Position numbers and translations under genes: made by a program. A stretch of 64,000 nucleotides of DNA from Naegleria gruberi (Eukaryota). Positions 1 to 64,000 of this stretch are shown here, piece after piece. Location: the NCBI GenBank assembly GCA_000004985.1, contig GG738854.1. One strand, given 5' to 3'. The notes under the pieces were generated by a model. The model had not been told where the DNA came from and searched no databases. It was given only the letters and a program-made list of their open reading frames with translations. Within the stretch, counting starts at the first letter, position 1; every line of letters begins with the position of its first letter.

Positions 1-1143
1 GGAAAGAAAGTTTCGTCTCCTTCCTCGCCCTCTTCGCCAACAAGTTCAAAAAGCTCCAAGTCAACCGAAAGCTATGAATCTTTCAGTAACCAATCTGTTG
101 AATCAATAATAGAACAAGAATTGCAGAGCTATCTCAATATTGTCGATCCAGATGTATTATTTAATGAAATTGTCATATCAGTGAATGTTGATTTAAAGCT
201 GGATCAATTTCCACGATTTTCCAGAAGTAAATTTCTCCTTGATTTCCTTAACAAGCAAGGTGAAGCTTTCACCAGATCCATAGCCATCGATGTGTCCAGA
301 GGATTTCACGTGGACATTCGATTTCTCCCAAAAGATTTATCCAAAAACTTTATCTACGACAAGGACATTTTCTTTGGATTTAGTTTAATTGAAGATTCAC
401 CAGATTGGCAAGTCATTCCTTGCTCTGCCATGTCAAACCAAGCTCAACTCTACCACTCCAACACATCCTACATATTTGGAAATAATGCAACTGGTATGAA
501 ACTCTACAAGATGGTCACAATTCTGCCCTACAAACTGGAAGATGTCTTTTCAGCATTTTGTTTCATTCAAGGTGAAGACACTGGAGATCGATTGACTGAA
601 AATCGAATCATTGGATCAAATGCTCCCAAACAGGCCATGTCCATGACTGGAGTGGATGAGAAGACTAATCCACTTGCCATTCGATATGTCACTTCATCAT
701 TGAAATTGTTACTTCCTGGACTAAAGGAAAGAGAATTTCCAAGAAGTTTAACTTGTGTCTATGATTGTGGATTGGATGCTTATATTAATGTTGGACACAC
801 GAGTCGTTATTCATTTCATGATGTGTCGAAAGAGAGAGTGGAGATGGATATGTTCTTTGTAAATATCATGTATCGAATAGGAGATTCGACAAGATTCGTA
901 TATGTTATTTACAGTGATGCACATACGCCCAAGGTATTGGATTCGATGTTTGCAAAGGCTCATTGGAAACAACGTTGTGTGAGATTGGAACAAACATTCT
1001 TTCAATTATTACAAACTCACCAAACAAGTGAACTTTCAGATAATTTTAAACTAAAAGAACTAGTTGAAGAAAACCTGAAAGCACATCCTCAAAAATCATG
1101 GTACAGAGATTATCTGAGTTTGTTTCATAATAAATCTCTCTAA
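1..1143 (+). CDS. Hypothetical protein, C-terminal part; the 5' end lies upstream of the window
   Basis: Frame 1 is open from nt 1 with no stop (GKKVSSPSSPSSPTSSKSSK...). The ORF-track 'M' at 121 is a TTG. Stop is TAA at 1141-1143. Composition looks protein-like. I recognised no domain. Confidence 0.5.
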   Translation, partial: GKKVSSPSSPSSPTSSKSSKSTESYESFSNQSVESIIEQELQSYLNIVDPDVLFNEIVISVNVDLKLDQFPRFSRSKFLLDFLNKQGEAFTRSIAIDVSRGFHVDIRFLPKDLSKNFIYDKDIFFGFSLIEDSPDWQVIPCSAMSNQAQLYHSNTSYIFGNNATGMKLYKMVTILPYKLEDVFSAFCFIQGEDTGDRLTENRIIGSNAPKQAMSMTGVDEKTNPLAIRYVTSSLKLLLPGLKEREFPRSLTCVYDCGLDAYINVGHTSRYSFHDVSKERVEMDMFFVNIMYRIGDSTRFVYVIYSDAHTPKVLDSMFAKAHWKQRCVRLEQTFFQLLQTHQTSELSDNFKLKELVEENLKAHPQKSWYRDYLSLFHNKSL

Positions 1144-1352
1144 TTTTTAAATAACTCAGCTCCGAAAGACCTTGTTTATATGTATTCGAAAGTTAACAGA
1201 TGTAAATAAGGAAGTTTTTACTAATTTAACAAAATAAATAGCCTCTTTGAAAGATTCACCTTACAATCTCCTTCCTTTTGTAAATAGCATTGGACAAATA
1301 GTCGGTGATGAAGTATGCTGATGTCAACTGTTAAAACATCATAAAAAACAAA

Positions 1353-2474
1353 ATGACTTCTATCATCACCAACCAAACCTATGTCATTACTGCAACAACT
1401 GCTGATAGTGTTGCAAACCTTGTTGTTGATAGTGTAACTTTGATGGCAACAGCTCTCGTGATTATTCCAACACTCATTGTTTATTTCAAGAGAGATTCGT
1501 ATTTGATTTTTAAAAGTCTAGTAGAAACTTGCAATTCGAACATGCATGCACCAGATCCCAGAACCAAATCAAAAGGTTTCTTCTTTTGCTTGATGAATAG
1601 TTTAGTTTTATTTCTGATATATCGAGTACTCATCGAAGGACTCACAATCGCTCAGCACACTCAAGAATTACGAAAGAATGTCGAAACCTTTGTATTATTA
1701 TTGAATATAAGAAGAATTTTAGATTACATTGGCATGTATTGGTTCTTAACCTTATTCACATTCATCATCCCAATTTGGATGAAAGTTTGCATTACATGGA
1801 TTTCCACACAACGAAACCGAAAAATCATGAAAATTACAATTGGAATTCTTCTCATTCTTGTCAATGTGTTGGGATTCTGTGGTTTCTTACCAGTTACTGT
1901 CTTGTCAATTATTAGTGCAATTGATACAAATTTTGAGAGTAATGATTTATTGAGAAAGATTTTAACTTATGGAATTGGAACACCACTTGTTGGTATTTCA
2001 ACTGCAATTGTTTTCTTTTTGAGTATTGGAGTGGTGGTAATGATTGTTATCATGTTGAGAGATGCTTCAAAGAAACAACCTGATAATAGTGAGCAATATC
2101 ACATTCAAAGACAAGCTATTGTCAAATTGACTGTTGGAGTTATTGTTTTGGCAGCTGCTGTCTTGATTGAAACAATTGGAGTTGCTGTGAATGGAGCTAA
2201 TGTTCCAAATTATATTGTATTTCCATTGGCTAAGGGAATTCCATATGTTTTCTTTGCATTGTGTGTGGATTTAATATTTTGGCCATTTCCTCTGCCAATT
2301 CTGAGTCAACCAGTGCAATTTGTCATGCAAGAATTGAAGTTTTCCACCATTGTTAATTTACCATCAATAGAAAAGAAGAAGAAATTGGAGCAACAAGCAA
2401 CACTCAGTAATCAATCCGCTAATCCTGAGACTAAACATGAGGAAATTCAATTGGAAGATCAATCAAATGTTTAA
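1353..2474 (+). CDS. Multi-pass membrane protein (about 7-8 predicted TM helices), function unknown
   Basis: ATG at 1353. 373-aa ORF with repeated ~20-aa hydrophobic stretches (LVVDSVTLMATALVIIPTLIV, ILLILVNVLGFCGFLPVTVLSII, VGVIVLAAAVLIETIGVAV). Ends with a hydrophilic tail. Confidence 0.5.
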   Translation: MTSIITNQTYVITATTADSVANLVVDSVTLMATALVIIPTLIVYFKRDSYLIFKSLVETCNSNMHAPDPRTKSKGFFFCLMNSLVLFLIYRVLIEGLTIAQHTQELRKNVETFVLLLNIRRILDYIGMYWFLTLFTFIIPIWMKVCITWISTQRNRKIMKITIGILLILVNVLGFCGFLPVTVLSIISAIDTNFESNDLLRKILTYGIGTPLVGISTAIVFFLSIGVVVMIVIMLRDASKKQPDNSEQYHIQRQAIVKLTVGVIVLAAAVLIETIGVAVNGANVPNYIVFPLAKGIPYVFFALCVDLIFWPFPLPILSQPVQFVMQELKFSTIVNLPSIEKKKKLEQQATLSNQSANPETKHEEIQLEDQSNV

Positions 2475-2823
2475 TTATTTCTCTGATATTAGAAAGTGTT
2501 TTAAATTATTTGAATGAATTCCCTTACTGGGCCATCACTTGAAACCAACTTTTGTGAACTTGAAGATTTCTTCCCTCCTATCCTCTGATTTCACAGAACA
2601 TTGTAAATCAAAACAATAAATCATGTTTGTTTGCCAATGTTAACAAAAATTACTTCCTCTTGTTCGTGTAACCAACTAAAATGCAAACTCTTTAGCATGT
2701 AGGATCATCGTCAAAATAATTCTCCTCCCGCATATTTTGTGAACTTGAAAAAATAATTATTATTTTAAAAAAATTCTCAAAGGCTTCCCTGCAGGGTTTT
2801 ATTATTTACTCATCATCTCCATA

Positions 2824-3869
2824 ATGTCGCAGAGATATTGTGTTCAACAAGCCTTGTTGTTGGTGCTGCTTGCTTGTTGTAGTGTTGTACTTGCTCAAAA
2901 ATCGTACACTATCAATTCTATTAATTCTGTAGTTTATGTATCATCGGGAAGTTGTGATGTGTCGGTTGTTGAGACTTATGTTTATGACTTTTTAGGATCT
3001 TATTCGACTGTTGCTAGAGCTATTCCATATACTATTGCTGCATCATCTGCATTTCAAACTAGCTCATTGAAGGTTGATGTTTTAACTCCTGGATATTCCG
3101 TTTCAAAGTATACTAGTGATCAACAAGATGCCAAGTTTATTGTGGTAAATATTAGTCCTTCTACTCCTTCTGGTACCTCTACTAGAATGAGTATTCGTTA
3201 TTCTTATTCTCTTACTGGACCTATTCGTCAATCAGGTGTAAGTATTACTATTATTTCACATTATTTCAACATGTTAATTTGTCATCTTGTGAAATAATTT
3301 CATTAAAATTCATCATCATATGGATATTGAACAATAATTGGAAATATCAATAACAGGGAAATAATCAAGTCACCTACTATTACAAGGAAGGAACTGAAAT
3401 CAACAACTTGAATGCCACCTTCACCTTTGATTCATCAATTGATTTGAAGGGAAGTTTAGTACCATCTGTTGGAGGTGTTGTAGTTGGAAATTCTGTCAAC
3501 TTCCAAAAGATATCAATCTTCTCAAACACTGCCTTCCAACCATCAGTTTCATTCAACACAATTTCTGGTCAGTTCAACAAGTGTAGTGGTCCTTCGTCTT
3601 CTGACCTTTTAACTATTATAGTTGTTGTGGTTGTCGTTGCTGTGTGTATTTGCATTTCCATCGTTTGTAGTATTCTTGGTTTCTTTAGAAGAGCTGTTAG
3701 TAATACTTTAGGATTTACAAGATGGGGAGGTTCTTCATCCTATGGTTATGTTTCCAATGATTATGGACATCACCATCATCATTACCATTCTGGAGGTCAT
3801 CATTCATACAGTGGTGGTGGAAGTAGTAGTCGTGGTAGTATGACAGGCACCAGTGGTTTTGCTAATTAA
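2824..3869 (+). CDS. Type I membrane glycoprotein with a His/Gly/Ser-rich cytoplasmic tail. Two exons: 2824..3237 and 3357..3869
   Basis: ATG at 2824. Signal peptide (LLLVLLACCSVVLAQ). GTAAGT donor at 3238 and aacag acceptor at 3356, both phase 0, joining ...PIRQSG|GNNQVTYYY... One TM (LLTIIVVVVVVAVCICISIVCSILGFF). Tail reads GHHHHHYHSGGHHSYSGGGSSSRGS. Confidence 0.5.
3238..3356 (+). other. Spliceosomal intron (119 nt, GTAAGT...AG, phase 0)
   Basis: Donor CAG|GTGTAAGT reading. Acceptor AATAACAG|G. The downstream ORF continues in frame 3 only after splicing. The intron is AT-rich and ORF-poor. Confidence 0.5.
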
Positions 3870-4111
3870 AATTGAAATAATTATCATCCAAACTTTTAGG
3901 TGCTCTTTTTTACCGTTACATTCTTTTAAAAAAAAATAGAAAATGGCATCATGTTGGATGAGTAGGAAGAGTAGTATAGTAGGTTGTGAACAAAATTATT
4001 GTTTTATTCATTGTTCAAATACTGTTGTTATTATTATTGGGAAAGCAAAATTGGGAGAACTCTTCTAGATTACAAGGTATCGGGAATTAGTACTAATTCT
4101 ATTATAGCAAA

Positions 4112-4792
4112 TTACAATAGATTACTAATCTTGACTCTATCAAAACGTTTGGCTATTAGCGAAATGTCTTCATTGGAATATTTGGTTATCAGGTTTGGAT
4201 AATTCAATACAAAATCAACAGCCAAATCGATTGCTCTTGAATTTTCCTTATTGGAACTTGACTTTTGGTTTAACAGAGATTGAATTCTTCTATATGGCCA
4301 ACGTTCAATATTGAGTCTAGTCTTGATTCTTTTGAGTTTGCTCTTGGAACACCCTAAACGCTTTGCAGCTTCATTCTCTGGAAGGAAAAAGTGCTTTTTA
4401 ATATCATCATAACAAATGTAACTCTTTTGATTGGAACTAGTTCTATTGCATCGAATGATTTGAGATTGGTGTGAGGTTGTAAACTTATTCTTCAAGTCTA
4501 CTGATCTCATTCTTGACTTGCTATTGCATTCTTCTTCATTGGAACTTGAAGAAGATGTATTATCATCAAGAATGACTGTTTTACGAGTACGTTTGCTACT
4601 TCTTTTCAGTATCGAACCATTTTCATCAGAGTTTTGGCTTGATGCTGATGTATAGTCTGGAGCAATTGGAATACGAGTGGATGTTTTTACATTGGATAAC
4701 GAACAATCAGAATATTCCAAATCACTAGTATTGGATCTATCTCTCTTCATACTGATTGGATGTATTGTCACTACTGAGTTTAAGGTGAGCAT
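4112..4792 (-). CDS. RWP-RK domain protein (putative transcription regulator)
   Basis: ATG (minus) at 4792. The C-terminal segment KKHFFLPENEAAKRLGCSKSKLKRIKTRLNIERWPYRRIQSL matches the RWP-RK motif of NIN-like/MID proteins (F.LP...AAK.LG.s.T.LKR.CR..GI.RWPyRK). The N-terminal 130 aa is Ser-rich low complexity. Confidence 0.6.
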   Translation of the reverse strand: MLTLNSVVTIHPISMKRDRSNTSDLEYSDCSLSNVKTSTRIPIAPDYTSASSQNSDENGSILKRSSKRTRKTVILDDNTSSSSSNEEECNSKSRMRSVDLKNKFTTSHQSQIIRCNRTSSNQKSYICYDDIKKHFFLPENEAAKRLGCSKSKLKRIKTRLNIERWPYRRIQSLLNQKSSSNKENSRAIDLAVDFVLNYPNLITKYSNEDISLIAKRFDRVKISNLL

Positions 4793-7700
4793 GTTGTTAT
4801 AGTTCTTCTTAATAATAGGGATGAAAATGTTTTTCTATTGGAAAGAGTTTGATCTTGGCAGGACGAATATCGTGGAGGTGGTTAATAATTATTATATTGG
4901 ACGAGTTCGTGGAATGGTGTTGAGATCAGAGTAATATACACAAGAGAGAGAGAGGAGGAATTAAAGTTGTTTTTTTTGAATGTGCTACTTTATCTCAGTA
5001 AGGGTGAGTGTTTAAATTGTGAGGAGGATTACACTGAATGATTCGCTTAAATGCAACAACAAACTGCTTACTTGTCTCAATTATCAAGAGAGGTACCACC
5101 TAAAAGTACGTTCAAGGAATTGGAGTTAACAGGAGCGCGAGATTTGAGTGCAAAAATCTAGCGCTACTGTGTTTTACTGTAATTTTGCACCATTTACTTT
5201 GTTTTACAGCGCTTAATTTGTGCATTCAAAATGCTAGAAATGATTGTGTCATTGAGTAATGAGTCCAAACGGTTTATTTCAACGGTTAGAGTGGTGGTGT
5301 CAAACGAAAATATTATGTGGAGAATCTTCAAACGAAAACATTACTTGGAAGAATGATGATATGTAGGACAATCATGATAAGTATTAATGAGTTTTGCAAA
5401 TAATTGAGTAATGGCTCAATTCTTTGCTCAACTAACGCAACAATTAATGGCTTGGTTGTTGAACAAACTCAGGAACACAAGGAACAAGATTATTGGAAGG
5501 TTAACTTTATACACTGAGATCTTGCGTTGGAGTTTTTGCACCAATTTGTTGCCATTACGGTCGCATATTTTCCATTATTTCACTAGGTGAATCTATTAAG
5601 CACACAAAAGATTTTTCACACAATGAAAATTTATCAACATATCAAATGAATGAGACAAATACCGTGAGTGGAATCATCAGCTTAATAGTTACAGAAGATT
5701 GGACAATTTATTTCTTTGGAAACAAGTGGCTTGGTAATGAAGTTGGGACAAGATGAAGAAAATTCACCTCAAAAACAAATTTTCCTCATCTGACCGATCT
5801 GTAAGGATCAAATGTAATAGGACTATTCCACAAGTTCATCATTATCTCCCTCAAGAGCTCTTCAACTGGTCCTTCAGGTACTGGTGTTGTTCCTTCTGAT
5901 CCTTCTGCTACCATTGCAGAGAAGGGTAAGATAATTTCCTATTGTTCTGTCTTTGAGCTTTAGATTTCTTGGTGTTGGATTTGCCATTACGTTGTGGTCT
6001 CGAACGTTTTTGAATGGAGGTGAAAGTTTGATGAGTTTGATGAGTTGTAGTATGAGCGATCATACAGAGGATGAAGAATTTGAATGAACAACAATAACAT
6101 GCAGATTATCCAGAAGAATATTGCTTTGCGATGAAGCATCTTGTTCTAGGCTACTTTTTTCGCCTGAAAAACAGGCAAAAAATATTTAGGCCAAAAAAAA
6201 TAGCCTAAAATGTCTAGGCGCAAAATAGTAGGGTGCTTATTTGATGGACAAAAGTTCTTGGTGTTGCCTTGTATGTATTAATAACACCGAACAAATACAC
6301 GTTCCATTATTTTCCACCATTAAGAAAAAATATTTCAGCCCAAACACACATTGGGAACACTTTGGTGATTTTCAGAGTGATTTCACCCCATGAATCCACC
6401 AAACTTTCACATCATCATCTCAACATCATCCTAATAGTATTACTGGTAGTATTTTTTATTATTGGATTGTGATTATAAATTTGGAATTTAATTTTCACTT
6501 GGGAAAAATTCAAGTTGGTAAACCATCATCGGAACAACTTCCAACCATCATCATTGTTATTTATCATCATTATAATAGTAATATTTGTGGAAATAAATCT
6601 GATAATAGTAATATTTTAGTGAAATTCAATATTTTCACTAAAATCATCATCACTGCCAGATTCATATGGTAATTTGGAAAACTTTCAATCTAGTATTGTT
6701 CAGCATGGTCGATTCCATCAGGTAAAATCACTTCCGAACATTTTCCTATTGGTTATCATCATGATAGGTTCATGTATATTTTCAACATGTACATGGACCA
6801 TAACTCAACATGTACTTCACCAACTTGGAAAATGTCTTTCATAACTACTATTCAAATACATAATAAACAATATATTTATTATCAGTTTTTCATCATTTTG
6901 TTGTTTTACCAACTTCGGAATATTCATGATAACATATCATGATTCATGCCAAAAGTACATAGCCAAACTTCTTGAAACATTAATAAACTGTTATTAGTAT
7001 TATTGTAGATGTACCATATCAAATATTTCGTTTTATTTCGATGAGATCATAAAGATCTTAAATTTCTCTCTAAACATGCAAGTTCTCAGCCTAACCAGAT
7101 GTTCACCATGTCAAAACATCAAAATAATAAATTTCATTGTACTTTTGTATCACACATTAATTTATTGTGTTAAATTCATTGAATTGGAGATTTTAAATTT
7201 TTAAAAACTAATCTGTGATTATTTACCAATTAAATATACTTCTTTAATACTTGATAATTCATAAAATCCTAGTAGATATTGAATAGGTTCATAAAACAAG
7301 ATATTACACATAATGGCTCTAAATTCATGCTAATAGAGCTTGTTTAATGAGACTTATCATATTAATGATATGTTGTCTAATTGGATTCTATTTGTGCAAG
7401 GCCTAATTCCATCCCTAATATAGCAGACTTTTAGGGATGGATAATTTTAATGGAATCTATCCTAGAAGTATTTTTCGCCTGGAAGGTTCATACCAACGAA
7501 TTTAACTGCCTGGGTCTTCATGCGAGTTTTTATCGCCTATAACACATCTTCATGGTGATTATGAAGGGTCATGTTTTCTAATTCGGTTGTTGTGGTTTTG
7601 TCAATACTGAGATAGTCGGGTTGGACCTTAATTGGAAAATTTGTAAATGCGGAAGAACCTGATTTACAATTGGAAGGATGAGCAAGCGTACTTTGTGGGT

Positions 7701-8246
7701 TCATACCAGTAATGAAATTGGAGTGGGCATTTGGTGAATCTGTAACTGTAACTTGGGAATAGGGGCTGACCGGATGAGTTGAGAAGGTTGAATGGAGTTG
7801 GGAGGAGTTGGAACGGGGAAGGGAGACGAAATTGTCTATTGGATTGAGTATTGACACATGTTCTATTTGTCTCAATTGAAGAAGCTATTAAATCGTGATG
7901 GAATTGATTTGTGAACATTAAGGAAGGTGAAAGACAGATTATCGTTTTTGAGGGTTTGACTATGGCGTTTTGGAGTTGTATTACAACAACTATAATCAAC
8001 ATTTCATTCCTTTGAAAACATGTGTAGAGGAGAGGGAGGATACATGTGTAGAGGCAGTTCGATGGGAGTTTAGGAAAATGTTGGATGTGGAAAGGAGAAT
8101 GGTTGAAAATTTAGGAAAATTGTGAATTGTGATTGGAAATGTTGTTGATTGTAATGTGACAGGTGTCATTTCGGATGCTTTCCTTACATTCATAATTGGC
8201 AAGGTATTGAATTGATTCACCTACTAGAAAAATCAACACGAAAAAA

Positions 8247-10231
8247 ATGTTTCGAAACAGCCATCAAGAGACGTCAAATTTTGCATCAGACGAAAGTGAA
8301 GAGAAAGTTGAAGATACAAACGATGAATCATTAGTGAAAAGATATGAAAATGAATTGGTACATATAACAGGAACAGAAAATGTTTACGGGTTTAGTTCTT
8401 CAACAAGTGCAGAAAGAGTTTCGAATAGTGAATTGATGGTTTTAGGAAAGGCTGTCACCGAAGGCATTCAACGTTTGAATATTCAAGAAGAAACAGAAGA
8501 TGGTCCTTCTTCCGTCATTAGTGACAATCGAATAGTTTCAGAGCCATCATTATCACTCGAAACATTAGTCGAAACTATGCAACAACTCGAAGATTCTCAG
8601 AGAACAAACTCGCAACCAAATCAAACTCAACCTCTCACTTCAAAATTCATTCCCAAAGTAGATCACATACCACATAATGATCCTCAAGATTTGAATTTAC
8701 TTTCGGATGCTTTCGGATACAGCAGTGCTTATTATTGTTTCGGTTCTAATGAAGAGAATTTCCTTTCACTGGACTATTCTGCACTTGCTACAAGTGGAGA
8801 TTCGTATAATGGTGAAGTGATTTCAAAAGTTATGAGAAAATCCTTTACAAATCAATCAGTTGTTTTAAACGAAAGTCAACAAGCAAGGAGTGGCTTGGGA
8901 TTGGTAGATACTAATCAAAATGTTGACACTTCTCCATTCAAGGTTAGATGTTTGGGTGGAAATGAAGTAGTGGAACATATTAGAATTGGTGCCTACAACT
9001 TGGGAGTTATTACACGAAACCTTTCTAATAACTTTTCTAATGGAAACTCTAAAACTAACTGCTATATTTCTGGATCTAACGAAAGAGGTCAATTCGGCAG
9101 ACCAAAATCATTTAAGGGATCGAATGGTCTCATTAAAATTGACCATTTCGACAAGAATAATCTAACTTTGAAAGATATTGCCTTTGGCTCTTATTTCACC
9201 TTATTTCTAACTGAATGTGGAAAGGTTTTCTCCTGTGGAGAGAATGAAAATGGTCAACTGGGAACCAATTCTATTTCCAACCAATACGAAATCAAACAAA
9301 TGCGTGTCATTCATCCAGAAACTAAACTAGAAGAATTTGTTACTGACATTGAAACTGGCGCCTTTCACACACTTGCCAAAACTTTGAGTGGAAACATTTA
9401 TTCATGTGGATATAACTGTTGGGGGCAGTGTGCCATCTCTGAAATTGATGGAGATGTCATGGTTCCAACACTAATTGATAAATTTGGAAAGGACAAGATT
9501 GAGATTGAAAGAGTTATTTGTATTGAACATAATACTTTCTTTATTACAAAAGCAAATCCATATTCTGAAATTTATGGTAAGTTTTTGTTGTGTTATCAAA
9601 TAATTATTAAAAGATTTGTTGGAAATTAGGTTGTGGATTCTCAAAGAAAGGTCAATTGGGAAAGGATTTTGGAGAGGCAGTTAGAAATCCAGTGAAACTG
9701 GATTTTTTCACAGGGAAGGATTTGAGTGTTAAGAGTGTGAATGGTGGTTGGGGTCATGTCTGTATTGTAACTAATGGAGGTCAAGTATTCTCACAAGGAT
9801 TGAATGATTATGGTCAATTGGGATTGGGTGATTTAGAATCAAGAAAATCGCCAACTTTGGTTCCATTCTTTGATCATCTTTACAAAAATTGTAAACTTGA
9901 TAAGATAGAACAAGTCAGATGTGGAAGTTATCATTCTCTATTCCTCACTCGTTCAGGAAAACTCTTTGGATGTGGATACAATGAGATGGGATCCATTGCC
10001 TTAGGAAATGAACATTCATGGATTTCCACACCAACCCTAATTGTCCAATTCCCAAATTGCCTAATTGGAGAACCATTCTATGAATTGGAGGTTAAAACGT
10101 GGTGCTACACAACTTGCATTCTTGTAAAGAAGAGATTTAAGAGAATTGAGAATATGTTTGGCAGGTTGAGGAATTTATTGGCAAATGAAGAATTTAATTT
10201 TGGAGATGTTAAGATTATTTCATTGAATTAG
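8247..10231 (+). CDS. RCC1-repeat (regulator of chromosome condensation-like) protein. Two exons: 8247..9576 and 9630..10231
   Basis: ATG at 8247. Ser/Glu-rich N-terminus, then at least 7 RCC1-like blades with a recurring G(Q/E)LG signature (CGENENGQLGTNS, YSCGYNCWGQCAIS, GCGFSKKGQLGKD, FSQGLNDYGQLGLGD, FGCGYNEMGSIALGN). A phase-1 intron is required to join ...PYSEIYG|CGFSKKGQLG. Confidence 0.65.
9577..9629 (+). other. Spliceosomal intron (53 nt, GTAAGT...TTAG, phase 1)
   Basis: The sequence gtaagtttttgttgtgttatcaaataattattaaaagatttgttggaaattag lies between two RCC1-blade-encoding ORFs. The frames match only after splicing. Confidence 0.65.
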
Positions 10232-10348
10232 GAATAAAAGATACTTAATCTTAGAATCAGACTTGGAGATTTAACTTTTCACATACTCCATATTTTTGTA
10301 ATGTTAATTATTTTACCAAAATGGACATGTGTGTCGATTTTAATATGA

Positions 10349-11874
10349 ATGATTAACATGTCAATGAAATCAATTTCACGTGAAATTAAAAAAATGTCTC
10401 ATTGGTTTAAAAACAATAATGTAGAGAGTGAAGATGATTCAGAGGAGGAAGCAGATGGAGAATATGTCGATGAAGAGAATGATGTTGCTGTTCAGGCACA
10501 AGCTTCCAATTCTGAACAGCTCTTGGTCAGCGTTTTGAGATACCTAGGAATAGATGATGAGACACTGAACAAGTTAGCTGATGAAAACTACATTTCTTCA
10601 TTACAAAGCAACTTGATTGACATTCCTTCGTATTTACAAACCAAGTTGGACAGCATTTTCTCAACATCTTTGAATAATTTTGAGTATGACAGCTGTCTTG
10701 GTGGAGGTGGTTGTGGAGTTGTGTTGAAATGTAGACACAAAATGGATGGTAAAATGTACGCTCTAAAGTTTATTCCCTTTGCTGATGAAGACGATGATTC
10801 GAATGGTCAAATATCCATCAATGAAGCATTGAAAGAAGTCAAAATTTTGTCTTCACTGCATCACGAGCATACAGTACGATATTACAATAGCTTTATTGAA
10901 AAGGAAATTCCAGAATCATTTAAAAAAGACATTATCCATGTTTGTAAAGAAAATGCAATAGAGATTTCTGATAAGTTTCTCGTCATTCAGATGGAATGTT
11001 GCTTCACTAACTTGGGTTCATTCCTCGACAAATATAAAATTGGAAAAGGAGAAAGAAACCAACTCAGATCTTTTCTTAGACAAACACTTACTGGACTCTC
11101 CTATCTCCATAGAGAGGGAATTGTGCACTACGATATCAAACCTCATAACATTCTAATCAGTGAAGAAAACAAAATCAAGATTACTGATTTTGGATTGAGT
11201 GCTACAGCAGGAAGATCCTCTGTTGGAGAGTGTGCTGATGATTGTGGAACATCTCTTTATTTTACTGACAAATTTCAAAAAGAAGAAAGGGATTTGTTTG
11301 CTTTGGGAATTACTTATTTCCTAATGTAAGTAAGGGTACTTAGTTGAATAGTAATTCAATATAAATAATCGATAGGATTAACAATGATAATCGTGAGGCC
11401 AGTAAATTGAAACAAGACCCAAATAATTATGAATTCTCAATTGATTTTACAGATATGGACAAGATGTTGATTAAGAAAATGCTTACTAATCCAACTAGTG
11501 CAGATGAGTTGATTAAAATAATTGACAAGAGCAAATATTTTTGCTGCAATTGCAATTTAGAACGTATTGGAATGGTACAGTTCATTGAGCATGAGAAATC
11601 TGAAGCGCATGTCAAAAAAATTGACCTCAACAAACAGCTTTCCAATATTACCGACGCAACCAATGCTCTAATTCGTATTTCTCAATCATGCAACATTCCT
11701 GAACCAATCTATAGCCATCCTTTAAATACAAGTTTCACTTGTAAGATAGATTTCAAAGCTAAAAGTCTGACTTCAAATGTTCATTCTACGAAAAAAGCTG
11801 CCAAAAACGAAGCTTCTCAATTAATGTTGGATCTTATTAAGGGAGAATGTTGTCAATTATTGAAAGACTCATAA
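10349..11874 (+). CDS. Ser/Thr protein kinase (non-RD type) with a C-terminal JAZ-type C2H2 zinc finger and a dsRNA-binding domain. Two exons: 10349..11325 and 11376..11874
   Basis: Kinase motifs: LGGGGCGVV (Gly loop), YALKF (beta3 Lys), EVKILSSL (alphaC Glu), HYDIKPHN (catalytic loop, with Y in the R position), ITDFGLS, DLFALGITYFLM (subdomain IX), DMDKMLIKKMLTNPTSADEL (XI). It is followed by KYFCCNCNLERIGMVQFIEHEKSEAHVKK, which is C-x2-C-x12-H-x5-H-KK, a matrin/JAZ-type finger. Then comes ATNALIRISQSCNIPEPIY...FTCKIDFKAKSLTSNVHSTKKAAKNEASQLMLDLI, which fits the dsRBD alpha1-beta-alpha2 pattern (KKxAKxxAAxxxL). Confidence 0.6.
11326..11375 (+). other. Spliceosomal intron (50 nt, GTAAGT...GATAG, phase 2)
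   Basis: The only acceptor in this stretch whose phase joins kinase subdomain IX to the frame-1 ORF carrying subdomain XI (...YFL|M|INNDNREASKLKQ...); a read-through would hit TAA at 11327. Confidence 0.5.
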
Positions 11875-12193
11875 GAATATACAATTACTCCACCGTACGA
11901 TTAGAAATAACAGAATGAGATTTATTAGAAACAAGGATGTGAAGATTTCTTAATTCTAGAACGAATAAAAGTAATTAACATATTCAATGAATTCTGTAGA
12001 TGTGTGAAATTGTTGCAAATTGTTTCAAAATTTGTTGGAACCTTGTGTATCATGCACCAATTTAGTAGTTGACCATCATTCCAACTCTTAAATCATCATT
12101 TTAAAATAACCAATAAGGAAAGTAGCAAGATAATCGAAAGATTCTCCACACCTTCATCATTTTAAACACAATTCAAAAAAACAAGTCAACCAA

Positions 12194-12887
12194 ATGTCAA
12201 GCAATTACCAAACAGAAATTGTTGAAAAGTGGAACCAAGCTTTGACTCTTGCTCAATCCTACGAAAATGCCCCAGAAAAGTTTACTTCACACAGCAAGGG
12301 AGAAGTGACCATTACTGCATGTCAACATTCGGATGGGACTGTCATCAAGGGAGAGGTAAGTAAATTGGTTGGCCTTTTTATGTGAAAATTATATTCGAAA
12401 GTGCATTATTTCTAATTGTAAAGCTGCAGAATTAGTTAATATTCTGGAAGTGACAGACGTCCAAACTAGACAAAAATTCGATAACAAGACCAAAACCCTT
12501 AAAGTTCTCGAAGATTTCACTCATCAAAATGAAAAATTCAGTGTCAGACATTATGTCACCTTGTCGCCAACTGTCATTATTTCAGAACGCGATTTTCTCT
12601 ATGTAGAACATTGCCAAGTTTCTGAAAATTCCACAATTTATCTTACAACATCTGTAGATGGAATCTTCCCTTCTGACAAATGTATAGCTGTCGGTGTCAG
12701 AGCAACGAACGTTTTTAATTATTTGAAAATGATTCAAGAAGGTGATGATTTGAGAGTTGTATTCATTGGACAATATTTACCAGGTGGATGGATTCCAACA
12801 GCAGTTGCTAATCAGGCTGTGTACGAAAGACCTTTGGGTGTTGTCAATGCTGCAAAATGCATTGGAAAATCAACTAGAGGGGTTTAA
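12194..12887 (+). CDS. START / Bet v1-like lipid-binding domain protein. Two exons: 12194..12355 and 12402..12887
   Basis: ATG at 12194. Motifs typical of StAR-related lipid-transfer domains: SPTVIISERDFLYVEH (RDF), GVRATNVFNYLKMIQ, LPGGWIPTAVANQ (GWIP..vvN). Length is about 215 aa. Confidence 0.5.
12356..12401 (+). other. Spliceosomal intron (46 nt, GTAAGT...GAAAG, phase 0)
   Basis: The donor lies directly after the GE codon. The acceptor at 12400-12401 is the only AG that restores frame 3 (...VIKGE|CIISNCKAAELV...). Confidence 0.45.
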
Positions 12888-13666
12888 TTAGTTCAATAAT
12901 AAAATAGACGAAAGTTTTTTGTTCGAAAGATTTTAACTTCACCACCACTGAAGATTTCTTACTCATTTACATATCAGAAGATACCAACACTCAGTTTTCG
13001 ATATTTTACAAGAGGAACTTTCATAGTTTTGATAACTGAAGCAATTGTGAATACCACCAATATTAGACAAGAACCCAGAAGAACACCACTAACATCTTCT
13101 ACAAACAACCACAAATTCCATGCCAATTTCTGTTCGGCCGAATCGTCTAGATTTGTACAGATGATAACAGAATGAAATAGAACTTACAGTATCATGACTT
13201 TCAGCGTAGTCCATTCTTAAATTTTCCTATTGCCATAATAATCCAATGATATTGGAAGGTAAGGATCACTTGGAATCAATAAGGATCTTGTTCTCAGTGC
13301 CATACTACTCAATTATTAAGAGTTCATTGTGAATTGGAAGCGCAATATTATCACACACAAGATTATGTCGGACATTTAAGGTATTATACTCTGTGTGAGA
13401 GGGAGAAATATTAAGCCACTGTACAGATCGGTCACCTACCCAACCACTATCAAACTCCACTTAATCAATGTCCAACGAATGGAGAATTAGTTTTGTGTGT
13501 GGTCATGAGAAGAGACATCAGTTTTAATGGAGGAAATGTTTGGCGGGAATGTTGTGGACTTGTTAATTTGTGCTTGCGAGATGATTCAACACCAATCGAT
13601 TTAAAGATGTGTGTTGAATTGTTTGTGGAATCATCAAAAAAAAACAAGCTTAACACACAACTCAAT

Positions 13667-15067
13667 ATGACTGAGGAGAATATCAAGAAATTCTCTTGGG
13701 AAGAAATTGAGAAACACAACCATGAGGAAAGTGCTTGGTTGGTTATTGATGGAAAGGTTTATGATGTAACCAAGTTTATTCCTCATCATCCTGGTGGTGA
13801 TTACTTGTTATTGGGAGCTGGCAGACATTCGACTGAATTGTTTCTCAGTAATCATCCAGCCAAAATCCTAAACAATTCGAAAGCTCTATTAGAAAAGTAT
13901 TACATTGGAGAGGTTGAACAAGAAACAATCGTCACTAAAGAAATGGTTCAAAAGCAACATGTCAAGTATTCTTACAATCCACCAGATCAAACCAATTTCT
14001 ATCTTGAATGTAGAGCTCAAGTTGACCAATATTTGAAAGACAACAATCTCACTGCTAGAGATGTTCCTCAAATGTATCTCAAGATGATTCTTTCCCTGTG
14101 TATTTGGTTTATTCTATACTTGGGAACTTTCTATTATTTCGAATCAAAATTGCTCAGTTTCGTCGTTGCCATTGTTTGGGGTTGGTCCAATGCAAATATT
14201 GGTGTTAACATGATGCATGATGCTAATCATAGCTCCTTTTCCAATCATCCAACTATCAACAGAGTTGTGGCAGTTGTTTGTTTTGACATTTTAGGTGGTT
14301 CTTCCTATGTTTGGAAAATGATTCACTCAGTTGGCCATCACGTAAACACAAATATTGAAGAACGTGATCCTGACATTCACACAGGAGAACCTCACTTTAG
14401 AAAAATCAAATCAGCTCAGAAACATCATTGGTGGTATGCCTATCAACATTATTACTTGCCAGTTCTATATTGTTCCTTATTATTTGAGTTGGCATTTCGT
14501 GATTTCTTTGCCATGATGATTGGATCATGGGGAGGTGTCAAATTTCAACCACCTCCAAAAGGAGAATATTTGCTCTTCTTTTCTACAAAGATTTGGTGGT
14601 TGACCTATTCATTGGCTTTCCCAATTTGGTTTTCTAATCATTCAGTTGGAACTATTTTCATGTTGTGGTGTACTGCTTATATGGTTGCTTCATTCTTGTT
14701 GGTTTTAATTTTCCAAGTCAACCATGTCACAAATATTGCTGATTCTTTCCATGTCAATCAACAAGATGGAATGGTTCATGCTGATTGGGCAGCAACTCAA
14801 GTAAGTGGATCGAGTAACTTTGCCTGTGGATCATGGTTATGGAATCACTTGTCAGGTGGCTTGTGTCATCAAGTAGAACATCATCTTTTCCCATCCATTA
14901 GTCATATCCATTATCCAAAGATTCAACCCATTGTTGAGAAGTGTGCTAAAAAGTATGGAATCAAGTATAATAGTTATGGAACTTTTTGGGAGGCCATTAT
15001 TGGTCATTTCACATTATTAAGGGATATGGGTCAGAAGGGAATTCAATCAAATTGGAAATCCATGTAA
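13667..15067 (+). CDS. Front-end fatty-acid (or sphingolipid) desaturase with an N-terminal cytochrome b5 domain
   Basis: First in-frame ATG at 13667 (MTEENIKKFSWEEI). Cyt b5 heme motif HPGGDYLL. Three His boxes: HDANHSS, HSVGHHVNTN and QVEHHLFP. A Q-x2-HH third box is diagnostic of front-end desaturases. Multiple TM segments. Confidence 0.8.
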   Translation: MTEENIKKFSWEEIEKHNHEESAWLVIDGKVYDVTKFIPHHPGGDYLLLGAGRHSTELFLSNHPAKILNNSKALLEKYYIGEVEQETIVTKEMVQKQHVKYSYNPPDQTNFYLECRAQVDQYLKDNNLTARDVPQMYLKMILSLCIWFILYLGTFYYFESKLLSFVVAIVWGWSNANIGVNMMHDANHSSFSNHPTINRVVAVVCFDILGGSSYVWKMIHSVGHHVNTNIEERDPDIHTGEPHFRKIKSAQKHHWWYAYQHYYLPVLYCSLLFELAFRDFFAMMIGSWGGVKFQPPPKGEYLLFFSTKIWWLTYSLAFPIWFSNHSVGTIFMLWCTAYMVASFLLVLIFQVNHVTNIADSFHVNQQDGMVHADWAATQVSGSSNFACGSWLWNHLSGGLCHQVEHHLFPSISHIHYPKIQPIVEKCAKKYGIKYNSYGTFWEAIIGHFTLLRDMGQKGIQSNWKSM

Positions 15068-15162
15068 ATAATAAATTGTTAACAACAAAAGAAATGAATT
15101 GTTTGGATTTATGAGTTTCTAATTGTTTCTAATTTTAATTCCATTCAAAAAAAGTTGAGGAT

Positions 15163-15816
15163 TTAATATTCAATTTCTTCAAAATCAATTTCATCCTCTT
15201 GAACACATGCGCCCATTACAACCATAGGTGGTACCAAGATTGAGTATTGGGTTGTGAATGCAACACAATTTCCTTTTTGTGTATTCGAAAGGAAAGATTC
15301 CATCGAATCAACTTTGTAAACATTCTTATTGCAAACATTACAATATCTAATTGATGAGCTTTCAGGAGTACAAGTTAATTGATCATAATTGAGTGGACAT
15401 TTGTAAATCCATTCACAATTTTCAATCATTTTTTCATCATTTCCTGATGTTACAAAATTAGGAATGTCCAATTTAAACAAATCAGAGTTGACTGAATTGT
15501 TATTGCCATGTAACTTGACATGTTGTAATCTTCTTCTCAAGAGATGCATCCAATTCTTAATATTCAACTGCTTTTCAAATTTTGGATAATAAGCAAAAAC
15601 GAGCGGTTTCCAAATCAATTGCTGAACTCGTTCAAAATCCAAGGTTTCATCTTCACTTTCCTTTTTCTTCTCACCAATTTTCTCCCTTTTCACATTAAAA
15701 AACAACATTAATAATCGACTATTACACAACGACAAACCATTCAATTGTCTCACATCCATAAATTGTGCAATATTGATCATCAATTCCATCGGCAAATCAA
15801 CCTTCATCTTTTCCAT
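15163..15816 (-). CDS. Hypothetical protein with an N-terminal F-box-like motif
   Basis: ATG (minus) at 15816. DLPMELMINIAQFMDVRQLNGLSLCNSRLLMLF resembles an F-box. A 64-aa ORF (15804..15998) overlaps the start in another frame and may be a 5' leader or a sign of a local frameshift. Confidence 0.4.
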   Translation of the reverse strand: MEKMKVDLPMELMINIAQFMDVRQLNGLSLCNSRLLMLFFNVKREKIGEKKKESEDETLDFERVQQLIWKPLVFAYYPKFEKQLNIKNWMHLLRRRLQHVKLHGNNNSVNSDLFKLDIPNFVTSGNDEKMIENCEWIYKCPLNYDQLTCTPESSSIRYCNVCNKNVYKVDSMESFLSNTQKGNCVAFTTQYSILVPPMVVMGACVQEDEIDFEEIEY

Positions 15817-16105
15817 ATAAATTCCGACATGATTTTTGCAGAATTTTGTTCAACAATTCGTTGATCATTCTTGGCAAGTGGTGCTTGTGTACGAATCTCC
15901 ACTTGTGAAATATCATCACTCGCATCAGCAATGTTACTTTTTGATGGCTGCTTGAAGAAATTTCTGAATAACGGCATTTTTTTGTGTGTGAAATTCAAGT
16001 TGTGAGTTCATGGAAGTTCAGCTGACTAGTAAGTACGCGATGGGATGAATAAGAAGGAATAGGCATTGTAAAAGGAGTAAATTTAGTTTGTATAGGTGTG
16101 GATTT

Positions 16106-17428
16106 TTAGTTTTGATAAGGTTTCATTTCATAATCGGTGAAAGAAGGATACATGGATGATGATGGAGTGGAAATATTTTGAGAACTTTCCTGATAGTTGA
16201 ATGTTGGATTGATTTGATTTTCAATTATTGGAGGAAGAGTATATTTGTTGATTGCTTCAATGTACACTTGTGGATTGTTGGTTTTTTCGAGTAGAACTAA
16301 TGTTGAGGGAGGATTAGTTTCATGTTTCAATTCAATGCATAATTTAGAATGGGATGCTGTTAGGAAATGACTTTCGTTGTGATGTTCATCCTCAAAATCA
16401 TTCCAAGCTCTGGAAATTGACGAGAGTTCAATTGAGATTAATTCAACTTTCCAACCATTTGCCTTCATAATCATAATTTTCATATTTGTTAACAATACAT
16501 TAACACTAAATTTGTTAAAAGTATGTTTGTAAAATGCAATGAATATAACTAAACAGAGCCAAGCAGCACCAACGCTCAAAATGGAAGCAATTGTTAAAAA
16601 GGAAATTACTGTAAATAATATAAGTGGAATAATTGCAATGAGAATGTAAAATATTTTCATACGCCAAGAAATTCCACCCTCTTGATAAAATTCATGATAT
16701 TGCAATTCCTCATCTGAAATTAATTGGGATGCTGCAATATTTCTTTGATTAACATTACCAAATATGGATTTGGCATCTTTCAGTCCATTCCATTTTGAAA
16801 AAACTGATTCTCCTTGGACACTCTTCTCAAAATGTCCACAAAATAGAAAAACATCCTTTTCCCTTCCCTTATAACTCTTGAACATTACAATAAATATGGT
16901 CACACACTTGGCCACAGCAAGAGTCGCACCAATTGTAATACAGAAATAGATTAGCAAATTTCGTCCCCCAAAACTCTCAAATTCTGGATTGCTCATGAGT
17001 GAAATATCTTGATTTTTAACTTTTTCATGATTTCTCATCATTTGAAAAACATTTCCACGACAAGGAAACTGACCACCATAATATTTCTTACAAGTTTCTG
17101 CCTTGTTGGCCGAATCTGATCGACAAAATTCATTCCATTCCACTTGAGTTGGATAGCCCATCATGGAAACATTGGCATTATAAAAGTACACCAAGCCATC
17201 AGAGCTCGTTTTCATATTGGACAAGCTCTCCACTTGACATGTAAAACCTCTATAGTGCAACAATTGTGTCATGTCCAGAAATATACAGGACATGAAAAGA
17301 AACACTGCAGACACTAGCGGAATCACGAGTCTCGCAGCAATATTTCCACAATTGATATAGACCAGCTTTTTTGTGTGGTTAGATTCGGAAAGTGATGAAA
17401 AATTGGTGTGCTGCCGATTTATAGACAT
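16106..17428 (-). CDS. Polytopic membrane protein with a Cys-containing extracellular loop, function unknown
   Basis: ATG (minus) at 17428. Four clear hydrophobic helices: LVIPLVSAVFLFMSCIFL, LLIYFCITIGATLAVAKCVTIFIVMF, IFYILIAIIPLILFTVISFLTIASIL, GAAWLCLVIFIAFY. A Cys-rich loop lies between TM1 and TM2. Confidence 0.5.
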   Translation of the reverse strand: MSINRQHTNFSSLSESNHTKKLVYINCGNIAARLVIPLVSAVFLFMSCIFLDMTQLLHYRGFTCQVESLSNMKTSSDGLVYFYNANVSMMGYPTQVEWNEFCRSDSANKAETCKKYYGGQFPCRGNVFQMMRNHEKVKNQDISLMSNPEFESFGGRNLLIYFCITIGATLAVAKCVTIFIVMFKSYKGREKDVFLFCGHFEKSVQGESVFSKWNGLKDAKSIFGNVNQRNIAASQLISDEELQYHEFYQEGGISWRMKIFYILIAIIPLILFTVISFLTIASILSVGAAWLCLVIFIAFYKHTFNKFSVNVLLTNMKIMIMKANGWKVELISIELSSISRAWNDFEDEHHNESHFLTASHSKLCIELKHETNPPSTLVLLEKTNNPQVYIEAINKYTLPPIIENQINPTFNYQESSQNISTPSSSMYPSFTDYEMKPYQN

Positions 17429-17569
17429 TTTTTTTGAAGTTTAATTTTATTGATGAGTTGGAATCAGGTTAGAATCGTAGAAGAAGAACTCTTAATCCAT
17501 TACGGAGTTTGGTTATTAATCAAAATTGTTTTTTATGTTTTTTCTCAGGAATGCAAATTGTTGGCATAA

Positions 17570-18859
17570 TTAGTTGTGGATGGCGTTGGCCAAACCAATT
17601 CTCATATTTTGCTTATCATAAACAGTGTAGAAGAGAGATTGGAAGAGAGAACCAAAGATCCATTGACCAGCTTTGAGTTGATCGGCCTTATTGATACCAC
17701 CTTGACAGACAGAAGGTCCAAAGATTGGTGGCTTGTTTTCAATGACAAAGTTATGTGGTTCAATAGAATATTCATTGCCACCAATGACAAAAGTAAAGGT
17801 TGGAATTCTAGAGAATTGAATTTGAGAACAATCAGCTGGAAGACTGACATTGGCAAAAAGTTGCATAGCAGAGAAGGTGATTGGATCAGTAAACATGGCA
17901 TAAGCACTTGTATCAAAAGTAGCAAGACACTTGACTCCAGTACCAGGACCACATGTTAAATAATTGACCAAATTACCATTAACCTTAAGACCATCGAATT
18001 CAATCATCCAATTCTTTGAACCAGTTGGAATTGGATAGAAATTCATTGGACCCTTATAGTAATCAGTTGAGTAACCACCCAAAACCAAAGCTCCTTTACC
18101 CTTTTGCTTTTGTTGATTTGGATTCTTGAGTTCACTCAAATAAATAGAAAAGACATAGCTGCTAACTAGTTTTTGTTGCACAACATAATCCATAATGGAT
18201 GGGAATGAATAGACATAGTTTGCACTTGGTTCTGGACTCAAATTCAAACCAAGGAATCCATCAAATTGCAAAAAGCTTTCCTCAAAAGAATCATCACTCT
18301 TAACCAATTCAGCAAAAGTAACATTCTTAATTGTCAAATCAGCTCCATTATCCAAAATAAGTCCCATTTGATCATTGGCAAGTGTTCCAAAGAATTCAAA
18401 TTCTCCCAAATACCAATCAACTTGTCTTCCATCTTTCTTGTAAGTGCTTGACTTGGAAGAATCATACTTTGGATGTCTGAAACATTGCATTCCACACAAT
18501 GTAGAAGTAACAGTCAATAATCCTCCATTAGTATTAACCATAAGCTTGAAAGTATTACTCTTATCTGAACCAAAATGTACATTGGCATAATAATAGAACT
18601 GTTTTCATTGACAATTCATCAAAATCATAATAAATTCATCAAGTAACAATAAGTGTCATCATCATTAATATTAATATAAAAATTTAAATATTTAGCAACG
18701 TACATTGTTATAATCCTGAAGAGGAACAACCATCAATGATTCACCACTCACTCCCTTCATCTTCTCCTTTGAAAAGTTTCTCATTGGAATGGCTCCCGAC
18801 ACACAGACAGCCAAAGCCAACACGATGGCTACAGAAATTATGGCAGTAAATTGACGCAT
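17570..18859 (-). CDS. Pepsin-family (A1) aspartic peptidase homolog with non-canonical catalytic motifs, predicted inactive. Two exons on the minus strand: 18859..18704 and 18598..17570
   Basis: Exon 1 encodes the signal peptide MRQFTAIISVAIVLALAVCVSG. Exon 2 starts FYYYANVHFGSDKSNTFKLMVNTNGGLLTV, which aligns to the pepsin Y.G.I.IGTP.Q.F.V.FDTGSS.LWV with DTG replaced by NTN. Other A1 hallmarks are present: C..C.H..YDSSKSSTY, the flap Y in DWYLGEF, QFDGFLGL, a second motif ATFDTSAYAMF (pepsin has DTGTS) and the C-terminal WIFGSLFQSLFYTVYDKQNMRIGLA. Confidence 0.65.
18599..18703 (-). other. Spliceosomal intron (105 nt, minus strand; GTACGT...AACAG, phase 0)
   Basis: Minus-strand donor is AAT|GTACGT. 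Acceptor is GAAAACAG|TTC. The intron is very AT-rich and joins a signal-peptide exon to the pepsin-like body in frame. Confidence 0.6.
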
Positions 18860-19425
18860 TTTTTTTTGTGTTTGTTTTCTTCTCTCGGAGGGAATTTCGG
18901 CGACAACCTTAATAAGGTGAAAATAAAGTTTTGAGAATTTGAGCGAAAAAATTGTTCATTTTGATTGAAGATTTTTTAAAGGTTCGTTTTTGGGTATGCA
19001 ATATTCTGGAACTACTGACCTTTCGTTTATTTACAATGAATGTGAAAAGAAAGTGAACTAATTCTAATACATAAATATTATTGTAAAGAATAAATATTAT
19101 CATTTTACAATAAATATTTAAGAGAGTTTCACTTCCTTTCTGTGAGGTTCTTTTATGGAAAATTGGCGCGAAAAGGATCAAAAAAAATTCAAAAAAAAAT
19201 ACAAAAATGATTCTCTATCTCTTGCTCTTTCTCACGGTTGCTCTGATGGTAGCAGCCTCATTGTTGCTCCCCTTCGTAACGAGTATACAATATCCGAAGA
19301 GGAATCGTTTTCAATTAAAACAAGCACAACATTTTCCGATATGGTTGGTTGTATTGGTAGAGTTTAGGAGGAGAGTTGTGTTTTTATTGGATTTTATTGT
19401 TCATTATATTCATGTAAATTATACA

Positions 19426-20964
19426 ATGAAGCCACAAGAGTTGAGTCCGAAAGTTGGAGAGTATGGAAAATTGGATGTTGAAATTGTCAAACCAATTAAA
19501 GATGACACTCCACAACAACATTTTGGAATGTTATCACCTACAGATGCTCCTTTTCCACCTTCACATTATTGTTTTCAATTTGAAGGATTTTTGGATAGAA
19601 AATTGTTTGTAGAATCCCTTTCGGAAGTTTTAAAGCACATTCCTAGATTGGGTTCTAAATTGGTCGAGTTCAAATCTTTGGATGAATTGAAGAGAGGAAC
19701 TGCTGGATGGTTTGATGAGTTGGGTAATATGGAGAGAAGAATTGTTGAAGGCAGACTTTTGAATGCTAAAAAGCCAATAACACTTTTTGATTTGAGAGAT
19801 GCCCAATTGGAAGTTTGTTTTGCTGAAGATGACACTATTAAAACAAATGATGAAACTGGATTATTGACAGCCACTGATTTGGCAAAGAATATGCACATTC
19901 TTTCTGTGTTCGGTGTTAGAGGACCAATCAAGGTTATCCACTCCGAACCAACAGATCCACTCACAAGACTTCAAGTTACTTATTTACGTAAAGCAAACAA
20001 GACTGCTCTCACCATTTATATGGATCATGCTGTTGGAGATGCTTCTTCCATCTCAATGTTCATGCAATTGTTGGGTGATATTTTGAGTGCAAAGCAAACT
20101 GGAAAGGAATTCAAACCACGTAATCTTCCAGTTTGCAATCCTGTTCCTATCTTTAAATTTGGATACAATAAGGAAGCAGAAAAGTTAGATGATTTCCTAT
20201 TCACTTATTATGATCCTACTGCATGCTATTCCTTCTTCAGAGCTGAAGTATTCAAATATCTAGATCAAAACTCTAAAAATCCAGCAAAAATTATTGCCAA
20301 AGAAATTACTGTCAATAAGAAACAATTGGATCAATTGAAAAAGAAGATTTTGAACGAAACTCCTGAACTGAATGATGTTGCCTTCAGCACCAATGACATG
20401 TTAAATGTTTTACTTTTGAGATCTGTTGCTTTTGGAGACAAGATTAATAGAATTGGCAGCGAAAAGTTATTGACATTGAGATATGTTGCTTCATTTAGAG
20501 AACGTTGTGATTATATTACTAGTAATTATTTTGGAAATGCTTTTGGAATTATCTTTGATAGTGTATCCAAGAAGGAATTGTTGGAAATGACTACTGGTGA
20601 ATTAATCCTCTTAGCAAAGAAGAATACTGAAAAGACTGTTAACAATCAAGGTTATTGGGAAACTAAATTGGAAGAAATGAATCAAAGATATTTCGACCCT
20701 CTCCAAGTTGACTTTGGTTTCCCTGCCTTTGAAGGAAGTGAAAACTTTATGGGAGTCACAAATTGGGTCAAACCAATGTTAGAAATTGGTTCTCACTTCC
20801 AAGATAAATCCTATCTGGGTATCAGTACTCTTTGCATGCCATTCCCTCATGTAAATAAGATTCTACCAACCTCAACAACTGATCCAGATGGTGGTGTTAG
20901 ATTGGTGCTTTCCTTGTATGAGCCTGAATACTTGTATTTCGTTGGAGAAATTCCAAAAGTTTAA
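19426..20964 (+). CDS. HxxxD-motif acyltransferase (BAHD / transferase-family-like)
   Basis: First convincing ATG at 19426 (MKPQELSPKV). The ORF extends upstream to 19207 through a hydrophobic stretch. YMDHAVGDASS (HxxxD) sits about 40% into the protein. DFGFPAFEG (a DFGWG-like motif) sits near the C-terminus. Size is about 512 aa. Confidence 0.45.
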   Translation: MKPQELSPKVGEYGKLDVEIVKPIKDDTPQQHFGMLSPTDAPFPPSHYCFQFEGFLDRKLFVESLSEVLKHIPRLGSKLVEFKSLDELKRGTAGWFDELGNMERRIVEGRLLNAKKPITLFDLRDAQLEVCFAEDDTIKTNDETGLLTATDLAKNMHILSVFGVRGPIKVIHSEPTDPLTRLQVTYLRKANKTALTIYMDHAVGDASSISMFMQLLGDILSAKQTGKEFKPRNLPVCNPVPIFKFGYNKEAEKLDDFLFTYYDPTACYSFFRAEVFKYLDQNSKNPAKIIAKEITVNKKQLDQLKKKILNETPELNDVAFSTNDMLNVLLLRSVAFGDKINRIGSEKLLTLRYVASFRERCDYITSNYFGNAFGIIFDSVSKKELLEMTTGELILLAKKNTEKTVNNQGYWETKLEEMNQRYFDPLQVDFGFPAFEGSENFMGVTNWVKPMLEIGSHFQDKSYLGISTLCMPFPHVNKILPTSTTDPDGGVRLVLSLYEPEYLYFVGEIPKV

Positions 20965-21012
20965 TTTTATTAAGACTCGATCAATGTAAATAAAAAGAGC
21001 ATACCTCAAAGA

Positions 21013-21668
21013 CTAGTGTTCATATTGCTGCTCTTCATTATGTTGCGTTTCATATTCATCCTCATCATCCTCATTCTCGTAATAGTAGTATTCATCAACA
21101 TTTGAATCACTCACTGCTAATACTCGTCCAATTTTGTCTCCAAAATTTTTGTTCTTTGGTTTGAAGAATCGTTGCACATCCTTCAAAGGATTGAAAATCG
21201 AGACAATGAAAATAACAAAGATAAAGATTGCCAAATTATACACCATATGGAATATGTACATGCTAAACTCCCACAACACACTGAGGGGAATACAAACAAA
21301 ACCAAGGCATTGTGTAATTAAGGCAATACTTAGTCCAACTTGAAGAGTGAGGGCCTTCCTCAGAGCTGATTGTTTCACTGAGAACGAGGCACTGTTGGTT
21401 GACTTGAGCTCATTATTCATTGATGATAATAATAATCGTCCAATTATTGTCAGCATGACAGTAATACAAATTGAACTGCCTAGAAAGATGAGACCTCCAC
21501 ATAAGAATAATGCCAATAACAAATATCTCAATACTGCTGAACTGGCTCCAAAAGGAGAGGACATTAACCCAGCAAACACGAATACAATAATGGACAAGAT
21601 GATAAATATTCCAGCAATTCCAATCAGTAAGAAAACTAAAAATCTCCTATATCTCTTATAGTTTTGCA
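21013..21668 (-). CDS. Small 4-TM membrane protein with an acidic Tyr/Glu/Asp-rich C-terminal tail
   Basis: First ATG (minus) at 21668 (MQNYKRYRRF). The ORF-track start at 21702 is a TTG. Four hydrophobic helices. The tail reads DEYYYYENEDDEDEYETQHNEEQQYEH. Confidence 0.45.
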
Positions 21669-21741
21669 TTGATAACTTTTCAATTACTCTGGTGGTATCC
21701 AAACTATAATTGTTAAAATTGATGAATTAATTTAAATAAAC

Positions 21742-22320
21742 CTACAATATACTGCAAATATGGGACAGTATTAAAATTTCAATATAAATGACAAAAATTA
21801 CTGCCACTCGATCAATTCCCTTCACTATTTGATTTGCCATTTTAGAAATTTCCTTATTGGTAATTAGCAGTGTCAGTTCTGAACCCATCCTCGATAGCAT
21901 ATTGAAAATCATACCAGCACATAATGCAAACAGTAAACCGTAGAGAATTTTGTGATTCCTCCTCATATTCTTCAATTGAATGAAAAAGCTAACAATAGAA
22001 AATGCCAATAGCGAGATGAAAAGTGCTGTGAATGGAATATTCGAAAAGACAACCATCTGTTGGTACAACCCATAAGTCATTCCAGGAGCAGTTCCATTCT
22101 GCACTCCAGCTGCCAATTCGATTATCAAATCTTCTCCACTCAACAAATTATTCACAATTGTCAATCCACCATCAATTCCAATACTATTAATACCAGTATT
22201 CCACTGTTCAATCCAAACACTCGCTATAATTAAAAATCCCATCATGATCATTATTAATCCAATCAACCGGAATTTCCCATCAAACAATGATCGATCCAAT
22301 CGATCTTGAATTTTCCACAT
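21742..22320 (-). CDS. Small 4-TM membrane protein, function unknown
   Basis: First ATG (minus) at 22320 (MWKIQDRLDRSL). The ORF-track start at 22383 is a GTG. Four hydrophobic helices. It sits directly downstream of 21013..21668 on the same strand. Confidence 0.45.
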   Translation of the reverse strand: MWKIQDRLDRSLFDGKFRLIGLIMIMMGFLIIASVWIEQWNTGINSIGIDGGLTIVNNLLSGEDLIIELAAGVQNGTAPGMTYGLYQQMVVFSNIPFTALFISLLAFSIVSFFIQLKNMRRNHKILYGLLFALCAGMIFNMLSRMGSELTLLITNKEISKMANQIVKGIDRVAVIFVIYIEILILSHICSIL

Positions 22321-22878
22321 CTTATTTAATAAATTATATAGTAAATTAATATAAATTTCTATTCCACTGTTGCCTCTCAGCACAAAAACACTCGAATGGT
22401 CTATTTTCCGAGTCTTGTGTGTGTTGCAGAGTTTCAGAAAGGCTTGTTTTTCTGAATGATGCTTGAATACGACGCGAAGAAGTAAAACAATTTTTTTTAC
22501 AAGTGTTCTACTAATTACAGTTCCTGATTTGTGAAAAGGCGCGAAAACAGTTTTTGGCGGTAATTAGTTATTAGTGAAAGATTTTTCAGAATTGTTCGAG
22601 TTGTTGGAGTTGATGAAGTGATGTGGAATATCAAGGCAACTTGTGGAGGAACTGTGTTGAGATATTTTTTTATGTTGGGTTATTAATTGAAATGTCAGTT
22701 TGACATGCGATAGAGGACTTGAGAGGATTACAACCATGACTTGATTATCGTGAAAGATATTTTACATTGTATCCATGAAGAAATCTTTAAACAACATAAT
22801 GGTGTTTGTAAAGAATGTTAAATAGTATTGAATATTAATCAATTAATATTTAAATGCATTTTTAAATATTTAAAAAAA

Positions 22879-23655
22879 ATGCGAATAAGTCAGGTGCTGC
22901 GGAATCACAAATCCTCACCATCAAAAACCCTTTTAGATGAATGCATCACCAATTTTCTCTCCACTCTCCGAAATCATCGAGAATTTATTCTGGAAAATCC
23001 ACAACTCAACCGTTTGAAATTAAATCATGATGGATTAAATAAGGATAGTCAGCCGAGAGTAATTGATACGAGTGTTGTAGCATTGAGACGGGAATATATT
23101 GAGAATTTAATTCCAAAACCAACACCTTCGGAATTTTTTCAAACCATGTTAAGGGAATCTAAATATTATTCGGAATTGATAGATTTGAATGTAATTGATC
23201 AATTTTGTGTATTTTGCAATAGAGAAATTGTTTCTGAGGGATTGATTGAGGAAAGTGAGAATTTTATGGCACTTTATAATATTAGACCTGTTTTTCCTGG
23301 TCATTCTCTGATTATTCCAAAGAAACATGTGACTAGATTTTCATCTCTTCCATTGGAGCATGCTAAGGAATTTGTGGAATTTTCACAATTGGTAATTCGA
23401 GCATTAAAACAGATTCACAATACTGATTCGATAGAGTTACTGATACAGGAAGGACCTTTGAGTGGACAATCTATTTGTCATCTTCATTTACATTTAATGC
23501 CGAGAATACCTAATGATATGCCAAATCCAGAAGATGATTGGATGGAATTCTTTTCAAGAAATGAACATTCGGCAAGATTACTCACGAAAGAAGAACGACA
23601 GGAATATGCTAAACATGTTAGACAAGTCATGAAGAGTTTACGTTCCAATTCATAA
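22879..23655 (+). CDS. HIT (histidine triad) family nucleotide hydrolase/transferase
   Basis: First ATG at 22879 (MRISQV). The HIT core is CVFCNREIV...ALYNIRPVFPGHSLIIPKKHV...SGQSICHLHLHLMP (histidine triad HxHxHxx). The C-terminal extension is acidic. Confidence 0.7.
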   Translation: MRISQVLRNHKSSPSKTLLDECITNFLSTLRNHREFILENPQLNRLKLNHDGLNKDSQPRVIDTSVVALRREYIENLIPKPTPSEFFQTMLRESKYYSELIDLNVIDQFCVFCNREIVSEGLIEESENFMALYNIRPVFPGHSLIIPKKHVTRFSSLPLEHAKEFVEFSQLVIRALKQIHNTDSIELLIQEGPLSGQSICHLHLHLMPRIPNDMPNPEDDWMEFFSRNEHSARLLTKEERQEYAKHVRQVMKSLRSNS

Positions 23656-23747
23656 TCCATTTTAACTTTTGTATTTAACTGAATGGGAATACAATTTTGT
23701 AAACTATTTACATTTTCATAATCCAAATTATTTTAAATTTAAAAAAA

Positions 23748-24635
23748 ATGAGCAAACACAATACTTGGGGAGGATCATCACCTTCATTATCGTCGACCAC
23801 TAAATTAATTGTCGGATTATTTGTCCTCCTATTGATTGTACAAACAACAATCGGATCAACATTAAATTTATCGAGTACAAGAATTGATACCACTCTCAAT
23901 ACAACACAAATAGAATTTCGACCTCTTGATCCATCAGCACCATCGTCTATTCCTAATTATAATGTTGGAACACAAGTATCGCTGAGTTTTTCCTTCTTTT
24001 CTATTGAACATTGTTCTTTTGATATTGTAGTAGTATCAAAACACTCTAAAAAGGAATATTCGACAAATGGTGGAATTTATCAATACAATACTAATGGAAC
24101 TATTGAAGAAAAGGAATTAAAAATTACAATTCCTACTGAAATTGATACTGCTGAAGGAGCTTATGTTTTCAGATTAAAAAAGAAGGTTGAAAAGGTATCT
24201 CAAGAATTGAATTTTGACTCTCCAGAATTTACTGTCACTGTCAATGTTGACAATACATCATTATCATGGCCAACTATTGTTTTAATTCTCTTCTTCCCAC
24301 CAGCTCTGCTCCTAGTTGCAGTTGTAGGTGGTTGTGTCATGTGTAAACGACAACGTCGAGTCCAACAACAAGAATTGGAACAACACGATTATGAACAACA
24401 ATTGGATGATGATGTTGATATCAATTTCGATCACGATGATGAAGAGGAGAATCATCACCGTCACCACCACACCTCCAAGCACCATCAAACAAATAAGAAG
24501 AAGGAAGAACCCAAGATGGCCTTTGTCTTGGAAGATGACGATGATGATGAGCCAATGTCTAGTAGTCATATTCACATTGATGATGATGATGAAAATGAAC
24601 GTCGTGGCAATTTCTACTATACCAAGAATATTTAA
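23748..24635 (+). CDS. Type I membrane protein with a His/Asp-rich cytoplasmic tail
   Basis: ATG at 23748. Signal/anchor LIVGLFVLLLIVQTTIGS. Ectodomain of about 160 aa with N-glycosylation sequons. TM WPTIVLILFFPPALLLVAVVGGCVMC. Tail reads EENHHRHHHTSKHHQTNKKKEE...LEDDDDDEP...HIHIDDDDENE. Confidence 0.5.
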   Translation: MSKHNTWGGSSPSLSSTTKLIVGLFVLLLIVQTTIGSTLNLSSTRIDTTLNTTQIEFRPLDPSAPSSIPNYNVGTQVSLSFSFFSIEHCSFDIVVVSKHSKKEYSTNGGIYQYNTNGTIEEKELKITIPTEIDTAEGAYVFRLKKKVEKVSQELNFDSPEFTVTVNVDNTSLSWPTIVLILFFPPALLLVAVVGGCVMCKRQRRVQQQELEQHDYEQQLDDDVDINFDHDDEEENHHRHHHTSKHHQTNKKKEEPKMAFVLEDDDDDEPMSSSHIHIDDDDENERRGNFYYTKNI

Positions 24636-25185
24636 ACATGCTCTTCATTAATTGTTATTATGGAACAGTGTGTTAACATATTAGTTTACAATTTTAAGAA
24701 TATTATTTAATCGAATAATGTAATAAAGGAAGGTAATTGGCTATGCCTATTTTGAAACAATCAGTGATGCGTACTTTGGTGTCCCTATTTGCCTTTCCTA
24801 TCTTCCTCCTCACCTGTCTTTTAATAAGGAAGCTGCTAATGAACATACGAAAAAAACAGGACAAATCACTGTAATATCTCTTTCGAATAATATTTGTTTA
24901 ATTGAATTATTATTTAATTCTTCACCATCATCAACAAGGAAGTTTATTTACCAATCGTGGCCTAAAATATTACAAAATCTTTATCCTAATGATTAAAGAA
25001 AGTATTTCGAGAATAGTTTAGTTTCAAACAAAGTCTTTTGAATAGAAATCCTTTCAACTATTCATTCCTTATCTGTATTATCAACAGCAAACATAACAAG
25101 TACCACCAAATCGTGCTCTTTTCATACAATTCTCTATTAGGCCATATCCAGCTCAATTTGTAGTTTCGTCTAATTCTTCAAGAAC

Positions 25186-27918
25186 ATGCAAACTACATCT
25201 CTTCAAGAAAATTCAAACATTAGAAAAGAATTGTTCAACAAAAACAACTCCTCATCATTAAATTGTCAAAGCTCACATCATCAACATACAACTTTCTCAA
25301 CTATCATGTGTTCCTCCTCAACAATGGAATCAAATTTTAATTTACCTCCAAGCAACAAGAAGGAAGAGAAAAATCAACAAGAAAACAAAGAAGAAAAATA
25401 CAGCAGTGCTGGTGGCGACAATGGAAAACATTATCAAGAACAACAACGGATAGATGTTGCTGTAACATCATCATCAGCATCAGCATTGGAAGGAAAAGAG
25501 GATGGTATTACTCGGACAGTGTCTAGTTTAAATCCTTCTCCATGTACAAATAATTATAATAATAATACAACAACAATAATAATAACCGATAATAATCAAA
25601 ACGAGAGAGGAAAATTAGAAATGTATATTGATACTAATAATTTACGTTTACCACTTTCTCCTTCTGCATTGTCTGTCTCCTCATCAACATCAGATGGCAC
25701 ACCAACTAAAATTCCAACCTCCACTAATTGCTCACCATCACGACCTTTATCTACTATTTTGCATAATAATAATAATAATAACAATACTAATAGTGCCTTG
25801 CTCTCATCGAGTACATGGTGGAGAGAAAGATTATTCCCTAAGGAATTACTACCAAATTCTACTCTCACATCAGCACGAGCTTCATCATCAGCACTGAATT
25901 TCAACATAAGTCTCATCGATGAATCAACATTTGATACACTTGCTCCTTCATCATTGTCCTCTTCTCGTTTGGATGCTATTCATACATCTTCAGAGGGTGA
26001 GTTTTCAGAGGAAACACTCCTAGAACATATAAGCAAGGAGTTGTGTTCGAATATGCGTGAGGAAGAGCTTGAACAAGTTTCCACACCAGCTGTGGTTGAC
26101 CATATATTACGAGAGATGAAGTTTTCAAAACAGAAATGTTCACTAGTACACTTGGCAGCAAAACATAATCGTGTAGAACTCTTGCAGTGGTTTAAAAGAT
26201 GCTGTTGCGATAAAAAGTGTTCCTACAAGCACATACCCATCTCTAAACTACTCAACTCTGACAAATCTTCATCAATAACGGATTCATCATTTTCTATTTT
26301 GGAAAGTAAGAGATTTAGCAGGAATTTTGGAAAAAACTTTAATGTTGCCATAAGGCACTTCGACTCATTGGATGATGACAGTTCTTCCCAACATTCCAAA
26401 CAGTGTCTACTTAAACAACAATCCTTGTGGTTTGCTTTGGACCATTATTCTGCAACACCTCTCTTTTATTCTTGCAAGCATGCACAAGCCATGGAGGCAA
26501 GTGCTTTTCTGTTATCTCAACCAAGTGTCTCACAGAAACAGCTCAACCATCACCATGATCAATTTGGAAACCTTCCAATAACTATTGGATTTAGAAATGG
26601 AAATTTCAGACTATGTGACTTGTTGGTTTTGTTTGGAGCCAAAATTGATGTTACTTCAGGAATTCTTGCTGAAAGTCTACTTCACAAAGTTTGCAGAGAT
26701 GGTGCAGATTTGGAGGTTGTTAAATATTTGGCTAGGTTTGTTTTATTCATATTTATTTTCAATATATCATCATTTATTCAATTCAGGAATGCACCAAAAG
26801 TCTTACTCAAAAGAAATCAAAGAGATGAAAGTGCACTGTTTGCCTGCATTAGGGATTTGAGAATGGTTCTCATTCCATCAAGTGGAGGCTCCTTCAGCAG
26901 TGATATAAGTCTTTTCCACAATAGAAAGAGTTCTAATGGAGTTAGTGATACATCATTCACTCTCCTTCATAATATTCTTTCCTATGGATCGGAATTGTTT
27001 GGAAGGGAAACATTTGAGAAGGCTGTTCTCATGAAAAACTCATTCGGAATGAATATTTTAATGACGAGTATATTGTACAATGATATGGACGCAATGAAAG
27101 TGATTTGTCTTGGACTTTCCAACTATTGCAAACCTGGAGGCGCTAGAAAAGTTGATCTCAATACTTCACAAATGAGTGGAGATTCGACTGGAAGTGGTAG
27201 TAGTTCAGAGGGTATTGCTGCTGTGGATGATCAGATACCTTCTCCAAGAAAGAGAAATTCTCTCCGATTACGACTTCACCAGAGAATTTTATCGATGGAT
27301 AAAAGGGATTCAAACAAAAGCATTCTGAAAACAATTGTATTCGATAAAGATAAGCAAGGAAAGACAATACTCCATCTCATAATTGAGACAGCTATTCAAT
27401 TAGAAGATAATGGAGCATCATGGGACGATTTGATTGACTGGTTTGATGGATTCCAATGGCTTTGTTTGTGGCTAACTGAAGTTTTTTCACAAACGTTGAA
27501 TGTTAGAACAAATGGTGAGTGGACTGCAGATTGTGGGCTGTGCCACTTTTTTGAAGCTAGAGACTTGCAAGGTTACTCACCATATGGAATGGTGGTATCC
27601 AAACAACCAAATGAGGAAATGAACTTTTTGGAAAAGGAGAGCACCGATGATAGAGTACTCTTCTGGCCAAGAGTTTTGGAGTTCATTCAAACAACGATAA
27701 AGAAGTGGGCAGTCTCTGAAAAGGTCAAGAATACATCTGAGAATAACCTGAATGGTTCTCGTAACAATTTCAGATATGCTGAAGTGACAGGAAGCAGGGG
27801 ATTTTTAAATTCTGAATCAGATTCACTCGATTCCCTCTATGCAGATCAAGGTGAGGGAATTTTAGGCAAAATGAAAAGAAGATTCAAGAGAACTCAAAGT
27901 GTCGATTTGGACAAATAA
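25186..27918 (+). CDS. Ankyrin-repeat protein with an Asn/Ser-rich low-complexity N-terminus
   Basis: ATG at 25186. ANK-like repeats: CSLVHLAAKHNRVELLQWF, ATPLFYSCKHAQAMEASAFLL, GNLPITIGFRNGNFRLCDLLVLFGAKIDV, ESLLHKVCRDGADLEVVKYLA. The N-terminus has homopolymeric N and S runs. The ORF is continuous but contains a likely in-frame 51-nt intron (next feature). Confidence 0.6.
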   Translation: MQTTSLQENSNIRKELFNKNNSSSLNCQSSHHQHTTFSTIMCSSSTMESNFNLPPSNKKEEKNQQENKEEKYSSAGGDNGKHYQEQQRIDVAVTSSSASALEGKEDGITRTVSSLNPSPCTNNYNNNTTTIIITDNNQNERGKLEMYIDTNNLRLPLSPSALSVSSSTSDGTPTKIPTSTNCSPSRPLSTILHNNNNNNNTNSALLSSSTWWRERLFPKELLPNSTLTSARASSSALNFNISLIDESTFDTLAPSSLSSSRLDAIHTSSEGEFSEETLLEHISKELCSNMREEELEQVSTPAVVDHILREMKFSKQKCSLVHLAAKHNRVELLQWFKRCCCDKKCSYKHIPISKLLNSDKSSSITDSSFSILESKRFSRNFGKNFNVAIRHFDSLDDDSSSQHSKQCLLKQQSLWFALDHYSATPLFYSCKHAQAMEASAFLLSQPSVSQKQLNHHHDQFGNLPITIGFRNGNFRLCDLLVLFGAKIDVTSGILAESLLHKVCRDGADLEVVKYLARFVLFIFIFNISSFIQFRNAPKVLLKRNQRDESALFACIRDLRMVLIPSSGGSFSSDISLFHNRKSSNGVSDTSFTLLHNILSYGSELFGRETFEKAVLMKNSFGMNILMTSILYNDMDAMKVICLGLSNYCKPGGARKVDLNTSQMSGDSTGSGSSSEGIAAVDDQIPSPRKRNSLRLRLHQRILSMDKRDSNKSILKTIVFDKDKQGKTILHLIIETAIQLEDNGASWDDLIDWFDGFQWLCLWLTEVFSQTLNVRTNGEWTADCGLCHFFEARDLQGYSPYGMVVSKQPNEEMNFLEKESTDDRVLFWPRVLEFIQTTIKKWAVSEKVKNTSENNLNGSRNNFRYAEVTGSRGFLNSESDSLDSLYADQGEGILGKMKRRFKRTQSVDLDK
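26736..26786 (+). other. Candidate in-frame intron (51 nt, GTTTGT...TTCAG) inside an ankyrin repeat
   Basis: Read through, it inserts FVLFIFIFNISSFIQFR. This very hydrophobic, AT-rich segment breaks an ANK repeat. Removing it gives VVKYLA|RNAPKVLLKRNQRDESALFACIRD. The same GTTTGT donor is used by the intron at 41538..41599. Confidence 0.4.
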
Positions 27919-28129
27919 ACCTCGGCACGATCCCTTGTAACATTAATGCTTCTTTGGAGGATCTTTGTTATGAACTCGTTGTACTTGAGAGATTCTCATC
28001 TCTATATGCCCATATATATATATCTTTAAGCGAAAACAAGAAATCCCAATATGTACTTTGATCTGCTGGTTACCTTAATGAAAAAAATAAGACAAGTTAA
28101 TATCAAGGGTCCAAAGCCATAACGTTACC

Positions 28130-31100
28130 ATGTCTGTTGCAGAAGCTTCTAATAATGGTGCAGCTGCAACTACATTTATTGAAAGGAGTATTAATTTTAA
28201 TGAATCATCAACCATACAACAATCATCATCACAACAACGAGAAAATCAACATGTGTCGGGAAGTTTTATAGGAAGCAATACGAGTAGTTCATCTAGCTCG
28301 ACCAATTTTTCAGCAACAATGATGAAAAGTATTAAGGAAGCTATTGTGTCCTATATAATTTCAATGCAATACAAGCCACTGAGGCAGGGCAAAAAGTTTA
28401 TGCTTCTCTCTGTTTTGTATCATTTGTATATAATGTGGATTTCCATCTTTTTACCAACACTAGGCGATTATAATTGGGGAGAATATGCAAATTGGATATT
28501 CAAGGCAGTAAATTATCCAGTAACCCTTTCACTAGATTTAATTCCCTATGGTGGCATTGAGGCTTTGGGAGCAATTGTGTTTGCAATCAGTGCCCTATCT
28601 GTTCTTGTTGTTATAATGGCAGTTGCGAGTGTTCATAGGACGAGTAAACACATTGAGAGGGTGAGATTAATAGTAATGGTGACTGGACTTGTTCTCTCTC
28701 TGTTGGGACCACTCTTTGCATTTATTCTGACGGGCTTTACAGATTGTGAATACAAGCAAAAGGTGTACTTTGAGAGTATAGATGATAAGGCATATGCTCT
28801 TTCTAGATATCCAGAAGCAGAGTGCTTTGGGGATAATATGTACCTTTACATTATTTCAATTATTGCAGTATTCGGAATTTGTCTATCCATATTATGCACC
28901 TTAATTTCCTTCTCATCAAGTTGGAAGAGTGACATGGTATTCAAAACAGTTGTCCATTATCCATTATCATACTTGGTTATTAGTAATATTCTTCAAATGT
29001 TCATCATGTATTTTATTCATGATGAGTTCATGTATGGAAGAGCAATCCTTCACTTGATTATTTCAGCAAGTTGGATTCCTATACTATTCTATGAACTGCC
29101 CTTCCAATACAGATATGAAAATTCAATTTATTCTGGAGTGGGTTTTGCAAGAATAGGAGCATCAATTGGTTCTCTGATATCTTCCCTTGCCAACTCAGCT
29201 GACAATTCAGGTTTTGGTTTGGGAATGTTTGGCTTAACGTTCGCTCTTATTATCATTTCATTCATTGGTGGAGTAATAGGAATGGAATTATACATTAGAT
29301 TATCTACTCACAAGATTAGAAGTTACATGTTGTCTATTGTTGAGAAAACTCTATCTGTTAGTGGATCATTGCCTTCGAAATTCAAAGAAAGAGCCAAATA
29401 CATTCTGGAAAAAGAGGCCACTTCAATTTACTCCCATTTCATTGAAACACAACAGGCAGGATATTTAAGAATATTTATTCGATTCAGCATTGATCAAAAC
29501 TCTAAAAACAGCTCAGAAGCCATCCTCACAAACACTGATTTATCTCTGTATTTCATTAAGGGTGCGTCAACTCAAAGATCATTCAACGATAGCAAAACTC
29601 TTCTCTATTCATCCATGTTAATTTATTTCAACTATGGAGATGGTAATTTAGGATCAATGTATGCAAAAGGGTTGTTGAAAATCTTGGCAAAGCAAAAATT
29701 GAATATACCAGAAGTAATTATGTTAACAGAGTTTTCTAAGGAAATTAAGGATGAGAATAGTGTAAATTCATCTGATCTCGAACAATTATTGAATAAGGTA
29801 GAGAGTAATATAGCTGAATTGAAGTCCCTCCATAAGGCCTTCTGGAAAGAATATTTGCAAGATGTAATTGAAGTGGGAACTTTGGAATCGATTAATAACA
29901 AGTGTTCACAACTGATGAGCCAATGCGAAACTATTTTCAATAATAGGCTTTCCAGATACAAACACAATAAGAATTTCCTCAGAGCGTATGCACAATTTTT
30001 AAACGAAATCAAATTTGACAAGGAAACTGCCTTTGAAATATTCCAAGACGCAGCCATTGTTGACGAAGATGAGCCATCTAAAAAACGTGTTCTTGCTAAG
30101 AGTAATTTATTCACAGAATATGGTAAACAGCATTCTGAAACCAATTTGGGGTTTTCTCTAGATGGCTTAAAGGCTAGCAACCAAAAGAGTATGGACATTG
30201 AAACAATTCATGAAGATCAAATGTTGGATGGAGTTGAGAATGATCCACTTGCAAAACGGGAGTTCATTTTCAAAAGTGCTCTCTCCCAACCACAACAAGG
30301 AGGATATCATATGGGATCTGTTATCCTGTTCTGCTTTATATCCTTCTCTTTTGTGCTCCTTGCCTTAGTTTTGAATGTTTATTATTCAGTGGAAGTTCTT
30401 TCAAATGTCAAGTTTGTTCAGCAAGTTTGTGAGCCAACTGTTTCTTCATATGCCATTTTGAAACAAATCAGAAATAATCAAATACTCCTTCAAGCTAAAA
30501 ATCAGGGTCTAGATGTTGATGAAACAGATATTATGGGTATTCTTAAGGACGAGACAAACGAAAATATTACTTCCATACAATCTGTTTGGAAGGAGAGACT
30601 TAATTTCTATGTTGAACATATTGAACATGTTAAAAAGATGTCACAAGGTAAAATTGTTGGAAAATTCACACCTGAAATGTATGAAGATTACAATAGTGAA
30701 ACAAATGAAATATTTGTTCCTGTGATTCAAACAAAGAATCAAAATTCATTCATTGAGGTCATTAAGAAGAATGTTTCACTCTCTGAAATATCATCACTCT
30801 TGATTGATATTGTTGAAAATTATCCATCAGGAGGATACAATGAAACATTGAAAGAATATGATTTCATGTTGGTATTCTTGAATAGGGAAACTTTCACAAA
30901 TGCCTTTGTGAAAACATGTTTCAGTTTCTTGGAAAGATGTGAACTTGACTCCAAAAATTTCAACAATTACTACCTATACTTTTATGTTTCTGTATTGTCA
31001 TTTTACATTCTTTACACAGCCATCTATATTCTCTATGTAAGAATTGAATTCTCATTTATCACTAGAACCATTAGATTAATGGAACGCAGTATTTCAAAGG

Positions 31101-33157
31101 ATATTGTAGGTAAAATCTATCAAGATTTGGCAAAGAAAGTAGAAGAAAATGCTTCTTTGGGATTTCTCAAATCAATAATCAGCCAACCAAAAGTGTTTTC
31201 TGTTTTTTGTATTGCTTGTTTGGCTTTTCTTACAATACTTGCATCTTCAATGATGTTCGTAGAGTTGAGAATTAATTCTGATCTAGGATATTCAACAATG
31301 TTGAGTGTGCATAAGACCGCCGAAAATCTTGTTTTGGTTCAGTCAATTGGATACAAACTAAATGAGATTTTCTTTTCCACTCTATCACCCTCTTTATATA
31401 ATGACCCTATCTTAATCAATGGAACCCTCTTAGATTATTACAGGGTGGAGGTGAGATACAATGTAACAGATTTGAGAAGAAGTTTTAACGAATTGATTTA
31501 TGGTAAGCTTGGAGGAAATTCAGCAATTTTAGGAATGATACCAAGAATTGATCAGATTATTACAGGAACTGATTGTTCTTCTGGCAATTGTACAAGTTTG
31601 GAAAACTCTTTGGACGAATTTACAATTGGATCTAGCAAGTTCAACGAAGATTTGCTTAAAGGAACTTTTACAGAGGAAGAGTTGGTTTTAAAGAATGCTG
31701 TTGTGGATGAATTGAGCCACCACCTAAGTGTAGACTTTCTTGAATTTTTGGCCTTGTTTACCATTGCAAGATCAATACCTTCTACTGCTATTGCACTAAT
31801 TTTCAGTATTCTTGGATTTCTCACAATAGTTATTTTCTATTGGTTACTGGTTCGAGTGTTTCAAATTCATTGGAATGATGTATTCCATTTAAGAAGCATG
31901 TTGAACTATGTAGATTATGACTACTTGGATTCTTATGACTCTTTAAGAAACTTTATTCTATACCATCAACTGCCTTCTAGAAACCTGTTCAAAAAGAAGA
32001 ATAAGATTGCCTCAGCAGAGGGTGACGAATCGAAGGTGAAGAATATTCTCAATGCAGCAGTTGACGGAGCTATTCTTTGTAATAGTACATGTGATATTGA
32101 AATATTCAATCCAGCAGCTCAAAGAATGTTTGGATGCAAACAATCAGATACTTTGGGAACTCCAATTTTCACTCTCTTTGATAAAGAATCGAGGACAGAG
32201 TTGGAGAGAGTCATTTCTGAATTGATTAAGAATGCCAAATCGACAACATCTTCTGAAAGTCTTGGTGAAACTGTTGAATTGGATTGTGTGAGAAAGAACT
32301 TGACAAAATTCCCTGCGAAAATCAATTTGTTCTCAACACTGTTTGATGGAAAACCAGTTGTGACATGTTTCATTAAGGATGCAACTTCTGAAAAGAAACA
32401 AAATGCATTGTTGGCTGAAGAAAAGAAAAAATCTGAAAATCTATTGAGATCTATTTTGCCAGAAAGTGTTGCCAATAGATTGAAATCTGGTGAAACATTC
32501 ATTGCTGAGAAATTTGCAGATATTACTTGTTTCTTTTCTGACATGGTTGGATTCACTCAAATGTCTTCAACTCTCAATCCAACTCAATTGGTTGGAATGT
32601 TAAATAATATTGTGAATGGATTTGATGCCTTAACAGACAAATATAGTTTGGAAAAGATCAAGACAATTGGAGATGCCTATTTCTGTGTTGGAGGAATTGG
32701 AAATACACAATCTGATCACCCAGAAAGAATACTTCGTTTCTCAATGGACATATTCTTAGTAGTACGTAACTATAACGAGGAGAATGGGAAAGAATTTGGA
32801 CATCAAATCAATATTCGAGTTGGAGTGAATACAGGAAGTGCAGTTGCAGGTGTGATTGGTACAAAGAAATTTGCCTATGATTTGTGGGGTGATACCATCA
32901 ACACTGCTTCTCGAATGGAATCAACATCAATTGCTGGAAGAATTCAAATTTCCAGATCAACTTATGAAAGAGTTTATGATATGGGTCTTGAATTTGAAGA
33001 AAGAAGTGTTGAAGCAAAAGGAAAGGGTTTGTGTCTCACTTATTTAGTCAAATCTCATCACCATGCACAGGCCATAGTTTCTGATAACGAAATCATTGAT
33101 TCTGACCTCGAGGTTTCCCTAACTACAAAACCAGAGGATGCAAAGGCAGAGATATAA
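28130..33157 (+). CDS. Multi-TM PAS-domain class III adenylyl cyclase (paralog A)
   Basis: ATG at 28130. Single 1,675-aa ORF. About 10-12 TM helices in the first 420 aa. Two further TM segments sit mid-protein. PAS-like segment ILNAAVDGAILCNSTCDIEIFNPAAQRMFGCKQSDTLGTPIFTLF. Cyclase domain LLRSILPESVANRLKSGE...FSDMVGFT...KIKTIGDAYF...YDLWGDTINTASRME has both metal-binding Asp, the transition-state N and R, and the K/D substrate pair that indicates ATP. Confidence 0.85.
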   Translation: MSVAEASNNGAAATTFIERSINFNESSTIQQSSSQQRENQHVSGSFIGSNTSSSSSSTNFSATMMKSIKEAIVSYIISMQYKPLRQGKKFMLLSVLYHLYIMWISIFLPTLGDYNWGEYANWIFKAVNYPVTLSLDLIPYGGIEALGAIVFAISALSVLVVIMAVASVHRTSKHIERVRLIVMVTGLVLSLLGPLFAFILTGFTDCEYKQKVYFESIDDKAYALSRYPEAECFGDNMYLYIISIIAVFGICLSILCTLISFSSSWKSDMVFKTVVHYPLSYLVISNILQMFIMYFIHDEFMYGRAILHLIISASWIPILFYELPFQYRYENSIYSGVGFARIGASIGSLISSLANSADNSGFGLGMFGLTFALIIISFIGGVIGMELYIRLSTHKIRSYMLSIVEKTLSVSGSLPSKFKERAKYILEKEATSIYSHFIETQQAGYLRIFIRFSIDQNSKNSSEAILTNTDLSLYFIKGASTQRSFNDSKTLLYSSMLIYFNYGDGNLGSMYAKGLLKILAKQKLNIPEVIMLTEFSKEIKDENSVNSSDLEQLLNKVESNIAELKSLHKAFWKEYLQDVIEVGTLESINNKCSQLMSQCETIFNNRLSRYKHNKNFLRAYAQFLNEIKFDKETAFEIFQDAAIVDEDEPSKKRVLAKSNLFTEYGKQHSETNLGFSLDGLKASNQKSMDIETIHEDQMLDGVENDPLAKREFIFKSALSQPQQGGYHMGSVILFCFISFSFVLLALVLNVYYSVEVLSNVKFVQQVCEPTVSSYAILKQIRNNQILLQAKNQGLDVDETDIMGILKDETNENITSIQSVWKERLNFYVEHIEHVKKMSQGKIVGKFTPEMYEDYNSETNEIFVPVIQTKNQNSFIEVIKKNVSLSEISSLLIDIVENYPSGGYNETLKEYDFMLVFLNRETFTNAFVKTCFSFLERCELDSKNFNNYYLYFYVSVLSFYILYTAIYILYVRIEFSFITRTIRLMERSISKDIVGKIYQDLAKKVEENASLGFLKSIISQPKVFSVFCIACLAFLTILASSMMFVELRINSDLGYSTMLSVHKTAENLVLVQSIGYKLNEIFFSTLSPSLYNDPILINGTLLDYYRVEVRYNVTDLRRSFNELIYGKLGGNSAILGMIPRIDQIITGTDCSSGNCTSLENSLDEFTIGSSKFNEDLLKGTFTEEELVLKNAVVDELSHHLSVDFLEFLALFTIARSIPSTAIALIFSILGFLTIVIFYWLLVRVFQIHWNDVFHLRSMLNYVDYDYLDSYDSLRNFILYHQLPSRNLFKKKNKIASAEGDESKVKNILNAAVDGAILCNSTCDIEIFNPAAQRMFGCKQSDTLGTPIFTLFDKESRTELERVISELIKNAKSTTSSESLGETVELDCVRKNLTKFPAKINLFSTLFDGKPVVTCFIKDATSEKKQNALLAEEKKKSENLLRSILPESVANRLKSGETFIAEKFADITCFFSDMVGFTQMSSTLNPTQLVGMLNNIVNGFDALTDKYSLEKIKTIGDAYFCVGGIGNTQSDHPERILRFSMDIFLVVRNYNEENGKEFGHQINIRVGVNTGSAVAGVIGTKKFAYDLWGDTINTASRMESTSIAGRIQISRSTYERVYDMGLEFEERSVEAKGKGLCLTYLVKSHHHAQAIVSDNEIIDSDLEVSLTTKPEDAKAEI

Positions 33158-33356
33158 TGAATCCATTTTGGTAATATAGAATCATTTTATTTGCCAATAT
33201 ATTTTCCTTTTTTGTCACTTAACGATTCTGACAACCAATGATGGCGATGTTAGTGAGTTACAGAAATGGCGGGTAAAACATGAAATCTCAATTCTTATTA
33301 AAAAAAACATCATTAACCCTTCTTGAATACAAAAAGATATTGGTTTGCTTTTTAAA

Positions 33357-36300
33357 ATGTCCGGGAGTGATGAGTTGGAGGCCTCTGCTATAGAAGACGA
33401 CCAAAGATCTAATTATTTCGAATCGAGGACTCATATGAAAGGAAATGGAGAAGGCTCAAGTATTGTTGGAAGTGCACTAAGTGTTCAATCGAATAATAGT
33501 ACAATAGCCTCGACAACTATGAGAACAGTGCAAACTGGAATATTGACTTTTATTTTGGCTCTACAGGATAAATCATACAAGAAATCAAAGAGGTTTATTT
33601 TTATTTCAATACTGTATCATTTGTATATCATTTGGACTTCAATCTTCTTACCAACACTAGGCGAATACAATTGGGGAGAGTATGGAAGTTGGATTTTCAA
33701 AGCACTTAATTATCCAATCACATTTTCATTAGATTTGGTGCCCTATGAAGAGAGTGCTGCAATTGCAGGTGTCATTATGGCTGTCATCTTGTTGGGTTTG
33801 TTTTTTGTGTCATTTTCTGCTTGGACTGTTTATAGAAATAGCAAGTTGGTTGAAAAGATGAAAGTGGTAATGGCTGTGTCGAGTTTGGTGTTTTCAGTGC
33901 TGAGCAAACCATTTGCTTTTGTTTTGGCTGGTTTTATTGATTGTGACTTTTCAAAGACAGTTTACTTTGAAGATATTGATGATAATACTAATGCACTTTC
34001 TCGATTCCAAACAGTTGCTTGTTTTGGAGGTAACACGTACTTGTATGCACTTTCGATTATTTCAATGCTTGCATTTTCTCTAGTGATACTTTCAACTCAT
34101 TTTGCCTATTCTCCTAGTTGGAGGAGTAAGGTTGTGTTTCATACAGTTGTTGGTTGGCCCATTACCTATTTGGTTATTTCAAACATGCTTGAGATTTATC
34201 TAATATTCTTTATTCCAAAATCTGAAATTTGGGCAAGAGCTACTTTACATTTGGTAGCAGCCCTGACATTTGTTCCAATGATTCTAATTACACTTCCCTT
34301 TCAGAGACGTATTGAAAATTCCTTCTATCTTGCTGTAGCTTTTGCAAAGGTTGGATCTTCAATTGGTTCACTCATTTCTTCCTTGGTCAATTCTAATAAT
34401 AAGTGGGATTTAGGTCTTGGAATGTCAGGTTTAACAATTGGTCTCATTATTTTAGGTTTCTGTGTTGGATTCATTGTGATGGAGTTGTATATACTAAGAA
34501 CAATGGCTTTCATTAGACACAAGATGATTAAGGCCATCGAGAGAGGAGTTTCCATTTCAGATACTGCTCAAACTCAACTTTCAGAGTCTGCAAAAATGGG
34601 CCTTGAAAGAGAAGCTACAAATATCTATTCCTCACTTCATGAATCACAAAGTTTGAACAAGCTCAAAATATTTATTAGGTTTAACATAATCCGAAGAAGC
34701 AAGCAAACAAAGGCAATACTAGACGATACGGATATGTGTCTCGCATTTATTAAGGGTGTTTCTCATCAGAAAACATTCAATGATCCTTCTCTAATATTGT
34801 TCTCCAGTTTACTTATCTATGTCAACCATCCAGATGAATCGAATAGCTCAATTTTTGCCAATAGTTTGTTGAAAAAAACTACGCGAGTCAAGTTATCATT
34901 CTTTGAGAAAGTTACCCTTGGTGAGGTTACCAAAGAATTGAACATCTCTAAAAATGGTAAAGTTGCAAGAAACACAACAGACTTGGAATCATTGCTAGTT
35001 AGAGTTGATTCAAATTTTTCGCAACTCAAATCTCTTCACAAATCCTTCTGGAAAGAATTTTTACAAGATGTTGTTGACACTACTAACTTGGAAGTTATCA
35101 ATAGTAAATGTGCTCAATTGATGGCTGACTCTGAAAATATTTTCCACAATAGAATTTCAAGATATAAGAATAACAAAACCTTCTTGAGATCATATGCTCG
35201 CTTTCTAGATGAAATCAAGTTTGACAAGGATCAAGCTGCTGAACTCTTCCAAGAAGCAGCAACTATGGAAGAGGAAGAGCTTGCCACAAAGAGAAGGAGG
35301 CAGAGAAAGTTTAGTCGTGTTGTGCCCTATGATGGACCTGTAGTAAGCGTTGAACCTCCTGCATTCTCTCTCGATGGGTTGAGAAAGGGAACAAATGAAC
35401 CAATTACAAACCTAATGGATGATGATTTTGATGATCATATGTTGGATGGTGTTGAGAATGAACCTGCAACTAAGAGAGAGTATGTTTTCAAAGCGGCTCT
35501 AGCACAAAAGACCAACGGAGAGTTGCACGTGGCCTCTGTAGTAATGTTCTGCCTTCTTTCATTTGCAATAATACTTGTTTCCCTTGTGTTGAATGTGTAT
35601 TATTCAGAGGAAGTTCTTTCAAATGTCAAGTTTGTCCAACAAGTTTGTGAACCAACTGTTTCTTCATATGCAATCTTGAAACAAATCAGAAATAATCAAA
35701 TACTAATCCAAGCAAAGAATCAGGGTATTGGTGTTCAGGAAGCTGAACTAATTGACGTCTTGGAAATAGAAACAGATAGCAACATTACTGTAACAAGTTT
35801 AAATGAGATTTGGAAGGAGAGACTTAATTTCTATGTTGAACATATTGAACATGTTAAAAAGATGTCACAAGGTAAAATTGTTGGAAAATTCACACCTGAA
35901 ATGTATGAAGATTACAATAGTGAAACAAATGAAGTATTTGTTCCTGTGATTCAAACAAAGAATCAAAATTCATTCATTGAGGTCATTAAGAAGAATGTTT
36001 CACTCTCTGAAATTTCATCACTCTTGATTGATATTGTTGAAAATTATCCATCAGGAGGATACAATGAAACATTGAAAGAATATGATTTCATGTTGGTATT
36101 CTTGAACAGGGAAACTTTCACAAATGCCTTTGTGAAAACATGTTTCAGTTTCTTGGAAAGATGTGAACTTGACTCTGTGCAATTTGATAACACTTTCCTC
36201 TATTTCTTTGTTGGTTCTGCCTGTTTTTATATTCTGTCCTCCCTAATTTACATTATTTACATCAGGATTCAATTCACTCTAGTTGCCAACACACTGGCAT

Positions 36301-38399
36301 TATACGAAAGACATTTAACAAAAGACTTGGTTGGTAAGATCTACCAAGAATTAGGAAAGAATGTTGATGAGAATTCTACCACTAGCTTCCTTAAATCTTT
36401 CATTACCAAACCAAAGGTATTTTCTTTTGTTTGTATCCTTTCTTTGGCTTTTCTTACAATTCTTGCATCATCAATGATGTTTTTGGAGTTGAGATTGAAC
36501 TCTGACTTGGGATTTTCAACCATGTTGAGTGTGCGCAAGACTGCAGAATCATTAGTGTTGGCCCAATCAATTGGGCACAAGTTGAATGAGCAGTTCATAT
36601 CAACACTTTCTTCATCTATTTACAATGATCCCTTGCTTGTAAACAACTCAACAATGAATCTATTCAGATATGAAGTGAGATATAATGTTACTGATTTTAG
36701 AAGAACATATAATGAGCTGATTTACGGAAAAATAGGAGTTTCACCAACCATTCTTGGCGCCATTCCAAAGATTGATGAAATTATTACAGGAACAGACTGT
36801 ACTGCTGGAAACTGCACAAGTTTGGAAAACACAGTCGATGAGTTCACTATTAAATCAAGCAAGTACAATGAGGATTTGATGAAAGGTGTTTTCTCTCCAG
36901 AGGAGCTAATTTTGAAAAACACAGTAGTTGATGGTTTGGTACATCATTTGTGTGTTGATTTGTTAGAGTTTTTGGCCTTGTTTACCATTGCTAGATCAAC
37001 ACCATCAACAATTATTGCACTTCTATTCGGTATATTTGGATTTTCTGCCGTAGTGTTATTTTTTGGCTTGTTGAACAAGGTGTTCCACAATCATTGGAAT
37101 GATATTTTCCATTTAAGAAACATGTTGAATTATGTTGGATATGATCACTTGGATTCCAGTGATCCTTTGAGAAACTATGCTTTGTACAATCAGTTACCAG
37201 GTAAGAATATATTCAAAAAGAAGAATAAGATTGCCTCAGCAGAGGGTGATGAATCCAAAGTAAGAAATATTCTCAATGCAGCAGTTGATGGAGCAGTGTT
37301 GTGTAACAGTGCATGCGATATTGAAATATTCAATCCAGCAGCTCAAAGAATGTTTGGATGCAAACAATCAGATACTTTGGGAACTCCAATTTTCACTCTC
37401 TTTGATAAAGAATCGAGGACAGAGTTGGAGAGAGTCATTTCTGACTTGATTAAGAATGCCAAATCGACAACATCTTCTGAAAGTCTTGGTGAAACTGTTG
37501 AATTGGATTGTGTGAGAAAGAACTTGACAAAATTCCCTGCAAAAATCAATTTGTTTTCAACACTGTTTGATGGAAAACCAGTTGTGACATGTTTCATTAA
37601 GGATGCAACTTCTGAAAAGAAACAAAATGCATTGTTGGCTGAAGAAAAGAAAAAGTCTGAAAATCTATTGAGATCTATTTTGCCAGAAAGTGTTGCCAAC
37701 AGATTGAAATCTGGTGAAACATTCATTGCTGAGAAATTTGCAGATATTACCTGTTTCTTTTCTGACATGGTTGGATTCACTCAAATGTCTTCAACCCTCA
37801 ATCCAACTCAATTGGTTGGAATGTTAAATAATATTGTGAATGGATTTGATGCCTTAACAGACAAATATAGTTTGGAAAAGATCAAGACAATTGGAGATGC
37901 CTATTTTTGTGTTGGAGGAATTGGAAATACACAATCTGATCACCCAGAAAGAATGCTTCGTTTCTCAATGGATATTTTCCAAATATTGAGAACCTACAAT
38001 GAACAGAATAGAAAGGAATTTGGACATCAAATCAATATTCGAGTTGGAGTGAATACAGGAAGTGCAGTTGCAGGTGTGATTGGTACAAAGAAATTTGCCT
38101 ATGATTTGTGGGGTGATACCATCAACACTGCTTCTCGAATGGAATCGACATCAATTGCTGGAAGAATTCAAATTTCCAGATCAACTTATGAAAGAGTTTA
38201 TGATATGGGTCTTGAATTTGAAGAAAGAAGTGTTGAAGCAAAAGGAAAGGGTTTGTGTCTCACTTATTTAGTCAAATCTCATCACCATGCTCAAGCAATC
38301 ATTACGGATGATGTTGTTGATTTTGTTCCAGAAGAAGAAAAGGATGAGCAAGACTTGGAAGTAAGCTATCCTGTTAGGTCCAGTAAAGATGAAGAATAA
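33357..38399 (+). CDS. Multi-TM PAS-domain class III adenylyl cyclase (paralog B, tandem duplicate)
   Basis: First ATG at 33357 (MSGSDELEA). The ORF-track start at 33345 is a TTG. Same architecture as paralog A. The N-terminal half is roughly 50-60% identical to A at protein level. The 3' ~1.1 kb and an internal ~0.37-kb block are >=99% identical to A at nucleotide level. Confidence 0.85.
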   Translation: MSGSDELEASAIEDDQRSNYFESRTHMKGNGEGSSIVGSALSVQSNNSTIASTTMRTVQTGILTFILALQDKSYKKSKRFIFISILYHLYIIWTSIFLPTLGEYNWGEYGSWIFKALNYPITFSLDLVPYEESAAIAGVIMAVILLGLFFVSFSAWTVYRNSKLVEKMKVVMAVSSLVFSVLSKPFAFVLAGFIDCDFSKTVYFEDIDDNTNALSRFQTVACFGGNTYLYALSIISMLAFSLVILSTHFAYSPSWRSKVVFHTVVGWPITYLVISNMLEIYLIFFIPKSEIWARATLHLVAALTFVPMILITLPFQRRIENSFYLAVAFAKVGSSIGSLISSLVNSNNKWDLGLGMSGLTIGLIILGFCVGFIVMELYILRTMAFIRHKMIKAIERGVSISDTAQTQLSESAKMGLEREATNIYSSLHESQSLNKLKIFIRFNIIRRSKQTKAILDDTDMCLAFIKGVSHQKTFNDPSLILFSSLLIYVNHPDESNSSIFANSLLKKTTRVKLSFFEKVTLGEVTKELNISKNGKVARNTTDLESLLVRVDSNFSQLKSLHKSFWKEFLQDVVDTTNLEVINSKCAQLMADSENIFHNRISRYKNNKTFLRSYARFLDEIKFDKDQAAELFQEAATMEEEELATKRRRQRKFSRVVPYDGPVVSVEPPAFSLDGLRKGTNEPITNLMDDDFDDHMLDGVENEPATKREYVFKAALAQKTNGELHVASVVMFCLLSFAIILVSLVLNVYYSEEVLSNVKFVQQVCEPTVSSYAILKQIRNNQILIQAKNQGIGVQEAELIDVLEIETDSNITVTSLNEIWKERLNFYVEHIEHVKKMSQGKIVGKFTPEMYEDYNSETNEVFVPVIQTKNQNSFIEVIKKNVSLSEISSLLIDIVENYPSGGYNETLKEYDFMLVFLNRETFTNAFVKTCFSFLERCELDSVQFDNTFLYFFVGSACFYILSSLIYIIYIRIQFTLVANTLALYERHLTKDLVGKIYQELGKNVDENSTTSFLKSFITKPKVFSFVCILSLAFLTILASSMMFLELRLNSDLGFSTMLSVRKTAESLVLAQSIGHKLNEQFISTLSSSIYNDPLLVNNSTMNLFRYEVRYNVTDFRRTYNELIYGKIGVSPTILGAIPKIDEIITGTDCTAGNCTSLENTVDEFTIKSSKYNEDLMKGVFSPEELILKNTVVDGLVHHLCVDLLEFLALFTIARSTPSTIIALLFGIFGFSAVVLFFGLLNKVFHNHWNDIFHLRNMLNYVGYDHLDSSDPLRNYALYNQLPGKNIFKKKNKIASAEGDESKVRNILNAAVDGAVLCNSACDIEIFNPAAQRMFGCKQSDTLGTPIFTLFDKESRTELERVISDLIKNAKSTTSSESLGETVELDCVRKNLTKFPAKINLFSTLFDGKPVVTCFIKDATSEKKQNALLAEEKKKSENLLRSILPESVANRLKSGETFIAEKFADITCFFSDMVGFTQMSSTLNPTQLVGMLNNIVNGFDALTDKYSLEKIKTIGDAYFCVGGIGNTQSDHPERMLRFSMDIFQILRTYNEQNRKEFGHQINIRVGVNTGSAVAGVIGTKKFAYDLWGDTINTASRMESTSIAGRIQISRSTYERVYDMGLEFEERSVEAKGKGLCLTYLVKSHHHAQAIITDDVVDFVPEEEKDEQDLEVSYPVRSSKDEE

Positions 38400-39152
38400 A
38401 ATTCAATTAATACTCCTGTTGTGTCCATTCCGCAAGTGAAGGTTGAAAAAATTATCTGTTTAAAATGAAGATGAATCATGGAGAATTTTTGTTTTAATTA
38501 ATTTATTTTTATTTTATAAATTTAAGCGCCAACGAGAACCGTTACGAATCATCCTTCAAAAATATCATTTTTTCATCACAACAATAAAAAAATCTTTCTA
38601 GATTATCAGGCAATCCGATCTCACAAATTATTCTCACTTCAATCCCAAACCAGATGCAAAATTCTTCTTCTCACAATACTAATATCATCACATGATCCAT
38701 CGAAAATATCTTTGCCAAAGGAATTACCCAGCCGATAGGGTTGCTCATCATTCTCCTCACCATCACAAACTCTCTTCAATTCATCAAAACTAACGCTCCA
38801 TGACCATTTAGAAGGTGTATCTATTATACAATGATTCGTAATGCTGATCAAGAAACAAATTCCTCTCTCTTACACTGATAAGCAGAGAGAGGATGATTTA
38901 ATTGGATTACTCTTTAGGAAGGTCAAGGCTAAGAGAGGTGGTGGGTTCTTCGTTCCCAATCCAAACCTCATTCAGAAAAAAACAACCGAGAGTCTTCATC
39001 AAATTGAAGAAGAATAACAATTACATTATCATCATCATTGATTCCATAGAGGAGGATAAGGAGTGGTGGTTGATAATAATTATCGATAAGAGATTGAAAT
39101 TTCATTCTAGAAAGAATTTTGTTGTTGTTTGATTGAATTTTAAATTAGGAAA

Positions 39153-40806
39153 ATGTTATGGATTGTCATTGTGTCGGGTATAACGAGTTTTGTGCTGTCA
39201 TGTGGTATGGGTGCAAATGATGTGGCCAATAGTTTTGGTACTGTTGTTGGTTCCAAGACATTGAGTATGAAGTGGGCCATTGTCATTGCGAGTATATTCG
39301 AATTTCTTGGAGCTATGGGTATGTTTTTGTAATTGTTGTTGTAAATTTATCATGAAAATGTTGTTTGCACAGTGATGGGTATGTTAAAAATCAAGTAATT
39401 GTCAATTAATTGTATTGATTGTATTGGAATAATTAGGTGATTATGTGAGTGGAACTTTGAGAACTGGAATTATTGTGGAAGGATTTTTCCAACCAGGTGA
39501 AGAAACCTTCTACATGATTGGAATGATGTGTGTCTTGTTAGGTCCTACAATTTGGCTCATATTCTCGACCTATCTTTCATTGCCAGTCTCAACAACTCAT
39601 GCAGTTGTTGGTGGCATTTGTGGATTTGTCATTTCACTGAAAGGATACAAGGCCATTCAATGGATGACCATTGGAAGAATTGCACTCTCTTGGGTTGTTT
39701 CACCAATTTTGGGAGGTATTGCATCGGCTCCACTTTATTTTGTTATTAAGAAATTCATTTTGCAAGGAAATGTTGAAAAGAGAACACTAATCTTTTTCCC
39801 AATTATTACTGCCATTACTGTTACAATGGTATTTGGTTCATTATTCATTGAAGGTTCTCCAGCATTGTATTTGGATAGAGTACCACTTGCAGCTTCAATT
39901 CCAACAACTATTGGTGTTGGTATTATTGTTGGTATTGTTTGTGCTTGTTTCATTCCACTCATCAAGAGACAATTACACAAGAGAGCTATCAAGAAGGCCA
40001 TTGAAAAGCAACATGAACAACAAGCTAAGCATGAAACTGGAGAGGTAGATATTGCTCAATCCCTCACAACTGAAACAGAAATGAACAATACTGTGGCCAA
40101 TCTTGAAAATGTGGATAATATTAATGAGAAGAATAGTACAGTTGTTGGAGAATCATCTTATGGATCATTGGAAGATGAGGATGAACTTGAAAAGAATGAC
40201 ATTACAAAGGTTGCTGAGGAAAATAATGAAAATGTTGAGGAGACTACCAAATACTTTGATTCTCACGAAATGACAATTGAAACACAAAAGGAGAATTCTG
40301 ATGTCATTTACAAGGGATTGATGATTTTCTGTGCTTCCTTGACAAGTTTTTCACATGGTGCCAATGACGTCAGTAATGCTGTTGGTCCTTTCAGTGCCAT
40401 CTATTCAGTCTATGTTCAAGGACATTTGAAGGTTGACGCCTTTGTACCTTACTGGATTTTATTTATTGGAGCTGCTGGTATTGTTGTTGGATTGGCAGCC
40501 TTTGGATCACGTGTCATTAAGACTGTTGGTAATAATTTGAATAAGAAACAATTGGTTCCATCTCAAGGTTTTAGTAGTCAATTGTGTGGAGCTTCATTTG
40601 TCTTGATTGCTTCTAAAATGGGAATTCCAGTCAGTACAACCAATGCTCTTGTAGGTGCAGTCATTGGTGTTGGTATTGTTGAAGATTTTTCAGGTGTAAA
40701 ATGGAAACTGTTGGGAGAAGTTGTTATTGGTTGGTTGACCACATTGCCAATCTCTGCAATTTTATCTGCAGCCATGTTCTCATTCCTTAAATGGCTTGTT
40801 ATTTAA
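39153..40806 (+). CDS. PiT-family (SLC20 / Pho89-like) inorganic phosphate transporter. Two exons: 39153..39318 and 39437..40806
   Basis: Exon 1 is MLWIVIVSGITSFVLSCGMGANDVANSFGTVVGSKTLSMKWAIVIASIFEFLGAM and carries the first PiT signature GANDVAN. Exon 2 carries the second, SFSHGANDVSNAVGPFSAIY, plus the hydrophilic central loop typical of PiT. Confidence 0.8.
39319..39436 (+). other. Spliceosomal intron (118 nt, GTATGT...ATTAG, phase 1)
   Basis: Donor is ATGG|GTATGT. Acceptor is AATTAG|GTGATTATG. The intron is AT-rich and joins the two halves of the conserved FEFLGA(M/V)..G motif region in frame. Confidence 0.7.
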
Positions 40807-41358
40807 ATAATTGCATAATGTACAAACTCTTGAAAGTACTTGGATGGCTTTGAATTCGATTCTCATAACTTGAGAGAATTTATTCGAATCGGTGTGCATT
40901 TAAATTCCTTAGATAAAAAAATATTATTTTAACAAACCTTTGACTCTAAAGGAAATGCAATTAACACGAATGTAATTATTAAAACCTTAAACCTTGATTA
41001 CAATGCATTTTGTAATACACGTCTTTTCCACACTACGGCGCCATAATGTCTTGGATTCACTTGCCTTATTCTCTCCCATAAAAGATTTTTTCACCACACC
41101 CAATCAAAATATTAAACAACAGGCAACATTTCCTTCTCAATTGCTAGTTGACATTTTTTAATGCTTGTTGATCCTGCCACAGACCTTATTTGGGCAAATC
41201 TGCGAAGGAGTAACGCGCTCAAAAAAAAATCCTCGATTCTCTCAAAGGCTTCTTTCTGCAGTAGAACTTTTCTCTTTGATTCCTTCCCAAACTAACTTTC
41301 GTTGAAGAACATCACATCAATACAAAGATTTTTAATTGACCAAATAATTTGAAAAAAG

Positions 41359-41987
41359 ATGAATGAAAGATTGGCTTTTCACTTGAAGAACAAGTATGTG
41401 ATTATTAGTGTGGTCGCCACAGTGTTGGCTATTATATTATTGGTGGCGGGTTTGGGTGCTGCTATTGCTACGTGGGCTGCTGCTTCTCACTTTTCTATAT
41501 ATTCATCTGTTGAGAAGCATTCTGATTGTACACCAAGGTTTGTGTTTTTTTGTGTGTGAATGATAGCTAATTGACTTGATTCTATTTTCTTGATGATAGT
41601 GGTTGCTCAATTGTCAATGGAAATGTAATGCAATATAATATTACAAAGAATGGAGTGACTGTTACTGTTACATCAAGTGATTTAAACACTAATCTATGTA
41701 ATTCGACCTTTGTGGACTGTTATTACAATGTGGATAGTTTGCCAAAGACCTTGTGGAATACAAGTGAAAAAAAGGATTCCAGTAGGACAACTGTTGCTGC
41801 TTACATTATTTTGGGATTAGCTTTCATGATCATTCCAATTTGTGTGTTACTTGTCGATGGGTTGACCATTTTCTGGTGTTATAAACGTAAGCTTGTTGGT
41901 GACGAAACTGAACTAATCCCTGGTGGAAATACATCCTCTACTAGAGATAGTGTCAGTGTTTCAAACCAGAACTCTTCCTCAGTGTAA
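41359..41987 (+). CDS. Small membrane glycoprotein, bitopic or type II-like. Two exons: 41359..41537 and 41600..41987
   Basis: ATG at 41359. N-terminal anchor VIISVVATVLAIILLVAGLGAAIATWAAA. Cys- and N-sequon-rich ectodomain. Second TM VAAYIILGLAFMIIPICVLLV. The join ...SDCTPS|GCSIVNGNV needs a phase-2 intron. Confidence 0.45.
41538..41599 (+). other. Spliceosomal intron (62 nt, GTTTGT...GATAG, phase 2)
   Basis: Sequence gtttgtgtttttttgtgtgtgaatgatagctaattgacttgattctattttcttgatgatag. Only the acceptor at 41598-41599 restores the downstream frame without a stop. Confidence 0.45.
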
Positions 41988-42394
41988 TATTCGGAATGCA
42001 ACAATTTCATAACAATTTATGTGAGACAACACAACAGTGATTGTATTAAATATTTATTCTAATTTATTGCACCATATTATCTTCACCAATACCGAACACA
42101 GTTAACAAACAAGAAAAAAATGCAAAGATTGATCAAACCACATTCCATCAAAAACTTATCTACAGTTCGAGTTCGATTTTTCTCTCGATCTCTCAATCAA
42201 TTTGAGAAACCAATTAATCCTCACGATCCACAACATGATCTCACTTTTGATAATGACAACAATAGCATTGGTAAGGATTCTCTTTGATTTCATCAATTTT
42301 GTGTAACCAAATTCTTGTCCGCGCTCGAACCATTAAATAATTTGTAAAAAAACCGCAACATTTCAAAATCCAAAAAAACAACTCGACACTTATC

Positions 42395-43108
42395 ATGCCA
42401 TCTTCATCATCTTCAAAATCTAAAAAATCCAAACAATCATCTTCCGATGATGAAAAAACCAAATCAAAAATTACAAAATCAACCAAAACAATGAACAAAA
42501 AAACAACTAAAAAACCAGAAAGGAAAATTAATCAAGTAGAAACGTTTTTTGCAAAAGATCAAGAAACATGGAGAAAGTGGCTTGAGGAGAATAATGCAAG
42601 CAAGGATGCAATTTGGTTGATTTATCATAAAAAGCATACTAAAAGGGAAACTATAGTTTATGAACGAGCTTTGGATGAAGCACTTTGCTTTGGATGGATC
42701 GATTCAACAGCCAGACCTCATCCTGAGGATCCTGACAATTCATACATGCAATACTTTTGTAAAAGAAAGGTCGATAAGAGTCAGTGGTCAAAGAAAAACA
42801 AGGATCGAGTGGCAGAATTGATTGAGGAAGGGAAAATGACAGAACATGGACTTTCAATGATTAATAAGGCAAAGGAAAATGGAATGTGGGATTTAATGAA
42901 TGATGTCTATGATTTGAAAATTCCACAAGATTTGAAAGATGCATTTGAAGATGAAGAGGATGCATTTGAATATTTTGAAAGTCTAACTAAAAGTGTAAAG
43001 AAGCAAGCTCTCAATATGGTATTCCAAGCAAAGAGAGAGGCAACCAGACAGAAGAGAATTCAACATATTGTGGATAAGTGTAAAAATAATGAAAAGCCAA
43101 TTTTCTAG
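42395..43108 (+). CDS. YdeI/OmpD-associated family (bacterial-type) protein with a eukaryote-style Lys/Ser-rich N-terminal extension
   Basis: ATG at 42395. The core WRKWLEENNASKDAIWLIYHKK...YERALDEALCFGWIDSTARPH...SYMQYFCKRKVDKSQWSKKNKDRVAELIEEGKMTEHGL...ENGMW is followed by IPQDLKDAFEDEEDAFEYFESLTKSVKKQALNMVFQAKREATRQKRIQHIV. This matches the two-part YdeI/OmdA-like pattern found almost only in bacteria (EALCFGWID ... S.WS..N...V..L...G.M ... AKREETRQRRI). Confidence 0.55.
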   Translation: MPSSSSSKSKKSKQSSSDDEKTKSKITKSTKTMNKKTTKKPERKINQVETFFAKDQETWRKWLEENNASKDAIWLIYHKKHTKRETIVYERALDEALCFGWIDSTARPHPEDPDNSYMQYFCKRKVDKSQWSKKNKDRVAELIEEGKMTEHGLSMINKAKENGMWDLMNDVYDLKIPQDLKDAFEDEEDAFEYFESLTKSVKKQALNMVFQAKREATRQKRIQHIVDKCKNNEKPIF

Positions 43109-44537
43109 ATATATTCCTCACTGTGATCCATAATTCTTACAATTTCCAACTCATTATTGATCTCTCTCACGTTTGCTACATAACTGAAAGGACAGTATAT
43201 TTGAAAACTCCATCACATCTAGTCAGTTGTAAATATTTTCATTTTCAGTTCTTTCCAAATTCTTAAGAATCGTAACAATAAATCTATTTCATCAAAGGAA
43301 CTTTCAAGATTCTAAAAGAATGAGGGTAGTATGTCCCTTGCCGAATGGAGGGAATTATGATTTTCCATCATAAAATATAAATTCCAATTTCATGATGATC
43401 ATCTACTAATAAAAATTACTATTATTACTACTATTTAGATCACGCTGAGATGATGATGTGAAAGTTTGGTGCCTTCATGATGAAAAACCACTACGAAAAT
43501 CAGCAATGCCACAAAGTACCATTGTTATTGAATATTTTTTTCACATTCCAATTTTCAAAATAATTTTTCAAGCATTATTTCGTGATATTGAATAATAATT
43601 ATCGGTTTGTTGCTGCATTAAGTATCTATATGAATAGAACATTTATGTTGAATGGTTTTCACATATTGCAAAACAATCATCACACCACATTATTTATTAA
43701 CTTAGCTGGTGTTGATTGTTTTGCAAAAGTCGAAAAAATATCAAGAAAATTTTCATCAAATACATGTCTCTTGCTCGGCGATGATTTTCAAGGACAATTC
43801 TTCATCATTGTTAAAGCCACTTTCTGTGCAGTAGGATTGGATAGTTTGGAGTGTATAGATATTGGTTTTTTAATATTTCATCATGAATTACAAATTTTGG
43901 AAGGCAATTATTAATTTTATGGAAACTTTTGTCGAGTTGGAGAAGTAAAACCATAATTAATTGTTCATCATAGTTATGAATATAACAACCCAAACTGATG
44001 CGAGTGTTTAAATTCAAGAATAACCTCATCAAGTTTTTAATTTAAATATTTCATCATGATCAACAACAACCTGAGCAATAAGACCATTATGGTCTTGTTC
44101 TAAATCATCAAGAGTATCACCCTGGAAAGTTTCAAAACTTTTCTTCGAGTACATTCTCTCCTGTAGAGCATGTTAGCAAAACCTAGAAATTCGCAAGAAA
44201 CACTTGAAAAACTTGTTCAATTTCACGAGGAGGGCAAAGATTTATTATTGTACCACATCAGGAAGGATGTTATTGCAGTGTTTTTCAACTTTTTTCCAGA
44301 GATTGGTCAAGTTGAATTTTTACATGCTTCCCAACATTAATTATTCATCATCTACTTGGTCATTCTTCATCAATACAACAATAAATACATTGATATCTAA
44401 CACCAATGTTCATCTTGTTGTTTCACTTCAAAAGATAGCCAAGATAATCACTCAACCTCCCACCAACAACAATTTTCCATCAAATTTTCCTCTTCACAAA
44501 ATTCCTTTTTTTATGAATTCCTTTTTATGAAACTGTA

Positions 44538-45653
44538 TCAGTAGTATTTATTTTTCTTAAGATAATCTAGAGCTCTCTTATTTTGGGCCAGTGCTGCACT
44601 AATAATCTTTGAGTTGCGTTGTAGCTCCATTGAGGCACATTGTAAATAGAGACCATTCTTACTGACAGCTGCCAAAACAAACTTGTAATCATTTTGTAAT
44701 TCTGATGAGGCATAGTAAAGACTTCCTCCGGCCTGAATTACTTTCATCATGAAATCATAATCATTCAACAACGAAAATGGGAAATATTGTAAACATTTTC
44801 GATTTTTTGTAACAAATTTCAAAGCAAGTTGATTCAAAACTGTCAAGGGTAAATATTTCAAGGAAACGAGATTATTATCAAATGCTGCATTGGCAATCTC
44901 CAAATCATTCTTCAAATTATCAGACGCATATTGAATAGCTATTCCACATTTTGAGATGGCTTTTTTTACATTTGTGAAATCACTTCTCAATCTTGCTGAT
45001 GCAAATTGCAACGCAATTGGAGAATTATGCAGAGCCATAGAAACAATTTCATCATTATCCTGTAATCTCACTGATGCAAATCGAAGAGAATTTCCATAAT
45101 TCATCACAGCCAACTTGACAATTTCAAAATCATCTCGACAATTTTCACTAGCATATCGTAACATAATTCCTCTAAATTTTACAAAAACAATCATCCAATT
45201 TCTTCTATTACAACAAGGTAATTCATGATGATCGTAATATTCCTCAATCATCCGATGATCCATCTTTTTTAATCGTTTAAATTGATTAAAAGATTCCAAG
45301 TGAAGTGAAACATCTTCCTCTCGCATCTGATTTCTCCACATGAATAATTTATTCACAAGAGAATGACAATATTGTTGGGTAAATTGTGAAAATGAACAGT
45401 TGGGACTGTCGACACGAGCACGAGAATAACACCTCTGTGTTGTTTCATTTTTTTTTGATTGTAACAATGAAAAGTGGTCATCAGGAACTTGTGATGAACA
45501 TATTGTAATTATTCTATACTCCTCAATAGGGATTGTCAAACACTCTCTACTAATACACCAGTGGACTGGCCATATGCAATAGGTTGAGTAGGGCGAATGA
45601 GAACGAAGGTGATGATCCCTAAAATAAGGTTTGGCAATAACTCCGAAAACCAA
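44538..45653 (-). CDS. DUF4116-repeat protein. The 5' end is uncertain
   Basis: The C-terminal ~250 aa carries about 8 degenerate ~24-aa repeats of the DUF4116 type (D.EIV..A(V/L)..N..(S/A)L.(Y/F)AS..L..D). The frame is open to 45653, but the first codon there is a TTG and the first in-frame ATG is at 45344. An acceptor-like AAAG at 45658-45661 suggests a missing upstream exon. Confidence 0.5.
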   Translation of the reverse strand: MVFGVIAKPYFRDHHLRSHSPYSTYCIWPVHWCISRECLTIPIEEYRIITICSSQVPDDHFSLLQSKKNETTQRCYSRARVDSPNCSFSQFTQQYCHSLVNKLFMWRNQMREEDVSLHLESFNQFKRLKKMDHRMIEEYYDHHELPCCNRRNWMIVFVKFRGIMLRYASENCRDDFEIVKLAVMNYGNSLRFASVRLQDNDEIVSMALHNSPIALQFASARLRSDFTNVKKAISKCGIAIQYASDNLKNDLEIANAAFDNNLVSLKYLPLTVLNQLALKFVTKNRKCLQYFPFSLLNDYDFMMKVIQAGGSLYYASSELQNDYKFVLAAVSKNGLYLQCASMELQRNSKIISAALAQNKRALDYLKKNKYY

Positions 45654-45948
45654 GTTACTTTGAGATTAAGGTTCAAAAATAATATTCGAAACAAACTGTA
45701 GTTATCTTTATCTTATTAGAAACACTTCCTTACGGTTCCATGCACCAATAGAATAATTTCCAAAATAATTCAATGATTGCTACTTGACCAAACTGGTCAA
45801 GTTGACCGCTGTATTACTACGCAATGCTCATTAGGACCTTTGTGGAGTTTCTTCATTACTCCATCCTGGCAACTTTCAATCAACAATTCGATATCTTTAA
45901 AATCTGTGTGTTACCTCAATGTAACATATTCGAATTAAAAAAATCAAC

Positions 45949-47718
45949 ATGAAAACAATAACATACTTACTGTTGCTACTCTCTCTTGTGGCCACAATTA
46001 CATGCCAACAAGAACAAATCACCGTAACCATTCCACAAGGTTCCTACATTGGTGTGTCCACCAATAACCAAACTAAATCCTTCCTTGGTGTCAGATATGC
46101 TCAAACCACAGAAGGAATTAATCGTTTCAGGCCACCAGTTTCAGTTTCCTCCATGAATTCAACTGCCATCTTCAATGCCACATCCTTTGGCAACATTTGT
46201 GTCCAAACTCCAGATTCTAGCATTACATACACTGAACCACAAAGTGAAGATTGTTTATTCTTGAATATTTGGGCTCCAGTCGGTGCCTCACCAACAAATC
46301 AATATCCAGTCATGTTCTGGATTCATGGTGGATCCTTCATTCATGGAACTGGTAATATCTATGATGGAGAACATTGGGTAAAAACCTCAATTGAGAATAA
46401 TGTTCCAATTGTCTTTGTGTCCATCAATTATAGACTGGGAGTTTTTGGGTTCTTGGCTGATGACTTGTTAAAAAGTGAAAACGGACTCACCAATACAAAC
46501 TTTGGATTGTTGGATCAATTAGAAGCATTGAAATGGGTTCAAAGCAATATTGCTAATTTTGGAGGTAATCCAAGTCAAATTACCATTTCCGGAGAAAGTG
46601 CTGGAGGAATTAGTACTTTGGTTTTGCTTGCAAGTCCTCTTTTGAGTCAAGTTCCTGTTACTTCTGCTATCGTTCAAAGTGGGTCCTCTTTGAAATGGCT
46701 AATGCAAACAAGTACTGTAACTGCTCTTGCTGCTGGTTCAAATTTGAAAACAAATTTCAATTGTTCAACATTGGAATGTTTGAGAAATATAACAGTTGAT
46801 AGTTTAATTACCTATCAAGCTGCCAAGGCACCAACTGCATTCACTGTAACTTTCGATAATTATGTCATTACAAACAATACGTATGATGTAATTGACAATA
46901 ACAAGTTTACCATGGTCAACTTGTTGATAGGTGCCACAAGGAATGAAATGGGCTATTTTACTTGTAGTTCTTTTCCTTCAAATATTACTGCATATCAAAT
47001 GCAACTCGCATTCAGTTCATATTTTGGAGCTACAAAGACAGTTCAATTCTTCCCTCAATTGTCCAATTATTACAACATTTCAAATTATCAAGATAACCTT
47101 GCCTATTTCAATGATGTTCTAACACAAGCTGCTGTTCAATGTAATGCAAGATATCTAGCTGCTTCCTTCTCCAAAAAGTCTTCTTTGAATGCCTATTTCT
47201 ATATCTATGATCATTACTTTCCCTTCTCAACATCATGTCAAAAGAGCATGCACGCTATTGAAATTCCAATCCAATTTCCTTCAATATTCAAACATATGAA
47301 AGGAGCTGAGGCTTACTCACTCACTGCTTCTGAATTGGAGCTCTCAAGACAAGTAATTGTTTATTGGTCTAATTTTGTGTCGAGTGGAAATCCAAATAGA
47401 AACAATTCAGGAACGAATTTGAGAACTAACCAAACTACATGGAATTCCTACTCTACTTGTTCTGATAATTATCTTGTTATTCAAAGTGGATCAAACTATG
47501 AATCTTCAGAAATACTTGGAAAGACATGTCCTTTCTGGAACGTGTATGATGAGGTTCCAATAATTCCATGTGTCACTCCTGCTTCTTCAAATTCTACACC
47601 AATTGTAGTGACATCAACTGTACTCCCAAAGAATTCTACAAGGGTTAATGGAGTTGGTTCATTGTTGTCTGTTTGGTTGGCTTTGTGCTTTGCTTCCTTA
47701 ATGATCTTGTTTCAATAA
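45949..47718 (+). CDS. Type-B carboxylesterase / lipase (alpha/beta hydrolase), secreted or GPI-anchored
   Basis: ATG at 45949. Signal peptide MKTITYLLLLLSLVATITCQQ. Oxyanion-hole motif FWIHGGSFIHGTG. Nucleophile elbow ISGESAGGIS. A catalytic His is plausible at KSMHAIEIP. The C-terminal hydrophobic tail GVGSLLSVWLALCFASLMILFQ looks like a GPI-anchor signal. Confidence 0.8.
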   Translation: MKTITYLLLLLSLVATITCQQEQITVTIPQGSYIGVSTNNQTKSFLGVRYAQTTEGINRFRPPVSVSSMNSTAIFNATSFGNICVQTPDSSITYTEPQSEDCLFLNIWAPVGASPTNQYPVMFWIHGGSFIHGTGNIYDGEHWVKTSIENNVPIVFVSINYRLGVFGFLADDLLKSENGLTNTNFGLLDQLEALKWVQSNIANFGGNPSQITISGESAGGISTLVLLASPLLSQVPVTSAIVQSGSSLKWLMQTSTVTALAAGSNLKTNFNCSTLECLRNITVDSLITYQAAKAPTAFTVTFDNYVITNNTYDVIDNNKFTMVNLLIGATRNEMGYFTCSSFPSNITAYQMQLAFSSYFGATKTVQFFPQLSNYYNISNYQDNLAYFNDVLTQAAVQCNARYLAASFSKKSSLNAYFYIYDHYFPFSTSCQKSMHAIEIPIQFPSIFKHMKGAEAYSLTASELELSRQVIVYWSNFVSSGNPNRNNSGTNLRTNQTTWNSYSTCSDNYLVIQSGSNYESSEILGKTCPFWNVYDEVPIIPCVTPASSNSTPIVVTSTVLPKNSTRVNGVGSLLSVWLALCFASLMILFQ

Positions 47719-47921
47719 TTTTCAGAAATCACTGGAAGGTATTTAAACTCAAATCTATTAAAGAACTTGTTTATTGAATCCTTATATTTATCGCATCAGA
47801 TTATGCAACGGGAGAACGACATTTAAATACATGTGAATTTTAGAAAAAGTACATGCTCAACACGAACTTTTTATAATATCAATTTCAATTTAATTGAGAT
47901 AGAAACAGAGTTTTATCATAC

Positions 47922-48533
47922 TCAATTTGTGTATTTACTCTTTGCAGTAATGGTAGCTGAAATTTGTTTCTTCAATTCCTCTTGTTGTTTCAATAAATCA
48001 GCAACTGCACCTTGGTTTTTGACAATCAATTCTGTCACCCTTATGAGTTCATTTTGTAATCCTTCAATTTTATCTGTAAATCTCTTATTCATAATTTCCT
48101 TAATACCATCTCCATTGAAAATCTTGATGACTGTTCTTTCATTGGATCTATACAGATTGACGAAAGGTTCAGACCCTAATTTATATGCTGGAGTTGTTGC
48201 AGATTTTGTTCCAATAAAACCATCCCTTGCATAGATATTCAATTGGCCCCAGCACTGGCCTTCGAAAAAAACATTGTAATCACTTTCAGCTGCCGTATCA
48301 CCCTTGTTAGTGTCCATGAAGGCATAAAATTCAATGTGACAATCAAAAGAAGCACCTGGATGAATGGTACGATTCAAACCACCCCAAAAATCAACTTGAT
48401 AAGCATGATTATTGTAGCATTCCAAAGTTAGATCTGACTCATTAATAACTGTAACGTCTCCTCTAATCTTGTGATACTGATGCCAACCAGCTTCCATTTG
48501 AGAAAGACCAGGAATACCATCAAACCAACCCAT
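47922..48533 (-). CDS. Hypothetical protein: beta-rich N-terminal domain plus a C-terminal coiled coil
   Basis: ATG (minus) at 48533. 203 aa. The first 140 aa are aromatic and Gly-rich (lectin-like or aegerolysin-like feel). The last 55 aa have heptad periodicity (EGLQNELIRVTELIVKNQGAVADLLKQQEELKKQI). I recognised no domain. Confidence 0.45.
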   Translation of the reverse strand: MGWFDGIPGLSQMEAGWHQYHKIRGDVTVINESDLTLECYNNHAYQVDFWGGLNRTIHPGASFDCHIEFYAFMDTNKGDTAAESDYNVFFEGQCWGQLNIYARDGFIGTKSATTPAYKLGSEPFVNLYRSNERTVIKIFNGDGIKEIMNKRFTDKIEGLQNELIRVTELIVKNQGAVADLLKQQEELKKQISATITAKSKYTN

Positions 48534-48975
48534 TTTTCTATATTGTTTTTTTTTTGTTGAGTTAATGTTGAGGGATGTGTTAGAGAGTAATGTTATAACT
48601 GTATTTCAACGATTCTCTTGTTGTTCATCTCTTAGTTAAAATTCTTTTTTAGCTTTTTCCGAGGTAGGGACATGATGTGTATAACTGTAAGTCTTACGAC
48701 TGGGGAATTACAGCACTAGCCCTACGGAACAAATGTCTTGAAAGAGATGGTGAACTATTAAGGGAGAGATTCAAGTCTTATAAGTCTCCTGCATTCACCA
48801 ATTACAAAGTTCATATGGTGAACTATTTTGTGTTAGTTTCAAAATATCGCGTACCAACTTCGATTGCATCTTTTGTATGATGCATAATGGGTCTTGATAC
48901 CATCAATTATAAAATTATACTATTTTACTTCAAACTCAATTCAATAATTATATATTTTATTTGGATTTGTTTCTT

Positions 48976-50130
48976 TCATCCTGGTCTGTCTCGTGATTCG
49001 TACATTTTCTTGACGAGTGAGAGAACTAGTTTCTTTTCTCTGCTTGCCTTTCTCTTAAGCTTGTATTTGAGTTTGACTTCTTGTTGCTCTTTCAATCCTT
49101 CAACTGAGAGTTGAACTATTTCAACCATTTCCTTTCCATTTTCATTGGCTTCAATTACATTGGTTGAAACAATGATTGGTGGATTATCGAGCAAGAGTTC
49201 CATATAATTTAACAAGCTCTTTCCATTAGCAATCAGTCCTGCAGCCTTTTGTAACAATTCTCCATCTTCAGAATTGAGGATTTGAATCTTGACATTCTCA
49301 ATAATTTCTTTCTCTTCAGAAATTCTATCAAGTTCAACCTCATAAGATTCCATAATGAAGTTATACTCCATCATCAATTGCAAAAAGGTGTTAGTTGTTG
49401 CACCTGAAAGAATTGTCAATGATCCAAGAATAGTATCACGTTGATAGAGATCTGTAATAGCTGACATTACGTGATTAATTGTTGCTTTGAAGAGATTCAA
49501 TTCTACATCATTCAATCTTTGTTCCATATTAACCAATTGCATCTTGGCTCTAATGTATTCACTTTGAGCTTCTGTGAATAATTGTTTAAGTGCTGAAAGT
49601 TTCATCACAACTGGTCCACCAAGATTCAAGAGGTCATTAGTATCCATCTTGATCAAAAGAGTATCGTTAATGAAAGCTTGCTCTCTTCTCATATTTTCAA
49701 ATGCAACACCGACTGCCTTTTCTGCTTCTGCCATCTGTTGATATTTCAACTTAATTGAGGCTCGTAATTCTTCCATTTGCTTGGTCAATTCAGGATATTC
49801 CAAGAAGGAATTCATCTTTTCCTTTCCAATTTCCTTCAATGTCTTATTAACCATTTGTTCCATTCCTTCCGAAATAATCTTGGCAACTTGTTCAACCTTT
49901 TGTCCTCTCTTCTCTGCAAATTCGTTATACTTTTTTGTAAATTCTTCATTCACACGATCGAATTTTTCAATAGTATCAACCAAGTTATTCAACTTTCCGA
50001 CAATGGATTGTTGAGAGTGTTCCAAGCCATCCAACGAACGCTTAAGTTTCTTCATTCCAGACTTGATGTGCTTGAGTGTTGTTTCGCTCATTTTGTTTTT
50101 TGGAGTGTTGAATAAACCAGCAAACAACAT
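48976..50130 (-). CDS. Coiled-coil protein, function unknown
   Basis: First ATG (minus) at 50130 (MLFAGLFNTPKNKMSE). A TTG codon precedes it in frame. The protein is about 384 aa with long heptad-repeat segments and many E/K/Q residues. Confidence 0.5.
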   Translation of the reverse strand: MLFAGLFNTPKNKMSETTLKHIKSGMKKLKRSLDGLEHSQQSIVGKLNNLVDTIEKFDRVNEEFTKKYNEFAEKRGQKVEQVAKIISEGMEQMVNKTLKEIGKEKMNSFLEYPELTKQMEELRASIKLKYQQMAEAEKAVGVAFENMRREQAFINDTLLIKMDTNDLLNLGGPVVMKLSALKQLFTEAQSEYIRAKMQLVNMEQRLNDVELNLFKATINHVMSAITDLYQRDTILGSLTILSGATTNTFLQLMMEYNFIMESYEVELDRISEEKEIIENVKIQILNSEDGELLQKAAGLIANGKSLLNYMELLLDNPPIIVSTNVIEANENGKEMVEIVQLSVEGLKEQQEVKLKYKLKRKASREKKLVLSLVKKMYESRDRPG

Positions 50131-50361
50131 CAAAAGAATAAACGTAAATCTAGCTGTTGTATTGAAGAAGATCTCTTCCTTGAAAAGGATTTTGATATTC
50201 GCATCTATTAAAATACTAATATGTCCTCGTGAATTACTATAATCGAAATTCAGAACAAAAGTTCACCACAGAGATATATTTTACACTTGCAACAGTAAGA
50301 AGAAGTCACCACCTCACACCAAGACAAATCAAAAAAACAAACCTTAAGCGAGTAACTCAAA

Positions 50362-53300
50362 ATGTCTTCCGAATCATCAAGCCCAGCACTTGAATATCAT
50401 TTACCTCATGTTGATTTTGAACTTCTTTCAAAACAAGATAAAACATTCAATTTAATATTCAGTGATGAGAATTTGGAGGTTCCCGTGCTAAAGAGTATTG
50501 GTTTGCAGAATTTCAAGATTGTTAGACCAAACGCGAATAGTTTGACTGTGGAGGGCCAATTAAAGCTCTTCGAAAAACAATGGAATGGAAAAGTTGAATA
50601 TTTGAAGAATGGCAATGCTGTCTCGTTTACCTTTAGTGCAACTGTTTTGGGAGATATGCAGTTGAAAGATCTATTCCCTGGATTGTCAGAGCATTGGAAT
50701 GTTCCTTTGAGAAAGGTTTCTATCGGCCTTACTCTTGGAAAGACTAAGAAATCTGAAAATACTAAGGAAGGTGAAGAGATTGAGCTTCCTAATGGAAGAT
50801 TGACCATTAGTGCAAGCTTTGGTATCCCTTCAAGTATTCTTCATTGTATTGGAAAGAACTCAAATGATGAAATCAACCTTTCAGGCTACTTTATTTGCGA
50901 AGGAATTGATATTGACTTGAAAAAGATAGTAGATTTGCAATTGAAAGGTACAATCTCAAACATTGAAAGTGGTATTCTCCACAGTAATCTGAGCAAAAAC
51001 TTTAATGTACAAAAACTCAAAGCAAGAATTAACTTTTCCAAGAACACAATAGCTGAGAAGCAAGTTTGGACAGCAAATTGGAAACTCGAAGCTCATGTCA
51101 CATTGAAATCATCAGTTTTGGGAAATCCATTGCAAGCTATTGTTACTGTTAATCTTGACGAAAACAATGACAAGTTCTTGGCAACCATCAAAGTCAACGA
51201 CTGGCTAGAACCTTTCAATTTGAAAGAATGTTCCTTTCAAAATTTGGAAGGTGTTTGTTTGTTGACCAAAGAAGAAGCCAAGGTTAACCTAACTGGTACC
51301 TTAAAAGTTGGTGAAAGAGTCATTGAAATGGACGGCTTTGTCAAGAATGAAGAAGTTTGGTTTTCTGGCTCAATTACACAATTTTCTTTGAATGATTTGG
51401 TTGATTTGTATAATAGCATGTTCAAGTGTAAATTATCACAATCACAAACTGATATTATTTTGAAGAATTGCAAGTTGACTTTCCATAAACAAAAGAACGG
51501 TCTACTTGACAGTATTAGAGGAAAGAGTGATCAAGAAATTACATTCCAAACTTCTTGTCTCATTCCAGGGACAATGATTCCAGAGTTCAACATTGATTTA
51601 ACATTGAATCAAAATGGTATTGTTGGTAATTCAAGTTTTGTTAGTATTGAACTTAAAAATTGCATATTAAGGGATGTAAGCATAGACTTTGATTTGCCTA
51701 AAAATCAAACCAAGACAACTGACTATATTAAATTGAAAGGAAATGCAGAAATGATGTTTTTAAATGGGATTAATGTTGATTTTCAAGCAAGAATTCAATC
51801 TGAAATGGCTCCTTCATCTGACGAAAGAAACAAAGATGCTAATAAGAAGAAGAATAATATTATTGTGTATGGAAAGATGCATGAAACAAACATTTCAAAT
51901 TTGATCCCATCTCTTGCTAACACTTTTGTTAAGGATTTAATAATTAACGAGTTGATGGTCACTGTAGCAAATAGTTCAGGTTCACTCGCATTATCAGAAG
52001 AAGAAACCTTAACGGTTAAGGAAGGTTTAACTATTGTGGCAGGTGTTAACAATACTGACAAGGCTATCAATTCCATTATTAATAATATTTCTGTTGCAAC
52101 AGATATGAAGGATGGTCAAGTCAAACTTTCTGTTTGGGTGAAAGATAAGGAAAATTACTCAGTTGACTTTCAAATTCCTTCCTTTGATGTTGAATTTGGT
52201 AATTTTATCAAACTTACAAATCTTTGCTTCAAGATACCAACAAAATCCAATGTTGGTTCTACTTCCATATCTGAAATTGAATTCACAGATGCTCTTTTCA
52301 GTTTATTTCTTTCTTCCTACAAGATTGAATGTTTTGCCACTGTAAAGATTAATAGTGAGTCAATTAGTGGAAGAGCTTCTAAACCAAGTATTAAGAACCT
52401 ATTCGGTTATTCTAACCTTAGTATGGAGGATATTTCTATTGATTTCTCGAAGAAGAGGGGTGGAAAGGAATATAATGCAAATTGGAGTGGTAAATTGGTA
52501 CTTCATGATTCAAATTTCAATTTCAATGGATCAATTACTAATGAGAAAGCAGAAGTTAATGTTGAAATGCCTCAGTTTGACAGCTGTAGCTTGTTAAAGT
52601 GCTACTTTGCCTTGTATGGGGTTCAACTCAAGACAATCAAGCCAAATCTTGTCTTTTCAAATACCAGTCTGAGTATTGTGCATGAATTTCAAGAAAAGAC
52701 AACCACTGTTACCATTAAGAGCAAGTTGACTTTACCAAATCTCAATGTGAAAGATATTGATCTCTCTTTAGAAATAACCAAAGATCAGGTCCATGGCACA
52801 GTTGACCTCCAACCAATTTCTCTTCCACTTGTGACTATTAACAATGTTAAACTCACAATTGACCTTTACTCCTCTGAGAGCAAGAAGGATAACAAGATAT
52901 GTCTTCTCGGTCAAGCAGTTTTCAAACTTCCAGGAGACATTCATCTTGAACAAATAGTTGCCATTCGATTAGAAGGAAAGAATTACCTCGTCTATACTGT
53001 TGCCAAGTCAGATAATTTCAAAAAACTTTCAGATGCATTCCCAGTCATGAAAGGAAGCGCTCTCGATGCATTGGAATTCAAGAAATTCCAACTCTTGTAT
53101 TCTACTTACAGAACTTGTCATCCTTTGGAAGAAATCAATGTTAAGAAGGGAATTCAAATTATTGGAGACCTGGAATTATCAATTGATGCCTTGTTGAAGA
53201 GTTGTAAAGCTCCTGATATTCAAATTCTCTTCCCTGGTTTTGATTCCAAAGTTGCTATTCCAATTAGGTTGACAGCATTTGGTGAAACAGTCAGTTCCAT

Positions 53301-54474
53301 GGAATTGGGTGTTTCTCTTCCAAGTTTAAAGGTTGACTTGGGTGAGAATATTTCATGTAATCCACTTGAATTAATTTTACCTTTGAATCCTATGAGTGCT
53401 CAAGCAAGAGTTCAATTTCAAATAATTATCAAGATGGATCCAAATCCAATGACTTTGACAGCTTCTCTTGGTATTGACAAGGGCCAGGTCACAGTTGCTG
53501 GAAGTATGGAAGGGGATTGGATTGAACCATTTGGTTTGAAGAATGTTACTGTCAGTGATGTAGCTCTTCAAATGTGTTTCATTCCTGGAGCTCTTCCTTC
53601 TGGATTTGGATGTACTGGTAAGCTCAAGATTAGTGACATTATTGACACCCAAGCAGGCTTTTCCATTTTGGAATCATTCATGAACTTTAAACATAACCGT
53701 TTGGCGTCTGGTGATTTTTTCAAATTGGCATCTTTGGTAATGAATACCAAGTTTGACTGTTCATCTGTTCCTGACTTTTGGAAATTGGAAGATATTGACT
53801 TTTACACAGCTGCTCTTCCAGTAACTATTGGTGTTTTCAAATTTGAACCAGGATTCCATTTCAAATCCTATTTTGAAATATTTGGTATTAAGGGTTATGT
53901 ATCCACTTCAATAGATACTGAAAATGGTTTCAAGATGAGAGGTATTTTACAATCTCTTACACTGGGAGCTCTAAAGTTGGGATCTGTTCCATCTGAATAT
54001 ACTGAATTATATCTCAAAGATGAAGGTTCTCAATATTTCACTGCCGAAAATGTTGGACCAATGGTTGATATGTCAGTTGACAAGACCAATGTCAATTTCT
54101 ATCTGAACAGTAGTATCGTATTGTATGATATTTCTTTGGATGTTATGATTTCTGTACAACCTACCTTATTAGACTTCAATGTTGACTTTAACATGTGGAA
54201 TATGTTAAGTATCATGTTGAAAGTCAAAGCAACACTTCCAGAACACACATTTTCTATCAATGATTTGGATGTTGAAATGGAAGCCCTCTTTACGAATGAA
54301 TGCTCTGATTTAGTTATCAAGTATGTCAATCAAGCTTTCGTGGATGCTTTGAAAACTTTCGAAGAGGGTTTCGAAAAGGCAAAGAAGTCTTTGGAAGAAA
54401 AGAAAAATCAATCTCAACAGAGAGTTCTTTCAAACGTGCTGAAAAGGATGTTGAAGAGGAAAATAAGGCATTAG
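50362..54474 (+). CDS. Large beta-rich protein of unknown function. It is probably the N-terminal 1,370 aa of a ~1,750-aa gene that continues into 54489..55613
   Basis: ATG at 50362. It is an uninterrupted 4.1-kb ORF with no intron. Alternating polar and hydrophobic beta-strand-like segments occur throughout. I recognised no domain. The stop at 54472 lies 17 nt before the next same-strand ORF. That downstream frame already reads as natural protein from about 54426, inside this ORF. Confidence 0.6.
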   Translation: MSSESSSPALEYHLPHVDFELLSKQDKTFNLIFSDENLEVPVLKSIGLQNFKIVRPNANSLTVEGQLKLFEKQWNGKVEYLKNGNAVSFTFSATVLGDMQLKDLFPGLSEHWNVPLRKVSIGLTLGKTKKSENTKEGEEIELPNGRLTISASFGIPSSILHCIGKNSNDEINLSGYFICEGIDIDLKKIVDLQLKGTISNIESGILHSNLSKNFNVQKLKARINFSKNTIAEKQVWTANWKLEAHVTLKSSVLGNPLQAIVTVNLDENNDKFLATIKVNDWLEPFNLKECSFQNLEGVCLLTKEEAKVNLTGTLKVGERVIEMDGFVKNEEVWFSGSITQFSLNDLVDLYNSMFKCKLSQSQTDIILKNCKLTFHKQKNGLLDSIRGKSDQEITFQTSCLIPGTMIPEFNIDLTLNQNGIVGNSSFVSIELKNCILRDVSIDFDLPKNQTKTTDYIKLKGNAEMMFLNGINVDFQARIQSEMAPSSDERNKDANKKKNNIIVYGKMHETNISNLIPSLANTFVKDLIINELMVTVANSSGSLALSEEETLTVKEGLTIVAGVNNTDKAINSIINNISVATDMKDGQVKLSVWVKDKENYSVDFQIPSFDVEFGNFIKLTNLCFKIPTKSNVGSTSISEIEFTDALFSLFLSSYKIECFATVKINSESISGRASKPSIKNLFGYSNLSMEDISIDFSKKRGGKEYNANWSGKLVLHDSNFNFNGSITNEKAEVNVEMPQFDSCSLLKCYFALYGVQLKTIKPNLVFSNTSLSIVHEFQEKTTTVTIKSKLTLPNLNVKDIDLSLEITKDQVHGTVDLQPISLPLVTINNVKLTIDLYSSESKKDNKICLLGQAVFKLPGDIHLEQIVAIRLEGKNYLVYTVAKSDNFKKLSDAFPVMKGSALDALEFKKFQLLYSTYRTCHPLEEINVKKGIQIIGDLELSIDALLKSCKAPDIQILFPGFDSKVAIPIRLTAFGETVSSMELGVSLPSLKVDLGENISCNPLELILPLNPMSAQARVQFQIIIKMDPNPMTLTASLGIDKGQVTVAGSMEGDWIEPFGLKNVTVSDVALQMCFIPGALPSGFGCTGKLKISDIIDTQAGFSILESFMNFKHNRLASGDFFKLASLVMNTKFDCSSVPDFWKLEDIDFYTAALPVTIGVFKFEPGFHFKSYFEIFGIKGYVSTSIDTENGFKMRGILQSLTLGALKLGSVPSEYTELYLKDEGSQYFTAENVGPMVDMSVDKTNVNFYLNSSIVLYDISLDVMISVQPTLLDFNVDFNMWNMLSIMLKVKATLPEHTFSINDLDVEMEALFTNECSDLVIKYVNQAFVDALKTFEEGFEKAKKSLEEKKNQSQQRVLSNVLKRMLKRKIRH

Positions 54475-54491
54475 ATATTCTTCAAGAATTG

Positions 54492-55613
54492 ATGAACAAG
54501 TTGAGTGAAGAGTCTATTTCTCATTTGAAATCAGCTCAATCACTAGCCATTCAAGCAGAAAAGAGATTTAATACTGCTGTTCATGAATGTCAAGATCAAC
54601 TTCATTCAGTGATGAGAATTCAAAATCAAGGAGTGAACAATATGATCTATGATTTAATGAATCTCTCAAAGGACAATGAAGATATGAACTTGTTAGAAAG
54701 TCAAGTTGAAGCACTAGCTAAAGAAAGAAGCAGTGTTCTTGAACAACTCATGAATTTTAACAAACCATTAGCTTCAGTGGTTGATTCATCCGATGATTCT
54801 GACGATGATTCTGACTCAGACTCTGACGATTCTGATTCAGACTCTGATGATGAGCTTTTGATGGGTGGAAATATCAAACAAGTCAAACAACAATTAACAA
54901 ACTTGGAAGCAAAACTTGACGCTACAATTAAAAAGATGCAAGATGATTTGAAAGATCTAGAAAAATCAAGAACATCTATCTCACCAAGCAAGCCAAGAAT
55001 TACTCTTAATCAAATCATTCAAAACTCTGTTAATGAATTAGGAGCAGTGATGAAACAAAATAATATTAACTTTGACAAGTTTGTAAAATCATGGAATCAA
55101 TTAAAATCGAACCAACATGAATTGCATCAAAGTATGAACAAGGATATGAAGGAAATGAAGGAAAGAGCTAGAAAGTTTGATGAACATGGAGCTAAACTTA
55201 TTACCATTGCCAAAAAGAGTAACATTTACTCGAAGAATTATTCTAATCTCATTAGATATCAATTTGAAAATAGTATTGCCAGTTTGGGAATTTCTATTGC
55301 TGAGGCTTGTGTGAATGTTGCTCAAAATGTTACAAAGGATGTTCTTGAAGGGTTAAGAATGATAATTACTACATTGTTAAAGTCATTCGGAATTACATAT
55401 ATGGAAGCTAGGGCAATTATTAAATGCAAAGAAAAAGATTTCAGATTCCGTCTCAAGATGAGAGGTTATATTAATTACAATAATAACAAAACGGATTGGG
55501 GTTTCGAATTTGATTTGGATTTCAGAAAGTGGAATGAAATGATTGTAGCATTCTTCAAATACTTGTTAAATGAATTCTGTAAACTCACTGGATTTAAGAA
55601 CCCTTTTAATTAA
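54492..55613 (+). CDS. Coiled-coil, acidic-repeat protein segment. It is probably the C-terminal part of the 50362..54474 gene, separated from it by a frameshift
   Basis: First ATG at 54492. The ORF-track start at 54489 is a TTG. It carries the acidic tract DSSDDSDDDSDSDSDDSDSDSDDE. Frame 3 upstream of the ATG (from about 54426) reads SFKRAEKDVEEENKALDILQELMNKL, which overlaps the end of the previous ORF. A 17-nt intergenic spacer is implausible in this genome. Confidence 0.5.
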   Translation: MNKLSEESISHLKSAQSLAIQAEKRFNTAVHECQDQLHSVMRIQNQGVNNMIYDLMNLSKDNEDMNLLESQVEALAKERSSVLEQLMNFNKPLASVVDSSDDSDDDSDSDSDDSDSDSDDELLMGGNIKQVKQQLTNLEAKLDATIKKMQDDLKDLEKSRTSISPSKPRITLNQIIQNSVNELGAVMKQNNINFDKFVKSWNQLKSNQHELHQSMNKDMKEMKERARKFDEHGAKLITIAKKSNIYSKNYSNLIRYQFENSIASLGISIAEACVNVAQNVTKDVLEGLRMIITTLLKSFGITYMEARAIIKCKEKDFRFRLKMRGYINYNNNKTDWGFEFDLDFRKWNEMIVAFFKYLLNEFCKLTGFKNPFN

Positions 55614-56103
55614 TAAACAATTGCGAAATTTATCCTTATGGTCATAACTACCATGTGTTTCTTTTCCACAATTGGTCTCTCATCTATATTCTATAAGAGT
55701 TGACTCTTTCTACCTGATTTCAATTCAGATAGTTTCCAAAATTTGTACAACACTTCCAAACAATCATGATGTCAATCCCTCCTCATATCATGAAGTGAGG
55801 AATCATATTTATATGAAGAATAACCTCAGAATAATGCCACGTCTGGAGATTGGCTTCACACTTAAATTTAAGCAATTTGGAAAAATATCATTCATCATTA
55901 AACTCACAAGAAATCAAACCGTATTGGTATTTTCAATTCCAATCGAATAAATAGCATTAGAAATCAAACAAGCAATTGTTTAATATTAAAAAACATCTTG
56001 AAATGAATCAAAATAAAATCAGTAAGCAACATAAAATGAAGTTTGGTTATCGTTCCGTACTCACTAGATCTTCATTATTATTGATCTACATAATCATTGA
56101 TAT

Positions 56104-56760
56104 ATGTTGTGTGTCAGGGTTTGGTTAGGATTCAGAGTTGATTTATTTGGGTTATTTAAGAGATTACTTAGTGAAGATTCATATCATTGATTATATTTCT
56201 TATCATCTATTAATGATGTAAATTTGATGGTTTCATTTCTTGTATTGATAGATATTTAAAGGTCAGGTCAGTACTAACTTTTGAATTATGGACTTTGAGA
56301 AGTCAAATGTTTGGGACGTGAATCTACTCATTAGATTGAATAGGTTTTGCTAATAAAAGAACATTTCATTGATTTATTGATTATAACGGTCAAATTGAGT
56401 TGAATGGAAGTGAATCACATGTTGATTGATCGTGGTTGGGTTTGGTTAGGATTCAGAGTTGATTTATTTGGGTTATTTAAGAAATTAATTAGTGAAGATT
56501 CATACCATTGATTATATTTCTTATCGTCTATTAATGATGTAAATTTGATGTTTTCATTTCTTATATTGATAGATATTTAAAGGTCAGGTCAGTACTAACT
56601 TTTGAATTATGGACTTTGAGAAGTCAAATGTTTGGGACGTGAATCTACTCATTAGATTGAATAGGTTTTGCTAATAAAAGAACATTTCATTGATTTATTG
56701 ATTATAACGGTCAAATTGAGTTGAATGGAAGTGAATCTAATGTTGATTCATCGTGGATGG
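56104..56760. repeat. Subtelomeric tandem repeat, 2 x ~321 bp, about 97% identical
   Basis: GGGTTTGGTTAGGATTCAGAGTTGATTTATTTGGGTTATTTAAG... occurs at 56117 and again at 56438. The two copies are collinear through ...GTCAAATTGAGTTGAATGGAAGTGAATC. A third copy breaks off after about 8 nt. Each unit starts with a telomere-like GGGTTTGG. Confidence 0.8.
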
Positions 56761-57120
56761 GTAGTTTCGCCACGAAGTGGTGCAACTACCAACCTTTGTA
56801 GATTGAATCAGGTTGATTTGCATCTCTCCAATATGTAGCATTATCAAGAGAGTGATTGTTCACCAATTCAATGATCAATATTCAATAATCGGTTTGATTT
56901 CAATCAATAGCTTGATCGTCAAGCTTTGATTTAATATTCCAGTAATCAACGGCAGTCTATTTTTAAATTTAATCAAAGACCATATATAGTATCTAGACTT
57001 TTATGATCTAGAAACTATCTAGATGTGTTCTATATTGAATAATATATTTGAAAATGAGAAGAATTAACTCTTCTATTGAGTTTTATTGGTATTGCAAGGT
57101 ATTTCGATTATAATAATCTA

Positions 57121-58141
57121 CACAGAAATCACACTTGAAATATAAACTGTATTACAATGTATGAGAAACATAACGGTGGTGGAATTAATCAATAAATAAT
57201 TGAAATGACTGAGATGGAATGTAAACTATGGTCTATTTGTTATGTAACGGTGACTAGACAGTGTCAATTTCATCAAATTATTTCAAACTGATAACATTCA
57301 ATAAAAAACCGTTCTATACACCAAACATGTCATACAGAATGAGTTTCAATATTTAATATTGTGAACTGACTCTGTTGGATACCATCTCTATAAATATAAC
57401 AAGATGAAAAGTGTCTACATTCAATTTCACATGCATGTTACTATGTAGAGTCATCATTATATCATCTAAATAGGTTGTATTTCATGTTTCAGTTACATTG
57501 ACTGTCTAGATATTGAGATGTGTATACTAAGGTTGATGAAATGGTACCTTCACTGATTATTGACATGAATATAACAATTGATCATATGATTCTTGTATAA
57601 GTATTTCATTATTCAATAATTGTGATATGATGGTAAAATTTAATTTTGGAATTAAGATTTTTCCTAATTGATTTCCTTAGATGTTCCTTAGTTGACTTGA
57701 AGATACAGAGCCACGAATATGAAACTCTCTCAGATTGTTCTCCTCATTAAGAGGAGTGTATTCATATTTGAACCTTGTATGATATTTTGTAAAATGAATG
57801 AGATGGAGTATATTCTATTTGTTGAAATGTGACAATTTGACAGATTGTTATTATTATCATATTGAATTCAATTCTAACACTATGTAATTGATACCAGATG
57901 TATATAACTGTGATTTAATGTATATGGTATAGTTTCATGATGATTGGATGTATTTTCATTGAGATAGAGTGTACACTTGGATATAAGCACTATTGACATT
58001 GAACATTATCTGACTGACTAATTGTACGTACTACGAATTGTTTCCAAACTATTAAAAGTGTATTTAATTGATGTGTAATCTATGTAGTATCGATTTTAGA
58101 ATGACTGTTCGTATAATGAGTGAGTTGGAGCATAATCTGTG
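57121..58141. repeat. Subtelomeric repeat family, copy 1 (~1.02 kb; carries a ~0.47-kb internal segment absent from copy 2)
   Basis: 57121-57235 and 57700-58141 align at roughly 85-90% identity with 59084-59654. Examples: GAAATGACTGAGATGGAATGTAAACTAT, GATTGTTCTCC..AAGAGGAGTGTATTCATATTTGA, ATGAATGAGATGGAGTATATTCTAT, and the terminal GAGTGAGTTGGAGCATAATCTGTG. There is no ORF. Confidence 0.7.
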
Positions 58142-59083
58142 ATTTTATTTCAAAAGTCTATAGTATTGTGATAGAGTTGACAACTCGACATCTACTGAAC
58201 CAATATTCATGAAATTGATACCATATGCTAATTAGAGTGGCTACATACCATGATATCAATTTCAGTGAAATTGGAGTTGTTTCTGGACCCTTCAGATTTC
58301 CATCCATTCTCTTGAAATATCCCCATGTACTATCTACTGAATGCATTTCTTGAAATGAAAATATATAATTTGAAGAAAGTCCACTTTATTTGAGATGTAG
58401 AACTCAATATTATCATTTATTATGAGATTGGTAACTTTTCCTATTGTATCATACTTAATTGTCTTAATTGACTAAAAGGATCAAGGAGAGATTTCAAATC
58501 ATAAAATAAATGATATTTTCGAGATGTACTATTGATTTCCAATCGATTGATATGTATTTTGTTGATTGAGGATGTAGTTCTCTATTTGAAGATTTCCTCC
58601 TGATCTGTTATGTCAACCTTGAAATTTCACCCTTTACCTTATTGAATGATGGAATGTTCACCAAAATGTCTAAAAACTGAATAACAAACACTCTTTGAGA
58701 TGTGAAACGTGATGGTAGTGTTTCGTAGAGAGTGTGGTTTTGGATCCCATGTCAACCCCTATTTATTAAGCTTTTCTCCTTAAATACATTAACAATATAT
58801 ATCACAAATGATGTCAAAAGATGGTGATTGTAATGGGGCACAATATACGGCTGATGTGAAATTGTTAAATATTTATATATATCAAGTTATGATGGTGGCT
58901 AGTGGTAATAAAATCACTTGATCAAAATTATTTTTGTCGCTTGATCAAACCGAAAAACGCGCGGAAAAGTTAAAAATAGATTCAAGTTGATGTGAAAATG
59001 GCTCAGAATCGAAAGGATTAACAAAGCTTACTACTATATTGGAAGTGAAAGTGCCATTTGGCACTCACTTCCATCAACTTTAT

Positions 59084-59654
59084 CATAGAAATCACTCTTG
59101 AAACATGAATTGTACTATAATGTGTGAGTAACATATTGGTGTTGGAATTGATCAATAACTCTTTGAAATGACTGAGATGGAATGTAAACTATATTCTAAG
59201 GTATATTGGTTGACTGTAAGATACTGAGCCATCAATGTGAAACTTTATCAGATTGTTCTCCTTATCAAGAGGAGTGTATTCATATTTGATACTTGTATTA
59301 TATTTTGTAAAATGAATGAGATGGAGTATATTCTATATGTTGAAATGTGACAATTTGACAGATTGTTATTATTATCATACTGAATTCAATTCTAAAACAT
59401 TAAAATTGATTCCAGATGTATATCAGTGTGATTAAATGTATCTGGTAAAGTTACATGATGGTTGAATGTACTTTCGCTGAGATAGAGTACACTTGGATAA
59501 AATCACTCTTGACATTGAACATTTACTGATTGACTGAATTAAAGTATCATGAATTGTTTTTAAACTTGTATAGATGTATATACATGGTGTATAGAATGTG
59601 TGTTATCAGTTCTAGACTAATTGCATATAAAATAAGTGAGTTGGAGCATAATCT
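59084..59654. repeat. Subtelomeric repeat family, copy 2. It is truncated by the assembly gap
   Basis: It is collinear with copy 1 apart from the 0.47-kb indel. It ends with ...AAGTGAGTTGGAGCATAATCT immediately before the N run. An imperfect 14-bp hairpin, GGAAGTGAAAGTGCCA-TT-TGGCACTCACTTCC, lies just upstream at about 59041-59072. Confidence 0.7.
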
Positions 59655-62600
59655 NNNNNNNNNNNNNNNNNNNNNNNNNNNNNNNNNNNNNNNNNNNNNN
59701 NNNNNNNNNNNNNNNNNNNNNNNNNNNNNNNNNNNNNNNNNNNNNNNNNNNNNNNNNNNNNNNNNNNNNNNNNNNNNNNNNNNNNNNNNNNNNNNNNNNN
59801 NNNNNNNNNNNNNNNNNNNNNNNNNNNNNNNNNNNNNNNNNNNNNNNNNNNNNNNNNNNNNNNNNNNNNNNNNNNNNNNNNNNNNNNNNNNNNNNNNNNN
59901 NNNNNNNNNNNNNNNNNNNNNNNNNNNNNNNNNNNNNNNNNNNNNNNNNNNNNNNNNNNNNNNNNNNNNNNNNNNNNNNNNNNNNNNNNNNNNNNNNNNN
60001 NNNNNNNNNNNNNNNNNNNNNNNNNNNNNNNNNNNNNNNNNNNNNNNNNNNNNNNNNNNNNNNNNNNNNNNNNNNNNNNNNNNNNNNNNNNNNNNNNNNN
60101 NNNNNNNNNNNNNNNNNNNNNNNNNNNNNNNNNNNNNNNNNNNNNNNNNNNNNNNNNNNNNNNNNNNNNNNNNNNNNNNNNNNNNNNNNNNNNNNNNNNN
60201 NNNNNNNNNNNNNNNNNNNNNNNNNNNNNNNNNNNNNNNNNNNNNNNNNNNNNNNNNNNNNNNNNNNNNNNNNNNNNNNNNNNNNNNNNNNNNNNNNNNN
60301 NNNNNNNNNNNNNNNNNNNNNNNNNNNNNNNNNNNNNNNNNNNNNNNNNNNNNNNNNNNNNNNNNNNNNNNNNNNNNNNNNNNNNNNNNNNNNNNNNNNN
60401 NNNNNNNNNNNNNNNNNNNNNNNNNNNNNNNNNNNNNNNNNNNNNNNNNNNNNNNNNNNNNNNNNNNNNNNNNNNNNNNNNNNNNNNNNNNNNNNNNNNN
60501 NNNNNNNNNNNNNNNNNNNNNNNNNNNNNNNNNNNNNNNNNNNNNNNNNNNNNNNNNNNNNNNNNNNNNNNNNNNNNNNNNNNNNNNNNNNNNNNNNNNN
60601 NNNNNNNNNNNNNNNNNNNNNNNNNNNNNNNNNNNNNNNNNNNNNNNNNNNNNNNNNNNNNNNNNNNNNNNNNNNNNNNNNNNNNNNNNNNNNNNNNNNN
60701 NNNNNNNNNNNNNNNNNNNNNNNNNNNNNNNNNNNNNNNNNNNNNNNNNNNNNNNNNNNNNNNNNNNNNNNNNNNNNNNNNNNNNNNNNNNNNNNNNNNN
60801 NNNNNNNNNNNNNNNNNNNNNNNNNNNNNNNNNNNNNNNNNNNNNNNNNNNNNNNNNNNNNNNNNNNNNNNNNNNNNNNNNNNNNNNNNNNNNNNNNNNN
60901 NNNNNNNNNNNNNNNNNNNNNNNNNNNNNNNNNNNNNNNNNNNNNNNNNNNNNNNNNNNNNNNNNNNNNNNNNNNNNNNNNNNNNNNNNNNNNNNNNNNN
61001 NNNNNNNNNNNNNNNNNNNNNNNNNNNNNNNNNNNNNNNNNNNNNNNNNNNNNNNNNNNNNNNNNNNNNNNNNNNNNNNNNNNNNNNNNNNNNNNNNNNN
61101 NNNNNNNNNNNNNNNNNNNNNNNNNNNNNNNNNNNNNNNNNNNNNNNNNNNNNNNNNNNNNNNNNNNNNNNNNNNNNNNNNNNNNNNNNNNNNNNNNNNN
61201 NNNNNNNNNNNNNNNNNNNNNNNNNNNNNNNNNNNNNNNNNNNNNNNNNNNNNNNNNNNNNNNNNNNNNNNNNNNNNNNNNNNNNNNNNNNNNNNNNNNN
61301 NNNNNNNNNNNNNNNNNNNNNNNNNNNNNNNNNNNNNNNNNNNNNNNNNNNNNNNNNNNNNNNNNNNNNNNNNNNNNNNNNNNNNNNNNNNNNNNNNNNN
61401 NNNNNNNNNNNNNNNNNNNNNNNNNNNNNNNNNNNNNNNNNNNNNNNNNNNNNNNNNNNNNNNNNNNNNNNNNNNNNNNNNNNNNNNNNNNNNNNNNNNN
61501 NNNNNNNNNNNNNNNNNNNNNNNNNNNNNNNNNNNNNNNNNNNNNNNNNNNNNNNNNNNNNNNNNNNNNNNNNNNNNNNNNNNNNNNNNNNNNNNNNNNN
61601 NNNNNNNNNNNNNNNNNNNNNNNNNNNNNNNNNNNNNNNNNNNNNNNNNNNNNNNNNNNNNNNNNNNNNNNNNNNNNNNNNNNNNNNNNNNNNNNNNNNN
61701 NNNNNNNNNNNNNNNNNNNNNNNNNNNNNNNNNNNNNNNNNNNNNNNNNNNNNNNNNNNNNNNNNNNNNNNNNNNNNNNNNNNNNNNNNNNNNNNNNNNN
61801 NNNNNNNNNNNNNNNNNNNNNNNNNNNNNNNNNNNNNNNNNNNNNNNNNNNNNNNNNNNNNNNNNNNNNNNNNNNNNNNNNNNNNNNNNNNNNNNNNNNN
61901 NNNNNNNNNNNNNNNNNNNNNNNNNNNNNNNNNNNNNNNNNNNNNNNNNNNNNNNNNNNNNNNNNNNNNNNNNNNNNNNNNNNNNNNNNNNNNNNNNNNN
62001 NNNNNNNNNNNNNNNNNNNNNNNNNNNNNNNNNNNNNNNNNNNNNNNNNNNNNNNNNNNNNNNNNNNNNNNNNNNNNNNNNNNNNNNNNNNNNNNNNNNN
62101 NNNNNNNNNNNNNNNNNNNNNNNNNNNNNNNNNNNNNNNNNNNNNNNNNNNNNNNNNNNNNNNNNNNNNNNNNNNNNNNNNNNNNNNNNNNNNNNNNNNN
62201 NNNNNNNNNNNNNNNNNNNNNNNNNNNNNNNNNNNNNNNNNNNNNNNNNNNNNNNNNNNNNNNNNNNNNNNNNNNNNNNNNNNNNNNNNNNNNNNNNNNN
62301 NNNNNNNNNNNNNNNNNNNNNNNNNNNNNNNNNNNNNNNNNNNNNNNNNNNNNNNNNNNNNNNNNNNNNNNNNNNNNNNNNNNNNNNNNNNNNNNNNNNN
62401 NNNNNNNNNNNNNNNNNNNNNNNNNNNNNNNNNNNNNNNNNNNNNNNNNNNNNNNNNNNNNNNNNNNNNNNNNNNNNNNNNNNNNNNNNNNNNNNNNNNN
62501 NNNNNNNNNNNNNNNNNNNNNNNNNNNNNNNNNNNNNNNNNNNNNNNNNNNNNNNNNNNNNNNNNNNNNNNNNNNNNNNNNNNNNNNNNNNNNNNNNNNN

Positions 62601-62957
62601 NNNNNNNNNNNNNNNNNNNNNNNNNNNNNNNNNNNNNNNNNNNNNNNNNNNNNNNNNNNNNNNNNNNNNNNNNNNNNNNNNNNNNNNNNNNNNNNNNNNN
62701 NNNNNNNNNNNNNNNNNNNNNNNNNNNNNNNNNNNNNNNNNNNNNNNNNNNNNNNNNNNNNNNNNNNNNNNNNNNNNNNNNNNNNNNNNNNNNNNNNNNN
62801 NNNNNNNNNNNNNNNNNNNNNNNNNNNNNNNNNNNNNNNNNNNNNNNNNNNNNNNNNNNNNNNNNNNNNNNNNNNNNNNNNNNNNNNNNNNNNNNNNNNN
62901 NNNNNNNNNNNNNNNNNNNNNNNNNNNNNNNNNNNNNNNNNNNNNNNNNNNNNNNNN
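59655..62957. other. Assembly gap (3,303 N, plus an isolated N at 62959)
   Basis: A contiguous run of n. The ORFs 59530..62988 and 59612..63013 in the six-frame track are artefacts of translating N as X. Confidence 0.99.
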
Positions 62958-63650
62958 GNAAGTGATGTATTTGATAGAGTTGGTCTGACTTGTCTTTTCT
63001 TAAAGTCAACCATAATATATCAACATTTACCTTCCCATGGTACCATTTCTGATTTTTATGATATGAAATTGAATTCTACATCATTATATATCATCTATAT
63101 CATGTTGGTAAAGTTTTAATAGGTGGTCTTTTTTCAAGATTTCATCCTTTTCATCATAGTTGACTATGTGTGGTTGAGGGAAGAAATCTTTAAATATGAA
63201 AGTGAAAATAAATTTGATATTCGATGTTTACTCATCAAATGGAACATTTTCATATCAGGATTCAATATGTTTTGATGAGAAACTCAAAAGTTATTGTTGA
63301 CCTCTTTTACCTCACATCTTCCCTTTTCTCTCTATACTTTTATATCTACAGACATGAAATTTTGAAATTTTATATGAAAGTGATTATGAATGTTGTTAAC
63401 GATGATATAGACTATATAATCTCATTAAAGGATTTTGAAATTAACATTCTTCCTATAGTTTCATTTTAGAAATTTTAATCTGACATTATTTACAAAGTTA
63501 ATATTTTATAAATTGAAAAACTAAATATACCACGTTATTCTACTCATCATTTCCAATCGAATGATATAAAATTTAATGATATTTGAATAAGTTTATAATT
63601 TTGGGCTAGGGTTTGAACATTGGGTTTAGAAGAATTCTATTTTTAGTTCT

Positions 63651-64000
63651 GGGTTTGGGTTTGGGTTTGGGTTTGGGTTTGGGTTTGGGTTTGGGTTTGG
63701 GTTTGGGTTTGGGTTTGGGTTTGGGTTTGGGTTTGGGTTTGGGTTTGGGTTTGGGTTTGGGTTTGGGTTTGGGTTTGGGTTTGGGTTTGGGTTTGGGTTT
63801 GGGTTTGGGTTTGGGTTTGGGTTTGGGTTTGGGTTGGGTTTGGGTTTGGGTTTGGGTTTGGGTTTGGGTTTGGGTTGGGTTTGGGTTTGGGTTTGGGTTT
63901 GGGTTTGGGTTTGGGTTTGGGTTTGGGTTTGGGTTGGGTTTGGGTTTGGGTTTGGGTTTGGGTTTGGGTTTGGGTTTGGGTTTGGGTTTGGGTTTGGGTT
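63651..64000 (+). repeat. Telomeric repeat array (GGGTTT)n, i.e. TTTGGG-type. About 58 units with occasional GGGTT variants. It runs to the end of the window
   Basis: A perfect hexamer array starts at 63651. 5-nt variants (GGGTT) occur at about 63835, 63878 and 63932. Degenerate telomere-like units GGGCTAGGGTTTGAACATTGGGTTTAGAAG lie just proximal at 63603-63632. The G-rich strand runs 5'->3' toward the terminus, as expected for a genuine right-arm telomere. Confidence 0.9.

Follow-up and report, generated by a model that had tools for sequence, protein, structure and literature searches.

The 64,000-nucleotide stretch of Naegleria gruberi DNA analysed here (the window) ends in an array of TTTGGG-type repeats, which is very probably a genuine chromosome-end telomere of N. 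gruberi NEG-M. Because TTTGGG is listed for N. gruberi in an earlier survey, by Fulneckova et al. (2013, Genome Biol Evol 5:468; PMC3622300), the repeat has been on record as the candidate telomere repeat of this organism since 2013, and the finding is correct but not new. That survey looked for TnAmGo-type arrays in 143 published genome assemblies, and its candidate repeats were chosen in silico, by position and orientation (PMC3622300). TTTGGG was named for N. gruberi among the unexpected candidate telomeric repeats (phyletic summary in fig. 1; table S5), that is, as an "unexpected" type in a previously unstudied group, and the authors call the repeat a candidate and point out that experimental work is still required (PMC3622300). 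The present case concerns the same organism and the same motif, uses the same kind of evidence and differs from the published candidate in nothing substantive. The earlier note on this DNA had offered the repeat as a taxonomic clue, which is true, although the clue had been in print since 2013. The 2013 survey was the only relevant paper that our literature search for Naegleria telomeres, TERT and telomerase RNA brought up, and a search for experimental proof of the N. gruberi telomere (Bal31, TRF, TRAP) found none. Beyond confirmation the significance is therefore small. The telomere, its polarity and the lineage of the organism proved recognisable from raw sequence, and what is contributed here is the base-level anatomy of one end, comprising 55 perfect units and three GGGTT units, a decayed block, a gap and subtelomeric duplications.

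The features on which the argument rests are the following, in order along the window:

55650..59654: subtelomeric zone, about 30% GC, with no ORF of more than 92 codons and with internal duplications
59655..62959: scaffold gap, consisting of 3,303 N (59655-62957), a called g at 62958 and an N at 62959
62960..63599: unique AT-rich telomere-adjacent DNA in the small terminal contig, 26% GC
63600..63629, + strand, same orientation as the array: degenerate telomere-like block, reading TTTGGG, CTA, GGGTTT, GAACATT, GGGTTT and AG in that order
63630..63650, + strand: AT-rich spacer AAGAATTCTATTTTTAGTTCT of 21 nt, separating the degenerate block from the array
63651..64000, + strand: telomeric array (GGGTTT)n, identified by direct reading, TRF, unit parsing and a dodecamer count

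The array holds about 58 copies of the hexamer. TRF reports it at 63650-64000 with period 6, 59.0 copies, 98% matches and a score of 681; no other short-period repeat in the window comes close to it in strength. When the array was parsed by G-runs and T-runs, the first GGG fell at 63651 and was followed by 55 perfect GGGTTT units, three GGGTT units and a final partial unit, so that 55 of the 58 complete units are perfect. The final unit is cut by the edge of the window, which terminates inside the array, and the array is therefore at least 350 bp long. A search for variants across the array units found no GGGGTT (0/58), and TTAGGG-type, A-containing and substitution variants were all absent. 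The dodecamer GGGTTTGGGTTT, allowing at most one mismatch, has 54 matches in the 64-kb window, every one of them on the + strand and within the array, against an expectation of 0.18 (maximum 2) from dinucleotide-preserving shuffles; outside the array neither (GGGTTT)2 nor (AAACCC)2 occurs anywhere in the window. The array abuts the 3' end of the window, and its G-rich strand runs 5' to 3' toward the sequence end, which to our knowledge is the polarity of all telomerase-made telomeres. The earlier note had called a terminal telomere of TTTGGG type here, and both the array and its outward-pointing G-strand bear this out.

The organism and its genetic code could be read from the genes of the same window. 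Six long ORFs were looked up in a protein collection by exact sequence, and two of the six matched. The ORF at 19207-20961 is XP_002680270.1 / EFC47526.1, exact over 585 aa, and the ORF at 45949-47715 is XP_002680278.1 / EFC47534.1, exact over 589 aa; both proteins are encoded on a 665,159-bp contig of Naegleria gruberi NEG-M, which the NCBI taxonomy places in Discoba; Heterolobosea; Naegleriidae. Both ORFs end at TAA, and with exact N. gruberi protein matches ending at this codon the genetic code of the window is standard, as had been claimed from the letters alone. The guess that the DNA came from a heterolobosean amoeboflagellate was likewise right.

Paramecium, whose macronuclear telomeres are of the form TTGGG(G/T), offers a familiar parallel to the hexamer. 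In that genus TTGGGG and TTTGGG are mixed through misincorporation on a single template, and TAA and TAG encode Gln. The two systems share the TTTGGG hexamer and a terminal array with the G-strand pointing out; they differ in that the Naegleria array has no GGGGTT among its 58 units, the code is standard and the lineage is Discoba. A Paramecium-type TTGGG(G/T) telomere was accordingly rejected, there being no TTGGGG mixture, no ciliate code and a heterolobosean lineage, and the earlier note had been justified in excluding a Paramecium macronucleus. The canonical TnAmGo repeats include TTAGGG, which is likely ancestral, TTTAGGG of plants and TTGGGG of Tetrahymena. With these the Naegleria repeat has in common a short T/G-rich unit, a G3 block, the polarity, the placement at the end and, presumably, an origin from telomerase. 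Unlike TTTAGGG and TTAGGG, the Naegleria unit contains no A, and compared with TTGGGG it has a T in place of one G. Another motif that contains G3T3 and lacks A is TTTGGGTTTG, a telomere variant of the insect Hyposoter dolosus described in the TeloSearchLR paper (PMC12134996); its unit is 10 nt long, the animal is a wasp and the origin is clearly independent.

The array lies at the end of a terminal contig of 1,041 bp (62960-64000), whose sole ORF is AT-rich and has 81 codons; an exact look-up of this ORF returned no gene on record. Compared with the remaining 59.6 kb of the window, the contig shows chance-level similarity only. Next to the array, the sequence GGGCTAGGGTTTGAACATTGGGTTTAG was located at 63603-63629, exactly as it had been quoted in the earlier note, which took it for a degenerate proximal copy. 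Exact GGGTTT occurs twice in the 50 bp adjoining the array and 14 times in the ~60 kb that remain (Poisson P ~7e-5). The location thus stands and the block is non-random by these statistics; that it represents older, decayed telomeric sequence is a plausible reading. The junction at 63600-63660 is clean, and could serve telomere-anchored PCR or be used as a probe.

On the inner side of the gap, GC content drops from about 0.34 to 0.25-0.30 in the last kilobases. The subtelomeric zone there contains a 321-bp unit present twice in tandem (56117-56762, 96-98% identity), each copy of which begins with GGGTTTGGTTAGG. This short sequence is telomere-like and oriented as the telomere is, and the units that bear it may be what is left of an interstitial telomeric sequence. 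Further along, a segment of ~450 bp at 57688-58138 is repeated at 59206-59654 with 73-88% identity, and the second copy reaches the gap. The assembly probably broke at 59655 because this duplicated copy runs into the gap. When the comparison is extended to 57121-58138 versus 59084-59654, the dispersed duplication appears as three collinear blocks of 73-88% identity, ~1.5-2.0 kb apart. Degenerate repeat copies together with an AT-rich, duplicated zone that has no long ORFs are typical subtelomere architecture.

In the model that we favour, the window would contain one N. gruberi NEG-M chromosome end, with which a 665-kb scaffold terminates. Read inward, the sequence shows a G-strand TTTGGG array of at least 350 bp, then a few decayed units and ~0.65 kb of unique AT-rich DNA, and, further inward, the ~3.3-kb gap, ~4 kb of duplicated DNA lacking ORFs of more than 92 codons and the first genes. 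From general telomere biology, the array would be made and maintained by telomerase (TERT with its RNA), the template of which would hold ~1.5 copies of CCCAAA. By the same reasoning the end would carry a single-stranded G-rich 3' overhang, and Myb/OB-fold end-protection proteins would be expected on the duplex and on the overhang; a run of four G3 tracts linked by T3 loops would also match the canonical motif of a G-quadruplex. Scanning the 64-kb window with Rfam and for tRNAs gave no hits, thus no telomerase RNA family, and the telomerase-RNA-template-like sequences CCCAAACCC and AAACCCAAA are absent from it.

To see the array against a background, JGI metagenome contigs were scanned for (GGGTTT)6, which occurs at no fewer than 120 loci. 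Among the 120 matches listed, 84 are internal; the rest stand at contig ends, 25 of them in telomere polarity and 11 in the wrong one. One of the 25, an AAACCC array (L064, LUMJ01000369.1, positions 2-66), lies on a compact contig with archaeal-type genes, namely AcnX, NFACT and the primase large subunit. Given the wrong-polarity terminal arrays and this archaeal-looking contig, finding (GGGTTT)n at a contig end does not in itself prove a telomere. The proteins of the window's ORFs and its subtelomeric DNA had no similarity to any of the 120 listed loci, none of which is N. gruberi-like at this level.

A single environmental assembly, GenBank JAESGV01 (JGI 3300037860 / Ga0401357), accounts for 12 of the 120 matches listed and thus has at least 12 array-bearing contigs (loci L005, L028, L029, L040, L054, L078, L080, L084, L085, L086, L106 and L120). 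Every one of the 12 listed has its (GGGTTT)n array at one end, in telomere polarity. In 11 of them the array lies at most 7 nt from the contig end, and in the twelfth it is followed by only 44 nt of degenerate G/T repeats. Each listed array joins a different unique, mostly AT-rich sequence, with no shared subtelomere. Whether the standard or a TGA-only code is applied makes essentially no difference to the longest ORFs (1034, 713 and 1254 codons), and a ciliate origin was rejected, since the ORF lengths fit the standard code. One contig (L086) encodes two PPR-DYW deaminases and a Ty3-like RT-RNaseH-integrase ORF that starts about 130 bp from the array. As to the identity of the source, a search with the PPR-DYW protein matched only distant plant PPRs (20-25% identity), a P4-ATPase fragment matched only unnamed environmental proteins, and Pfam found no phylogenetic marker on ten more ORFs. 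The 12 contigs with terminal arrays indicate that TTTGGG serves as a chromosome cap outside ciliates, in at least one other standard-code eukaryote, and by analogy this speaks for the telomere reading of the Naegleria array.

The three GGGTT units, which start at 63831, 63872 and 63931 (units 31, 38 and 48), had been attributed to telomerase slippage. Their presence was confirmed; slippage is no more than one possible cause, as each variant lacks a single T and none lies outside units 31-48. We lean slightly towards sequencing or consensus errors as their source. All three are the loss of one T from a homopolymer, and units 1-30 are flawless, so that the variants sit 180-280 bp into the array, in its distal 40%, or 870-970 bp from the start of a contig just 1,041 bp long that opens with low-quality n/g calls. 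From that length and those calls, the coverage was probably one or a few reads, and late-read homopolymer miscalls on so thin a contig would yield the pattern observed. In true telomeres the variants are usually proximal and the homogeneous repeats distal, which is the reverse of the gradient seen here. Against an error, shortened units do arise from the telomerases of other species, and a few GGGTT units are also found in short-read JAESGV01 arrays (L085 and L086). Base-calling error explains the pattern at least as well as telomerase slippage does. A broader proposal, in which the GGGTT units are genuine products of an imprecise heterolobosean telomerase and, at the same time, TTTGGG caps are common to a wider, unsampled set of standard-code eukaryotes of which the source of JAESGV01 would be an example, strikes us as rather doubtful when its two parts are taken together.

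A different question is whether the telomere belongs where the assembly has put it. The gap, which the earlier note did not mention, means that the terminal contig is tied to the gene-bearing sequence by scaffolding only, and its placement on this particular chromosome arm rests on mate-pair data. The array could then be a real N. gruberi telomere on a 1-kb contig that comes from another chromosome end and was mis-scaffolded here. The 3,303-N gap between the telomere contig and the scaffold is compatible with such an event, as are the lack of similarity between the DNA on its two sides and the fact that it opens within a duplicated segment (59206-59654), the context in which mate-pair links are least reliable. 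However, GC declines steadily toward the gap from 0.34 to 0.25, the 4 kb before it have no ORF of more than 92 codons, as would be expected near a real end, and the scaffolder oriented the contig with its telomere outward. We consider mis-scaffolding unlikely. The 3.3-kb gap and the duplicated subtelomere nonetheless mark a spot in the draft assembly to check against long reads.

Still less probable is a reading in which the assembly simply broke within an internal (GGGTTT)n microsatellite or satellite and no chromosome end is involved. What speaks for this is largely the environmental background, where 84 of the 120 matches listed are internal arrays of (GGGTTT)6 or more, 11 stand at contig ends in the wrong polarity and one terminal array is on a probable archaeal contig; in addition, only the proximal flank is visible, as the window ends inside the array. 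The longest internal array among the 84 listed, however, is 139 bp, and the Naegleria array, with at least 350 bp, is 2.5 times longer. The polarity is correct, decayed copies lie on the proximal side, the flank is AT-rich without a long ORF and no second copy of the array exists within the 64 kb. TTTGGG was, moreover, picked as the candidate telomere of N. gruberi by position and orientation (PMC3622300). We regard the internal-repeat explanation as very improbable.

We know of no vector with (GGGTTT)58. A cloning, adapter or vector artefact, which had been raised as a concern and for which one might point to the EcoRI site at 63632 in the spacer, 14 bp before the array, is effectively refuted, as that site is unremarkable in a window where GAATTC is present 36 times, the array runs without a break into AT-rich Naegleria-like DNA and degenerate copies oriented as it is, and TTTGGG was reported for N. 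gruberi in the 2013 survey (PMC3622300).

The remaining genes of the window agree with the suggestion of a signalling-rich, free-living protist. Two tandem paralogous ORFs of ~1,680 aa (28130-33157 and 33345-38399) have the same architecture, with TmcB-like TPR, PAS and class III adenylate/guanylate cyclase domains, and ankyrin and RCC1 proteins are also encoded, along with a cytochrome-b5 desaturase and a carboxylesterase. At 23655-23748, only ~95 nt separate a HIT-domain gene from the ORF that follows it on its strand, an example of the very dense packing of genes to within ~8 kb of the chromosome end.
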